From positions 47,244,001-47,308,000 of the forward strand of contig CM060733.1 of NCBI GenBank assembly GCA_030704615.1: a DNA stretch of 64,000 nucleotides, in the 5' to 3' direction. This DNA comes from Takakia lepidozioides. Taxonomy: Eukaryota; Plantae; Bryophyta. The notes beneath the pieces are model-generated. The model had not been told where the DNA came from. It searched no databases and was given only the letters and a program-made list of their open reading frames with translations. Shown here piece after piece: positions 1-64,000 of the stretch. Position 1 is the stretch's first letter; each line of letters opens with the position of its first letter. A program made the translations under genes and the position numbers.

Positions 1-55
1 GTCTTCTTGTTTGACCCATAACCAATGTTAGGCATTTGTGTGGTGCCCATGAACA
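1..55 (-). pseudogene. RPL32: 60S ribosomal protein L32 fragment, copy 1 (runs off the window edge)
   Basis: Minus strand translates to MFMGTTQMPNIGYGSNKK, containing the RPL32 signature MPNIGYGSNKK. Confidence 0.8.
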
Positions 56-217
56 TATGAGGTTGAGCATGAACAGAGACGTCGTGCAAAGGGTGAGTTT
101 CCAATATCCTGCCACCCAAATTATATGTATTGCATTAGCTAATGTGAAAGGCATGGGGGGGGGGGGGGGGGGGGGGCACATGCTATAACTGGGAAGCGAA
201 CACCAAATGAACTTACT

Positions 218-640
218 CACATGTGAAATCGTCGTCGAGGTCCTTGTCGTCTCCCTCATTGATATCGACATGCACTACAGCCTCCTGCACTTTGGCGGCA
301 GGCATTGGCCCTTGCAACTCTTGGAGGCTCAGTAAAAATGGCTGCATCCCCTTCCATACCCAACAAATGCCGGCCCGCTGCCTTGCAAGCATGGTACGAA
401 GCTCCTGCAAGACACAGTTGTGTTACTAAGATGTTACAAATTGTGTATAAAGGGAAAAAAGACCACAGAAGGAGAGATGTCAAACGTGTTCCAAGAGTCA
501 GGTCGACGATGCACGCCCCCAGATGGGAACGTGTCTCAATAACAATTTGAATAAAAGTTGGACTCTTCTCCTTGGCCCCTCTCCATGGTGTTCCATTCAT
601 TTTTCTCAAACAGACATTCGAATCCACGTAATTGTTCAAA
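218..640 (-). pseudogene. N4/N6 (amino) DNA methyltransferase-like C-terminal region, copy 1
   Basis: PWRGAKEKSPTFIQIVIETRSHLGACIVDLTLGT, GT-AG intron 405-485, then ASYHACKAAGRHLLGMEGD; frameshifted afterwards. Paralog of 1710-2590. Confidence 0.6.
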
Positions 641-992
641 ACCGGAAGCTAATCTCAATGGAAGGACAGACAAAACATCGGGTACCAGACCCTCTGAAAT
701 TGAGCGCATCAATGCACTCAGTTGTGAAGGGTTTTGATTTGCCCAATGGAAGTAAGCGGGCCCTCTGAAACTGTGTGCGTCAACGCACTCAATTTTGGAG
801 GGCCACAAGTGGAAAATAAAAAAATGTGTTTTTTTTTTGGTTTTTTTTTTCCCCACTTGGGTTCTCCCTCGTTCCTTGCCTAGAACTGAGTGCGTCAACA
901 CACCCAATTTCTTCACTCATAAAAGAGCTCCGTAAACGCATATTGAAGTTTGAAAGACGTCTCTCACTGCTCAGACTTCCCGGACCTTTCGG

Positions 993-1110
993 TTCGAGGT
1001 TTTTCACATTGTGCAACAAAATTTTGACGAAACCACTTGGCAGCACATGCGTACTCTTACATTTTTTACCCATAACCAATGTTAGGCATCAGTGCCGTGC
1101 CCTTCATCTA
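993..1110 (-). pseudogene. RPL32: 60S ribosomal protein L32 fragment, copy 2 (stop and frameshift)
   Basis: MKGTALMPNIGYG* then, in a shifted frame, KSTHVLPSGFVKILLHNVKNLE, matching RPL32 ...RH.LP.GF.KF.VHNVKELE. Confidence 0.8.
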
Positions 1111-1709
1111 GCATTGAAGCCGATAGTGCACACCTACTGCAGCCATAAGGCTTGCACCTAAAACATTAGTTCATGCAAAAATGATAGAGTGATGCGAAAT
1201 GAAGACATAAATACAGACATAAGTCATATTTGCAAATGCATTCAAGCCTTGAAATTGAGGAACGAGCGTTCAACGACATTACTAGGATGTATGCAAGGAT
1301 TTTATTACATAAATGTGTGGGAACACAGTAGGTGCGGCACTTGCCACATGCCCAGAACCAAAACCGGACTACATTGACGCATGCTCTCAATCACTACAAA
1401 TATCCCCTGAAACTGTGGCACTATCATCCACGAAAACCCGAGCTCCTAGGTGCCTATTCTGCTTCCGAGCACACGGGGGAGATTTGTTCAACATCTGCTG
1501 TCGAGCAATGGCCTCAGCGTACTCTGGCAGTATGTACGAACGTGGAGGGCTGCACCAGAAGTCGGACTGGAAAACACAGACGTTGTGCAAAGGAACAGCT
1601 TCCAATATCCTGAAAACCAACGTGAACGCAATGCATCAGCGAACATAGAAGAAAAGGGAATGGTGGGGGCTGGAACGAAGATTCATACAGAATTTCAACT
1701 TACTCACAT

Positions 1710-2590
1710 GCGAAATCGTTGTCCAGGTCTTTGGATCGTCCCCTTCGCTGATATCCACATGCACTGTACCTTCTTGTTCCTGGACGACAGGGGCTGGCCC
1801 TTGCAAGCCTCCAATGATGTCATTGAAAATATCCGCATCCCCTTCCATACCAAACAAATGCCTGCCCCCAGCTTTGCAAGCATGGTACGAAGCGCCTGCA
1901 AGTCGATGTACTGTTAGCAAGATATAACAAACTCTGCAACAAGAAGAGAACACCAGAGATTGATCGGGATCAAACCTGTCCCAAGAGTGAGGTCCACGAT
2001 GAGCGACCCCGGATGAGAGCATGTCTCTATAAGTGTCTGAATAAAAGCTGGGCTCTTCTCCTTCGCCCCTCTCCATGGTGTGGAATTGGATTTTCTCAAA
2101 CACACATTAGAATCCACGTAGTTGTAGTGAATGTCGTCCACCACAGGATCAAACCTGTTGTTGATAAAACAGCCTCCCCCATGAAGCCTGAATTCCTTCA
2201 CTGACGCTGGAGTGGAAGCTGGGCGAATCGTGACGAGGCACACGGCTTAAAAAAGCGGGTCTGCTCAAAAAGACATCACGGATCAGATAAGATATGATTC
2301 AAAATCCAACTCAGATGAGGGCGATTTCACCCATCCAAAATTGAGTGCGTCAACGCACTCAATTCCGGAGGGGCCAAATTGCAAACAAATTGAAGCAGGA
2401 AAGAGAAGAAGGATTACCATTTGTCCCGGGCAGTCACCCTTTGTCAGGTACAGGCTGTTCACACCATTCCACGTTTTGATGATCTTCATCCCCGAGGCCT
2501 TCAGATAGCTTGAAATCTCCCGACGGCATTTCAGCTTTGCAATGTCATTCGTGAGGGCTGGTCGGACGAACGGCATGGAGATCAACCTGT
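1710..2590 (-). pseudogene. Intron-containing N4/N6 DNA methyltransferase-like gene (SAM-binding half), copy 2
   Basis: Removing the GT-AG intron 1896-1975 (CTAAC branch point present) gives EKSPAFIQTLIETCSHPGSLIVDLTLGTGASYHACKAGGRHLFGMEGD. This resembles the N6_N4_Mtase pattern EKP..L...I...S.PG..V.DPF.GSG.T..AC...GR..IG.E.D. Further probable exons at 1976-2260 and 2419-2588. No DPPY/SPPY motif seen. Confidence 0.65.
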
Positions 2591-3029
2591 AGAGTGGGAT
2601 CATTAATTTATGACTTGGGTTGAGTTCACTTTCGAGAAGGACAACAGATCTTTTGCCCTATCCTGGTATGGCTTGCCATCGTCTTCCTCCTCAACAACAA
2701 CAAGTTTGTGGTCTTCATCTTCATCCTGCACCAGGGGAGCACCTCTCCTTTTCTTCGCCTGCATTCAAAAAGAAACATTCTCCATGTAAAAGCAGTGTCA
2801 CATATTGGGGGCTGCTATTTCATGAGCGGCATGAGCATGAGCGGAAAAAAAAAAAAAACATGAGCAGACCATTGTGAGTCCACAGAAATAGGGTTAGGAG
2901 GCACGGAAATAGGGTCATGTGAAGTTGGAATGTGGCACCAGTGGACTTGAAATGCAACATTTTATTGCAAATTTTGTGGCAAGCCACGTCTATACAAGTG
3001 TGTTCTAACTGTCATAGCCGGAATGGGCA

Positions 3030-4150
3030 CTACTCTCCTACACCCTCCGAGGAACTTGCCCCACCTTCTTCCTCATCCCCCTCATCCCCCTCATCCTCCG
3101 AGCTCTGTGATGCATCAGTTCCACTATGCCTCTCAAAAATCCCGTCCTCTCCTTGGGGGACTGTCCACCTCACCTCCTGGGAATCTTCTGCGTCTTCTCC
3201 CCCACTTTCCTCAGCAGAATCCAAGACAAATCTACGAGCCCGACGGGCTCTAATAGCTGCTGCCTCCTCCCTCATCTTCATTTTCTTGAGGCTTGCCTCG
3301 TCTAAAATCTGCTGTACACGACTACGTTCGGAACACCTCCTAATGGACACCGAAGCAAGCCGGGCAGCATAAGTAGGAAGGATGTACTCCCTTTCTGAAC
3401 TAGGCATGAAATCCCCCCTGGCAAAAAAAGGCACGTTCCTCCTGCCCATGAACTCCGGTGTAGACGTCCCTCCGGCAGTACTTGGCATCCTACAGTAAGA
3501 ACAAATCCACTTCAAGAATGTCAATACCAGCACAACCACAAAGGGTTTTCAATGAAATAAGATAGCGGAGGGAGGTGCCTCACGAAATCTGGAGGCAACT
3601 TACAATGCCACCACTCACTCGTAAACCGGGGGCTCCTCGGCCTCGATCCCAACTTCCTCCCCCTGCTCCTTCTCGAATTTTTCCTCATCCTCTGAGGATG
3701 CCTCTTCCTCTTTCGGCAGACGTTCAGCCGCTGCAAGTTCGGAGTTGTGGAGGGCAGTATCTGGCTCGAAGGCGAACACATGCCTGTGCAAAAACCAGCA
3801 TCGCAACGAGCAGCGCAACCACCATAGCAACAATCTTGTAGCAAAAATGAAAACATAACAAGTTTAGGAAGTATGGAGAGCCATGCAACAACAATGAAAA
3901 CAAATGCAACCATTGCCTGAGAATGACATGCACAAGCAGCCTTCTCCAGAGCTGCCGGATTTGCACACGCGTTGCAAACAATCTAAGGTTCACTCAACTA
4001 TCTAAAGTTCACTCATCCAGCGAAGCCAGGATGAAGATGCAAAAACAAAGCGAGGTAACAATGCGAAAGCAAAAAAGAAATCGAACAAACCGAAAGCAGA
4101 AGTGGCTTACCTGAGAGTACTCGGCTTCAGTTGGCGCGGGTTGGGGGGCT
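3030..4150 (-). pseudogene. Acidic, low-complexity multi-exon ORF remnants (probable CACTA cargo gene, unknown function)
   Basis: ORFs 3030-3539 and 3615-3833 are E/D-rich and bounded by plausible splice sites. No family recognised. Confidence 0.35.
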
Positions 4151-4560
4151 ACTCGCCGGGTCGACACTCTTGCCCCTGGTCTGTACCGGCTTGTCGACAA
4201 TATCACCTTTGTTTGTCACAAGTTCCTGTGTCACAGACTAGAGAACAACCAAGAAAGCAATGAGCAAACATGAATAGTGAATAGAAAACAAAATCCAAGT
4301 ATGAATCAAACAAAAAAAAACCAACATGAAAACTGCAAAGAAAACCTAGCATTAATCAAGCAACCGAGGAGAAGCATCCAGGAAAGCAATGCAATGAATG
4401 AACCCACAAAACTTGTAGCCTCTGGAGCACTGTCAGAATGTTTGTACCTTCACAGTAGCAGTGTTGTATGGTTGTTGTCCGAAAACAGGCTGAGACTCCA
4501 AAAACTTGGGAATACTGGCAGCTTTCGATGCCTTCCACAAGAAAGGCCACAACACCTCTG

Positions 4561-5625
4561 TTAGATACTCATCAGTTGGTGAATCTGGTTGCACTTTCCA
4601 TGGCTCTGGAAAAATCCCACTGAAGGGAGGATTGTTTGCCGCCTTTCTTGGTGTGTCGTCAACAAGAACAGTGTCCTCATAAGTCCATTCTGGCCAGTCT
4701 GCCTACATTCTAGACAAGTTCTTGAAATATAATGGCTTTGAACAGACCCCTTACGGCATGGGAGGACTGGATCCTCGTCACAGTGAAGGGCATCCCACTG
4801 GAAAACCAGCTTAGTGTGGGCTGCAAAAATATAGTCCACCATTGGGAAGAAGTTGCGAGCTTGGCAACAAGACCACACCGCCACCTCAAAGTGTTCAAAA
4901 CACTTTTGCAAAAAGTCATAACAGCGTGGTCTCAAAACTACCATCTTCTTGTCACACATCTTCCCCACAAAACCTTTGGGAAGGGATGCAGGCCCATTAG
5001 CAGAATGAAAAGATTCACATAACAGACCATTTAAGTCCAAAATTAGTAAATGCTTCCTCGCTGGTCCAGGAAGTAAACTGTCATTTGGCTTCAACATGTG
5101 AACAAGAGAAATTAAAGCAACATGTTTGTTTGTTTTGTCCCCGTCTGCATCTTCCTCCCCATTTGAACTCCCACATACCTGCATACCAGAATCCGGTGTG
5201 CCAGGCGGCTCTGTCACCATTGCCCCCTGGACTGCTACTGCCTTTGTACGTGGCAAGGGCTGAATTTCCACGTGTACCTCACAGCTCGCCTTCCCTGTAT
5301 CCTGCTGCTGCTCGGTCAAATTCAAAAGATCATCAGTGACAGGAAGACATAAGGGCTTAGAGTAAGCACCAGTTACCGTCTGAAATTGGGATTCCAAACA
5401 ATTTGATACTGTCACAGCAGACGCATCCATCGTAGATATCATTGGTCCTAGGCCTGGTAGATTAATCCCCAATCTGGCCACAATGGCTTTCTGGTACTCA
5501 ATCATGCTCTGCATCTGTAATTTTAAGTCTGCCATGTCACGTCCTTGTGATTCCACCAGTTTGTCCAAGCCATCCATCCTGCCAACTACTGTAGAATATA
5601 CGAGACTTCCCTCCTGCCAATCCAT
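4561..5625 (-). pseudogene. Coiled coil plus FCP1/NIF (HAD-fold) phosphatase-like domain; likely 3' part of the TnpA-like gene
   Basis: KHLLILDLNGLL...LRPRCYDFLQKCFEHFEVAVWS...LVFQWD..HC. After a frameshift near 4735 it continues KPLYFKNL...TVLVDDTPRKAANNPPFSGIFP, with one stop. Confidence 0.75.
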
Positions 5626-5980
5626 GAAAACTTGCCCAAGTATGAATCAAACAAAAAAAACCTAGCATGAACAACGACTGGAAAGAAAACCCAGGCCAAA
5701 AGCCTTGAAAAAAACCCTAGCAACCTATGATGCAGCAACCACTCTAGCAAACGTGGAAAACACACTTATCCGCCTGTCACTCCCAGTTGACAACCGTGAC
5801 ACTGAACCCTCTTGAATTTCATATAATATAGGAGGGCACCCTGATAGGGTTTCCTGCAAATTAATTAATCCATGCCACAAACAAACCCATGCCACAAGTC
5901 AGTAAGCAATGTGAGGGCTGACTATATACACATAGCAATTCAATGAGGAACAAAATACAGAGTCATGATGATGTCACTTA

Positions 5981-6498
5981 CCAAGTGTGCTTCCACCATT
6001 GCCTTCCCACCACGGCCAGTCTTGATAGGATTCTGAATTGCACCATTTGTCTTCTTCATGTTGCCCGACACTTTGTGGAACACCTTTGTCTGCCAGTAAC
6101 TTACAAGCTTGTTTCATACCTCGTCAGATGCAGTAATGGGTTTCCCCTTACCACCCAACCACGCAGTGTGTGCTTCATAACGCTGGCTCTTCATTATTTT
6201 GCCAATTGTTTGTTTTAGGTGGAAGTCGTTAACTTGTGTGGCGTATATGAAAATAGCTTAGCCAGGTGATCTCTGATTTCGTATACAAGTTCATCAGGTT
6301 GGTTGTTGATGACAAGGGAACAATCTAGCTTGCGATAAGCGTGCCATATATTCCGGGTCTGACCATACGGGGCTCCTTTGAGGTTCGTCACAATCACCGT
6401 GGGAGGAAGACCTGCAGCTATTCTCTCTTCCTTCACCTTGGCAGCTTCAATTTTGGCTGAGCTATTAGCCCTCCTTAAAGCATTGGTTCTATCATTCT
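5981..6498 (-). pseudogene. TnpA-like (Transposase_24/Ptta-EnSpm-like) exon, 3' piece of the split gene
   Basis: Shifted frame gives NKLVSYWQTKVFHKVSGNMKKTNGAIQNPIKTGRGGKAMVEAHL, similar to the W..LV..W...S....K....GR.G pattern. Joins in frame to 33402+ when the 6499-33401 insertion is removed. Confidence 0.55.
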
Positions 6499-6969
6499 AA
6501 CACTATTTTAATTAATTCTGGACTTTTGGCTTAAATCTGGACTAAACTTAATATATATTTGTATTAAAATTAATTGAAATATTAATAATATCATGGTGTA
6601 ATGTGTGATTGAACTTTGTGAAATTTCAGGTGATGTCATACTTGTTTCAAAATGTGTCATATAAGAGGTCCATTTGACATTGAAGTGCTCAATGTGAAGT
6701 AGCAGTATTGAACAATTCATTGAACGTCCACTTGGAAGTCGAATAAAGTAAAATTCCATTGCATGATCATGATAAACAAATGGGTCGCATCGAACATGGG
6801 CCAAACTCGTACTCTACCATACTCGATACAACTTGCTAGTAATTTTATTGATTCAAGAATCTTCATATGAAGCACAATGTTCACATACCACGCCATTGGA
6901 ATGAATCATGTTTTGGATCTGACAAGACAATAAAATATTAGAATAGGATGAAACATTCGGAAGAGGTAC

Positions 6970-8640
6970 TAGGGTAGTACAATAAGGTTTGGGGTGTAAC
7001 TAGAGAGAAGTGTAATAAGGTTTGGGTTTACAGTAAGGGTAAGGGTTTAGGGTTTGGATTTAGGATACAAAAAGACAAACAAATATGATGGACTCACACT
7101 CGGTAGAATTAAGAAATGGTTGAGGAATTTGATATCCCTGTAATCATTCTATCATACCTTATCCAACAAAAGAAAATATTAAAAGAGCATGAAACATTGA
7201 GAAGCGGTAACATGGTAGTACAATAAGGTTTGGAGTGTAACTAGGATAGTACACTAAAGTTATTGGTTTATGGTAAGATTAATGGTTTAGGGGTGATGGT
7301 AAAGGTAGGGTTTTCGGTTTGGGTTTAAGAACACTATTGGACAAACAAATATGGAAGACTCACAGTCGCTAGAACTTGGTGTGTGTTAGTAGGATATTAA
7401 AATAAAAATAAAATGGAGAAACAAATATTATGGAAGAGTCATTGGGCCGGAGAAGTATTTAGATTGAGGATTCGTCCTTGGAACCTGGTATTAAGATACA
7501 TATGGTTATGGTATGGATACTTCATTCCCATTTGCAGGGGAAGGGTAAGGGTTTAGACGTAACAATGGCGTAGGGTTCTGTTTAGGGTTCCCGACGAGGG
7601 TTTAGGGTTTGGGTTGAAGGCAGAAATGGTGAGCATACATGCCGAAAGACTCGCACTTGCTACAACTTAGTGTTGTTAATAAGGTAGTACTAAGCAAAAT
7701 AAAAATGAAGAACCTAATATTATGGAAGTGTAGTCATTGCATCGGACAAGTATTTAAATGAAAGACTTGTCCTTGGAACTTGGTATTAAGATACATAGAA
7801 AGCAAAGTTCGATAAAAAAAATGTAAGTGCATGTCAATCCAAACCAAAGGCAAAACCTTGCGCAAGGTGAAGGGCGAAGAGATTTGAATAACCATAAATA
7901 GTTACGGTTATGGTATGGATACTTCATTCCCAGTTGCAGGGGAAGGGTAAGGGTTTAGACGTAATAATGGCGTAGGGTTTTCCTTAGGGTTTTCGACGAG
8001 GGTTTAGGGCTTGGGTTGAAGGCACAAATGGTGAGCATACATGCCGGAAGACTCGCACTTGCTACAACTTAGTGTGTGTTAGTATGGTACAAAATGGAAA
8101 TTTGGTTACATTGAAGAGATTTGGATAATTAAAATGGTTATGGTTATGGTATGGATAGTTGATTCCCATTTGCAAAGGGAAGGGAAAGGGTTCTAGGGTA
8201 TTGGGTTAAGAGTAAATGTTTAGGGTTTTCTAGTAAGGGTTTAGGGTTTTTGTTTAAGTTACAAAATAGACAAACACTTATAGAAAACTCCAGACTTCGC
8301 TAGAATTTAGTGTTGTTAGTAGGGTACTAGTAAGCAAAAAAAAATGAAGAACCTAATATTATGGACAAGTATTTAAATGAAAGACTCGTCGTTGGAACCT
8401 GGACCTAGTATTAAGATGTAACATAGAAAGCAAACTGTAACATGCCTAAATGCATGTCAATCCAAAACAAAGGAAAAAGCTAGCGCAAATGTGAAGGGAG
8501 AAGATATTTCAATAACCATAACGGTTATGGCTATGGCTATGGTTATGGTATGAATAGTTCATGGGCCATTTGCAGAGAAGGGTAAGGGTTAGGGGTAATG
8601 CTAACAAAAAAAACAAGGTACTATAAAAAAGGTATGTCAA
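6970..8640 (+). repeat. Degenerate tandem repeats of a few hundred bp, rich in TTTAGGG/TAGGGTTT motifs
   Basis: 7503-7680 is nearly identical to 7905-8080. Recurring GGGTTTAGGG, GGTTATGGTATGG and GAAGGGTAAGGGTT blocks. Confidence 0.75.
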
Positions 8641-8861
8641 TCCTAAATCCTAAATTGCCAAAAAAATAAAAATATACACTATGAGATTTGGAAAGAAAAT
8701 GGCGTTATATAACGACTTTTGGGAAGCGCCTGGATCTCATGGGAGAAAATGGATCTGAAGAAAACATCAGAGAGGATAAAAAGTCAGACCACCAAATAAA
8801 AACTATGAGAAATAAAAATTGCTTAAAATTTGAACAACGGAAAAGGACATGTGAAATTCCC

Positions 8862-9392
8862 TGTCGTGCGCATACATATCGCTACACAACTACATCGCTG
8901 TCCAAACCACACCACATATATATGCACAATAAAGTAGTCTGCCACAATGATAAGAAAGCTTGAAAGGACACACACTCTCAACACAAGAAATATGAAATCC
9001 CTCAACATCACTCGTTAAAACAGAAGTCGAGCCAGGGGCACCCCAAGCTGTGGGGACTCCACCCCACAACAACCTACACTCCCATCATGAGCACACTCAG
9101 TCCTAAACGATGCAGGAGCTCGATCGCGCAGGCTCAACTCGAGAGAGATGAGCCACGCGACTGCCGCTCTCGTGAAGATAAGGCCGTTCAGGTGTCAAAC
9201 TAAACTTGACACCTGATTTAACACTTGACCTTAATCCAAGTGTTAAATACAAATAACTAGCTTTATTCTAGTTGTTTTCACACTGTGCTTATTTAACTTG
9301 ACAGCTGTCGTGCGCATACATATCGCTACACAACTACATCGCTGTCCAAACCATACCACATATATATGCACAATAAAGTAGTCTGCCACAAT
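8862..9392 (-). repeat. 3' terminal block of element 1 (sense Z-gc-X-Y-Z)
   Basis: 87-bp direct repeat Z at 8862-8948 and 9306-9392 (1 mismatch). X 9138-9303 is directly repeated at 20237-20402. Y 8948-9153 is repeated inverted at 20031-20236. GC spacer at 9304-9305. Confidence 0.95.
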
Positions 9393-9402
9393 CGCCCCCC
9401 TA
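9393..9402 (-). promoter_or_regulatory. Polypurine-tract-like motif directly upstream of the internal Z copy
   Basis: Sense AGGGGGGCG then ATTGTGGC. Element 2 has AGGGGGGTG then ATTGTGGC at the same position (about 23246-23255). Confidence 0.65.
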
Positions 9403-9650
9403 GCTGGTGGGTAGGTCCCTCTACCTCCAGATAGGTACAAGATGTAATAGCCACAGCCGTACTAAGTCCTCTATCACTGCCCCTATTGCACTCAAACTCT
9501 ATAGACCAAGAGGCCGGGTACAAGAGTAGCCCCATCGTTAGTCGCCATCTTGCAATCTGTGAACTTGAGCCAGGACCTCGTGTGTTCAAGGTCTCCTAGT
9601 AGCTGGGCCTTGCGTTTCTTGTTAGCCTTCCATGGTTGTATCCACTCCCA

Positions 9651-9800
9651 CTATCCAATGCAATGTGGACATAACCAATCCCCATCCGGAACCATCTCAA
9701 GAGGTGGAGTCAAGCATCCCATATGCCAACCTCTAGAGCATCGATCACACACCAGCATGGTGGCTGCCCCTTTAGCAGACCCACACAACATGCACCTCAA
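9651..9800 (-). pseudogene. PHD finger at the integrase C-terminus (element 1)
   Basis: CMLC...MLVCDRCSRGWHMGCLTPPLEMVPDGDWLCPHC, a C4HC3 pattern. Confidence 0.92.
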
Positions 9801-9941
9801 ACCTGCAGATACCACTGCCAGGTTTGGGTCAATCCTGCCATCGACATTCGGAAGGTGACATGGCGCACAATTACGCACATGGTCCTTCCAAGTTATGCCA
9901 TCCCGACCCTCCAAGACCAAGACGCCTGAAGGCAAGACCTC

Positions 9942-10900
9942 TCAAACCCTCAAAATAACACGTCCTGCAGTCACATCCAGGGTCGTAGGAGCAGTCTGCT
10001 GCAGATAGACATAGTCACCAGGGTTGAATCTCCGAACCCCAGGACGATAGCCCCCACCACATATGGTAGCATACCTCAACGTATCACGGTGTTGTGCAAT
10101 GGCAAGGTTCTCGAAAGCCATGGGCATGACTCTCTTGAACAACTCTGCACGCTGCTCACATGCACGTGCCCACACGTTCGGATCGTCAAGGTTAAGAACT
10201 GTAGCAGCTTCTCTGCGAATGGATGTAGGCAAATCCGGCTCTCGGCCAAAGAGAAGAAAGTATGGTGAGAAGGAGGCAAGTGATGCTTGCTTGCTGAACC
10301 TGTAGCCCATGGCTAACCAGGGTAACTGAAGGTCCCAATCTCCTAGGTGTCCCTTCTGCAAGCCATACTTGCGCAAACCCCTCTTTACTGTCTGAACAAC
10401 TCTCTCTGCCAAGCCATCGGCCTCAGGATGATCCCGAGAAGTGGTGCGGTGGTCTATCAAGGCCTTGTCACACAAAACCTGAAACTCCCCCAAGAACTCT
10501 CTCCCTTGGTCCGTGAGTACCTCAGCTGGAGCACCGAATCGGCTAAGCACACAATCCAAGAATGCATATGCAGCTCCCTCACTAGCCTTATCAGGCAATG
10601 GAACCAATTCAATCCACTTGGAGAAGTGCTCCACCATCACCAACACGTACTTGTTGTGGCGCATGGTCAGTGGCAATGGCCCTGCGAAGTCAAGACTCCA
10701 CCTGTAGCCCAATCCCATGATCGGAAGAGGGTGCAATTGTGGAGTAAGGGCGTTGAATGAAGCACGCACCCTGTCATACACCATGCACCTAGCCACAAAT
10801 TGTTGCACCTATGTGTGCATACCACGCCACCAATACTGCCCCTGCAGTAGACTATGAGTGCGTCGCACCCCAAAATGCCCCAACTCCTCATGGGCATGCC
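9942..10900 (-). pseudogene. DDE integrase (element 1)
   Basis: HEELGHFG zinc-binding region; WSLDFAGP, LTDQGREF and ADGLAER catalytic triad; SPYFLLFGR. In-frame stops at 10809 and 9942. Confidence 0.95.
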
Positions 10901-11289
10901 GCACTAACCGTGCCCGCTGTGTTGGGTGAGGCACAATCCTCACTCGACCATCCTCCCACACTCGGAGCAGGTGTATCCCCTCCCACTTGAACCTCTTGGC
11001 TCGTTGTAGGATCCGATCCCTCTCCTTGGCAGTCACAGTGGCTGCAGTGTCTCCAGTGCGGAGGTAGTCCAACACAACTGAATCCTCATGTATATCTTTG
11101 GCGCCACCTTGCTCATTGCTGGCCTCAGGGTCCTCAGACACTTGATCTACTGTCATCCATGTTGCAGGTCCAACCTGGCCTTCCGCTGCCAAGATACACA
11201 GAAATGCAGATGCATGCCATTCGGGCACCATCTCCTCGTCCGTCTCACCATGCCACCGAGCTCCAGTGTCATCCTGCTGGCTCGTGCAT

Positions 11290-12446
11290 GGATTGCGACT
11301 CAACCCATCTGCATTGTGATTGACTAAACCCGGTCGATGCACCACCTGAAAGTCATACTCTTGAAGGATGAGTGCCCACCGTGCAAGCTTCCCCGTAAGC
11401 TTGTCTGACTCCATCAACCACTTGAGTGGTTGGTGATCCGTGACAAGGGTGAAGAGATTGTCGTATAAATAGCACCTGAAGTGTGCCACGGCCCACACTG
11501 CAGCTAAGCATTCTCTCTCATATGAGCTATACTTAGACTCTGCAGCATTGTTCGAGCGGCTAGCATAAGCCACTACGAACTCTCTTCCCTCATCATCCAC
11601 CTGTGTGAGCACCGCTCCAAGCCCCAGCATGCTCCAATCTGTATGCAGCTGAAAAGGACGCCCCCTGATAGGTCGTCTCAAGATGGGCGCCGAGGTCAAC
11701 CTCACCTTGAGCTCTTGAAAAGCTTGTTCTTGCTCACCTTCCCACTGCCACTCCTGGTCCACCTTGGTCAGCTTGGTTAGAGTCTTTGCAATGGCACTAA
11801 ATCCCTTAACAAACCGTCTGTAATAGTTTGCTAACCCCATGAAAGCTCGAACTCGGCTCACATCCGTGGGGCGTGGAACCTGTGCAATGGACTCTACCTT
11901 AGTCTGCTGTACCCCCAATCCTCCAGGATATATCATGTGACCCAGATACTCAATCTGGTTGTGGAAAAACTTGCACTTGCCCGGATGTAACTTCAATCCG
12001 TGCGTCCTCAAGCACTCAAATACCCCCTGAAGGTGTCTTTCATGCTCCTCCACCGTAGCACTAAAGATGATGATGTCATCTATGTAGCACCGAGCAAACT
12101 CCACCCCTGCTAGAATCCTGTCCATGACTCTTTGAAACTCAGCGGGAGCGTTTTTAAGCCCAAATGGTAAGAACTGCCATTGGTATAGGCAATCCTTCCC
12201 GTGCTCATTGATCCCCCAGAATGCCGTCTTTTGCTTAGAGACATCCTTCTTGGCTGGCATCACTGTGGCTGAAGCATACTCTCCACCAGAGAGCTCCACC
12301 AAACCTGCCTCCCAAAGATCCTGAGTTCTCATCTGAATCAAGGACCTCTCCATGTCACTGTATCTATAGGGTCTCCGAAAGATTGGCGTGTCAGTGGCCA
12401 ATTCAATGCGAATCTCTTGACCCTTCAGTGCTCCCAAGTCTTTCAA
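11290..12446 (-). pseudogene. Reverse transcriptase and RNase H (element 1), with an in-frame internal deletion
   Basis: LPFGLKNAP, YIDDII, LHTDWS, VVAYASR, TDHQPL, ADGLSR. Lacks about 59 codons present in element 2 between KKD and KQKT (near 12238). Confidence 0.95.
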
Positions 12447-12929
12447 ACTGAAGGCAAAGCAATTCCTATAAGCCCTCAGGAACCGCCGTATACGTTGTCT
12501 CTCTCCTCCGGTGACAATGGGTCCAATGTCAGGCTCCCAATTGTCCTCTGTAACTGCAACCTTAAGTCCAGTGGGCTTAGAGGTAGAGGACGCGTCCCGT
12601 GGTTGCTATGCTGCAACCTCTTGAGCAGTACTCCATTCCTGCTCAGTCAATGACAAGGCCTCATCCTGCCCCATCATCTCATCATTGAGAACCTCCTCCT
12701 CCCGAGAAGAATCCCCAACCTCATCCATCACAGCTGCCTTGGCTGCCAACTCCCTCTGAACCTCGAGTACCTCCCACGTGTGCCATGGATGTCTACACCC
12801 TGTGGTCCTCACCGGCTCGCCCCCACTCGCTGCCTGTACCGTCTCGGTAGGCAGAGAGACCGTCAAGGGAAGTGCACTCCGCACTCTACGTTGCTCAACC
12901 ATAGCCAAGCTGATAATCCAGGTCAAGCA

Positions 12930-13875
12930 ATTGAGATCCATTGCTTGCCCCAACACCTGACGACGTGATGCCTCAGAAAGAGAAGGCACCGCCGTGGTCC
13001 CAGTGGAAAACCCCATAGCCCGCTCTCGCTCGTCGGCATTAGGCTCCACTAACTGTTGCATCTGAGCATCCCACAGGAGGCCAGGTCCACCATCCCGAAA
13101 AGCATGGGATCCTGGGAAGCTGAGCAGTGTAGGTAATGCTGCTCATGGTTGACCCACCCTGTTGACCACTGCCAAAGGCGAATGGTCATCGTGTCTCACA
13201 CGTTGAGACTGCCTCCCTGTGTCCAAAATGCTGTCCACTATGAGGTGTGTTGGCCGCTGCACCCCATCAAATGCATGCTTGAGCAGTGCGGGTGGCATTA
13301 AGTTAATCCACCATAGCCGTGGACGATGAGCCCGTGATCCCACTGCAGCTGCATCCAGCAGCACTGCTGACCCAAGCCACGACCGGACTTGATGCACACT
13401 GGCCATCACCCTGGCCCGAGAATCGCCCATCAGTGGCACATTCTCCAAGATGTATGCTGGTGATACAGCTTGATGAAGCTGCAAGTGGCACAAAATCCGC
13501 ACCATCTCCCAAAACAGACATGTCCTCGAGTCTCGCAATTCATTGTCATGCCCGGCTGATGAATGCCCTTGGCAGGGCCAACCTGCCACTACCAGATCAA
13601 TGGAGCCAACCTGCTCCAAATCGGCGCCCCAGCAACAAAATGTCTGCTGGCAAGGCTTATTGGTATCCACGAACTGCAGACACTGGCAACAAAGCAGGGT
13701 ACTGCTGTACCAACTGAGCAACATGGCGCAGTGAGACGCGTCGTGCAGTCTCATCCCTCTCCACATACAGGTAATGCCTTACCCGCACAAGTAACGCCTT
13801 ACCCGCACACCTGCCTGTAGCACAGCAGCCAATCCGGTGCTGATCCCGCCAAACAAGTCCAGAAGGCAAATGCCT
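12930..13875 (-). pseudogene. C5-cytosine DNA methyltransferase domain within Pol (element 1)
   Basis: Motif I LDLFGGI, IV AGWPCQ, VI ENV, VIII HRPRLWW, IX ERERAMGF and X LGQAMD in non-permuted order. Disrupted by a 20-bp duplication (13769-13808), stops and a frameshift. Confidence 0.9.
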
Positions 13876-14289
13876 TCATCCGGATACTGCCACACAATAG
13901 GTGTGGTATCCAATGGTGACAACTGAGGTGGTCCTGGTGCAATACCCGCATTCTCCTCCTCTCCTGACGGTACAAAAGCCTCTACCCAGGCTTGTTGCAC
14001 CCGTCGATCAGCAACCTGCTGCAAATCCTTGCTTGTACCCCACAATGGAGTGTGAGCAACCATGGCAGGCAACTCCGCCATACCATGCATGTCATCCTGC
14101 TCTGCTGGAGGTGGCACATCTTCTGCATGGGCATTGCCTTCCAGCAACTCTCCAGGCCAACTAACTGCAGCTGTAAAGGCGGCTAGTGTTGGCATCTTGC
14201 CCCGTTGGGCAGCCGCAATACCCCCAATGAATGTCACAGGGAGCTGTGCACGACGACCATCCCCTGACTGCCATCCAGGCCTGTAGAAT

Positions 14290-14600
14290 GCTGACTCCTC
14301 CCAAAAGTCCAGGGTGAAGCCCATGGGGTATAACTCTGCCCCACCAACGAGGACATCGTAAGAGACCGCGTTTGTCACAATGGCCTTGGCTCGCATGACT
14401 GAGCCATCGATAGGATGATCCGGCTGCAGTCTAATGGCCAACTGATGCCGTGTCATGCCCCGAGCCTGCTCTGATCCTCCCAGAGATGTCTGTATCTGGA
14501 AAGGACAAGGCTCCATATCCGCCTCCATGAGGCCCAAACCTGCAATAGCAGCTCTGCCCAACATCAGTGGCTGAGCTCCCGAGTCCAACAAGACCCGCAA
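14290..14600 (-). pseudogene. Retropepsin-like aspartic protease (element 1)
   Basis: VLLDSGAQ...YDVLVGG. Confidence 0.8.
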
Positions 14601-15006
14601 TGGCCGGTACTTCTTGTCTGCCTTCCAGTAACTCCGCAGAAGATGAAGTGACCTCCCCACTCTCACAGAGTGTTGCTGCTAGTCTAAACACTGCAGCTGG
14701 TCTTACCCCCAGCGTCGCAATCATGGTTGCCAAGAACAGTGGGGCTTGACACACAGAGGCAAGGCTGCCAACAACAGTGGGCTACACGAGGTGGCTAATG
14801 GCAAGAAACCTCCGCCTCGGTAACAGTCGGGCGAGAACTAGGTGCCATGGATGGCGTTGACACTGTCTCCGCCAAGGTGAATGACTGAGGCAGCCTCGCC
14901 TGATGGCTTGCCTCCCCACGTTGTGGATCCAACTCCACCTCTGTACCTCGTGGTTCAGGAACTCGTGCTGCTCCTCGAATCACGGCTGCAGCAGACTCCA
15001 CCTGCT

Positions 15007-16608
15007 CTAGTGGTAGTGCTGCTCCGCACATGAATCCCATGCCTCCATATCTCCTCCCTCGGGAGCAGGAGGTGGACCATCCCGCCTGGGAGCCGGTACC
15101 GCCTGAGCTATAGCCATTGCAGCGAGCCTCTGCTCTAGCTGCTGAAGCCGGTTGGCCATGCCTTGGTCAACACCCTGACCTCCGCGTCCGTGGCCATGTT
15201 GAGCTTGCCCTTGGCCTGCACCTCGTGCCCGACCACCTTGTCCTCTCTGGGCTGGTCCACCTCGCCCCCGGCCACCATTGTTCCCTTGGAACTGGCCTGG
15301 GCGCAACTCAGGATGCAAGTCATAACACTGGGCATCTCCATGCCCATACTTGCCACAATGCCCACACCGCAACTGTGTAGGCTGTGTTTGTGCCGGCCTT
15401 TTGCCACTCTCTGGGCAATCTCTCTTGACATGGGGTCCTCCACATGTCCAACATATCACCCCTGGTTGCTGTTGGCCTGCAAAAGATGCCACGGGCCTTT
15501 GCACCTGAGGTCCCCTGTAAGCTCCATGGAACTTGGGTTGGGAAACCTTGCCCCCCTGACCACGCTGTTGGGCAGTCCCTTGTGCCTGTGGGCTGGCAGC
15601 TGCTCCTCGTGCAGGCATGTCCTTGCCAAACCCAATGGTAATAACTCGCTCCTCCACCATGTTGAGCTCAATCCGCTCAGCCAGCAGAAACACATCTGCT
15701 AATGTGGGTTGGGCTGCTTGTAACAGGGTTGCATCCCGCACCCTTCTCCTGAGCTCCTTGTCCAAAATTCCATACCAGAACTGGATTGCCTGAGCTTCAG
15801 TAACCCCTTGGGTCACACTTATCAAGCGCCTCATACGAGTGTAGGCCTCTCGCAAGCTCTCACTGGGTTTGCGCTGGAAGTCTTACAAACTTCGCAGCTT
15901 CTCTGTCCGTACACCTTGGTAGTTCCTCCGCAACTCCCGGAAGAACTCCACCACCGGGTTGAATCTAGGCACATGTGTTGTAGTCGTGGCAGGAGGAGTA
16001 GTAGCACCTTTTGAACTGGTACCACCTGCAGAAGTACCGGCACTACTTGTTCCACTACTAGTGCTGGTAGTGGGAGATATTGGTACTGATGCAGCTACTG
16101 GTCGCATCGTGCCTCGAGTAATGGAGACGTAGTCAGGTGACCAATACATCCTCCACTCCTCAATCTCTGCTTCATGTCCTCGCCTGAACTCGTGGTAATC
16201 GTCCATAGGTGGGCCTTCCAAACGCTGGAACAGTCCCTTCCACGCCATGAATGGGATGAATAGCTGTGGATTGCGCATCTGCTGCAAATCACACCAGCTG
16301 TCGAACTCCTGGATAAAGTCATCCAACTCGATTGTGCCCACAGCTCCAGAGTACCTACGAGGCCCCTTGGTAGCTCCATACATCTCCTCCATGTCGTCCC
16401 ACAACAATGGCGAATGAAACTGCACACCTGTTGATGAAGCCTCCGAGTCTGTGTCTGACTCTACAGTAGTTGAGGGTGGCGGTGAAGGTGGTCTGAACCG
16501 AATACCTCGTCTTGTGAACCCACTCTCACTGTTACTGCTTGTAGCTGTACTCCCCTCAAAACCCTTGGGTAACTCCGTAATGACACTCACAATGTGCACC
16601 TCCTCCAC
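15007..16608 (-). pseudogene. Gag (element 1) with two zinc knuckles
   Basis: Q...ES.REAYTR major-homology-like segment; CWTCGGPHVKRDC and CGHCGKYGHGDAQC. Frameshift near 15885. Confidence 0.85.
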
Positions 16609-16697
16609 GTGACACTATAAGGCTCTAGTACTAATCTAATAGTGACACGGGTGGGCACCTGTTGCAGTCTAAGGGTCATATCCCAATGGCTCAGGGC

Positions 16698-16940
16698 ACC
16701 TGCACCTGCATCCACCGCAAGAACTCCTATGGTTGGCTGGTCATCAACCCAGCCTCACCATAGAAGAAACACTGGTGGTCTTGCTGGTCATCACTCCAGC
16801 CTCACCACCGACAGCATACTCTAGGATTGACCGGTGATCAAATCCGGCCTAATCCCTATGAAAGCAAGCGCCCACACAAAACCAACATGGCGCACAGTCA
16901 AGCATGCAGGTGTTGGGGGGATCCAAACACAAGAAATCAA
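16698..16940 (-). promoter_or_regulatory. Conserved structured leader RNA upstream of gag (element 1)
   Basis: Three related stem-loops (16728-16762, 16774-16809, 16822-16858) enclosed by CACCTGCAT 16703-16711 and ATGCAGGTG 16904-16912. Near-identical to 30727-30970. Confidence 0.7.
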
Positions 16941-17126
16941 AACATCAACACCCCCACACCAAAATCCAGCTGCAATGCTGATCCTGCAGAATATCCTAGC
17001 CCAAAACCCCGGACTGACTGGCCTCCACCAAGAGAGGCTTTGGCAACTACGAGTACAAGGTAATGAAAATAGTACAAAGATGGAGGGGAAGAATAGAAGC
17101 CCGCCCAAGCAAGATCTAATCCTGAT

Positions 17127-17876
17127 CTATGCTATCAACTTCCAGACTTCTCTCAAAGTGCCTCGCTCTGCTTGATGGTAAGGTGTAGGAGGTATATCTA
17201 TGTCCAGAAACCTGCCACTAACCTTGTCCCAAGCTACAGTAGCTCGCTCTAACCAACCCTCCTCCTCTTTCTGCCAGGTAGAGACAAAGCAACACTCTGC
17301 TATCTCCCGCTCACTGAACACTTAAGAAAGCAAAGGTAGGGTCTGATAGTTTCTCAACTCGAAAGCTTTGAGACGGTTGCGGGTGTCCTCATTGCGAATG
17401 ACTGCATCTCCTTCAAATAGAACAAACTTGTCCTCGCTAATGAACCCCCGCTTGTGGTTGCCTTGTGCAGAGCGTGTCCGGCTGCAACGCTGTCTGATTG
17501 CACAAACTTGTGTAGCTCCTGCTCCTCTGCTCCAGTACACCACAGCCTTGTGGCTGAACACCTTGGTCCCCGGGGCTGTCTTTGGCTGTGTTCCAAGCCT
17601 AGCTTTCACCCACTTTGGTATTTCACTTACAGCTGCAGAACTGCTGGCTCCAACAGAGTTCTGACTGTCCAAAGCGATATTGAGGCCCTCAACGCCAACT
17701 ACAGCAGTCTGTTGTCTACTGCCAATGCCTGACTCCCAGTATGCAATCAACTCGTCCAACTGTTCTCCACTCAAATCAGTCTGAGTTCCTTGGGAAACAT
17801 AAATCTTGTCCCCTTGTGTGCACAGACTAAGAGAAGAGACCTGCCCTTCAATTACGTCCTCATTTCCCCCAGCCAT
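17127..17876 (-). CDS. Extra ORF of unknown function upstream of gag (184 aa, plus 64 aa in frame after one stop)
   Basis: ATG-initiated ORF 17322-17876 abuts in-frame ORF 17127-17321. Same strand as gag-pol. No recognised domain. Confidence 0.4.
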
Positions 17877-18297
17877 ACAAGGAGGACATCCACAGATTTG
17901 TCTCTCAAATAGACCAGAATTGGTTCTAGAAACAGAATTGTGGATCTTTCACGACACACTCACACTCTAAAAATTCCATAGATTTTTAGCAGAGTCCCAA
18001 AAACAGAAACTAGATAGGTAGATTTCCCCTTTCTGCAGCTATCCCCTCAAAAACTGAGTCAAACGGAGCTCATTTGACAAAGATATGACCAACCAGGCTC
18101 TTTAAACATTTAAATTAGATCAAAAAGGCCCTTTTTTTTTTTTTAACACCAAAATGTTTTTGCCATTACAACCTGTTCCCAGGTTATCTATGGGTTCCCA
18201 AGGCCGTTCCCTTTCAGGCTTCTCCAGGCACCAAGAGCTCATTAACTCCAAAACTCGACCTCAGTTGGGTGGGGTATCACACCCTGGAGGCGATTTG

Positions 18298-18465
18298 CTT
18301 TTCTCTGCGCGTGGGCCTACCTCCTCGAGCTTTCAGGACGGCAAGGCAGCAGCCATGTTTACAGCACGCAGGAAGATTCAGAAGGAGAAGGGGCTCGAGC
18401 CTGATGAGTTTGAAGAGGCTGTAGCCCAGGCCTTATTCGACCTAGAGACTACAAACCAGGAATTG
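18298..18465 (+). pseudogene. RPS7: Captured 40S ribosomal protein S7 5' fragment (5'UTR and first 37 codons)
   Basis: ATG at 18355: [37 protein letters not shown], preceded by a pyrimidine-starting leader. Confidence 0.9.
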
Positions 18466-20030
18466 GGGCGATTTCAAGAGCAGATGCACTGCGCAACACC
18501 TTCATGGCTTATGGACAGGCGGCCTGCTGTAATGTGGCCGTCTTTGCATAGAATCCAAGGCCAAGACCAGCTTGAAGTTCCATCAACTTGGTCTAATTCG
18601 CATCTCTCGTCAGCGATTATTGTTGGCTTACAATGGTTTCCGCCTTCCTGTTACTGCTCGTGTTTCTTCAGTGTGCAATTTACAGGTCAGGGATCAGCGA
18701 CAACAGGCACCAGATTGCCCCGTCACCACCCCCACAAGGCACAGACAACTTCACTGCCAAGAAAAAGAAAGTGAACCATGCTCAACATGCAGACCCAAGG
18801 CCTGGGTCCATCTGCATCAGCTCCAGTATAAGAGAGACAATCATACAGTTATCAAGTCTCTACAGGGATTTGCGATTGCCTCAGTAAAGTGGAACTCAAT
18901 CTGCAGCCTCCTTCCGCCGCCTCTCCATCAACCCTTGGAGGCTCTCGTCCGCTGGCCTCATCCGTCAGCATTGCTTCTCCTGCTACGAGTCTTCGCATTT
19001 CCTCCCCTGCTCGCCTGTGCAGAAGTAAGTACCCTTGACGCCGAAATGACAGTAGAGGCAAGTGATCAGTTGGGAGTGTTCAAATGATGAGACAAGTAGA
19101 GCTGGAGCTCCCTTGACCTGTATCGCCACAATCTTGGACTCGGGCAGTGTGCTGAGTTGAAAGTTGGGTTGTGAACCACCATTCGACTTTCCACCAGTTT
19201 CCACCTCAAAATGGTGGAACCAAGGTGCAAGGCAGCAACAGCTACTTGGCTTTGTACAAACCTGAAGCACTTAAAAAAAAAAACGACTTTGCACCTTGCA
19301 CTCCCCGAAATCAACAATGCCCCCAACAACCCTTTTTGTCAGAAAGTTGGTTGCTTATGCAGATAATCGACCAGGTGAAAGCAGCTTTCCCAGCCACAGT
19401 CACAAGTAGCATGAAGATTTGTGAGACTCCTGGTTTTGCAGTGTTGATGATATGCCAGCAATGGGCTCCCCGTTCTCCACCGCTTTGCTGCTAGGCTTTC
19501 TCTCTCGGGCCTGCACCTTCAACCAGCTCGCTGCGCCGTGCTCTACCTGCCGGCGCTACATTTACTGGAGGGAGCGGATTTACAGCTCCTCCTTCAACTG
19601 GCTCCGCTACACCAGCTCCACCTGCTCTTCCGCTGCCTTTCCTGACTGCTTCTGGTCTGTCCTGGTTTGAATTTAACACTGGTCTGTGCACATCGAACTA
19701 AGGCGAGCAGCCCGGCCATCTCCAGGCACGGAAGTTCTACCCATCTGCTCGATCACAGGCTCCTCCTTTAAGTCTCGCACTTGGTCATTTTCCCAACGGC
19801 CAATCGCTGCTACTCCACGATGTCTCCTCACCGACCAAAACGAAGGCTGCTTCCATGCAGTGTAGCTCCATCATGCCCGGCGGCCTCATGCCAGAACCAA
19901 TGCTGATCGAAACCTGCATATTTTGTTTTTTTTTTTTTTTTTTTTAAGCTTCTAAAACTAAGCACTACTTACACACAGGTAATCGTACAAGTGCTAATTC
20001 TCAACTCCTACCTTGCACTCACAGGTAAGA

Positions 20031-20402
20031 GCTCATCTCTCTCGAGTTGAGCCTGCGCGACCGAGCTCCTGCATCGTTTAGGACTGAGTGTGCTCATGAT
20101 GGGAGTGTAGGTTGTTGTGGGGTGGAGTCGCCACAGCTTGGGGTGCCCCTGGCTCGACTTCTGTTTTAACGAGTGATGTTGAGGGATTTCATATTTCTTG
20201 TGTTGAGAGTGTGTGTCCTTTCAAGCCTTCTTATCACTCGAGAGAGATGAGCCACGCGACTGCCGCTCTCGTGAAGATAAGGTCGTTCAGGTGTCAAACT
20301 AAACTTGACACCTGATTTAATACTTGACCTAAATCCAAGTGTTAAATACAAATAACTAGCTTTATTCTAGTTGTTTTCACACTGTGCTTATTTAACTTGA
20401 CA
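20031..20402 (-). repeat. 5' terminal block of element 1 (sense X then inverted Y), with a 16-bp inverted repeat
   Basis: GCTCATCTCTCTCGAG at 20031-20046 and CTCGAGAGAGATGAGC at 20237-20252 flank the inverted segment. About 3 mismatches per repeat against the 3' copies. Confidence 0.95.
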
Positions 20403-20930
20403 TCCCTCTTAAACCAGGGCCAAAGATAAGAAGTATGAAAATGAAATGAAATGAAAATTTGGTGCAGAAAAGTCGTAGAGCTTAGAGGGAAAATGGAGGA
20501 AAACCGCAGAGAAAAAACTTCAGGACTGGCAAATTGAAAAGTATGTCAACAACGATTGAGTAAGGCTCCTCCTAGTGGGAGACTTCAGTGGAAGAATTGG
20601 TTATGCGAAAAGCAAGTCCAATGTTTCAGAGAATGATTGGAAATAGGCTATTTTCTTCCATTGTTAAAAACCTCTTTGACCGAATTTGAAGACTCCAGTG
20701 GTCGTGCCCGCCCATTTTGTTCTTGTGATCTATATGTTATGTAGGCGAAACTCCCCCACAGGGTATTTTTTGTTGACCAGGACGTACAGCAGGCCAGAAT
20801 CCAGCAAACCAGAAACAAAGGACGAGAACGTTCACTGGACATTCGAGGTTCAATGCGACATAAGAATATTGCAGAAAGAATCCCCCAACGCAAACAAGAA
20901 AGGCCATATAGAGAAGAAAAAATTTATTTC

Positions 20931-22704
20931 TTAAATCGAAGTACTGGAGTTGACCTCAACAATATGTCTTTGGTCTGGAACTCGCTCGCACGACTCGCTT
21001 TCTGACTGACGATTAGCCTCCTCCAAATTAACGCACGCCTTCACTGCTTCGGCGGTAGTAATTCTCTTAGTGCTATTCATTGTCGTATTTTTCCGTGGAG
21101 GCATTGTCCACACAACATTGTTCACGTGGATCCATTGAGGAGGATCTATCAAGTTATACTCCCAAAGTTTTGACCAGCAGTCCCTGTACCTTTCCAAGTC
21201 TGTTGGGTTACCACCTTTTCTCGGTCTCCACCACTCCACCTTCACCTTCTTAAAATTAGGATCCTCCCTTTCGCGGATCACGTCAGATATTGCCACCCCC
21301 ATCCAGACCGGGCACGTACTTGGGTCATGAGAGCGAACGAGCACATAGAACCCTTTCTCAATATCCTTGAACGGATTCAGGGATATTCTTGGTCGCTCGC
21401 ACCTCGGGCCACAATAAGGTTTTAGGATTTCACCATCTTCTTCCACATCTAGCACTATATGTAGATGGATTCCATCTCTGTGATGATTCTTGGACCAATT
21501 TATTTTTGGCCAGAATCCCTCAAAAAGCTAAATACACTCGGGAGCTTCTGGAATTGGCTTATCCAGCTCAGCGAGAATGTTTCCCCAGTACTGGTTGTAT
21601 TGTTCCATTCAACCTCTGTAATGATCGTCAAGCATCATTCCTTTCGTCCAAAAATCCCTGTATTTTTTTATTCCATTCTTAATGAATGACTATTTTTCGG
21701 AAGAGTCGTCCCCGACTCCCCAGATAGGTCTCATTGGAACGGCGTTTGGGTCTCTTTCAGGGAGCTTGGGAGTCCCGTCAGGATTGGACTTCCACATCTT
21801 CACGCTGTTGTTTGTTGGAAGCCAATCCGAATCAGAAGCGGACTTCTTGTACTTCATGACGGGCCAACCCTCGGCATCCTTAAAAAAGCGGAAGACGTAC
21901 ATCTCCGAAATCCCGACCAACGCCTCCTTTCCATCCAGAATACAACCCTTGACAAAATTCTTGAAGTCGGGAACCTCCTGAATAATCTGTGGAATGAACT
22001 GCAGATCTTGCGAGGTCATGAATGACCTCATCAAATCCGAAAGAATGTAGGTGCTTCGTTCCTTCAACTTCTTCGAAAGGTAGCTGAAGAACCCGTCGAT
22101 GTCCTCATGGGTGTGTCCGACCATTAAGAACCCTAGTTGGATTTCTTCAAAAACATCTTTGGCGGTTAGGAGGGATAGAAAAGCAAGCATCCATCTGTTC
22201 TTATTGTCCTTTGCGGAGTTGTCCATTTGCAAGTACAGTCTTCTCGGAAGTGGACGAGCACCACGTTTGTCTTCCGGCCTGCAGGATTTCAGAGCATCCA
22301 AACATTTTGATTTACCTCTTAAAAGTGATTCGAAAAACTCGTTTTGAAGTCGGTAATCGAAAATGTGCCTGGACTCACGACAGGTTGGCTTCTCCAGCTG
22401 GCGCAGGCAACGGGCCAAAGAACCAATTGTAAAGTTTGAATTTCCCTTCCAGAACTCAAGAGAATATTGTCCGTAAGCTCCATCACCGTGTCCGTGCGTG
22501 ACCATTCCCGTTAGTGAAATTGGAAGCTGACCCAATCCAGAAATCATCTTGTTTGGAGTCTGTAGCCTTGGAACAGCTGTTTTCCTATGATCCAATTTGT
22601 CGTGAATAATACAGAGAAACTCCTCCGGAATCATAACAGACTCATTCCTCCAGCTATGGTACAGTCTTCTGCACGACTCTTGGTGCCTCAAATGTTTATC
22701 AAGA
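20931..22704 (-). pseudogene. DUF7869-type (Sola-like DDD/E) transposase, 5' part cut off by retroelement 2
   Basis: IIHDKLDH...LYLQMDNSAKDNKN...FLMVGHTHEDIDGFF. Continues through in-frame stops into the 20931-21455 ORF (PVWMGVA...VKVEWWRP). Confidence 0.75.
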
Positions 22705-23245
22705 TGTCATGCACCTAAGCATCGTGCCACAACATACATCGCTATCCACCATACATTCTAAGCACACAATCCTAGAAAGCTATGCCACAATGATAATGAA
22801 AGTGAACACAAGGGAAACATTCCACTCATGAATCCACTCAATCACATAAACTAAGTCAAGCCAAGGGCACCCTTGCTAAGGGAATCCACCCTACAAAGCC
22901 CTCAACACACTCCCTCTCAATACCTAGAGCTATGGAGGTGAGAGAGGCTCATGGAGGTTCAACTACAAGAAGATGAGCCCTCCTCAACGCTCACAAGGGG
23001 AAAATCCATCCCCATGTCCCAAGTGAGGTTTGACACCTCACTTGGCATGTGAGACCAAATGAAGTCCCAACACACAAAATACAAATATAAATATCCAAAT
23101 TGTCCTAGTTAACTAGAAGTAGGTAATTCTAGTTAACCATGACTAAAACCATGACAGCTGTCGTGCACCTAAGCATCGTGCCACAACATACATCGTTGTC
23201 TACCATACATTCTAAGCACACAATCGTAGAAATCTATGCCACAAT
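22705..23245 (-). repeat. 3' terminal block of element 2 (sense Z-gc-X-Y-Z)
   Basis: 87-bp direct repeats at 22705-22791 and 23159-23245. Junction ATGACA-GC-TGTCG at 23151-23163. Confidence 0.92.
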
Positions 23246-26200
23246 CACCCCCCTAGCCGGTGATTAGGTCCCTCTAACACCGGATAGCTGACAAGTATTC
23301 ATCTCAATAAGATCATCACTTGGTCTTCAATCACACATGTCCCAATTTTTTAAAGTATATGGATCAAGAGGCCGGGTGCAACGAGAGCCCCATCATTAAT
23401 CGCCTACTTGCAATCCATGATCTTCAATTGAGTATCCATGGCGTTGAGCTCCTACAAGCTAGACCTTGGATCACTTGTCAACTCCACCATTGTCATGCCC
23501 ACTGCCTATGTCCAAGGCATCGTGGACACAACCATTCTCCACTAGAAACCTCCTCAAGTGGCGGTGTCAAGCATCCCATGTCCCACCCCCTTGAGCATTT
23601 GTCACACACCAGCATGGTTACGGCACCACCAGCATGCCCACATAGCATGCAACGTAACCCTGCAGGTACCACTGCAAGGTTGGGATCTATCCTCCCATCC
23701 ACATGTGGAAGGTGACATGGCGCACAATTGCGCACATGGTCCTTCCATACCGTGCCATCTCGACCCTCCAGAATCAACACTCCTGAAGGCAACACCTCCC
23801 GGACCCTTAGAATCACACGCCCTGCTGTGACATCCAAAGTCGTAGGCGCTGTCTGCTGCAGATACACATAGTCCCCAGGGTGGAGACGCCAAACACCTGG
23901 CCGATATCCCCCTCCACGTACAGTGGCATACCTTAATGTGTCTCGGTGTTGGGCAATAGCAAGGTTCTCAAAAGCCATAGGCATGACTCTCTTGAACAAT
24001 TCTGCCCGCTGGGCACATGCTTGTGTCCACACATCCGGATCATCAAGGTTGAGGACTACTACAGTCTCCCTACGAATAGATGCAGGCAAATCTGGCTCTC
24101 GGCCAAAGAGAAGGAAATAAGGTGAGAATGAGGCAAGTGAAGCTTGTTTGCTGAACCTATAGCCCATAGCTAGCCAAGGCAGCTGAAGGTCCCAATCTCC
24201 TAGGTGTCCCTTCTGCAAACCGTACTTGCGCAAACCTCTCTTGACTGTCTGAACAATTCTCTCCGCCAAGCCATCAGCCTCGGGATGATCCCGAGAAGTA
24301 GTGCGGTGATCTATCAAGGCTTGCTCACACAAAGCCTGAAACTCCCCCAAGAATTCTCTCTCCCTGGTCCGTGAGTATCTCGGCTGGAGCACCAAAATGG
24401 CTAAGCACTCGATCTAAGAATGCATACGCAGCCCCCTCACTTGCATTGTCAGGCAATGCCACCAGTTCAATCCATTTGGAAAAGTGTTCCACCATCACCA
24501 GCACATACTTGTTATGGCGAATCGTCAGTGGCAATGGGCCTGCGAAGTCAAGACTCCAACGATAGCCCAAACCCATAATGGGTAAATGATGCAATTGTGG
24601 AGTAGGGGCGTTGAAAGAAGCCCGCACTCTATCACACACCATGCACCTTGCCACTAACTGTTGCACATCCGTGTGCATGCCTCGCCACCAATACTGCCCT
24701 TGCAGCAAACTATGAGTGCGTCGCACCCCAAAATGTCTCAACTCCTCATGGGCATGGCGTACCAATCGCGCTCGTTGTGTTGGATGAGGCACAATCCTCA
24801 CTCGTCCATCCTCCCATACCCGGAGTAGGTGAGTCCCTTCCCACTTGAACCTCATGGCTCGTTGTAGGATCCGATCTCTTTCCTTAGCAGTCACACTGGC
24901 TGCTGTCTCTCATGTACGAAGGTAGGCCAACACTGCTGCATCTTCATGCACATCCTTAGCACCACCAAGCTCATCACTGATCTCCGGATCGTCATGCACA
25001 CCATCTACTTGACCAATGTTATGGGATGGACCAGCTTGAGCTCCCATTGCTAGGATGCACAAAAAGGCAGATGCATGCCATCCTGGCACCATCTCCTCAT
25101 CTGTCTCACCATGCCACCGAGCTCCAGTATCATCATGCTCACTCGTGCATGGATTACGACTCAATCCATATGCATCCCGATTGACAATACCGGCTTGATG
25201 CACCACCTGGAAGTCATACTCTTGAAGCATAAGTGTCCACCGTGCAAGCTTCCCTGTAAACTTGTCTGACTCCATCAACCACTTCAATGGTTGGTGATCC
25301 GTGACAAGGGTGAAGAGATTGCCATAGAGGTAGCATCTGAAATGTGTCACTGCCCATACCGCAGCTAGACACTTCCCTTCATATGAACTATACTTCGTCT
25401 CGGCATCATTGTTCGAGCGGCTAGCATATGCCACTACGAACTCTCTTCCCTCATCATCCACTTGTGTGAGCACTGCTCCAATCCCCAGCATACTCCAATC
25501 TGTATGTAGCTGGAAAGGCCGCCCCCGAATAGGCCGCCTCAGAATAGGTGCAGAAGTCAATCGAGCCTTGAGTTCCTCAAAGGTTTCCTCCTGTTCCTCC
25601 TCCCACTACCACTCCTGACCCACCTTGGTCAACTTGGTAAGAGCCTTTGCAATGCTGCTAAATCCCTTGACAAACCGTCGATAGTAGTTTGTCAACCCCA
25701 TGAAAGCACGCACTCTGCTAACATCTATGGGGCGTGGAATGCGTGCAATGGCCTCCACCTTCGTCTTTTGAACACCCAATCCTCCAGGGTATATCATGTG
25801 GCCCAGATACTCAATCTGGTTGTGGAAGAACTTGCACTTCTCAGGGTGCAATTTCAACCCGTGCGCTCTCAAGCGCTCAAACACCACCTGAAGGTGTCTC
25901 TCATGCTCCTCAACCGTAGCACTAAAGACGATGATGTCATCAATGTAGCACCGGGCGAAGTCTAGCCCCACGAGAATCCTATCCATGACCCTGTGAAACT
26001 CTGCAGGAGCATTCTTCAGCCCAAACGGTAAGAACCGCCATTGGTACAAGCAATCCTTCTCATGTTGGTCAATCCCCCAGAATGTCGTCTTTTGCTTATC
26101 AGCCTCTTTGATTGGCAACTGGTGGTAACCAGATCGCAAGTCCAATGTGCTAAACACCTTTGCATGCCCAATGGCATCAAAGATCTCCTCTGGAGTTGGC

Positions 26201-27039
26201 ATGGCATATCTATTGGACTTAGTCTGACGGTTCACAGGACAATAGTCCCCACACATCCTTCTTTCTGTCCAATTGCCATAGATATCCTTCTTAGCTGGCA
26301 TCACCGTTGCCGAGGCATACTCCCCGCCTGACAACTCCACCAATCCAGCTTCAAACAACTCCATAGTCCGTGACTGGATCAATGACCTCTTCATGTCACT
26401 ATACCGGTAGGGCCTTCGAAAGATTGGCGTGTCACTTGCCAAATTAATACGAATCTCCTGACCCTTCAAACTCCCCAAATCCTTCAAACAGAAGGCAAAG
26501 CAATTTCTATAAGCCCTTAGAAATCGCTGGATCCTCCGTCTCTCTCCTCCAGTGATTGTAGGTCCAACATCTGGTTCCCAATTGTCCTCAGTGACTGCAA
26601 CCTTGGGTACACCGGGCTTGGAGGTAGGAGACGAATCCTTTGGTTGCTAGATAGCAACCTCTTGGGCCTTGTCCACCCAATCTGACTGTGGCGTAGCCTC
26701 CACTTGCTCCACCATAGCCACCTTGAGAACATCCTTTGAGCAAGAAATATTCTCAACCTCTTCAAAAACCTTGGCTACCTTAGCCTCCAACTGATCCTCG
26801 GTCCATGGCTCTCCCCACTCCTCATACTGTTGCTTGAGAGATCCAATGACTCTCTCTTTGCGCATCTCATCCCACATCTGCCATGGGTGTTTGCAACCCA
26901 CGATCTTGTGCTCGCCCCCACTCAGTGCCTCAACCGTCCCGGTTGGCAGGGAGGATGCACCATCCAATGGGAGTGTAGAAGTAGCCATCAATGCTTGCAA
27001 TCTCCGTTGCTCAGCCATGCACAAGCCAATTATCCATGT

Positions 27040-27965
27040 CAAGCAATTTATATCCATTGCCTGACCCAATACCTGGCGTCGTGATGCCTCTGACAGAGCT
27101 GGCACAGCTGTAGTGCCCATGACAAACCCCATTGCCCGCTCGCGCTCATCCGCATTGGGCTCCACCAATTGCTGTAGCACACTGTCCCAAATTAACCCAG
27201 GACCATTGTCTCGAAAAGCATGAGACGAGGGAAAGCTCATGAGTGTAGGCAAGGCTGTACATGGCTGCCCCACTTGATTGACCACTGCTAGAGGTGGACG
27301 GTCATCATGTCGCACCCTCTGTGATTGCCTCCCTTGGTCCAAAATGCCTCAACCGTGAGATTGGGTGGCCGTTGAATGGAATCATATGCTCTCTTGAGCT
27401 CTGGTGGTGCAAGATTGGTCCACCACAATCGAGGTCGATGCACGCGTGATCCCACCGCTGCTGCATCCAATAGCACCGCCGATCCAATCCAAGACCGCAC
27501 CTGATGCACACTGGCCATTACCCTGGCCCGAGAATCCCCCATAAGAGGAATATTCTCCAAGATATAGCCTAGAGGTTGCACTTGCCTCGTCTGCAAGTCC
27601 CACAACACTCGCAACATCTCCCAAAACAAATGCGATCGTGCATCATGCAAGTCATTCCCATGACCTGTGGGAGAGTGTCCTTGGCAAGACCATCCAGCTA
27701 TCACCAAGTCAATGGCACCATGCCGGTCCAAATCTTCCGCCCCCAGCAAGGTAATGTCTGCTGGCAAGACCTTTTGATACCCTTGAATTGCTGAGAGAGG
27801 CAACAACTCAGGATACCGGTGTGTGAGCAAGGCGATGTGGCGCATAGAAATACGCCGAGCTATCTCATGCTTCTCCACATACAAGTACTTGCGTACCTTA
27901 ATCCCTGCTTGCAACACTCCTGCAAGCCCAATGCTCATACCTCCAAACAGGTCTAGCAAGCAAAT
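27040..27965 (-). pseudogene. C5-cytosine DNA methyltransferase domain within Pol (element 2)
   Basis: LDLFGGM, AGWSCQ (PC altered to SC), ENI, HRPRLWWTNL, ERERAMGF, LGQAMD. One frameshift near 27345. Confidence 0.9.
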
Positions 27966-30726
27966 CCTTGAGTCAGGTGGTTGCTAGGTAATGGGCACTG
28001 TATCCAAATGAGCTAACTGAGGAGGTCCATGTGATGTCACTGAACTCCCCTCACTCACCAATGGATAGGCCTCCTGCCATGCTTGGTGCACACACTCGTC
28101 TGCTACTCGATGCAAATTCCCAACTGTACCCTACAGTGGAATATGAACAGGCACATAAGGAAGCAAATCAGCCTTGTATGCCAATTATTTGTACTCATCA
28201 GGTGGTGGCCTATCATCTGCATGGCTATTGCCCTCCAAGAGCTCACCATCCCAAGCCACCACCCCTGAGAATGCAGCCAATGTGGGCATCATGTTCCTAT
28301 GATCCACCGCTACATTCCCAATAAACCGCACTGGGAGCAGTGCACGTCGGCCATCTCCTGACTGCCATTCTGGCCCATAGGATGTTGTTTCCTCCCAAAA
28401 GTCCAGAGTGAATCCCATAGGGTATAACACCGCCCCACCAACAAGCACATCATAAGACATCGCGTCCGTAACAATGGCTTTAGCTCTCATGACTGAGCCG
28501 TCCGTAAGATGATCCGGCTGCAATCGAATGAAGAGCTCATGGCGTGTAATCCCTCGTGCCTTCTCTGAACCGCCCAAAGATGTTTGAATTTGGAAAGGGC
28601 AAGGCTCCAAATCCGCCTCTGTAAGGCCCAAGCCTACAATTGCTGCTCTGCCCAACATCAATGGCTATGCTCCGAGTCCAACAAGACCCGCAGTGGCCTA
28701 TACCTCCTCCTGGCTAGGCCACCCAATTGAAACACACCATCCTGATTGTCCACCAGGACTACCCCAGGAGTCACCATACTGCGCTCAATGGCTGGCCTAG
28801 CTGGCAACTCCTGCAACCTTGCAGCTGCCGCTTGCCATGGCGCAGCTGTGGCTGTCTTCACCCTTGAATCCAAGGCATTCATGCATTGCACCTTATCCGC
28901 TATCCCTACAGATAGTGCCGATGCATCACCACTCTCACTGAGTGCAGCTGCCAGTCTAAACACTGCAGCTGGCCGCATCCCCGACATTGCAACTGTCGTG
29001 GCAGAAAACAATGGAGCTTGGCAAATCACCGTAGCCGCCCCCAACAATGTACTGGCTACACCTTGCTTTGCAGTACCACCCACAAGCATTTCCCGAGCCA
29101 TACCAACTCTCCCCAATGGCACTCGTGGCTCTACCTCTGACACACTTGGGCGAGCGGGTGCCATCGATGGCATAGTTGGCACTGTCTCAGCCAATGTGAA
29201 AGACTGTGGAAGCCTTATCTGCCGACTTGTTTCCCCTCTTTGTGGATCAAAATCCACATCCGCTCCTCTTGGCTCAGGAGCATGCGTTGCTGCTCGAGTG
29301 AAAGTAGCTGCAGAGTCCACATGCAATGGTCTTGCAAGTGCGGCTCCACACATGAAGCCCATACCAATCTGGTCTTCCCTAGGCATAGGAGGTTGTGCAG
29401 GTGGGGCTTGAACCTCAGGCCTTGGAGCTGGCGCAACATGAGTAGTGGTAGGTTGTGCCTGTGCCGGCCCTTTGCCTCTCTCCGGGCAATCTCTCTTAAC
29501 ATGGGGTCCTCCACAATCCCAACATGTCACTCCCGACTGTTGTTGGCCTGAGAATGAAGGAAGTGACCTCTGCAATTGCGATCATCTCTGTCCTTCCCTG
29601 GGCTTCGCCTGAGCCCCTTTGTTGCCTTGAGCACGTTGGGGTAGTGGTTGTTGTTGGCTAGGAGCCTCACTTCGTTGTGTCTCCTTACCGAACCCCACCA
29701 TGACCACTCGCTCCTCCACCATATTGAGCTCTATCCGCTCTGCCAGCAAAAACACGTTTGCTAGGGTGGGTTGGGCCACTTGTAGGAGAGTTGCATCCCG
29801 CACCCTTCTCCTCAGCTCCTTGTCCAATATCCCATACCAGAATTGGACTGCTTGAGCTTCTGTAACCCCTTGGGTTACGTTTATCAAGCGCCTCATGAGC
29901 GTGTAAGCCTCCATTAAACTCTCGGCAGGCTTTCGTTGGAACTCTTGCAAACTCCGTAATTTCTCCGTCCTTATCCCTTGGTAGTTTCTCCTTAACTCCT
30001 CGAAGAACTCCACAACTGGGTTAAAGGCAGGCACGGGTGTTGGTGCTGCAGCAGGAGCTTGGGTGGACTTCCCAGCTCTTGTTCCACTTGACGTCCCACT
30101 GCTGCTTGCAGAAGCTGCCGGTGTCACCACTGCCCTTGTGCCTCTAGTGATGGAGACATAGTCAGGTGACCAATACACCCGCCATTCCTCAATCTCCACC
30201 TCATGTCCCCGCCTAAACTCATGGTAATCATCCATGGGCGGCCCCTCAAGGTGCTGAAACAGCCCCTTTCATGCCATAAAAGGCGTAAACAGTTGTGGAT
30301 TGCGCATCTGCTGCAAATCACACCAACTGTCAAACTCTTGTATGAAGTCATCAAGCTCGATGGTGCCCATAGCTCCAGAGTACCTACGTGGCCTCTTGGT
30401 AGCTCCATACATCTCTTCCATCGTGTCCCACAGCAATGGCACGGAAATGACTTGCACCCTCGGCGAGAATCCTCCTGACTCCGAGTCTGACCTTCCTCAG
30501 AAGACACTGAAGGTGACAGTGGCCTAAACCGCACACCTCGTCTTGTATACCCACTAGTATTGCTGGTGCTCGTACAGGCGCCCTCCTCAGCAACTGGTGA
30601 CACCTCCGTGATGAAAACTCACAACCACACCTGTTGTAAACTTGTCTCTAATCCTCCTTTCCACAAGGTAACCGGGTAGAGAACCTGTTGCAGCTTATGG
30701 CTTAGACTACTAGGTTCGTAACATAA

Positions 30727-30970
30727 ACCTGCACCTGCATCCACCGCAAGCACTCCTATGGTCTGCTGGTCATCAACCCAGCCTCACCATAAGAGAAACA
30801 ATGATGGTCTGACTGGTCATCACCCCAGCCTCACCACCGACAGCACGTTCTAGGATTGGCCGGTGATCAAATCCGGACCAACCTCCTATGAAAACAAGCG
30901 CCCACACAAAGCTAACATGGCGAACAGTCAAGCATGCAGGTGTGGAGGGGATCCAAACACAAGAAAATCA
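30727..30970 (-). promoter_or_regulatory. Conserved structured leader RNA (element 2)
   Basis: Homolog of 16698-16940; closing helix 30732-30740 with 30934-30942. Confidence 0.7.
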
Positions 30971-31384
30971 ATACAGCAACTCCCCCACACCAAAAACACT
31001 CCACAATGTCGCTTCTGCAATGACACCCCAGCCCAAACCCGGACTGACTCTTGCCTCCACCTACGGAAAGGTTTTGGCCTACAGAGAGGGTGGAAGACTA
31101 CAAGGAAGAGAGAGTAAAGCAATTCATATCACAGCATGCTCTCATCCCACTACCCTATCTCCACACTCTCTTGAACAATAGACAAGACTACCTTTCAAGG
31201 GTCTCTCAAATAACTCTCCATGAGCCCTCAAGAATATGTCTCTCAAACAATCTTACTAATCCTTGCACGATGGGACTCCAAAACAGTACACCAAGGCCCC
31301 AAGCTTGCCAAAACTTAGCCCTCGAGGACCCCAATAGTCCCTCACACAAGTCGCCAAAGACTCCTCAAGCTCGCCAAATATTGG

Positions 31385-31515
31385 CCTCCAAGGACCCCAA
31401 ATAGTCCTCCAAAGAACTCCAAATGGTCCTCCAAATGGTCCTCCAAACAGTCCTCCAAGGACTCCCAATGGTCCTCCAAATGGTCCTCTAAGGACCCCAA
31501 ACAGTCCTCCAAGGA
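31385..31515 (+). repeat. Degenerate 12-bp minisatellite (GGTCCTCCAAAT-like)
   Basis: Repeated GGTCCTCCAAAT, AGTCCTCCAAGG and GGACCCCAAA units. Confidence 0.8.
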
Positions 31516-31989
31516 ATGTAGTTCCAAGGTAAATTATTCCTTCGTTGCGTTTTCATTCCATCCAGGATGTCGAGTGCTCAAGGGACAATTTTCTGTGCTT
31601 GCATGTTGTTGCCCCTCCACTCCTCCCGTCGTTCAATAGAAAAACATCTCCAACATCGACACAGCGTGACCCTGAACTGCTGGCACAATGTTCTGCACCA
31701 AAGAGGCGAAAAAGAGCCCCCGAACCATTTCTTTCCTCTACAGGAAATCTTTCCAACGGACAAAAGCCTAACAAGAAAAAAAGAGCGGACGCCAAACACT
31801 TGAGGACTCCCTCGGATGTTGTGGCGCCTCGTCAATCCAAGCCCGCGGGAATCCACTGTTCTTCTACAAGACATTCCAATAAGGCTTCAATGGTACATTT
31901 CAAAACAATTTCTCCACTTTCGTTTGCAGTTTGTTTTGATGTCCCAAACTAACTCCGTAATTTTTATACAAGCGAGTATGGGATGCTCG

Positions 31990-32456
31990 AGTGCTTAGTT
32001 CCTACAAAAATTGCGAAGAAGTTTGCTTCATCTGGTCAGCTGAGGATTGCAAAGACACTACAGGTTACATCATGCCTGGGATGAAATATCTCGTTAAGGA
32101 TATTCACACTGTTCTTGCCAAGTACCCTGGTACACCCTTTGCAACGCAGGGACAAATACTCCTTGTCGATGATGAGCTATGAAAGGGCCTCCGAAACCCA
32201 CCAAATATTGGATTCTTCCCTATTTCATACAAGCCATCACCAAAGGGGTTGGTTGACCTGGATGATATGACAAAAGTTGTGTGGCCATATATATTGAAAA
32301 TGGCTGCAGCTTCAACAGTCGTAGATTACATCAGCGAGAACCTTGCCAAGTATTCTCGTAAGCCTATTGGTCGCGACCATGCCTATTGGGCTTGGTATGG
32401 AAGATATGTTGATCCTCGTGTTTGGATCCCACAACAAAAGGAACCTGATTACCTTG
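31990..32456 (+). pseudogene. Second FCP1/NIF-like domain fragment (C-terminal half), within the TIR element
   Basis: CFIWSAEDC...KYLVKDIHTV...QILLVDDEL*KGLRNPPNIGFFPISY parallels LVFQWD..HC...FKNL...VLVDDTPRKAANNPP..GIFP at 4600-4800. Confidence 0.6.
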
Positions 32457-33401
32457 GTATCTACTTATCTTACTGTTTGTTGTTTATGGAGAATTTGATC
32501 TTGAAAGTGTCTTCCACTTGCACTTTGACTTTATCATTTTTTCTACAAATGTTCCACATTTCAGCTGACATTTGTCATATGAAAAATTGTTTTGCCCAGT
32601 CACATTCAAGGACCGAATTCGAAAAAAAAAAAAAAAAAGCTTCGTGATTGGCAAGAATGGCGGGCTTCCCGGCAGGCTTCAAGGGCATCAAGAGATTCAA
32701 CAAGTAGAGTTCCAAGTAACATTTCGAATGATAATGTTACTACTAGGTTCGAGTTCTCCGAAAGTATTTCCGTTTCCTCTGGTGCGGAGACCGTTGCAAG
32801 TGGTTGTTGTAACCGGAGGCGTCTTCGAACACATGCCTTGACTGCGAGCCGTTTGGGAGGAGGCTCTGTAATATTAATGGGTTAGTGTAAGCCGTTGTAT
32901 GGCTTCGAGCCGCTGGATAACATTAAGTCCAACGGATGTACAGTTGAAGTTACATTATGTCTGACTGCAACGCCAAAGTTGCAATCTCTAATAAAATATG
33001 AATGTTTATCATCAATGTAGGCGGACTCATTTTTTCATGTCATCTTCTTCATCACATGCCATGATTGTTCTATGTTTGGTTTTGTATGTCATCTGATATG
33101 AGAACCATTTTGTGCAAAAAGTTTTACATATCTGACCTCACATCATGGTGTAATTTATTGCATCCTCCCATGATTTTTTTCATGAACGTCAACTTGGCAG
33201 TGGATGTTCTTCTAAAACCACAATACATACTTATATTGTCTCCAAAAAATGTTTGGAGGATTATTGTTCATGGTTATATTGTGCATAAAATAGTCAAATA
33301 ATCATATATATCGCTTTATTTCAATAATAAATTTTGTTTATTCATATTTCTCATATTACTTCTGGACCAAACAAAAGTCCAGAATTAGTTAAAATAATGT
33401 T

Positions 33402-34761
33402 TTCTTTGAAACGGCACCCTCCCCTCCTTCAGAGACCTCCGTGCGCACAGGAGAATTCACAGCAGGATCCTGCCAAGTAGGGACGGTGGCCATGGCTATT
33501 GGCCAGAAGGCCGTGGACCATACTGGCCATACTGTCCATAAGCAAGAGGATATTCCGGTGGCCTGCCACCCCCATAGCTATTAGGGGGTGGCAAATATGG
33601 TGGAGGAGGATACTGCCCATACTGCCCATATGGAGGAGCACCATATTGACCCTGACCATACTGAGTGCCAGATTGTGGGTACTGAGGCATACCATAATAA
33701 GGTGGGGGTACTGGTGGCACAGAACCCAAAACGATGGGAGAGTTAGGGCCACCTCCTGCGTTCTTGTGGGCGCCATCTCCATTGCTAGCAGCATGGATCG
33801 TGGATCCAGTGCACTTGTGCTTGCCCTGAAAAGAAATTCCCCCAGTACAATGTGGGTGATTACACATATATATAGGCAGCAAGCAGCAAATCCTTGCATT
33901 CAAGATAACAAACTGGAAGCACATATGATTTGTAAAGACAAGATTACCCAAAACTCAGTATGATCTTGGGCAGTAAATCTCCCAAATTTCCCAATACATT
34001 TTTGAACCCTCTTAGGTATGGGGTGTTCCTGAAATCCATAGCAAGCATTCAAAGGGACAAACCTGATGGGTCCATGAGAAGTATCCCTCCAAGTTTTACT
34101 GATATTCTAGGTGCATAAGTAACCCAAGTATCTCTATAAGTAGCCATTGTAGCTTAGTACCAGGACGTTGGTTTCATGGGGCAAAGAATTTGAACACACC
34201 TGAAGTCTACATTGGGCTGACATCATGCCTTTGGCACTTCAACTTGTCTAGTGGAAATCATTTGTGATTGTGCCTTGGTTGACCCCTGCATTGTCCAACT
34301 CCCTGTCTTGACAGACATACCCTATCTCTTCGTGATTTTACCAAAAACATACATAATTTGAATCATGGTCATTGTGAAGAACTATAACTCACAGACGGAG
34401 AAGGTGTTCGTAGTGTAGATGATGGGCATTTTTGTCCTGCGACATGAGCCTGGGCATGTTCTCCTCGGCTCGTCGTGGCATCTGCCGACGACGCACTCGC
34501 CTTACACTGGCGTGGGAGGAGTGGATCGTCCTCATCGTCCTCAGAAGAGCCCTCATGCAGAATCGGAGTCTTCATCGTCTTCAGTCTGGCACTTTGCCTT
34601 GCAGGACCTTGATCCCTAGTTTTTTCCTTCGGAGCGCGTGGCTTGCGAGGGCGTTTTGCTCGTGCAAGCCTGCACAAACACCTCCATGACCTCCCTCTCA
34701 AACAATCACAAACAAATGCAAGCATACATACCCTAATACTCTTAAGCCTACGCTGAACCAC
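33402..34761 (-). pseudogene. 5' exons of the TnpA-like gene (basic, then Pro/Tyr/Gly-rich)
   Basis: ORFs 34369-34761 and 33496-33951 have plausible splice sites. The frame continues across the insertion into 6498. Confidence 0.55.
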
Positions 34762-36975
34762 AGCCGCACCCTACCAGGAAGTAATGGCTGCCCACGAATG
34801 ACGGCGGACATCTCCCGCCTAATGACACACCCTCCTCAAACCTAATCGTCACTCACTGCATGTTGTTTGCCTCTCTGTTTGTGCAAGTCGCAGCTACTCG
34901 CCCCCATTTGTGCTATGAAGGTTATGAGAGCTGTAGGAAGGTCAGAGGATAAGGCAAATCGCATGTTTAGTGGGTGGGTAACCAAAGTCAGGAACTAAAC
35001 TCACCCATCTATCGACTGCTTGAAAGTTGCTTCCACCTCCTTTATGGCAGCAATCCGGCGCTCTCGGAACTTCTCGTACTCAGTGAGAGGGACTGTCACT
35101 TCGAAGACCTTCCACTTCACCATGGACACTCAGAAACGACACTTACAGATGCAGAAGATATAGAAATAGCACATTGGCAGCCGGTGCAAAACAAGAGACA
35201 ATGCACTGTGCGTAGCATGCAAAGAGGGTAGGGGTGACGTTCAAAGCATGTACAATGCAGGTGGCGACCGGATGCGTAGGCGTAGAATAGATGACCGTCT
35301 ATGGCGAATGGAAGAAGTTTATGCCACAAGGAATGGGCATACAAAAATGCTATGCAACTGCGATGAGTGTCATGGAGGAAAACTACTGTTGTTGGAAATA
35401 GTGAGAAATCATTACATGATACACGGGAGGGATCATCTTCTCCGACGTTGTTCTCTTCCGGTACGATCGCCACTTTCCCTTCATCACTTTAGTTTGAATT
35501 TTGAATGCAACGATCATCTTCTCCACATGTCGACATTTCGTTTGGTGATTGTAGTCAAGAAGTCATAAGATACAGACGTGACTATGACTACGTCACTTCC
35601 GTTATCACTTTAATTAATGCACATGTCGTGTTTTCATTGGTCATGTGTAGTCATGTAGTCATATATGACTAACTAAGTGACTGCAACTATGACTTCAATG
35701 GCTACAAATGTCGTGTTTTGATTGGGTGTATATTCATAAGATACATACGTCAATATGACTGCATCACTGCAACGTCACCGTGCCTCCCATGTCATAATAT
35801 GAACAAGTGTCACATCGTTGTTGGTCCACTCACAAGATGACTATTGGGGTGCAAGGATGTGAATATTCAGATGATGAAGACGAAGGCCCTGCGGCACAGC
35901 GGGAGCCCAATGTCACAGAGAACGCAGATAAGGGAGGTGGATTGGAGGTAGAAATCCAGCGTGCATTGCAGGAAGCGTTTCTCTTTGCAGATGCAAACAG
36001 AGAGGACCCCATTCATGGTGGAACCGATCACACATTTGCTGATCATGACGATGACCTCAACGATTCCGGAGACAATGAATTTGATGAGAATGCTCAACTG
36101 CACGTTGATCCCGAGTATGATAAACTCTTCCGACAGTCGCAATGTCTTTTTGAAGGGTGCTCGATCAGCCGGCTGCAAGCAACTTTGACGTTGCTGAATG
36201 CATGCACTACCCACAAGTGCACCAATGCATTTGTGGATGAGCTTCTGGGATTGTTGCGTAAGAGTTTTTTGCCTAAAGAGAATTCATTGCCGAAAATTCA
36301 CTATGAAGCAAAAACCATGATTGCCAAGATGGGATTGCAGTATACCATGATTCATGCCTGTGAGCGTGGTTGTGTACTCTTCCATGGGGAGTATGAGAAT
36401 GTAGACATTTGCCCAGTGTGCCGCAGTTCCCGTTACATTCCAGGTCGTGGAAGTGTGCCCAAGAAAGTATTGCGACACTTCCCTGTCATTCCAAGGTTGA
36501 AACATATGTACCGATGTAAATCGATCACTAACCTCATGACATGGCACAACAGACATAAGAGCCAGGATGGGTTGGTTCGACATCCAGCTGATAGCAAAGC
36601 ATGGAGACACATTGACACCACATTTGAGGATTTTGCTGCAGAGCCACGATCTGTGCGATTTGGATTGGCCTTGGACGGTGTAAAACCCTAGGGAGCTCAA
36701 TCCACCAGTTGGAGCACATGGCCCGTTCTCTTGGTCAATTACAATCTGCCTCCGTGGTTAATGACCAAAAAGTTCTTTGTCATGTTAACGCTACTGATTC
36801 TTGGTAAGGAGTCTGTTATCTCGGACAACGTAGATGTTTACCTGATGCCCCTAGTGGAAGAGCTACTGGAACTATGGAGAGGGATTGCAGCTCATGATGT
36901 TTCCCGTCCTCGTGGTCAACACGAATTCACACTAAGGACAGTGTTGATGTGGTCAATCCATGACTACCCTGCATA

Positions 36976-37141
36976 CATCGTAGTTACGGCGTGAGCCCAG
37001 CCCCGTGAGCCTAGGAGCTGAGCTCACGCTTCAGGGAAGCGTGAGCGGCACAAATGTGCTGGAGAAGCAGGCCCTATATGCAAGGATTGCAGGAAGAGTA
37101 CCTATTACCGCGGACAAACGCGGACAAAACAAAGGGGCCTA
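36976..37141. mobile_element. About 166-bp insertion in TnpD with apparent TA duplication
   Basis: Splits the codon run DYPAY|GLLSG. TA at 36974-36975 and 37142-37143. Internal hairpin GCTCACGCTTC-AGG-GAAGCGTGAGC. Confidence 0.65.
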
Positions 37142-37273
37142 TATGGCTTGCTCTCAGGTCAAGTGACGAAAGGTTATGCTGGTTGTCCAGCTTGTGGACC
37201 CGGGGTGACTTCACAGCAGTTACACACATGTGGGAAAACTGTTTTCCTGGGCCACCGAAGATTTTTGGCCCGC

Positions 37274-37901
37274 ATGATAGTCATGTGATTTCATGCCAGA
37301 CAATTTCTTCTTCACCACATGCTTTTTGAAAGCTGATGTGTAGCCTGTTGGCACTTTCAAGTTCTGCACAATCTCCAAAAAGACTTGTAACTCAGCCTCA
37401 GTGAGGACATAAGGGGCAGGAGGCATAATTAACGTATCTGCTCTGTCAGGATCACGTTGTAGCCACAATTCCGGGCGCATCCCAAGTAGCTCCAAATCAC
37501 GGCGAACTTTCAATGTGTCTTTCTCACCAAAGATAGTTTTAATAATATTTTCAGCCAAGTTCTTCTCGCAATGCATTGCGTCAAACGTGTGGCGGATGAG
37601 GAGACCTTACAAAATGAACACATAAACAATTGAGCATTTACTCATCACAATTTAAACAGAAAACGCAAAATGTACACAGCCAATTTAAAGGCCATGAAGA
37701 AATTACCTCCCAATAAGGTAAGACATATAAAATTGACAATTGCTTAACTCCATGAGTTTTTGTTGGGTCTGTCCTGCTATCTGGCGTCCCTCCGTTTTCC
37801 ACCCATGCAGTGCGAGCTGTTGCAAGCTCCTTGATTTGTGTTCCAGTCTGCGTTTTTGGAGGAGTTCCATTCTCAGTAGCGCCATTGAACATTCTTGACC
37901 T
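37274..37901 (-). other. Inversion inside TnpD
   Basis: The segment SRMFNG...LPYWE, intron, LLIRHTFDAMHCEKN...KSHDYH is on the minus strand. The flanks (FLGHRRFLAR; MQQIIPLAIRG) are on plus. Confidence 0.9.
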
Positions 37902-39749
37902 ATGCAGCAAATTATACCGCTTGCTATCCGTGGGCTCATGGCAAGTGGTCCTCGCAGGGCCATTTTGCGAGTATGTCGTGTATTTAAGAAGTTGTGTGCA
38001 AAAGTGTAGAATATGAGGAATTGAGAACTGAAGCAGTTGTCACTCTGTGTCTTATAGAGAAGGAGTTCCCACCATCATTTTTTGATGTGATGACACATCT
38101 GGTTGTTCACCTAGTGGACGAGTTGTACTTATTCGTTCCCGTAGCATCTCGTTGGATGTACCCCATGGAGCGGGCAATGAAAGATATAAAGGGTTACGTA
38201 AGAAACATGGCAAGGCCCAAGGGGAGCATGGCAGAAGGATACCAATTTGAAGAAGCATTGGGTTTTTGCATAGAGTATATGGCAGGATTTGATGGAAGTG
38301 TACGAAGGGTGTGGGATGCAGATGAGGGAGAATATGTAGAACGTGAAGTTGTGGAAGGAAGTTCTAAAGCCCGAAAATTGAATGACCTGCATGATATTGT
38401 ACATGAGTACATCATTCAGAACCATCCTCGTCTGTCAGTCATGTTGGGGTAAGAAATCTACTTCATTGACATTCAGATTTCCAAGTTTTAGTCATTTCTC
38501 ATTAGTTGGCATATGATGTCTTTTCATATCTCCCACGCCACCTCTGTCAATCTCCTGGCTTACCCTCGGATTGTGACAGGATATATGAAGCAGAGTCCAC
38601 ATGGATAGAAGCCAGACGAAGCTTGTTTCGTGAGGAGCAAGGGCTGGAAGGCATGAGCAATCCCACGGCAATTCAGTACCCTCCTGATTTGCATCCATGT
38701 CCTCCATTTGCTATTTGGCTCCCTCAAGGTGTATGGGATCATCTCTCAATTCAATCAGATGGGCTTGATCCTACAACACGTGAGGAATTACTGGATCTTT
38801 CAAGGCCTCCATCATTTACTGCCCTGTCATTCAAGAGTATGACAATGTATGGTAACCATTACAGGGTTACATCCCCCGACATGAACACAACAAGTATGGT
38901 GTCTTTTGATTGTGGAGTCTCATCTGTTTTCCAGCACCAGCCCATTACCAACAATTCAGGCAATGACATGGAGGAACCTACAAGATATGTGGGTCTTATA
39001 AGGGAGATTTTGCAAATTGACTATGGCCAAACACAGCATATAGTGTTTTTGTGTTCGTGGGTACGGGCGCGTCGCGTGGGTCGTCAACCTATGTCAATGA
39101 AGCAGGTTGATGCTGGCTTCACACTGGTCAATTTTAACCGTATGTTTCCACCTTCTGAGCAACCTTTTGTGTTTCCTGGCCAGGTTGATCAAGTGTTTTT
39201 TTTCTGATTGTGTGAAGGAGCCGGGGTGGAAAGTTGTCGTGGAGAAGAGCCCCTGAGCATGTAGAGTGGTCTGCGACATATCAATTGATAATGATGATGT
39301 GGCGGAAGTGGAAGGATTGTTAGCCCCACAAAGACAAGAGGAGACTCTGGTTACTGATGGCCCAACATGCAGCCGAGCGGTACCGGTTACTCCAGAGTAG
39401 GTGGCCTCCTTGTACCTCCGAGCACCCCGTATATGTGGTGATGATGTTCAACCAACCCTTGGACAAGATCAAGTCTGTGATGAAGACAGTGATATATGCA
39501 GTGACCCAGACATAGATGAGGATGATGAAGATTAGATGTGCTAGATTTGTGCACTCCAGTTATAGACCATGCATGATAGTTTAAGGTGGTAACACTCCCT
39601 TCGCATTCCCATTAAGATATCATGCTTGGACAGTGGATTTTATGATCAATTATGAAGTGCTTTCCTTTCAGCACCCTTTATCCATTTGTTGTTGCAATTG
39701 GCTTTGGACCAACCCGTGCAAGTACCATTGCCATGGGTTCTCCCTGCAA

Positions 39750-41400
39750 TGTTTTCTTACCATGGATTCGGCACACGCCACGAAAGGCCATCCAGACCAT
39801 CATTTGGAAATGCTCCAATGTTGTTTCAAACATCTCCACATTGCAATGGATACAACACTGACATTAGATGAGTGAAAGTGAGACTAGACCTCCAGCCGGC
39901 TTTCCCACATCAAATTGAAGGGGATCTGTAGAGGATAGATACTGGCTGTTGCCTTCTCAATGTCTTTTCCAATCACCTCTGCAATGAACTGGGGTATAAG
40001 ATCTTTCAAATCACAAGTTTGAGCATCACGCACAAGCCTTTTACAGGGATTGAGTTTCCAATGCGAACCATTGGTCTTTTATTGATAGCATTGTTGTAAA
40101 ATACATGGACCAACATGGTCATTTTCGGGAATGACATATAGTACACTTTCATGTACTATGTAAGCACGCAACTATGTACCAGTGACGTGGCTTGTTCGCC
40201 ACTTAACCTGTTTGCCCATTCAGCCATCTCCACATTGCCATGGATTTTGCATGTTGGATTGTGAGGCCATCTACACCATCCTCTGGAAATGCTATCATGG
40301 GGTTTCAGCTATGTCCACATTATGCCTGCACGAAGCAAGGCCAACTGCATTCAGCACCCTCCACTTTATTATAGAATTGCAGCAACATTCAAAGCACTTC
40401 AATTTGTATCCATCGAGAACATCTAGGCTGGAAAAAGACATTGTTGCAGCAGAACTTAGGAAAGTACTTCTCCCCTTCCACTACACACGTGAAATGAAAT
40501 AAGCCAACCAACAACATACCAGCCAAGAAAATATGAAACCAGCCAAGAAAAGAGCCAATATATGTAGTGAAGGTCGACACTAAATGAAACTTATCCAGCA
40601 CTTATATTAGAGGAGGGAAGCTGAGTTTTACCTCCATAAGCTTGCCCACATCAAATTTGGGAGCTTTCAGAATTTTTCCTTTCCGGTTGAATGAACTTGG
40701 CTACAAGATCCTTCAAATCACAAGTTTGAGCTTCACACATGATGAACTTACATGGATTGAGCTTCATGCGAACCAGAAGTCTTATATTTATAGCATTGTT
40801 GTAAAACACATGGACCAACAATGACAGTCTCTGGAATGACATATAGTACAGTTTCATGTAGTATGTCGCACACAACTATGTACCAGTGACGTGGCTTCTT
40901 TGCCACTTGCCTCCTTTGCCCATTCAGCCATCTCCACATTGCCACGGACTCTGCATACACCACACAAGGCCATCCACACCATCCTCTGGAAATGCTATAA
41001 TGGTGTTTCAGCCATCTCCACATTGCAATGGATTCTGTCCGCACCAAGCAAGGCCAACTGCATTCAGTAGCCTCCACTTTATTATGGTATTGCAGCAACA
41101 TTGAAAGCACTTCAATTAATATCCAACAAGAACATGTAGGCTGGAAAACAAAAATTATTGCAGCAGAACTTACGTTCGTACTCCTCCCCTTCCACAACAC
41201 ACGGGAAATGTAAGCCCCTGGTACCTCAACATGCTCCCCTTCAAGCTCTTCCAACTCACCAACATGTCGCTCTATCTTTGCTCCCACCTCCTCACTGTAT
41301 GTGATCCCCATGAAAGCAGCCAAGCAACAAGATACCAGCCAAGAAAACAGTCAATGTATGTAGTGAACGTCGACACTAAACTGAAACTTATCCAACACTT
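39750..41400 (+). repeat. Tandem duplications with CAGCCATCTCCACATTGC(C/A)ATGGA subunits, interleaved with RPS3a pieces
   Basis: About 40010-40660 resembles about 40715-41465. The subunit recurs at about 39830, 40220, 40925 and 41010. Confidence 0.75.
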
Positions 41401-42190
41401 AAATTAGAGGAGGGAAGCGAGTTCTACCTCCATAAGCTTGCCCACATCAACTCTAGGAGCTTTCACAATATTTATTTTGTGGATGAAGGTGTTCTGTATA
41501 GGATACATACTAGCTGATGTCTTCTCAATGTCTTTTCCAATCACCTCTGGAATGAACTTGGCTACAAGAACCTTCAAATCACAAGTTTGAGCTTCATGCA
41601 CAATGATCTCCCTCATCTTCCACCGAAGCAAGCCGAGACATGGTAACACTACTTACATCAGGCTACATCTTGCGAAACTGGTGAAGGACCTGCATGGAAA
41701 TACTGGCTACATACGATGTTTTGCAGTGTTCCTGACAAGCAACCACCATTGCAACCGTCATGTTCTATGGAAATTTCTCACTCTCTCTCTCTTTCCCACT
41801 CACGCATGAACCTCAGAAATGGACATCAGAGACCTGAAATGCCTTCATTATCCCCAAAAACTATTGGCTGGTGTACTTGAGGTTCTATTTCTTTCAGAGA
41901 CTGCCATTCAACTTCTAAGAATTGCATCTCATTGTCGAAGAGCCCTAGAAATTGTCTAACATTTTTGAAATTGTGCGTAGCAAGTGCGTTTAATGTGGTT
42001 GGGTCGCTTCTTTGTGAAGCCAATGCAGAAAATCCACAACATGTAATTGTCTGTTGTTTGCACATCCACATGTGACTCTATCAGACTCTACCATTTCCGC
42101 ACCAGCCTCCATCAACTTGTCTGTGGTGAAATTTATTCCCTGCACCAATCCCAAGTCAATTTACAACACGACCTTTAACCCTGACAACAA
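39920..42190 (-). pseudogene. RPS3A: 40S ribosomal protein S3a fragments (intron-bearing; 3' part in three partial copies)
   Basis: GINFTTDKL; [39 protein letters not shown] (about 41970-42140); [33 protein letters not shown]...[12 protein letters not shown] then GT (41428-41625). Partial copies at about 40632-40745 and 39920-40030. Confidence 0.9.
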
Positions 42191-45100
42191 AAAAAGCTCA
42201 CTTTAGAGTACCAAAAGATAGATTTTTACCTGAGAATAAGCACTTCAATTTCGCTATAATGTACCGAGTGATAAGAGCCCCATACTGGAAGCATCACTGC
42301 ACCCACTTAAAATGAGAGTAACCTAAAAGTTAGTGAGGACATTGCGACCCTGCACATTCTTGATGAAGCCAGTTTGACAATTCGTACAGAGAACACATAT
42401 ACTGGCGGCCAGCTTCAACCTTTCTTTTGTAATATCTTCCATTATTTGACTGACCAACTTGTGATGACGACAATGCTACCCATATCCTAACAGCATTGCA
42501 TTCGAAAAGAATTCCCAAAATCAAGATCATGAGGGGAAATGTGAAGTTCCCTTTGGAACCTTTCACATAGAATGAAGGGATTGACAGCGAAATAAGGACA
42601 AAAAGGGGGAGGAAGATGCAGGTTCCGATTGGGATTTCGCATCGGGCCTGTAGCTTCATGATGGTGATTGGTTATAACTGCTAATGGAAGAGATATAGGC
42701 TTGGCAGCAGATATTTAAACGTTTCGATTATAACTTACCAATCTGACACCAAATAACCTTTGTCCATCCTATCGAACTCTCCATTCGAATTCGCATCGTC
42801 GATGCTATCCTGCAATCATCGCATTTGAAGACACGACCCGTCGTTCAGCCATACTGTCGCACATTCCCTCTCTGCAAACTCCACATTCCAAACGGCATCC
42901 TCTGCAGACGCTCACTTTACAGACTCAATGAAGAATGCGACTTAGTGCTCTACGATAACTACAAAATGCTTGAGCTATATCAAACCAATAGGAAACTAAT
43001 ACATGTACTAAGCTGATAGGATTTTGGCAAACATGGATGGATGAGCTCAGCCAATGGATGGATCCATTCATGTATATGTTTTCAAAATGACACGTGTACT
43101 AATAAAGTCATATAAATGTCTTTAAAATGCCACGTGTAGTGATGTAGTCATATATATAGAGTCATGAATCAATCTGCAGTCAGACAATCATAAGTTTACA
43201 TGCCATGTCATGCTGTGGATGAACTCGTCCAATGGATGAATACATTCGTGTATTTGCCTTCGAAATGATACGTGTAGCGATGTAGTCGTATAATTAGAGC
43301 TGTGAAACCATCTCCAGTCATGGAGTCATAACATTCCATGAAACGTCGTCCACGTGTAGTCAAACATATCACACTAGTCATATAAACCATCCCTGTCATC
43401 GTGGTCAACAATGTTTGACCAAAGCTCCCTAACTTTCCGGAGTCATGTCGTGATAAAACTATGACTGCAACGCATTTCAGCGCTCTGTAGTCATCTACCT
43501 AGTGCAGTTTTTATGACTCCGCCAAAGCCGTAGTCCTAAAAACGCTCATCTCTTGTAGTGACGACCCATCTTCTCACCCATAACCCTGGATGAAATTCCA
43601 TGGAAAGTAGAGCAGGATCCCTTGTTGCTTGAACTTTTGTGCCTGCACTTCCATCTTGTCTTTGTTAAGAGCGAGGATGGGCTGGGTAGAGTCATCTTGC
43701 ACGACAGAGTCATCCCAGAATACTTCAGGGGATACTCGGGAATCAAAGCGGAGTTTGGCCTCTTTCCCAGTATGGATATTCCAGAGGCCTCTGTGATAGG
43801 GGTTTTTTTTAATGCTCCATCCTCTACCCCTCCCTCATCCACCCGAATATCGACCACCGCGCTTCCCTCTCCTACTGTTTTCTCCTTGAGATGACAACAT
43901 GACTGGAAGAATTTGCAAAAACACACGAGCAATTCAGGAGGAAGAGAAATGAGAAAGATAAATTCCTTGGTTGTAGGAGCTGAAGGTGTCGAGCAGCAAC
44001 CTGGCTCTGACAACCCCTATAGCTGACAATGCAATAGATTAGGAGGTGAATGAATAATCATACAACTGAAGAAAGTAGTCGCAACAAGCGAATTAACAGC
44101 AAATGTATGTCAGAGTTGGCCCCTTAAGATATCACTTTGCCTTGTCTTTGACAATTACAATTTAAAGTTGGCCAAAAGAGAGATGAGTTATGAAATGCAA
44201 CAGACAAAGTTAAGAATTGCAGGCAAGCTGGATTCCAATCCTTAATCCAACATAAATCTGCTAGTGCTTGGGATTGAAGAGGAACGCTTCGAAGGTCGGC
44301 GAGGTTGTCGAGCGGCTTTATATTCTCTGACGCCTCATACAACTTATGGAGGAGTTGTTTTGTGTAGTTAAGGGACACACATGAGTAGCATTTGCCTTAA
44401 AGGGCTTAAGTGCTTTCAGAATCCTAAGGGAGAGCGGTAAAACATTCAACTTTGGTGCAGAATCCAACATGCCAACGCTGATCAGGGCAGCTAGATTTTA
44501 TCACGCTGCTCAGGGGAGGCTGAGTAGTGCAACACCCCCAGAGTGTGCAGGTAGCGGTGGCGGCGTCTTGGTTTTGAGAAGGAGAATTAGGGTAATGAAC
44601 AAGAGGCTTGAACAGATTCATTTAGCTTTCGTTATCAGCTATCCATACATTAGGAGGGGCCTCTTAGGTAGGCGTAATATGGAATCCAAAGGAATATCAA
44701 TCATGTTGTAGCCTCTGTACATTGACAAACCCTTGTGAGACGATTAAGCACCTGCCAAGGGCTAGGCAAAATAGGGAGAGAGGCTTCATTGAGCCTTTAG
44801 TCCCCTCATATCAACCATGGAGAAGCGGGAGAGATGAAGCCAGGGGGAGCTGGTCCATGGGAGGCGTGGGGCTTAGAAAAACTAAGTCCCTAGAGGCTCT
44901 CACTGCAACTTGCGGAACCCCCCCGCCCCCAATCTCCCCATCCTCCGTCCTGGCAGGGTTTCAGTGTTCAAAACCTATTTGTATTCCATGTCCTCTCACG
45001 GCTCTATAATTGTCACTGTGGAAAGGGTAAAGGCAGATGTGGGTGGACCAAAAACTGTGTAACATGGCAGTTTTTGCAGTGACATTCCTCCATGGTTTCA

Positions 45101-45414
45101 CCCATAGTTTTCCAACAACTCAATATTTCATCTACATTTATATGGTGTAGGGTCTCCAATTACGATAGGTATGTGTACCAACTATTAGATTGCAAAAACG
45201 ATCACGTATCAAAGAGCTATGGATTTTTAAAGTTGATTACTATGGACTGCAGATGTTACAACATAAAATCTTATGGACTAAAGAAACAACATCAACCACT
45301 CATATAGCACCAAGGAAAACATATTAGGGGTGCCATTTTTAAAACCAACCCAATTCCAGTTTTATATGGACTAGTTACCTTTGGAATTGAGAGCTATAGA
45401 CTATTCTACGGAAC

Positions 45415-46161
45415 ACACTAGACATAGGATGGGAGTTGAATGCGCACGTGCCAGCCTGCCGGTACGGTCACCGGGGCTTGCCGGAGCCGGGACGCCCTTG
45501 GCAGGGCCCGCAGTCAAATCCCCACCCCCGCGACCCCGCGCCGTGCTGTTATTGCCTGTATTATAGTACAAAACAAAAAAATTCTGAGGGGTGGCAAGAA
45601 AGTGGCGGGTAGCTTGGCGGCTAGGTGCATTGACCAGTATTATTTTCAAACCTTGCCCATGGCACGATGTAAATCGTTTATTTAAGGAATTGACTAAGGT
45701 ACCATTAGTTTTTTGCATCTCCAAAAAATTTCTAAGTCCCTTAAGCAGTTCTCCACTCCCATGTTCCCAATCGCTGCTCCCATGTTCTCCGCTCCCCTCG
45801 CTCTCATGTGTCCGCCGCTCCCCTGTGTTACTGCTCCCCTGTTACTACTCCCGGCTCCCTTGTGCTATTGCTCCCTCGTTTTACTGCTTCATTGCTCCAA
45901 TAACAGGGGAGCGGAGGAGCGGGGATCAATAATAGGGGAGCAGGGGAGCGGGGAGCAATAACAGGGGAGCGGGGAACAGGGGATCGGCGGAGCGGGAACA
46001 TGGGAGCGCCGCAGTGGAAACATGGAGCGTGGGACCCTCGGATGGGCGTGAAGCATACACGAGGGAAGCGGGGGTGGGGATTTGACCGCGGGCCCCCTGC
46101 TCCAGGGATCGTACGGCAAGCCTCGCACGCGTGCATTCAACTCCCATCCTATGTCTAATGT
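45415..46161. mobile_element. Non-autonomous foldback/TIR element
   Basis: TIR ACACTAGACATAGGATGGGAGTTGAATGC with GCATTCAACTCCCATCCTATGTCTAATGT. Internal GCTCCCC/GGGGAGC palindromic array at about 45770-46030. Possible TSD GAAC/AAAC. Confidence 0.85.
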
Positions 46162-47067
46162 AAACCCTATTCTACACCTAAAAAATAGGTTGATTTGCTC
46201 TAGTAGAGATTAAAATATCTACTAAACAATGTCTTCAATATTTGGGGGGGGGGCATTTTACCAAAAAAAATCAAGTATATTATTATCTGTTTTTCTAAAA
46301 ATAAATTGAAAAAACAGTCTTTTTTTTTCATGGACTTCCAATGGACTCAACATCTGCCATTTTTGGTCCATCCATTCGTGCATACACTCGAACACAACAA
46401 TTTATATATGATTACTTTATAATATTATGGATGTAGGATTAATATTTCTTTAGAGCCTGCCCTGCAATACTCTAGCTTACAGTGATAAATGACTCTTAAG
46501 CTAGCTTCGGTTCCAAAGTCTTCATTCTATGGGATAGCATGTCATATCCACATGAGAACATTTTGAGAATCCACTTGAAGCAATTTCTAAATAACCAAAT
46601 TTTAAACAAGGTGCATGAAAAATAATATTACAAAATTAAAGTTTGTGCCATGTGGACCTTCATATGTACTCTTCACCACCACAAGCTTTTCCAGATATCT
46701 AGCTGATATATATGTAACACCCTCAATTAGTAAAATATTTTCACTTTTCTAATGCAATGTTTCAATGGAATAGACATATAGTTGTCAATCTTTATTAAAA
46801 TTACAGGAAATAAAATATTTGATATTAATTTAGTTTCCTGATTTCACATGTGCTAAAGGAGTTTGAAGAAGAAGGTATAATTTAGATTCTATAAACTCCA
46901 CCCAACCCCACTCCTAGTAGTTTGTTAGGAGAAGTGGCTCTTATTTGATTTGGTGGATTTAGACTGTCAATAGGCATAATCATATACCATTGTTCTCAAT
47001 GAAATTCTCATGTCTATGAATATGATATGTAATAGTGAAGAAATTCAAGTATTGAGAGGGTTGTGAG

Positions 47068-48138
47068 TCAGAAAAAAGAAAAAAGAGGAAAAATAGATAG
47101 TCTATCAAGGGCAACATGACAGGTCAACAATTTAGCTGTCCTAGATAAAGTAGGCCAATGATACCATATTTTGTGAACCATATCAAACACTATTGCTTCA
47201 GAACTAACTCCAAAAGGTGAAGTAAAAACCACCATATCGCCTTTCCGTTTGCAACAATAAAAACCCCCTTGTTTCATAGCTTTGAATTTTGTGTAAAGAA
47301 CATTTGGCATTCTCACAACCTTAATCCATTTTCTTTCGAATAGCTCAAGCTCCCAAATTTGAATACCCGTGTGACCATGATATAACTCTTCATCAAATAT
47401 TACTCCTTGTCTTTTTGCAAGTACACTCAAGTTGAAATACGTCTCTTTGGGCGTAGCTTCCAAATTGGCTTTAGGGGAGGTTGTGAAAGTATACTCACTC
47501 ACACTACCCACTAGATATAGATGTCCTCGCCACTCCATTAGATTTGGTGGTAATAATATATAATCTACATATGGAATGGGAACCATATCTGTTCGGTCAA
47601 CTTTTTGTACAAGTAGATTAAATGGAAACTGTTGATCGATTTGATACCATGATTCATTGCAATATACTATTTTCTTAGATGTGACAACAATAGGAGGGAG
47701 TGGGTCACCTAATAGGCGCCATCTTCCGCTTCTTGCATTGTATATCTCTAAAATTAGGTCATTACGAAGCATAGACCTTGCAATTTCTCCCATTACAATC
47801 ACTCTGTAGTCATTATCATCTAAAATGTAGAATCCTACGACCTTTGAGAGTTTAGTAAGCAAGGGGGGGAGTGTTATCCATGTTTTTGTTGTTGGATTGC
47901 AAACAAACAAAATGTCTAATGGACTTTTGCAAAGAATAAGACCACTAGATGATGCACAAATAGAGACTTTGCATGGCAAAAACATAAGTGAAATTGTACC
48001 CCACCTCTCTATAATTGGGTTGTAGGCTAACAATATGTGATCATATAGTCTAGGATTGTAAATAACCAGTGATGGCACCCACACCAACATTCGTTCTATT
48101 AAGTGTCTTGGAAGAGAACCCCACAATCTTTCATCCAT
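47068..48138 (-). CDS. Intronless F-box/kelch-like protein; F-box appears internally deleted
   Basis: MDERLWGSLPRHLIERMLVWVP F-box start; ICASSSGLIL...LFVCNPTTKTWITLPPL; EIYNARSGRW; LMEWRGHLYLVG; IWEL....WIKVVRMP. Lacks the usual R.VCK.W segment. Confidence 0.75.
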   Translation of the reverse strand: MDERLWGSLPRHLIERMLVWVPSLVIYNPRLYDHILLAYNPIIERWGTISLMFLPCKVSICASSSGLILCKSPLDILFVCNPTTKTWITLPPLLTKLSKVVGFYILDDNDYRVIVMGEIARSMLRNDLILEIYNARSGRWRLLGDPLPPIVVTSKKIVYCNESWYQIDQQFPFNLLVQKVDRTDMVPIPYVDYILLPPNLMEWRGHLYLVGSVSEYTFTTSPKANLEATPKETYFNLSVLAKRQGVIFDEELYHGHTGIQIWELELFERKWIKVVRMPNVLYTKFKAMKQGGFYCCKRKGDMVVFTSPFGVSSEAIVFDMVHKIWYHWPTLSRTAKLLTCHVALDRLSIFPLFSFF

Positions 48139-51100
48139 GTCTTTTTTATCACAACTTCGCAAAATTTGATCTTGTTTTCCTGAACACAAAAAGAATTTGT
48201 GACGGAATATGTCAATGAAGATTGTTGAGTGTTTGTTACACAATTTGTGTACATCCTTCTAAAGTATTTGATATTTTGGTAAGTAAACTTTATAAAGAAT
48301 TTATGAATGATTAAAATTTCTTTTTATGTCTCAACATGAATTCTTTGAAGCATTATTTTTGCAGCATTTTCCCATGGATCGTGAAGGTTTGAGGGCTATA
48401 CTAACTAATTGGGTTATTAGTTGTGATACATCTATCTTTTATATTTTCAAAATGTGCACACAATAAGTCGTCACTTCAAAGTTGGATTAGCAATTGATCA
48501 CCTTTTATTATTTGGATGGATATCTCATCGCTAAAATCTTATTTTTTTTTGATTTAACATAAATCTTAGATATTGACGTTTCATAATAGATATTCAATAA
48601 CTATAGTAATTGAAAATATTCAAAACATTCAGATTATAGGCTTTGAGAACTATGTTCATCAATGGTTGAAAAAGATATGTTCTAGCATCTTATTAAACTT
48701 TAGCTTAAGAAGTTGAACATAACGGGATAAATTGATAATGGTGGCATGTATGCATTACAAAAGTAGGGTTTATTTTTGTTACATAAAATAATTTAAATAC
48801 ATATTGATGATACCTTCTCGTCGTACTTGGCTATTGGGATTCTTAGACATGTCTTCAATGTCATCACGAATGGTATTCAATCCTTTCCTTTTTGTTGTTG
48901 TATTAGATGATGAAAGGAAAGGTAGGCAACTATGCATTTGGACCCATGTGTTTTGGAAAACGTTGCATCTTTTGGACATCTTTTACACTACTGTCCACAC
49001 TCATTTCCATTCTACATCGCTTGACATTTTTTCATTACTCATGTAGTTGCAATCAAATAATGACAGTAATAGGTGCAAAACTTTGCATTGTCTAACAGCA
49101 CATTTTTGCACTAGATACAAGATCATGCAACACACCTAATTTCCATTTTTCTCTTCTTGTATATTGCACATTTGCTCTCACAATTATTTCATAATATTAA
49201 TGTGTGTAACATCTTCATTCCCGTTGGATGTGTTTGTAAACGGACCCTGTGTATACAAAGGACTTTCTCATTTCTTACTGATATTGTAGTTTCCAGAGTC
49301 TTTATTGTGACAATCAACTAACTTAAAAGGTACTAATGTAACTCTAATATCGTCGGGGTGGTATCCCCATTGTAAGCCTCCACGGCCTCTAAGTGATTAT
49401 TTTTCCCACCTCCTGAAATACAATTCAGGCTCCAATCCCCGTTTGTTATTAGGAAAAAAACTTAAGTTTAGCTTATTGAATTTATCAATTGCACTTCGTG
49501 TTTAAAATAGTTGACAAGTTTATCGTTCACTCAGTTATTGAGATTATACATTTGTAATTATACAAATGTATTACAAAGGTCTAAAGCAAACATAAATTAT
49601 GGTGTTACTTCATCTCGAAGGCTACTCCTATCTTTTATATCTTTGGGGAGCCACAATCACGGCAAAACAATTTGCCATAATCTCCCCAAAGAACTTGAAA
49701 GTCCCATGTACCCATAAATTACGTACCTAGTTGATCCAACGAAGCCCCTTGTTGGGTTGGCCATATGGGCAACATCCAAATATACGCCTATGTATATGAC
49801 TTTCAACCACGCCCGTTTGTAAAGCAACCTTGCTGTAACCACCGGATGGCCATCTATTGAATTATACATTGTTAAGACGATGATGTATGTACATTGAGTT
49901 AACCCTTAACTTCCTACAGATAGAGTTTTTTTGCCCTTAAAATTTCCTACCCCTGGACAATATAATCCAGATAACCTACCTACCATAGTACATCCAAAAA
50001 TATGAACCTTAATAATCAGTTGCTACCTACCACATACATCCATATACCAAATTGCAAAGCACCACAAGCATTTCAAGATAATAGTTCTTTGGTGGGGTTG
50101 TTTTTTTGGGGGAATTTGAGAAACGTGCAATGTCACATTTGACCAAGAAATGGCACTAATGGGTTGATTTTTGCTGGGCCCGCCGCACCATGGCCATATC
50201 CTATTCCAAGGTATGCAAACATGCACAAAATTTCATGCCAAATTGCCAAAAGATGCTACATGCTCCTTTGTATGTGTTCTTTGGGATCTGGGGCAGAACA
50301 TAGAGTTTCTAACATTGACAGAAAATGTACATAAATCCAAGATTTTTTTTCCATCCGAGCCGTGAGAGAATGAGTTCCTATGATCTTCATCAGAATGTCA
50401 AATTTTTTTGGAAATCCAATGGTGAATTTTCCAAAATTTGAGGCCTAAACCAAGTGTTTTGGAGCTGCCTGGTGCAACACCGATAGAAAGTTGCCACGCA
50501 GGTGGTCAACCCTACCTTGCCCCCCCTCATTACCTAACCCAAGCGTTTTTGCAAAATTCTGTACATTAGGATTTCACTCCAAATGCTTTCAATTATGTTT
50601 TATTATGGAGATAGAACCTAAGTTAGAAAAATAAAATTAATTAAAAGAAAATGTAGCACTAACCAATTTATTAGCTGCAATATTGATCATTGCAGACCAT
50701 TGTAGGATGTTGTGCATTACTCTTTTCCTGAAAACTACTGGAGCGAGTATTTTGAATGAGTTTATAATCAGCAAATTCATTTCATAGTCATAAGCCCAAT
50801 CTAAAGGGTTTCAAAATCATTGTGTTAGATTCATCATTTATATAAATTGTGCCAACAATGCCAGCCTGCGGTTCACTTTCTTAACCCCTAAAGGACGAAG
50901 CACCCAAATTGGGTCGGTTAGGTTTAGAAAAGTGTCTGATTATCACTGGTGTTAAGCCTGATGTGGGCATGTTTAGGGCTCATTCGAGTCAGTTATGAGG
51001 TGGCATTTTCTAATTCGTCATTGGGCCTGGCTCCAGCCACGTGGAACATCTAGAGTCTGCCACACTCTTGGTTTTCAGCCCCATTTTGGGTAGCTAACCT

Positions 51101-54100
51101 GCCCTTATCCTACGTGTCAACTAGGGTCAGGGAGAAATTCCACGCACCCCCCATTTGTGCAGGGTGGCGCGTCTCCCAACACCCTTTATTATGCCCCCTC
51201 CACCCTAAAGCGCCCCCCATTCCTAAAAAGGCACCCCCCCAAAACTTACATACCTTAGGGCTACTGGCCAAAAAGTATAGGCAAACATAGGTGCACATGG
51301 AGAAGTCATGGGCAGGGAAAAAATCATATGAATGGAAGCTATGACTGGCGCGAAATATTTTGTGTTTACACAAACCTGCCCACTACAGTACAACCGGAGC
51401 GATTGACAATTCAACGGTTCAGATCTTTTCACCGAATTTTCTAATACAGTTTTGCGCTTGCCCTTTTGAAATTGGGAAATTTGACCCCCCAAATTAGCCA
51501 TACAAAGCAGCCCACATGAGAACATATCAGAAAAAGCTGAAATTTTCAGGACATGTGCCTTCCTGGCAGGGTACAAGATTCTGGTTTGTGTCATGTCAAA
51601 AAATTTCACAGCTGGGAAATTCGATAAGAAAAGCTGTGTTTTTTATCCCACTGTAAATAGGAAATTTGTTTTTGGCATGATGAGTTTATAATCAATAGAT
51701 TCAATTTAGCATCATAAGCCCGATCCAAAGGGCTTCAGAATCATTGTGGCAGCAATGGACGACCCTAATTACTCATCTTACAGCCAACGGTTACCTGTTA
51801 TGCACATGCAAGGTATTAAAAAAGACAAAAATTGTGTTACGTCCATGGGATCAGGTGGAGCACAAAGGGAAAGAAGAACTTTATAACATCCACATAGGGG
51901 CAATGAGACAAGTAGAACCTCAGGAAATAAATACAAATGAAATGGTACTCAGAAAACGAAACGTTGTGACGTCCACATGTACAAAAGAGAGAAACCGGGA
52001 AGAAGAGGTGGATGAAATTTTGGCCCACTTCCCTCTGCAATAGAGAAGTGGCACACCATAGAAGCTACGTGTGCTAAAAGAAACAAAGAGCAAGCATATT
52101 TTGATCTCAAAAAGTTCAGGCTACAACCAGAGTTGTCGGGTACATGTATTCTTTGCTAATATGGACTTCCAGTCCAAGTCTAAGGAGTCATCTGCGGCCC
52201 AACAATGTATACCCAAAACCAGCAGCAATCGCTCAATGCTACTGTATGTCCTGTTCGTTACTCCATCATTACTCCAATGTCCATGGGCTCAACTAGTTCA
52301 TCCACATCTTTGTCTTGATCTTGATGTTTCTCCACCGTCTCATCTATCCCCTCCGCATTGAGGACAACACAACTGGGCGTCACAAGAGAGCTCGAGTTCC
52401 AAATTTAAAAACTCAACTGAAGTTCTGAATCTGAAGCACCAATCGCTCGCCTCTAGGTTTGTAGCATCTGCAGCTCCGAACTCTCAGGCTAGAGCATCCC
52501 CCTCTAGTGGGCCTTTCTGCCTCCCCTCATTGTCTCTCCTGTTTCCCGGTTCTAAAGCAGCTTACATTGTTCCTAGAGCTCCATTGCAAAACTGGCTCAA
52601 GAGCTGCAGCAGGGTTTCCTCTGCCTTGTTTGTTCTTATGCCATGTTCTACCCCCCCCCTCTTAGCATTTCAATTCCCTTCAAACACTCAAAAAACCCCC
52701 TCTGATCTCTCCTTCGTCTCTATTAGCTGAATTGCGACAGTCACGGGGAAGTTTCCCCCCAGTAAGTCCTCACGGCCTCTATAGTGGTTATTTTTTCCAC
52801 TGATATGACTCTACTTTTATTTAATTTGATTAAAAGGCCCCTATCCCCTTTTATTTTAAAAAAAAAAAAAAAACAACGAGACAACCTCCCTGCCATGCAT
52901 CCATCCCATAGTAAATTTGGATAAACTTTTATCGCAGGGTTGGAAAGAAAATGGATATGGTTGTCCACGAGGGTCATCCATGTCATGTAAAGGCCATCAT
53001 ACCATCCATCCCGCCATGCACTGCATGCAACCCACACCGACGCATCATTAACTGTAGCCCACATTCGAAATTATTTTCAAATCTCTTCACGTTAAGTTTT
53101 TGTTATCGGATTCAAACTTGCAACGGCTATCTTTCTGAGCCATTCAGGACCGCTGGATGTAAGATCCGAGGGTGGAAAGCTCGGCCCTAACCACTAATAC
53201 GAGATTAATTAAGATAATTAGCGTATTAAGGAGAGATTAATCGAGTAAGTGAGGGTCCCGCACGTGTGGCCGTGTGTGTGCGTCTCTTCCCGCTTCTGAC
53301 GACCTGCTCGCTCTCTCGCTGGCTGTGCTCGTTCCATCTTCTTTCTCTTTGTTGTTGTCCGTGTGACGGGCGTGGTGGCTCAGGTGTTTTGTATGTATCT
53401 CATCATCGTGAAAGGTATCGTGAATTCATCTTTTTGTTTGCTCGACTGTGATTGTCACCTCATGTGTTGGAGTTGCCCTTTTGTCGGGATAAATCGAATG
53501 TTTTCGAGCCCAAGATGTTGCCAGGATTGAGTTGTCGTGGAGTTGAGTCGTTGTAGAGCCAATAGGACGAGACTAATCTCTTCATCTTCGTCCTCTTCTT
53601 CTTCTCTCTCTCTCTCTCCTCTCCCCCCACCTCTGGGATGCCATCCAGTTTAGTATCGGTAAGTTCCCCGGATCCAAATTTCTTCAGAGAAATCATCTGT
53701 CTCGTTTCAGCTCCAGTCTTTGGTACGCAGTGAATTTATTAGCTTGTTTTTCACTTCTCAGCGTAAAGAGGGGCGTACAACAGACAAATCAGTCTAGGAC
53801 ATACATTTGTGAAGAGAGTACAAGTTTGTATAAAGTGATTCGAACGGGATGACATGACCTCTTCTAGTGCTTCACTGCCGAACTGAGTCTCCTTGCTGAT
53901 ACACATATTTCACCCAGTCTGCAAGACAAATGTAGCGGCTATAGTCTTACCTTGTGCTTGTTTATCTTGAATATTGTTAGCTGGTTTCTTTTTTTGAGCA
54001 TTACTGGATCCTCTCTTCGGCTCAGAGAGGGGTTAAATTAGTTGAGTCGACGAATTTTCGGTGTGTTAGGACATACAGGGGACCACGAGGACAGAGAGTG

Positions 54101-54297
54101 CCAATGGATAGCTATATTCAAGGGGCTGAGGGGAAGGAGATTATCTATATCCAAGTTAGTAGGATCACAGATCAAGAGGTAGCAGGCTATTGACACTGTA
54201 TTTCTGTAACAAAGACAAACTCTGCAAAGTCTACTTACTCCGCAACACCCTATCACAAGCAGGATTGCAGATCTGCAGAGCGACACGGTAAGCAGAG

Positions 54298-57200
54298 ATG
54301 GGAGCAGTGGCAGGTTATGCACAATTCAAACTGGCGCCACAATTGGATGAATACATAGAAGAATCCATCTTCGACATGTTGGGAGGCACAACCTCCCAGG
54401 AACATCTGCAGCAAAAGCTTGCAGAAGCAGAGGATACTCAGCGACAGCTCCAGTTGCAAGTACACCACCTCAATCGGCGCCTCCATGAACTGGAGTACAA
54501 GTATACCAAATCCAAGGCATGATTCGTGCACGCTCTCTGGTCCTCCTTCCCCCTTTCAATGACCCTATGATGCAAGAGCTCCTGGAGTAATGTGGAAGTC
54601 AGAAGTAATATGAGGATGTGTTGGGATGGCAGGAGGAGGCATCTTTAATTTCCCAAGCCTTAAAGCGGCAGGTTGCAGATGGCCAGAGAGTGGCCGAGCA
54701 CTGTCAGGCACTAACACAAGAGTGTGCGCGGCTGGAAAATGAATGTATTCTGTACCACAATGACCGGGAAGTCTTTATGGAGGTTGCAGAGAACGCTGAT
54801 GATCGTGCGGCCATGGCAGATGAAAGGGCTGCTAAAGCTGAGGAAATTGCCCAAATTTTGCTCTTGGAATTGGAGTCGCTGAAGCGGTTCAAAGCACAGG
54901 ACCGCTACATAAAACTGGAGGTATTGTGTGTCCACATCTATTTAGTAGGTCACTTGTATCGGTTGTCTCCCTTGAACACTCTTAGTAATCACGCATCTCT
55001 CTTGTCACAACTTTTTCCACATCATTTTCGGGGCTGTTGGGACTCCAAGATTTAGCTTGCACAATCTCCACATCCAGAGAGGCTGATTGAGTAACACACT
55101 GCAGGAGAATAGGATCTGTCCAACTTGTACCAATGCAAGAAGTAGACAGCATCCTCTTGTCTCTTTTGCCCCGTGTACAGTGAATTGAAGGTAGATACAA
55201 TTGTCCCGTCTAAGAATGCACTTTACTGACAGGGCATCTAGACTTAAGACCAGAAATGCTTACAGCTTACCTTCACGAGGCCTCCCTTCTCCTGTATGAA
55301 TTTCTTCACTGGAGAATTGTTGATATGCATGACTCTTTGATTCAGATGGTTGACGCAGAGGATGTGACTCCCTTCAGACTACAGCAGGCTAAAATGGAGG
55401 CAAATTACCAAAGGTAGACAAGTACTACTTGGCTATGGTATTTTCCCCTTGCCCTGTATACAGCCACATTGCACATTTTGTGAATCTCTAACCCTTGCAC
55501 ATGAGCTCCCACGAAGAACATACCTCAAGCTTTCCCGACTCTCAGCAACCTCATTATATGTACTATTGAAGAGTTAATTGGGTCCACATCACCATTGTGC
55601 TGAAATGAGGGGGCAAGTCAGCTTGCAGGAGGAGATGGTGACTGTCAGCAAGGCTGTTGAAAATGTGGAAGTGATTTGTGCAAACAGGCAACTGGAAGAG
55701 CACAGCACTGTGAAGCATACTCTAGTTACTACTTCCAACCTGGTAATTTCTTGTGTCCAAACTCTGCTGAATACCACATGCTGAATAACCAGAGTTGTAC
55801 TCTGTGGCCGTTCCCTGTGAACCCACCAGGGGGTATAAAACCTGTAGTTGATGGTAGATTGTGGTCAAAGTTGCCATGAAATTAAAATGCTGACCGATCA
55901 CATGCACAGGGATACTCTCATTATAGACACACTGTGTATGTGTTAGAGGAACAGGCTAGGTCTAAGCACAAATATATGAGTACAGTTAACTGTGGAATGT
56001 CAGCAGTGGAGATTGTAGTACTTTTTACGGGCCCTTGTCTTTTCATGACGACAGCGGTAATCTGGAGATTTGTGCTGATCCTCACATGTTGGGTGCCTGT
56101 GGTGGGCATAGCGGTATGAGGAATTGTTGGCAGAGATAAGGAAAATGGAAGAAGCATGTGAAAAGATGCAAGTTATGCACAAGGATGAGTTGACAGTTCA
56201 CACAATGGTATCATCGGCAATAGCAGCTGGTATATGTAAGGCAATAGAAGAGGAGCGAGATGATGCCCTCAAGTCCCTTAACTTGCAGTTCAAGGCCATC
56301 CTCAAGCCTATGAAAGCAGAAATGGGATCACATCGTCAAAGGTACTTTGTTGTTGCTCTTCTCTCCTTTCAGGTCAGTCAGCAGTATTATAGTTTTAACT
56401 GCATGTGTGTCGAGGCATATATATGTATAGGGAGGCTTGATTTGACTAGAAGGTTCTGTCTTAGTGTGTGGGCTTTTGTTGGATGGTCCTGGTGCATATT
56501 TGCCAGTCTAAGATACACTAGATCAGTGATAATAAATTCAACAGAATGACTACAAACATCACAACTTGTATTCAAAGGTTATACACTATATGTTGGTTTG
56601 TCAGTTGTCGGGTACGACCAGATTGAAAAGATGAAACAACCTGTTTCTGAGAGGGTTCTGTGATGCAGTACAGGAGTGCCAGGATCTGAGGGTGATAAGG
56701 TAGTTCAACTAGTTTGTTTCTGTTTGAAAGCTATTTTTACTGGACAGTGTCACCAACATTCATCTCCACAACTTATTGTTGACTAAGGTTGTTGGGGCAT
56801 TGGACACAGGGTGAAGGTGGCAGAAAAAAAGTTGACAGCATTGCTTATGGAGGTACAGGCCCTGAGGCAAGAAGCTATAGTATGTAAGAGCAATCTCGAC
56901 AAAGCTGATGATAAGGTATCTCAAAATTCCTGCCAGCTTGTGTCTGCACAAGCCAAATTACTCTTCAGTCCAAAGTTGTGTTGTCAATCAGTCCCTGAAA
57001 TTGTTTGCTATGATTTGCTGAAAGTCATGATCCCTTGGATGCAAACCCTCCTAGCACTTGATGTTGGTTTGGAACCCCGAGGATATAACCTGAGCCTGAA
57101 ATTGTCGGAATTCTCATGCACAATCAACAGCGATGATCGGGATGTTATTTGATATAGAAAAAAGATTGGACGAAATTCCAGTTTGTACTAATTCTTGTTC

Positions 57201-57776
57201 AATTATTTTCAACTAGTAAGTCATAAAGAGATTCGTGTCCATCATAAAATGGTCAATTGGTTGTTAATGTAAGGGCAAAACATGAGGGCATAATGTCGCG
57301 GCCAGCATTGCTAGGTGGACCAAATCTATGACTGTTGGACAAAATTTAACTTGTTTGAGAAATGGGATACTAAGTGGTGTCCCAGTGGGCAGCAGGCCCT
57401 GAATGATCCTGCAGTTCACTTACAGGATGATATTGGCGAACAGGAGTCCAGATCAGAATCTAGACTCGATCAAGCTGTAATTATCATCGCCCTGAGATCA
57501 AAACACAACAATAGAGGAAGAGCAAATCAACAGTTCGATCATTTGTAGCCTACACAAAGCTTGGTGTCTTGTTTTCCAGACTTCCTTCAAGCAAGCTCAT
57601 GGAGCACCTACCTGAAACAAAACATCAGGGTATTACACAGAATCTTCACCCATTACTACATAGATTTCATTGCAGGTGCAGTTGTTGGATGATGAAAATA
57701 AGGAGCTACGGTCCATGTTGAGGGCAAACTGTGCCATGTGCTTGGGTCACAGTCGTTCCCCCTTGCCAACGAAAGG
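54298..57776 (+). CDS. Multi-exon plant coiled-coil protein of unknown function
   Basis: Exons 54298-54516, 54633-54920, 55346-55413, about 56112-56341, about 56810-56915 and about 57676-57776; internal structure incomplete. YIEESI...LG...L..KL..AE..QR.L and ECILYHNDREVFME..ADDRA match a conserved plant family recalled from memory. CT-rich 5' leader at about 53280-53700. Confidence 0.75.
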
Positions 57777-59078
57777 AGTAAGGTTTACAACCACTCTACA
57801 TGCCTGGCACAAGTGCCCTCAAGCCTTCGGTGTGTACTCTTTACACATTCATTATCACAATAGATGGGTGTGTTCTTATGTTGTTTCGGATTATAGATGA
57901 GAAAACACTAGAACAGAAAATGAGACAAGGCAGGCAGACAAGCCAGTAGCGGATCAAGATTGTAGTTGCTGCAGCCTTGTGCCTGCTATACAGGGCACAG
58001 TGTATAGTACTGTTCATCGCCTAGTTGAACGCATAGCTTCCATTGTGTTCAAGATCTTGCATGGAGATATATGTAAGAAAGAGAAGGAAAACATGGAAAC
58101 CATTTATTAACGTCTGTGGGCATTAGGCAGTGCATTAGATCGAGTGTCTAATTTTGGGGGAGCAGAAAACAGAGGAAGATTTTGTTGATTGTTCTAAGAG
58201 GAATACCAAGCATTTGGTCACCATGTTTGATTTGTGGGTTATTTTTGTTAACAGAATAAGGGCATCAGCATGACCCCTTGGAAAACTGCAAGACAAATGG
58301 TGACATGGACAGGAGAACTCACCAGCAACAGCAAGGAACCCCCTTGCACCCCTGTGAATGAACTGCAGTTTGGATTGCACCACAGCTAGCATCTTACTGT
58401 CAGTGGTGCTTGTAACAGCCATAGCCAGTCTTGTAGTTGTCTTGTTTGAATCATGGGAATTAAACCCACAGGTCTCGGACTTTGGTTTAGTGGTTTAAAC
58501 CACATTCTTGTAAGATGTAGTTTCTACCCGTTTCGCTGCAGGCCAACTTTGTCAGCTGAAAATGGGGTTAGTCCAGTCTAGATTTGTGTCACAACTGTAC
58601 AGAGGTCAACTTGCATCTCTCCCATTTCAGGAACCCAAGAAGAGACCGCCTATATGGAATGACAGCTTTTGCTGTGTACAGTGTGTTGTCATTCGATATG
58701 AAGAGATCCTCAGGGATTTTGTTCTGTGTTACCCATGATGACGCAGGTCTACTGCCCTGAAATTTTTTCTCTACCAACTGTTCAAGGGAATCCCATTCCC
58801 TGTGTGGTGGGATGGGTTAGTACAATGGAAGGGATGAGGACGGTACGCAAGGGCTCAAAAATGTATCTCCTCTTGATGGGGGTGGTGATTGTGAACTCCG
58901 TTGGTCGACGTCTCATTCAGTCAACTCCCGCACAGTGCATACAGGTAACCTAATGCCCAATCCTGCCTTTTGCATCAACGATCTGGTGTTCTCCAGCTCC
59001 TCTTTGAGTGCCTGCCATATGGAAATTGCTTTCACCTCTTCCATGAGAGTGTTTTGATGGGCAATGAAAACCATTCCT

Positions 59079-62000
59079 TCACTGAAAGACAAGCGAGACT
59101 TTACTGTTGTATACATACGAGAAGAAGAATGCCTCTGGCTGGAGTAGGCTGGACTTGTAGTGCTTTTCTGGATCACTTTGTCCATCTTGTACCTGGTGGT
59201 CCTTCTCAAGCAACTCATGCTTGCTAAGGAAGATGGTCGCGCGTGCCTCCAACATTTGTCGCTCTGCCTCCCAAACCTGGCGCTCCCCGTGCACTTTGTT
59301 TTCAACTGACTGCAGAACACAGGCAATCTCTATGACAAGGATCAATCCTCCGGACGTGAGCTTCCGCCTGTCATGTGTGGTGCTATGCTGGTAACTACAT
59401 CATAACTGAAGGCGCCAATCAAACCCCAAAGTGAATTTCTTGACATTTGGCAGTGTATGCAAGAGTTGTTTGATTAGTTTGTTCAAGAATAATCTCTTGT
59501 TGAGTATAGTGTTGATTGACGCAGTGACATAAGTTAATCCCTCCAGAGATCGCTTGATTTTGGAAGCCAGATGATAGAAGAAGACAGACGCAGGAGGAAG
59601 CTACATAGCTGTTGGCCTCCCTGATCGAGTGGCGCAAGCATCTTCTAGACAGTAACATTGTATGGTGCAACAACCCATGAATTTATGCTCATATGTCCTG
59701 TCCAACTCAAGACCCCTAGGAGCCCTCTTTAGCAATTTGTTCATTGCATAAGATCTGGCCCACCTTAAGGAAAGCCTCCAACATGGGGTAAAAGTTAGTA
59801 ATTGAATCACTGGGCATCTGTTGGAAGCTCAGATTACCCACCCCATTGTACAGACCCATTCGCTCATTAGATACTAGAGTAAAAGAGAGCAGAATGTGGG
59901 CTGCACTGATCACAGGCCCTCTCTCGAGCTTTGTTTGTAAGTTCAGAGTAGTAATTCACTGAGGGACTGTTGTGTGGACATATGAAGCTCAGGGTACTCT
60001 TGATGGGTGGGTTTAAAAAATTCGGGTTATAGGAAGAAACTGATTTACTGAGTATGTATCATTAGTATGTAAGAAGTTTACCTGCTTTTCAGTATCCCAA
60101 GCTGCGATCATTTCACGCAGTTTGCGTTTCAGGTTGCGGTTAGTTTGCTTGTAATATACATTGTCTTTGTCCAGGGCCTCTATCTTTTGATTCACTTGGT
60201 GAGGTGCCTTCTCTTCAAATTCTTCTTTTGACCCCGCTGTTTCAGAGTCTTGCAGTTGGAAGTCGGCAAGTGTTTTGATTATCATGTTGTCTGACCTGCG
60301 CAGATCCATTTCACCATGTTTTGGGTACAGTATAGGTCCAACTTTTTGGCCAGTAAGAATGAAAAGGTCTATTAGCGGGTTGACGCTGCAATAGGAATGT
60401 TTCAGAGGACTCTTGGAATTATTTAGTCACAGGTTTTCATAGCTACTGATTGTTGCACTAAAGAACAGTTGTAACATAAGTATCTGTATAGTCCAAAAAA
60501 GCTGCAATGCCTGCACCCACATAATTGCACACTGATCAGTATTTGGGTAGTGTCATCTCTACCATAAACACCTGCCCATTATGAGTTCAAACAGAGGAAG
60601 TGAGGCATTCTGGGTCTGTCCCCATGAACGCGGGTATGACTTACCCTTGAGGGCATGGTCGCTGTGGGGTACACAGTTTGTTTATACCCACAGCACACAC
60701 CTGAATGAAAGTGAGTCAACCTTCAGGTGAACTGACCTTTCTGGTACTGGAGTTGTGGACACAGTCTCGACCTGCTTCAACAAGTACTGGACATTCTTTG
60801 CATGTTGTGTTTGTAGCTCCGTCAACCTGTTAAATGCCGACATAATCACAATTAAAATGTTCTACAGAAATACTGTGCATCTGAACTTGTAACACCCTGA
60901 CCCCAACTAACTCTCCTGGGAGTCTCCTGTTGAAGGCCACACACTCTTCGAAGAATGCACACTCCTATTTGCTTGCAGGCTATATGTTATACCTGCGATC
61001 AAACTCCAACTCTTTCAAGCGGGAGTTACGCTCCACCTCATCCAGTGCTTGTGCTTTCTCTTTCAGCTGCATCTCCAAGTTGGCCACTCTCTTAGCGTCT
61101 TGCCGTTGCTTCTCCTTCACCTCCACAAACTTTTCCAAATACTTGCGCAGTATAACCTTTGCATCCTGTGCTGCTATAATGTCCAGCTGTGTATTCATTT
61201 CATCCCTGCATTCAAAATGCAGCTGAAGATCTGTGAAGCGGGAGGAAAGAACGCACCTAAAAGTGGAGGAGGGACAGAGGCATTAGACTTTACTTTTGTG
61301 ACCACCAGTCCCATGTCCTCATTGGATGAGGAGTGGGCAAGGGTGAGGAGGACGGTACGGGACCACCATGGAATACTGGGATGCTGGGATCCACCTTTCA
61401 GATGAGCAATTTCACCCCAGGATCATGTCTATCTTTCCTCCTTGTGAGCTTGTGGCAAGGTTTGGGAAATGGACACGGGTTCCTCAGGTCCACAGGTTCC
61501 TCTTTCTCCAAGCTGGGTCTACACACTATTCACAAGAGGTAAGCAGTCCGCTGTTTGGGAAAGCTGGGATAGAACACAGAAATTAAACGATACTTTATAA
61601 CGTCTACATGAAACAAGAAAGAGAGGGGCCCTCCACAAGCAGCCCAAAAACAACTATTGTTCAAGGGAATTTCTCAGAGCCAACGCCTCATGCAGATATC
61701 CTGCTAAGCACTTCTGATCTCATAATGGAAGACGTCTCTGAGAGATTGGGTATCTCCGAATAGACAATAGAATCTCCAATGATCTCATAGTAGAGAGGAC
61801 AGTGAAAGAAGAACTGTTCTTCGCTTTTGATTTCCCTGCTGTTCTTTCCAGCGTCAGCAGGGTACAGGCGGTCCTCAAGTCTCAGGTTGTCCCACCTACC
61901 TGTCTCTCTCTGCAGACTGGGGGAGCCCACCCTAAGCCACCCCCATGCTTTCAGAAGAGAGGGGGATGAGCTGCAGACAGGTAATTGGGAAAGACGAAAA

Positions 62001-64000
62001 CTTTATGATGTCCGCAGGAAGCTTAAAGAGAAAAAACAATGAAAGGAATTTATAATGTCACTGGGCAGGTCCACAAGGTGCATAAGACACAGTAAAACAA
62101 TATCGAAGAGAGAGAGATATTCACATAGAACACAAACTAAGTAAGCATTTTGGCCGTCAAGAGATTTGCCATTACGTACTTGATGCTAACTCCCTCCTGA
62201 ATGTCACGCTCGTTCTCAGCTATAGACAATGCCATGTACTCCACCTGCGCATCCAGAGCCTCAATCCGCTCATCCAAATCTCCAAACAGCGATTCCTCTC
62301 CCTGTGTCAGCAGCTTATGGGGCTTTTGTCTGCCTTCCAATGCTAAGCAAGATTGTCGTTCATGTTCACACTGTTCTCTCATAGCCAAGACCTGTGGAGA
62401 ATAAGTAGTTCTAGATCAAAATGGCTGCAGAAACACAAATAAAATTGAACCAGTGGGAAAGTGCACACCCCATACGAAGCAGCACACTAATCACCATCAT
62501 AATTGGGTAGAGGCACTGATTGCCAGGTTGGCTAAAGGGTACACCAACCATTGGATAGACAATTATAATGTACCCGTAAAGCCGATATGCCCATATTTCA
62601 CGGTTGCAAATAGAGCTTCTTACAAAAGGCTCACTTGATACACTCTCACTGTAAACCTTGCATTACTAATAAGCACTACCAAAATGGATGTGGGAGATAA
62701 GGGTATCCATATTGAAGCAGGGGTGGTCTGTAAGCCAAGCAACCCCCAAGTCACTCTGCTTCTCTTCTTAGTCTCTAGTTAGTAATGTGCAGATGGTCCA
62801 GAAGTGTTCGTAGAACAGTGCATGGCTTAGCAACCTTGCTTCAAACTTAGGTGTACATGTTCCTCTCCTATCAATAGCACATGATTCTGTGGGTAAAAGC
62901 AACTGACATAATCTTGACTGAAAGGGCAAGCATTTCTTTACTGCGGAAGGTGGTTGAAGGTCAATTAGTTGACAAATACAAGTTTATCCCGTATTTGGAA
63001 ATGAAATCGACAACGTAAAAGAGAGTTAAGAACAAGCTTAAGAAGTCAACCTCTCCCAGTAGTTCAGTGGCTACAGCAATTTTCCCAAGGGATTTCGCTT
63101 CCTCAGCTTTGCTCTGTTTGGTTTGAATCTCTTTGTCTAGCTTCTGGATGGTGGCCGTCTTCTTCTGCAGCTCTTCAGCAATGTCATGGATGGCACGTGC
63201 ATGCTTCAGCTCCAACTTTGACCTCTCATTCAAACAGTCATCCTTTTCTGACAGAATCTCTTCCTTTTTGGCTTCCTGACAATTTATTTTGATGACATAT
63301 CAAATGATGGAAATACTGTAGGGAAAAAACGACATATCATAGGATGCCAACTACAAAGGAGAAATTTTGGGGCTCTGGTTGACTCTTACAACCCTTAAAA
63401 TCTTAATAGACAAAAAACGGATGAATTAAAGCACGTATTGTAGATTCAAAGAGGTGAGAGAAACGAGGCTCACTATGAAATCTGTCAGGCCCCAAGTACT
63501 AGCTGAGGAGGTTGTTCCTTGTGAACTTAATAGAATACGTTGGAACTCGATTGTAGTTTCTTACTAGAGATTCCAAAATCTTCTCTCATTATAGACAACA
63601 GATATCTACTCATCCGGCAATACCTGCCTTGGCCATAGAACCCACCTGATAGGGGAACGCGTGGAATAAGAAGAAGAAGAGAAGGATGGAAGTGCTTACC
63701 TGCTTGTCTTTAAGGGCCCTAGCCTCCTTCATCTTCAAAAGCTTGTCAATCTCTATGTCCAACATTGCCTCTGTCTGTTCCACATTCGGCCCTAGACCAG
63801 CTGGTGACCCCGTCTCAGATGTTTGTATCAATGTCCCTCTTCTAGAAGTGGCCTTATGGGAGTGGTCATAGGCCAGACTTCGGTCACGGTTGCTTATTTT
63901 AGAGCTGGTGCCATCTGAATCCAGCATTCCCAGCTCCTTCAGCTTTTTGTTGGCAGCAGCCATCTCTTCATTCATCCTCCTCACCACCATGCGTTGCTTC
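59079..64000 (-). CDS. 3' exons of a KIF27/KIF7-like (kinesin-4) protein, stalk and tail; motor domain outside the window
   Basis: LDERIEALDAQVEY; AKVILRKYLEKFVEVKE; RLKELEFDRR-LTELQTQHAKNVQYLLKQ; KIEALDKDNVYYKQTNRNLKRKLRE, resembling KIF27/KIF7 tail motifs. GT-AG bounded exons. Confidence 0.7.
61560..61940 (-). mobile_element. 3' fragment of a non-LTR retrotransposon (RTE-X/CR1-like) in a kinesin intron
   Basis: LQRETGRW...EDRL...EEQFFFHCPLYYEI resembles the ETGR...R.C..C...EDE.HF.F.CP.Y..IR tail of LINE ORF2. Confidence 0.6.

Follow-up and report, generated by a model that had tools for sequence, protein, structure and literature searches.

An LTR-internal CA-GC-TG palindrome as a putative integrase cutting site in methylase-bearing Gypsy elements of Takakia lepidozioides and their relatives

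Among the closest described systems is KnitGypsy-Dnmt3 of the alga Klebsormidium nitens, in which DIRS-like repeats accompany Gypsy domains and no mechanism is offered for the combination (de Mendoza et al., 2018, PMC5890265). The available text on this element gives no junction sequence, target duplication, primer or mechanism (PMC5890265). The elements studied here resemble it in carrying a Dnmt3-like methylase in a Gypsy pol and in having repeats in the order A-coding-B-A-B (PMC5890265). From another direction, palindromes at LTR-LTR junctions are known to be cut in vitro by integrases of retroviruses (PMC1905944, PMC1180852). The layout is thus already known from an alga and unexplained; what is new here is an account of its junction and a specific, testable route proposed from the DNA sequence. 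The literature searched offered no mechanism for such a layout in a Gypsy element; Repbase reports, theses, subscription journals and figures lay outside that search and may record the junction. Two other candidates were set aside: the available passages on Chlamydomonas Gypsy-7a and REM1 contain no such layout, and Troyka elements have CG..CG ends and a 3-bp duplication and occur in animals only (PMC12440569), against TG..CA and 4 bp here. The available text of further reports has no bearing on the layout (bioRxiv 10.1101/2022.06.16.496473, PMC9940879, PMC2774666, PMC6890710, bioRxiv 10.64898/2026.05.21.726589).

The window, a stretch of 64,000 nucleotides from T. lepidozioides, holds two related elements (Table 1). 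Inserted copies of this group start and end at a palindrome, GACA-GC-TGTC, that lies inside the LTR, and on balance we lean toward the reading that they do so because integrase cuts there with a 2-nt stagger, rather than by trimming the ends of the cDNA.

Table 1. Coordinates of the two elements and of their repeats in the window.
Feature	Positions	Strand	Basis or remark
Target site duplication, left, 4-bp TCCC	8858..8861	.	
B2 (X), 87-bp repeat, element 3' end, ends in CA at 8862	8862..8948	-	86/87 vs 9306-9392
A2-B2 join, putative join of both natural cDNA ends	8945..8952	-	B2 starts at PPT-primed strand start; ragged in relatives
A2 (Z plus Y), 355-bp: promoter part, predicted start site, R-U5	8949..9303	-	Direct 290-340-bp A repeats in relatives
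Predicted 12-nt self-primer, transcript 5' end	9138..9149	-	12/12 complementary to 20035-20046; same geometry in other families
CA-GC-TG palindrome	9298..9310	.	Spacer 9304-9305; putative integrase cutting site
B1 (X'), true LTR start, adjoins PPT	9306..9392	-	
Polypurine tract (PPT; G run)	9393..9402	-	Sequence; relatives have G run at same place
pol: protease, C5 cytosine methylase (Dnmt3-like), RT, RNase H, DDE integrase, PHD finger	9654..14980	-	Pfam, translation, PDB
gag, two zinc knuckles, stop-broken	15010..16614	-	Translation
Self-priming PBS	20031..20046	-	16-bp inverted repeat of 9138-9153 and 20237-20252; not tRNA-type
R-U5 part of 5' repeat A1, inverted in this copy	20047..20236	+	186/189 identical to Y; between two 16-bp inverted repeats
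5' part of A1 (Z'), TG start at 20402	20237..20402	-	163/166 identical to 9138-9303
Target site duplication, right, TCCC	20403..20406	.	
Second element 3' end	22705..23245	-	B2 22705-22791, A2 22792-23156, junction 23151-23163, B1 23159-23245
Second element PPT, pol, gag	23246..31078	-	5' repeat outside window

The first element occupies 8862-20402 on the minus strand with TCCC on either side (8858-8861 and 20403-20406) and reads, in the sense direction, A1 - internal - PPT - B1 - GC - A2 - B2. Here B is the X of the preliminary description and A its Z plus Y; the two copies of each differ at 1 of 87 (B), 3 of 166 (Z) and 3 of 189 (Y) positions. The palindromic sites that the preliminary description reported, TTGACA-GC-TGTCG at 9298-9310 and ATGACA-GC-TGTCG at 23151-23163, are both present in the sequence. 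The word GACAGCTGTC occurs twice in the window where 0.05 copies are expected, a count reached in 0 of 100 shuffles; since the two sites are homologous, they count once, as a conserved site shared by two related copies whose pol is 81% alike. Joining the right end of the first element through GC to its left end does recreate the internal site, as had been claimed, but with near-perfect and not exact identity (86/87 on the X side, 163/166 on the Z side); in the second element only the X side is checkable, its other end being outside the window, and it agrees at 81/87. In run X2, 39 contigs with differing flanks all join precisely at 9306; the 40 variants shown, of 46 in total, all lie outside 9298-9310. 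The family is very abundant in the host, with 95,382 contigs of run X2 mapping to 15 kb.

The repeat unit had been proposed as Z-gc-X, of about 255 bp and starting at the PPT. It does start directly after the PPT, but its size is about 445 bp, because it comprises the whole of B-gc-A: Y belongs to the direct repeat A (290-340 bp) in all four relatives that retain both A copies, in one contig of run X6 the 5' end belongs to the window's own family and is un-inverted, and the inversion of Y was seen in this copy only. For the same reason DIRS-type inverted terminal repeats are out as a part of the mechanism. The inversion itself (20047-20236), situated between self-primer and PBS, could reflect a priming error, later recombination or misassembly; the strand-change joint sought for it was absent among the 14 joints examined, which carries no weight either way. 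This copy has other peculiarities. Its 5' leader of about 2 kb (18000-20000) has far lower cover in runs X2 and X5 and so is rare in the family, a weak match of 32 aa to ribosomal protein S7e near 18373-18468 is possibly a captured gene piece, and at 12238-12239 a segment of RT of about 180 nt, present in other copies, is missing.

The coding region places the element in Ty3/Gypsy, with gag, protease, Dnmt3-like methylase, RT, RNase H, DDE integrase and PHD finger. The pol order is that of Ty3/Gypsy, protease-RT-RNase H-integrase, with the methylase between protease and RT. The integrase matches PF00665, and its top PDB match is Ty3 Gag-Pol (E 1.9e-12), which bears out the retroviral-type integrase of the preliminary description; it is a DDE enzyme. 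The methylase matches PF00145, and its PDB matches, weak though they are (E about 7e-4), are all eight to DNMT3A. No tyrosine recombinase was matched by Pfam among the 34 ORFs scanned; the DDE integrase stands in its place. The pol frame at 9654-14980 has in-frame stops, and both window copies are broken by stops. The ends are TG..CA and are flanked by 4-bp duplications, within the 4-6 bp of Ty3/Gypsy and exact in 10 of the 12 two-ended insertions (one pieced from two assemblies); one of the others matches at 3/4 and one has none. Two complete direct terminal LTRs are absent: the ends fall inside the LTR, and the layouts are A-I-B-gc-A-B or A-I-B, where I is the internal region. The element is a Gypsy element by every protein test and departs only in lacking whole terminal LTRs.

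Other sequences in the window include a DUF7869 ORF between the two elements (21693-22706, minus strand), whose cover suggests repeated sequence; CACTA/EnSpm-type remnants (Transposase_21, DUF4218, DUF4216) at 35798-41626, followed by repeats spaced 700-860 bp; a MITE-like element of about 750 bp with nested inverted repeats at 45415-46161; minus-strand ORFs with a NIF phosphatase-like domain (4564-5646) and of kelch/beta-propeller F-box type (47071-48258); and degenerate tandem repeats at 6923-8599 (units of about 236 and 402 bp) and 31330-31520 (11-12 bp).

Relatives with RT, RNase H and integrase, most with PHD and many with methylase, were found in Marchantia, Klebsormidium, chlorophytes and metagenomes. 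They form one clade with the window copies (support 99 in a quick tree of 60 rows), the nearest named relative being from Marchantia. The RT-RNase H proteins of K. nitens cluster with the window copies (99, quick tree); they are PHD-Gypsy records without methylase, and none is identifiable as KnitGypsy-Dnmt3. A scan of viral contigs gave 58 distant loci, 25-32% identical, which served as outgroup only. The metagenome scan gave 76 loci, the best 76 of 493 confirmed stretches. Among these best 76 of 493, the B repeat of two families is present in 52, which resolve into 40 insertions: 21 in which B runs straight into flank, 13 of the form B-gc-A-B (L090 was moved to this class by hand), 3 with B-gc-A and no B2, and 3 cut inside B. 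The other 24 loci of the same best 76 comprise 9 without a 3' end, 3 whose junction was recognised by motif (L059, L061, L086) and 12 with none recognisable. A scan of genome contigs (2 clade members among 50 loci) added two junctions, L135 and L136. These two are young plant-type elements of the clade in a cyanobacterial bin, likely contamination, and the B repeats of L136 are identical.

Altogether 23 junctions were compared, 16 found by the repeat, 5 by the motif itself and 2 in the window. They share the consensus CACGACA-GC-TGTCA, and all 23 have a spacer of 2 nt (GC 13, AC 5, GT 3, AT 2). Conservation of the GC spacer and palindrome across families had been set as a test of the original idea, and on this count it held. 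Changed spacer bases number 12 of 46 and are all G>A or C>T, with the terminal C changed in 5/23 and the terminal G in 3/23. The terminal C and G, which change at a similar rate, were necessarily intact at insertion, and the spacer variants are as expected from deamination of methylated C after insertion.

Priming can be read from the same sequences. The 12 nt following A1 are not tRNA-like and have their partner within A. Twelve of 15 elements show this match, with 0-2 mismatches, at the homologous position, and in 11 of the twelve a TATA box stands 29-32 nt above it; the box is mutated in L068, and in the first element of the window a weak TATA-like box lies 32 nt above the predicted self-primer at 9138-9149. 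The match is absent in the remaining 3 of 15, whose A1 is shorter. The primer sequence varies among four families and the PBS covaries with it, whereas control 12-mers almost never match equally well. This is the Tf1-type geometry in four families, with the PBS complementary to the first nucleotides of a transcript whose start site is predicted, and it argues strongly that the transcript begins in the middle of A and that its first 12 nt prime as in Tf1. In A of L059, L068, L082 and L135 an inverted repeat of the predicted start itself lies just before it, making a DNA or RNA hairpin around the self-primer. With a mid-A self-primer and a PBS after A1, the first strand jump would go into A2 and skip B2, so that B2 would have to be remade and attached in every cycle. 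Self-primer and PPT together predict an ordinary linear cDNA with B-gc-A at each end. L059 and L135 have internal-B-gc-A-PBS in one piece, like 1-LTR circles, and were left out of the evidence for circles, since collapsed repeats would look alike.

Of the two junctions in the 3' repeat, the comparison points to A-B, located at 8948/8949 in the first element, as the new one. This join is ragged: 13 copies, nine from one family and four from another, show 9 forms (6 and 3, respectively), among them short microhomologies and two 17-nt insertions similar to neighbouring sequence. The length of the GC site is constant while the A-B join varies. The start of B2 coincides with the PPT boundary in every family that has two copies of B, at distances of 87, 113 and 176 bp from the palindrome, and the insertions L100 and L123/L124 stop at the A end with no B after it, as expected from a free DNA end. 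From the ragged forms, the PPT-aligned B2 and the copies that stop at the A end, the A-B join looks like the place where the natural ends were repaired, and CA-GC-TG like an internal cutting site that is inherited, not a join made in replication. The earlier identification of the palindrome with a circle junction formed during replication is not supported: the palindrome lies inside U3 and would be copied from RNA, and the end-to-end join is at A-B and imprecise. Some A-B joins may themselves be inherited; one is shared by both window copies and one by L068 and L090. Slippage could account for part of the raggedness, the A end being of low complexity in one family. On the tree, B-then-flank and B-gc-A forms are mixed, with 10 changes against 8.7 when shuffled, on a weakly resolved topology (2 of 26 branches starred).

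We infer each step of the route that follows from the sequences compared above. A mid-A transcript would, very probably, prime with its first 12 nt at the site just after A, and use of the PPT, as in standard LTR replication, would lead to a linear cDNA of the form [B-gc-A]-internal-[B-gc-A]. Integrase would then act on the upstream LTR, cutting each strand of its palindrome after CA and producing two processed ends with GC overhangs, whose insertion would make the 4-bp duplication and lose GC. The unused natural ends, the A end and the B start, would be joined imprecisely into A-internal-B-gc-A-B, either before insertion, as an incomplete and asymmetric circle, or just afterwards by host repair. 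Dead-end A-internal-B copies would result if both LTRs were cut, or if a 1-LTR circle were opened at its sole site. Preference for the upstream site may, speculatively, reflect that this LTR turns double-stranded first. The preliminary description had pictured a molecule with two units, one of them opened in its middle and GC lost, and the genomic form does read that way. That the productive form needs an extra joining step looks wasteful and counts against the model. A-internal-B copies could come from double cutting, from 1-LTR circles or from later deletion between B1 and B2; L066 resembles a B1/B2 chimera or an assembly chimera, so at least some of these copies may be secondary.

The ragged A-B join and the layout would also be accounted for by a closed 2-LTR circle as the obligatory intermediate, with two equivalent palindromes either of which integrase opens, permuted insertions being lost later. 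Such a circle would suit the intact target duplications of all five full A-I-B-gc-A-B copies and the ability of foamy virus and HIV integrases to cut 2-LTR junctions (PMC1180852, PMC1905944), and A-I-B copies would come from 1-LTR circles. Its two equivalent sites predict insertions opened at the other unit, which the preliminary description had proposed to look for. When the search was run, neither B nor A was found within 700 nt upstream at any of 14 visible 5' ends, 7 of them with B-then-flank 3' ends. Given 13 complete and 21 B-then-flank copies, unbiased cutting would leave about 13 of the 21 permuted, and the chance of 0 in 7 is about 0.001 by a hand calculation that ignores later deletion and assembly collapse. 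Deletion between tandem A copies or assembly collapse could in fact hide permuted copies. Insertions stopping at the A end would be unexpected from such a circle. The closed circle as an obligatory form, also part of the original proposal, is for these reasons doubtful, and the lack of permuted copies favours cutting on an asymmetric intermediate whose ends are joined before insertion or directly after it.

That lack is just what would be predicted if the RNA spanned A to B2 and the internal B-gc-A were a template from which both ends are rebuilt, as in Ngaro/PAT-like elements, with integrase trimming GC from linear cDNA ends and the A-B join inherited. Tyrosine recombinase elements have the same A-ORF-B-A-B layout (PMC5890265), and a single A-B join is common to both window copies. 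Such a template is hard to reconcile with the conserved mid-A self-primer and the PBS after A1, from which the first jump lands in A2 and skips B2, and nothing was seen that would prime at B2 or halt synthesis at GC. It also leaves unpredicted the ragged joins, a B2 starting exactly at the PPT and copies ending at the A end, and we consider it unlikely, a shade more so than the closed circle. A site arising as a by-product of local rearrangement, nested insertion or misassembly, with no role, might be suspected from the private inversion and other damage of the first element; it is contradicted by the same site and layout, with matching duplications, in several otherwise differing families, and has next to nothing left to recommend it.

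Cutting at the internal palindrome, with joining of the cDNA ends, would have consequences beyond this locus. We think it rather probable that in a green-lineage Gypsy clade, from charophytes to land plants and possibly chlorophytes, the att site has moved from the cDNA ends to an inherited U3 palindrome, so that integrase would act as a site-specific endonuclease in every cycle and a copy would be replication-competent only through end-joining of its cDNA. The use of joined att sites by retroviral-type integrases in vivo has long been disputed. The clade offers a natural case in which all intact ends lie at the palindrome, and a short, defined substrate; if the model is true, it is a natural system in which cutting of an internal att palindrome is the sole insertion route, and a 2-LTR-type end join, a side product in retroviruses, becomes a required step. 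The model would also explain the DIRS-like repeats of KnitGypsy-Dnmt3, and it suggests that split repeats can arise from ordinary LTRs. Having no paired terminal LTRs, such elements are likely missed or misdated by LTR finders.

PAT, Ngaro and VIPER elements likewise have A-ORF-B-A-B, with an internal B-A junction equal to the joined ends, but use a tyrosine recombinase and are usually without target duplication, whereas in the window element a DDE integrase goes with a PPT, TG..CA ends and a target duplication of 4 bp. DDE enzymes of IS3/IS911 and IS30 open abutted ends across a spacer of 2-4 nt, as proposed here; these are DNA transposons, however, in which the junction is newly made by the transposase. 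In retroviruses, cutting of the 2-LTR junction is a side route and the spacer is longer. Among LTR elements, Tf1/Sushi and Tcn1 share with the window element a PBS complementary to the predicted 5' end of their own RNA, but they have whole LTRs at both ends, and chromodomains in Tcn1, where the window element has a permuted LTR, a PHD finger and a methylase in pol (PMC4600332, PMC6317226); neither PHD nor methyltransferase is mentioned in the available text of PMC6317226. Similar in enzymology is the cleavage of 2-LTR DNA in foamy virus and HIV-1, where a DDE integrase likewise acts on a CA..TG palindrome inside duplex DNA (PMC1180852, PMC1905944). There the palindrome is made by joining cDNA ends, whereas in the clade described here it appears to be an inherited U3 site with a 2-nt spacer, at which all intact ends are seen.

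Follow-up and report, generated by a model that had tools for sequence, protein, structure and literature searches.

The 64-kb stretch of the Takakia lepidozioides genome analysed here (the window) contains two decayed Ty3/Gypsy retrotransposon copies, E1 and E2, both on the minus strand. Six-frame translation combined with Pfam searches gave the same domain order in both, namely Gag, protease (PR), cytosine-5 DNA methyltransferase (DNMT), reverse transcriptase (RT), RNase H (RH), integrase (IN) and PHD finger, with matches in this set to DNA_methylase (both copies), RVT_1, RT_RNaseH, Integrase_H2C2, rve and PHD. The two copies are 71-81% identical at the DNA level and represent diverged families. 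Their extents and coding regions are as follows:

8862-20402, minus strand: E1, complete end to end, with TGTC...GACA termini, laid out as A1-leader-Gag-PR-DNMT-(stop)-RT-RH-IN-PHD-PPT-B1-A2-B2 (A and B, repeats; PPT, polypurine tract)
15100-16392, minus strand: E1 Gag, broken, with two zinc-knuckle-like motifs (tblastn with Marchantia P0106; translation)
14200-14609, minus strand: E1 aspartic protease region, with LLDSG (translation; no Pfam match)
12903-13871, minus strand: E1 DNMT3-type C5 methyltransferase domain (Pfam, motifs, translation)
11300-12599, minus strand: E1 reverse transcriptase and RNase H (Pfam), with an RT deletion at about 12238
9942-11100, minus strand: E1 integrase, zinc-binding region and DDE core (Pfam)
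9654-9797, minus strand: E1 C-terminal PHD finger, closest to the PHDs of CHD4, PHF12, KDM5A/B and ATXR5
22705 to about 31078, minus strand: E2, with its 5′ end missing or displaced
27004-27965, minus strand: E2 DNMT3-type domain (Pfam), with a frame change near 27345
23517-23660, minus strand: E2 PHD finger, after the integrase (PF00628, E 5e-08)

The DSG within LLDSG is what we take to be the aspartic protease motif of E1. Translation confirmed that both copies are decayed, as the original prediction had stated: the DNMT of E1 carries frame changes near 13790 and 13625 and a stop at 13143-13145, in addition to the RT deletion, and that of E2 is interrupted by its frame change. Neither an A1 copy nor a primer site belonging to E2 was found in the window. 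The Gag-PR-RT-RH-IN order and the DDE integrase place both elements in Ty3/Gypsy. Such integrases usually have 35 residues between the second catalytic Asp and the Glu; that of E1 (9942-10808, minus strand) has 34, a spacing also found in the distant relatives P0126 and P0128. Two complete direct LTRs, one per end, are not present, the repeats being split instead. The elements are Gypsy by their proteins and not canonical LTR elements by their structure.

In public contigs of the host, positions 8700-18200 are covered a few hundred times deeper than 18228-19815 (summed depth, which is not a copy number), and because of this contrast we regard E1 as a member of an abundant family with a private insertion in its leader. 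The low-copy insertion in the 5′ leader, at 18228-19950, contains a fragment of ribosomal protein S7e (Pfam E 1e-4) and an A-run near 19930. The high-copy part of the leader holds an open frame of 208 codons (17322-17948, minus strand), for which no match was found in Pfam, the Atlas or the relative loci. Elsewhere, the window contains a transposase-like DUF7869 gene (20931-22706, minus strand) that is cut by the right end of E2 and whose 5′ part was sought upstream of E2 and not found, CACTA-type remnants with Transposase_21 and DUF4216 (35798-39207, plus strand), an intronless 396-codon gene of the plant F-box/KIB1-type beta-propeller kind (47068-48258, minus strand), a NIF-phosphatase-like frame (4561-5646, minus strand; Pfam E 1e-7) and an array of diverged 200-400 bp repeats (6900-8600).

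The methyltransferase motifs of E1 read, on the minus strand, DLFGG (13845-13859), GWPCQG (13566-13583), LENV (13437-13448), RPRLWW (13308-13325), ERAMGF (13008-13025) and GQAMD (12936-12950). E2 has its blocks in the same order and on the same strand, at 27939-27953, 27678-27695, 27549-27560, 27420-27437, 27124-27141 and 27052-27066. The six blocks predicted for both copies were therefore where they had been placed, but E2 reads GWSCQ and ENI, not WPCQ and ENV. Pfam DNA_methylase scored above its cut-off in both E1 (E 1.3e-12) and E2 (E 9.4e-08), so that the domain is not a chance resemblance. Motifs I, IV, VI, VIII, IX and X run in linear order, in line with the predicted non-permuted, DNMT3-like type, and the circularly permuted order of plant DRM was not observed. 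When solved structures were searched with the sequence of the intact Calypogeia homologue P0104, DNMT3A/B came first (E 8e-11), followed by DRM and then HhaI. An AlphaFold model of a second intact homologue, P0002 (alignment of 46 sequences, pLDDT 90.8), likewise matched DNMT3A/B best (Foldseek E 9e-19; VIA Z 29.0, rmsd 2.5 over 273 residues), with HhaI at Z 24.1. Judged by the sequence and the predicted fold of these intact homologues, the domain is a non-permuted DNMT3-type C5 methyltransferase.

Residues were counted in E1, E2 and 80 metagenome loci (the best 80 of 160 confirmed); the loci come from few assemblies and mostly from one family, so the counts are not independent. The residues of PC and ENV, on which the original prediction had staked itself, are mostly kept in the family: among the aligned copies, the catalytic Cys is present in 70/73, Pro in 65/73, Glu in 76/79 and Asn in 69/78. 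The two motif-VIII arginines are kept in 39/77 and 51/77 of the dead copies, and since the changes are mostly to His, Cys, Gln or stop, they match the expectation from CpG decay. Many distant relatives have EC instead of PC at motif IV and ENT or ENA at motif VI, which counts against the active enzyme that we favour below. Alternatively, the domain might be kept because it binds DNA or flips bases, transferring few or no methyl groups, and might serve to protect or package cDNA. We consider this distinctly unlikely. It would fit the EC-type algal relatives and the absence of extra CpG loss from the elements: searched for as a sign of self-methylation, CpG and CWG depletion showed no contrast to the rest of the window (CpG observed/expected 0.47 in E1 and E2 versus 0.45-0.54 over most of the window). 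It would also fit the related Klebsormidium enzyme, for which no activity was seen in yeast, whereas the related SymbioDIRS-Dnmt3 domains methylate CG de novo (both in the available text of PMC5890265). Moreover, the land-plant clade retains the SAM-binding FGG, PC, ENV and RxR together, and the catalytic Cys is kept even in the EC-type relatives.

Between E1 and E2, dN/dS of the DNMT was 0.096 over 250 codons (Nei-Gojobori), not near 1, and similar to that of RT (0.088), IN (0.068) and PR (0.109). Deeper pairs of loci gave 0.18 and close dead copies 0.55-0.71. Because the ratio is low both between families and among deeper pairs, we conclude that the DNMT was under purifying selection while the families were active. 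Ratios of E1 and E2 against the loci were mostly undefined, with synonymous sites saturated (pS 0.74-0.79 versus pN 0.21-0.24).

Word searches returned 101 near-length and 26 longer homologues, and the named ones come from Marchantia polymorpha, M. paleacea, Calypogeia fissa and three Sphagnum species (42-73% identity). In DNMT trees, which held element-borne domains only, E1 and E2 group with the Marchantia, Calypogeia and Sphagnum proteins; this position and the plant F-box gene of the window are in keeping with a non-seed land-plant host. When 1.84 billion representatives were searched with a profile, there were 575 matches at E up to 1e-30, 150 of them listed; the profile also held non-DNMT columns, and 575 is not a count of DNMTs. 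In most of the 25 long matches that were scanned, the region matching the DNMT profile is preceded by RH and followed by IN, usually with a PHD finger. The Closterium relative has the order PR-DNMT-RT. The relatives from Scenedesmus, Haematococcus, Chromochloris and Cymbomonas have the DNMT after RT-RH, and in the chlorophyte relatives it lies between RH and IN. P0129-P0275 and P0313-P0375 form a large algal clade with the order RT-RH-DNMT-IN-PHD, in which many members have EC at motif IV and some carry a G-patch. Fern, lycophyte, seed-plant and Klebsormidium names did not occur among the named matches, which is weak evidence given that most matches are unnamed; a Symbiodinium gene (P0377) was a weak profile match (E 2.9e-6), and the viral contigs searched contained no related sequence.

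The two domain orders are split in a DNMT tree of 49 chosen proteins plus E1 and E2 (SH-aLRT 100) and also in the RT tree, where 12 and 109 rows are separated by one change (99). The simplest reading of the two trees is one old lineage with a single move of the DNMT domain; the 242-row FastTree, rooted on one long branch, gives no direction for this move. These data bear directly on whether the DNMT might be a neutral passenger, that is, a recently captured host gene fragment. Both window copies are broken and close dead copies show the high ratios given above, as such a passenger would, but the ratio is about 0.10 between families and 0.18 for deeper pairs, the domain spans liverworts, mosses, Closterium and chlorophytes, and the DNMT and RT trees split alike. 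In addition, host streptophyte DNMT3s carry DUF3444 (Yaari et al. 2019, PMC6453930, available text), which did not appear in our Pfam results. We count this explanation as refuted, its chance of being correct being close to nil.

An element of this general design has been described before. KnitGypsy-Dnmt3 of the alga Klebsormidium nitens is a Gypsy element with a Dnmt3-related domain and DIRS-like repeats (de Mendoza et al. 2018, PMC5890265; here and for the other papers cited, our comparison refers to those parts of the text that were available). Likened by published description and not by sequence, it shares with E1 and E2 the Gypsy-type domains, a non-permuted Dnmt3-related domain with its catalytic residues, DIRS-like split repeats and purifying selection, the Ka/Ks below 0.2 reported there corresponding to the 0.096 between E1 and E2. 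The differences lie in expression, accessory features and host. The KnitGypsy-Dnmt3 methyltransferase is in the ORF of the RT, whereas here it is in the same frame as RT and RH with a conserved stop between; the available text does not mention a PHD finger, self-priming site, target duplications or junction palindrome, whereas here all but the self-priming site, which is putative, are present; and KnitGypsy-Dnmt3 belongs to an algal host, with a capture reported as specific to the K. nitens lineage, in contrast to a land-plant host with relatives in bryophytes, Closterium and chlorophytes. Its authors placed the acquisition in the K. nitens lineage and called the lack of methylation in yeast inconclusive (PMC5890265). 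A capture limited to Klebsormidium is argued against by our relatives, which span chlorophytes and streptophytes.

Other element-borne enzymes differ more. SymbioDIRS-Dnmt3 of Symbiodinium has the same repeat layout and an element-borne C5 methyltransferase shown to methylate CG, but SymbioDIRS uses a tyrosine recombinase and SymbioLINE-Dnmt is a non-LTR element, unlike the DDE integrase and PHD finger found here (PMC5890265). No tyrosine recombinase, the hallmark by which DIRS/Ngaro elements would be recognized, was found among the ORFs scanned, and an rve integrase and target duplications are present. The EpiLTRs of Cymbomonas and Euglena are likewise retrotransposons with C5 methyltransferases, but they carry a DNMT4-sister domain with DAM and a chromodomain, instead of a DNMT3-type domain with a PHD finger (bioRxiv 10.64898/2026.05.21.726589). 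The host DNMT3s of non-flowering streptophytes have the same DNMT3-type catalytic domain and linear motif order, but a C-terminal DUF3444, and DRM is permuted (PMC6453930); the domain described here is neither and sits in an intron-free retroelement ORF. Tcn1/Tf1-type chromoviruses and the Phygy/Selgy non-chromoviruses share the Ty3/Gypsy order and a self-priming-type complement (Neumann et al. 2019, PMC6317226; Novikova et al. 2010, PMC2864245), whereas our elements have a PHD finger and no chromodomain, split repeats and a DNMT; the NCGN target preference of Phygy type (PMC6317226) was fitted by 0/7 duplications.

Later papers cite KnitGypsy-Dnmt3 as 'streptophyte' and, in their available text, name no land plants (bioRxiv 10.64898/2026.05.21.726589; PMC12344493). 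In agreement with the suggestion that such elements are uncharacterised in embryophytes, our search of the openly available literature found no paper on them, and six Marchantia gene identifiers were named in no paper that it covered. The core design is thus already published for one alga; what is added is its extension to land plants and chlorophytes, the likely placement of the DNMT at the Gag level and the structure of the ends.

The placement at the Gag level is suggested by a stop codon at the same aligned place in both copies:

12600-12608, minus strand: E1 in-frame TAG followed by CAA-CCA (UAG-CAR-YYA type), TAG at 12606-12608; putative readthrough site (alignment)
26641-26649, minus strand: E2 in-frame TAG-CAA-CCA, TAG at 26647-26649 (alignment)

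The DNMT had been predicted to be embedded in Pol. Its position between protease and RT holds, but the conserved in-frame stop cuts it off from the RT. Among the 51 loci that reach this site, 45 have an in-frame stop (34 TAG, 11 TAA) followed by CAA-CC or CAA-CT; the other six comprise one double stop, one without a stop, two that are frame-damaged and two of a distant subfamily. In four runs of host DNA, no variant at ≥5% was seen at 12599-12610, while 12598, 12611 and 12612 vary. Mere decay as the origin of the stop is ruled out by this absence of variants and by the conservation across loci. Furthermore, the Marchantia and Calypogeia proteins P0104, P0106, P0109, P0110 and P0122 terminate 79-82 residues past the DNMT, and a single frame runs from Gag through the DNMT in loci L008, L026, L028 and L064. 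RT lies downstream of the DNMT in 56/80 loci, with in-frame probes in agreement; the other 24 have no RT match.

The sequence defined as the type I readthrough motif is UAG-CAR-YYA (PMC3542737); among LTR elements, leaky gag-pol stops do occur, although rarely (PMC3441728). Since the stop separates DNMT from RT, the DNMT ends the Gag-PR ORF and Pol likely needs readthrough, which suggests that the DNMT is made at the Gag level and RT-RH-IN-PHD by readthrough. Two observations count against this: most relatives have CAA-CCC, a partial match to CAR-YYA, and in P0205, P0282, P0370 and the Closterium protein P0283 there is no stop and the DNMT runs into the RT.

With a Gag-level DNMT in the particle, its likeliest substrate would be the new cDNA or a circle derived from it. 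The same position before a leaky stop would, on the other hand, make the DNMT far more abundant than RT and IN and leave it untethered to them, and it could then be active mainly in trans or at the insertion site, methylating existing copies or flanking chromatin and so limiting its own family. Host moss DNMT3s are indeed a de novo system (PMC6453930), and slowing of transposition is among the options named by de Mendoza et al. (PMC5890265). Nevertheless, we think such a role unlikely: fusion to Gag and protease favours packaging, the location of the DNMT inside Pol between RH and IN in most algal relatives points to the cDNA, and an effect shared with rival elements would presumably be harder to keep under selection.

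The ends of the elements consist of the following features:

20403-20406, minus strand: 5′ copy of the 4-bp target-site duplication GGGA (E1)
8858-8861, minus strand: 3′ copy of the same duplication GGGA (E1)
20048-20402, minus strand: repeat A1 of E1, 98% identical to A2
20236-20252, minus strand: A1 site complementary to the stretch after A1; putative transcript start and self-primer
20031-20047, minus strand: 17-nt perfect complement of 20236-20252, directly after A1; putative self-priming primer-binding site
9393-9401, minus strand: polypurine tract (AGGGGGG), directly before B1
9306-9392, minus strand: repeat B1 of E1, one difference from B2 in 87 nt
9300-9309, no strand: palindrome GACAGCTGTC at the B1/A2 joint, composed of the right end of the element, GC and the left end
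8949-9303, minus strand: repeat A2 of E1
8862-8948, minus strand: repeat B2 of E1, right end of the element
22705-23245, minus strand: E2 3′ repeats (B1 23159-23245, A2 22792-23156, B2 22705-22791)
23153-23162: E2 palindrome at the B1/A2 joint, the same GACAGCTGTC as in E1

The repeats are thus split in the DIRS-like order A-coding-B-A-B, which is complete in E1, L019, L060 and L062/L064. B-A-B was found at the 3′ end in nine distinct insertions, and B upstream of A1 in 0/17 distinct 5′ ends. TG...CA termini with a target-site duplication of the 4-6 bp typical of Ty3/Gypsy are present: in six of the seven insertions with both ends on one sequence, 4-bp duplications flank the TGTC/GACA termini, L019 being unclear. 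Nested or tandem insertion was rejected as the origin of B-A-B, given that the target duplications enclose the whole unit, and Troyka was rejected as a precedent for such odd ends, its LTRs being ordinary and paired in the available description (PMC12440569). A shorter A-coding-B form occurs in six further insertions, and one more (L033) is damaged. At one site, L059 has B-A-B where L042 has B; the short form can therefore be a later product or an effect of collapse during assembly.

The palindrome has two matches in the window, with 0.05 expected. B1 and B2 are 93-99% alike within each copy (93% in E2), but B differs strongly between E1 and E2, from which it follows that one of the two is remade from the other. 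The polypurine tract lies directly 5′ of B1 in 17/18 loci and in both window copies. Self-priming has been described for the same arrangement, in which a repeat-derived complement immediately follows the 5′ repeat (PMC2864245, PMC6317226). Flanked by the arms of a 17-bp inverted repeat, the 3′ part of A1 (20048-20235) lies in inverted orientation, and the counterpart in A2 of the site at 20236-20252 is 9137-9153; the inversion is explained by the 17-bp complement of the A site lying directly after A1. L078 has a 12-bp stem after A1 that is homologous to the 17 bp of E1 in other letters. Stems of at least 10 nt were found in only 6/16 relatives (control median 5-6, control maximum 7-10), and the z-scores of whole-region folding were weak (−0.41 and −1.86), which counts against self-priming.

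As the polypurine tract and the putative priming site bound a B-GC-A unit, ordinary reverse transcription should yield B-A at both ends. The A2/B2 joint fuses exactly the two primer-defined ends, and each integrated end corresponds to one half of the internal palindrome. That the integrated ends match this palindrome while the priming signals bound B-A suggests that a circle is the form that integrates. In a single case, L060, the A2/B2 joint holds about 20 extra bases (10837-10857), the last two of which are also the final two of the polypurine tract; this resembles an imprecise, end-joined circle junction.

The layout could alternatively reflect DIRS/Ngaro-like copying, in which the RNA runs to B2, the B1/A2 joint templates the joining of the ends and the integrase opens the new joint, with the DNMT acting as in the reading we prefer. 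The layout is the same as that of DIRS-type elements (PMC5890265), and this route would explain why A-coding-B-A-B is the sole form: although there are two palindromes in a two-repeat circle, the permuted form A-B-A-coding-B was seen in 0/17, an absence that our model leaves unexplained. We rate it as somewhat improbable, since the polypurine tract and self-priming site bound a normal B-A repeat whose ends are fused at A2/B2, and the extra bases of L060 are as end-joining would give.

Taken together, we favour the reading, with a probability of roughly 0.6, that E1 and E2 are dead copies of Ty3/Gypsy elements whose Gag-PR-DNMT was made at the Gag level and packaged, and methylated the element's own cDNA before a probably circular integration. 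Transcription would start inside repeat A. Most ribosomes would halt at UAG-CAA-CC, giving Gag-PR-DNMT, and a minority would read through to RT-RH-IN-PHD. Self-primed reverse transcription would then produce a linear DNA with B-GC-A at both ends, and the joining of these ends would give a two-repeat circle and create the A/B joint. The DDE integrase would nick the GACA-GC-TGTC palindrome on both strands, after CA in each case, leaving the observed product with retroviral-type processed ends, and the opened circle would be inserted as A-coding-B-A-B. The abundant DNMT would methylate the new DNA in cis, such that the copy arrives pre-marked. The PHDs of CHD4, KDM5 and ATXR5 recognise H3K4 in its unmethylated state, and that of the elements may direct insertion towards chromatin without H3K4 methylation. 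In the circle junctions of IS3- and IS30-family elements and in the cleavage of retroviral two-LTR circle junctions, a DDE enzyme opens abutted ends with a short spacer; here, by analogy, a retroelement would carry the abutted-end site within its own repeat, and its opening would be the normal route. The openly available literature searched contained no description of the leaky stop or of the circle route. More tentatively, and with clearly less confidence than we attach to the reading of the two copies, the findings may extend to an ancient green-lineage Gypsy clade, reaching from chlorophytes via Closterium to liverworts and mosses, that has carried DNMT3 and PHD since before land plants; in land plants, it would have capsid-level loading through a leaky stop and would integrate pre-methylated circles in place of its linear cDNA.

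Hosts silence retrotransposons mainly by cytosine methylation. What an element would gain from bringing this enzyme along has been an open question since 2018, because the algae with known cases are difficult to study experimentally. In Marchantia polymorpha, close relatives whose catalytic motifs are intact are annotated as hypothetical genes (e.g. Mp_4g09160 and Mp_8g17980), and because this liverwort is a genetic model, the question becomes testable. The conserved stop alters the dose of enzyme to be expected. Owing to the split ends, this high-copy family would escape LTR finders that require two complete LTRs. The same ends point to a circular integration route, which we did not find in the literature searched; if true, the opening of a circle at a built-in site, akin to that of bacterial IS circles, would represent a novel way for LTR-type retroelements to replicate.

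Follow-up and report, generated by a model that had tools for sequence, protein, structure and literature searches.

Positions 20031–20402 of the 64-kb stretch of DNA analyzed here (the window) raise the question of whether a 16-nt inverted repeat and a 206-nt end-to-end complementarity belong to one self-priming mechanism, as a preliminary description had proposed. Both matches were confirmed. The 16-mer GCTCATCTCTCTCGAG at 20031–20046 has a perfect reverse complement at 20237–20252, and the pair 20047/20236 extends this repeat to 17 bp. It is the sole perfect inverted repeat of at least 14 nt with arms within 400 nt in the window (rough chance expectation for a 16-mer inverted repeat, 64000 × 400/4^16, about 0.006). 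Positions 8948–9153 were 98.5% complementary to 20031–20236, with three differences, and positions 9137–9303 were 98.2% identical to 20236–20402. The absence of TGG after both borders was confirmed as well, as was the related motif in a second element (about 22959–22980), whose 3′ layout is the same as that of the first. A second repeat pair (B), a palindromic B|A junction, a polypurine tract (PPT) and a 4-bp target duplication had not been noted in that description. The reading that we consider probable is that the inverted repeat consists of the self-primer together with the primer-binding site (PBS) of a Gypsy element with split LTRs, that the 206-nt match arose by inversion of the loop between them, and that the element is inserted through the palindrome.

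The locus belongs to a Ty3/Gypsy element of 11.5 kb (element 1), located on the minus strand from 20402 (TGTCA start) to 8862 (CGACA end). Its repeats are split in the layout A1-PBS-ORFs-PPT-B1-GC-A2-B2 (Table 1), the 5′ end being A1 alone and then the primer site. Read in the order B then A, the two parts make up an ordinary LTR, which starts at the PPT, contains the TATA and the primer, and ends with CA at the primer site. B1 (9391–9306) and B2 (8947–8862) showed one difference, and the three repeat pairs of the element differ at 3, 3 and 1 sites, as is expected if all pairs were identical at insertion. The Pfam scan covered the reading frames of the window except 47068–48258, nine of those scanned being from element 1. 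An RNase H domain was present in element 1, and a PHD finger follows the integrase core in another frame, its Pfam match being shown for element 2. No chromodomain was matched in Pfam, the PHD finger being present instead, and no tyrosine recombinase was matched in the nine reading frames scanned from element 1, which gave an rve match instead. The A1 unit of element 2 was not found within the 64-kb window; this element ceases to resemble element 1 at about 31078, close to a 12-nt tandem array (31050–31520).

Table 1. Coordinates of element 1 and of the 3′ end of element 2 in the window.
Feature	Positions	Strand	Basis
Left target-site duplication GGGA	20403..20406	-	sequence
A1 promoter part X0, TGTCA start = left insertion end	20253..20402	-	98% identity to A2; start common to relatives
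Predicted self-primer a, putative RNA 5′ end	20237..20252	-	perfect complement of 20031–20046; same position in relatives
R-U5-like segment (Y), 190 nt, inverted relative to A2, relatives and host-family contigs	20047..20236	-	
Predicted primer-binding site a′, immediately 3′ of A1, without TGG	20031..20046	-	
Extra segment of about 2 kb after primer site, borders approximate	18018..20030	-	antisense ribosomal protein S7 fragment
Putative gag-like region, broken by stops	15007..16614	-	position and CCHC-like motifs; no match in Pfam search
Putative protease-like motif and C5 cytosine methyltransferase, broken	13143..14678	-	PF00145 E 1.3e-12
Reverse transcriptase (internal gap), RNase H, integrase zinc finger	10809..12605	-	Pfam
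DDE integrase core, D-35-E spacing intact	9942..10808	-	Pfam
Polypurine tract AGGGGGGCGA	9392..9401	-	sequence; kept in relatives
B1 (U3 start), 86 nt, CACGACA end	9306..9391	-	repeat comparison
Palindromic B1|A2 junction ACA-GC-TGT, predicted integrase site	9299..9310	.	22 loci in relatives
A2, 356 nt: X0, a 9153–9138, Y 9137–8948, TCA end	8948..9303	-	
B2, 86 nt, CACGACA end = right insertion end, blunt join to A2	8862..8947	-	
Right target-site duplication GGGA	8858..8861	-	sequence
Element 2 3′ end: PPT, B1 23244–23159, GC, A2 23156–22791, B2 22790–22705	22705..23254	-	

Two further observations concern the 5′ region of element 1. The extra segment contains runs of poly(A/T) and, near 19990–20024 on the plus strand, a signal resembling a 3′ splice site, and its antisense Pfam S7e match (E 1.1e-4) was below the cut-off. 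In a loose end of one host-family contig (X7, record 25), a′ is joined to sequence resembling 18018 onward. This contig lacks the segment, yet the first 40 nt of the segment are covered by contigs from three runs; the segment may therefore mark a subfamily. Within X0, two hairpin-type near-palindromes, GGTGTCAAG...TTGACACC and AACACTTGG...CAAGTATT, were observed at 20287–20347, and hairpins are located upstream of the primer at a similar place in element 2 and in the related locus L005.

Relatives were obtained by a metagenome scan, which gave at least 80 loci. A or B units of two groups (groups 1 and 2) were matched in 59 of the at least 80 loci listed, and the 21 of 80 without such a match are on contigs that are too short or belong to a distant family. 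Ten loci were removed as repeats of the same insertion, judged by their flanks, and L039/L040 were counted once. Among the remaining loci listed, the 3′ end was B-A-B in 22 and a single B in 21; two others were truncated or rearranged, two were at a contig edge and two had no 3′ end. The 12 distinct 5′ ends among the matches listed, visible within up to 10 kb upstream, all consisted of A alone in direct orientation, with no B in front, three of them having less than 160 nt upstream. The TGTCA start of A is common to the relatives. Nine listed related elements had both ends, and the 4-bp duplication was exact in six of these, had one mismatch in two and was absent from one; five of the nine had the A...B form. 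No clear terminal repeat pair was detected in the self-comparison of 13 more distant loci among those listed, and no relative was confirmed in a scan of viral contigs. Two loci had unusual structures. At L005:8540–9317 an A-like unit comes after the PPT, B and the same junction, with no following B within the contig, and may be either a head-to-tail copy or a collapsed assembly. At L007:3322–3600, a rearranged copy, the integrase match leads straight into the latter half of A, followed by B, the PPT and B1 being absent.

The function of the short inverted repeat was addressed by comparing primer and site across families, and unrelated pairs were found at the same position. In group 1, the primer AGTTCTTTGAG matches the site CTCAAAGAACT right after the CA of A1, the pairing ends at 11 nt, and a TATA is located 29–31 nt upstream of the primer in eight of nine anchored copies. 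The primer of Tf1 is likewise 11 nt long. In group 2, a 15-nt sequence is involved (primer AGTTTTTCTAGAATT, site AATTCTAGAAAAACT at the A1 end), with the TATA 32 nt upstream in 15 of 20 rows, those where the anchor located the primer; the five misplaced rows and seven missed matches were not used, and L026 comes from a separate comparison. The window has a third pair, unrelated in sequence to the other two. Moreover, two positions were changed on both the primer and the site side in L044 of group 1, a double compensatory change. In individual old copies the pairing is imperfect (9 of 11 nt in four of five group-1 5′ ends, and weak in L036 and L060), as decay predicts. The a/a′ duplex was present in the predicted folds, including those of L003 and L043; the z-scores of the whole region were modest (-2.2, -1.25 and -3.8), and one fold, from nested folding only, showed the central duplex and one flanking stem.

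These comparisons bear on priming by a tRNA or a tRNA half, with the inverted repeat being structural only. No tRNA gene was found in the 64-kb window itself. In a test for tRNA 3′-end sites, no TGG was found after A1 in the window or at the 12 distinct related 5′ ends listed. Since the three unrelated sites each match their own LTR and the double change in L044 is compensatory, a tRNA primer is extremely improbable. Judged from the sequences, the family very probably self-primes without a tRNA. The preliminary description had left the choice between the two RNA ends open; its proposal of priming without a tRNA is strengthened by the covariation in relatives, and of the two ends the 5′ end, as in Tf1, is favored because the primer starts 29–32 nt below the TATA in both related groups. 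In the family of the window only a weak TATA-like word, TTATC, was observed, and the 5′ end of the primer is placed by inference, so the candidate primer length is 12 or 16–17 nt. For the family of element 1 we infer the transcription start, cleavage by RNase H and the length of the primer.

The 206-nt complementarity probably has a different explanation. Self-priming had been expected to explain why Y appears in both orientations, and the panhandle formed by the long match had been considered as part of the mechanism, but neither idea was borne out by the relatives. Of the two orientations in the window, the Y of group 1 aligned with the 3′ one (z 3.5), the inverted one giving no alignment (z 0.3). 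A1 and A2 of the relatives were plain direct repeats with no minus-strand match, and an inverted A was detected in none of the 59 loci listed with an A or B match and in none of the 12 distinct related 5′ ends among the matches listed. The host family gave the same result. In X7 record 25 the end of Y is joined to a′ and continues into the leader (this set, which may be RNA, has three contigs, none over X0, an absence that was given no weight), at least 12 contigs of set X2 had a loose end at 20047, and at least two of set X3 showed a strand change at 20047, as in the direct form. A further set, X8, gave no matching contig. Because the host-family contigs join a′ to the end of Y, the usual 5′ end is X0-a-Y-a′, and in the window copy the 190 nt of Y that separate primer and primer site are flipped exactly. 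A regular role of the inverted Y and the panhandle in replication, with either RNA end priming, is thus very improbable given the direct relatives, the direct host-family contigs and the exactness of the flip between the arms, even though the match is genuine at 98.5%. One contig (X5, record 23) extends 2 nt beyond a′ into X0-like letters and may be a second inverted copy; since the contigs are known from the matches listed only, we call the inversion rare and not unique.

An assembly error, by which the inverted 5′ segment would be absent from the chromosome, would agree with the finding that none of the contigs listed crosses the inverted junctions with 31 nt to either side. The two Y copies, however, differ at three sites, like the X pair, so the inverted segment was not copied from the 3′ end, and a genuine flip is simple to explain mechanistically when 17-bp arms flank the segment; such an error is accordingly most improbable. 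Very probably the 206-nt panhandle is damage to the window copy, seen so far only there. It could have arisen by a template switch, in which the plus strand would pause after a, anneal to a′ on the RNA and copy Y backwards, or by recombination between the 17-bp arms after insertion, which would be indistinguishable from it. With Y flipped, strand transfer would lack the repeat that it requires, and transfer through Y would be blocked.

The insertion ends are the two halves of an internal junction, CACGACA-NN-TGTCA, located within U3. The dinucleotide in 22 listed loci was GC (9), AC (8), GT (4) or AT (1), and all four are derivable from GC by deamination. The A2|B2 join, in turn, connects the two ends expected to be free after reverse transcription. 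In 18 distinct copies of group 2 this join was blunt in six, one letter short in one, carried extra letters in nine and was deleted in two. The extra letters (one to three, A-, AT- or ATT-like) correspond in most cases to the beginning of the primer site. One of the deletions stops where B starts, at a TAC microhomology. For group 1 and the window, the join was blunt and identical in five of six copies, and this constancy is compatible with an inherited junction as well. The A...B form (21) and the A...BAB form (22) of the loci listed were equally diverged (p 1.0 and 0.81) and intermixed on nearly unresolved trees, from which L015, L016, L064 and L042 were excluded because of differing match offsets. 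The A-B-A...B form was found at none of the 12 distinct 5′ ends among the matches listed, including the three with short upstream sequence. A freely cut two-LTR circle predicts this form, and its absence therefore counts against such a circle; the absence fits on the assumption that the left junction is engaged first.

The main rival, itself unlikely, retains self-priming and has the A...BAB form made solely by reverse transcriptase. For instance, the plus strand might start a second time, or nicking at B|A might be followed by a template jump, either of which would give a linear cDNA with ordinary integrase ends, or else the A2-B2 join would be copied from RNA. This rival would account for the missing A-B-A...B form and for the blunt join that stays constant in group 1 and in the window (five of six). 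Against it, the group-2 junctions vary, some keeping primer-site remnants and one being deleted as far as B at a microhomology; furthermore, the palindrome at the B|A junction is conserved, with a spacer of 2 nt, and no purine tract precedes A. Insertion via the internal palindrome, with end-joining of the old ends, is in our view likely.

The steps of this palindrome route can be proposed as follows. The RNA would start at a, as the TATA spacing suggests, and fold onto a′; RNase H would cut it as in Tf1, and the minus strand would then be primed. With the direct repeat of Y serving for transfer and the PPT as priming site, an ordinary linear cDNA of the form B-A...B-A would result. The integrase would skip the outer ends and cut CACGACA-GC-TGTCA in the left LTR, which would become double-stranded first, and the cut ends, which are those observed, would be inserted with the 4-bp duplication. 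Finally, the old outer ends would be end-joined before or after insertion, giving A...B-A-B with the observed junction, and a one-LTR circle or B-to-B recombination would give A...B.

The named protein matches overall were from Marchantia, Calypogeia, Sphagnum, Klebsormidium and green algae, the last at 46–47% identity, which makes a non-seed plant the probable host. The best solved relative of the integrase was that of Ty3. For the integrase-PHD region, the closest named proteins were from Marchantia (75%), and those of K. nitens were 52–53% identical; for the methyltransferase, proteins of Marchantia and Calypogeia were closest (65–69%), and K. nitens had no row among the 26 matches. Elsewhere in the window, the 3′ end of element 2 interrupts a DUF7869 transposase-like frame (20931–22706) at 22705. 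Element 1 follows immediately downstream, and the two elements may thus lie within a single DNA transposon. Additionally, a Transposase_21 (CACTA-type) match (35798–36691, E 7.9e-12), nested GC-rich inverted repeats spanning about 750 nt (45415–46161) and a reading frame with a NIF phosphatase-like match (4561–5646, E 1.3e-7) were detected.

LTR circles are usually regarded as dead ends, and integrase is thought to require cDNA ends. If the palindrome route is true, a high-copy family inserting in this way makes the question of circle precursors testable with short oligonucleotides and native cDNA, and shows a way in which an ordinary LTR can become split repeats; a PHD-bearing Gypsy lineage would be added to those that self-prime. 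Such elements are missed by LTR finders requiring two full LTRs, the basis of selection in PMC6317226, and are therefore probably under-annotated. The panhandle, which looks like damage, matters little here. There is about an even chance that in a plant and algal Gypsy clade a palindrome inside U3 has replaced the cDNA ends as the place where integrase acts, and that this clade has the equivalents of one- and two-LTR circles as normal insertion products, self-primes without a tRNA outside Tf1/Tcn1, and combines a DIRS/Ngaro layout with a DDE integrase.

Ngaro, PAT and TOC1 are also tyrosine-recombinase elements with split repeats. Element 1 differs from this class in its DDE integrase, TG...CA ends, 4-bp duplication, PPT and primer site. 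DIRS, Ngaro and PAT elements are not known to make a target-site duplication, whereas element 1 and its relatives have one of 4 bp. The A-ORFs-B-A-B layout is shared with SymbioDIRS, as far as described in the accessible text of PMC5890265. The same source describes KnitGypsy-Dnmt3 of Klebsormidium nitens, with DIRS-like repeats (A-coding-B-A-B) and Gypsy domains (de Mendoza et al., 2018, PMC5890265), and this element also resembles element 1 in having a Gypsy Pol with a C5 methyltransferase. The split-repeat layout is therefore already published for KnitGypsy-Dnmt3, without a mechanism; the portions of that paper available give no primer, insertion ends, target duplication or A...B form. The proteins of Marchantia and Calypogeia are closer to element 1 than those of K. 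nitens. In the literature searched, which mostly excluded subscription papers and Repbase, only PMC5890265 mentions the split-repeat layout, the accessible part of 10.64898/2026.05.21.726589 adds nothing further on it, and no priming or insertion account for split-repeat Gypsy elements was found.

Regarding priming, Tf1 has the arrangement of primer and site seen in the relatives of element 1 (10.1101/2022.12.06.519325), and self-priming in plants is predicted for Tcn1 and TAR (PMC6317226). In the available text of these two sources, Tf1/sushi and Tcn1 elements have, as here, a predicted RNA 5′ end that pairs with a site after the CA of the LTR and no tRNA site. The family of element 1 differs from them in the PHD finger, the absence of a chromodomain match, the split and permuted LTR, and a longer duplex (15–17 nt) in two of the sets compared, group 2 and the window. 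Tf1-type self-priming involves a three-duplex pretzel structure; nested folding here showed a central duplex and one flanking stem.

With respect to insertion, the foamy virus integrase is likewise reported to cleave a palindromic LTR junction to processed ends (Delelis et al., 2005, PMC1180852). The foamy virus palindrome consists of the joined outer ends, whereas that of element 1 is located inside U3 and is apparently the normal insertion site.
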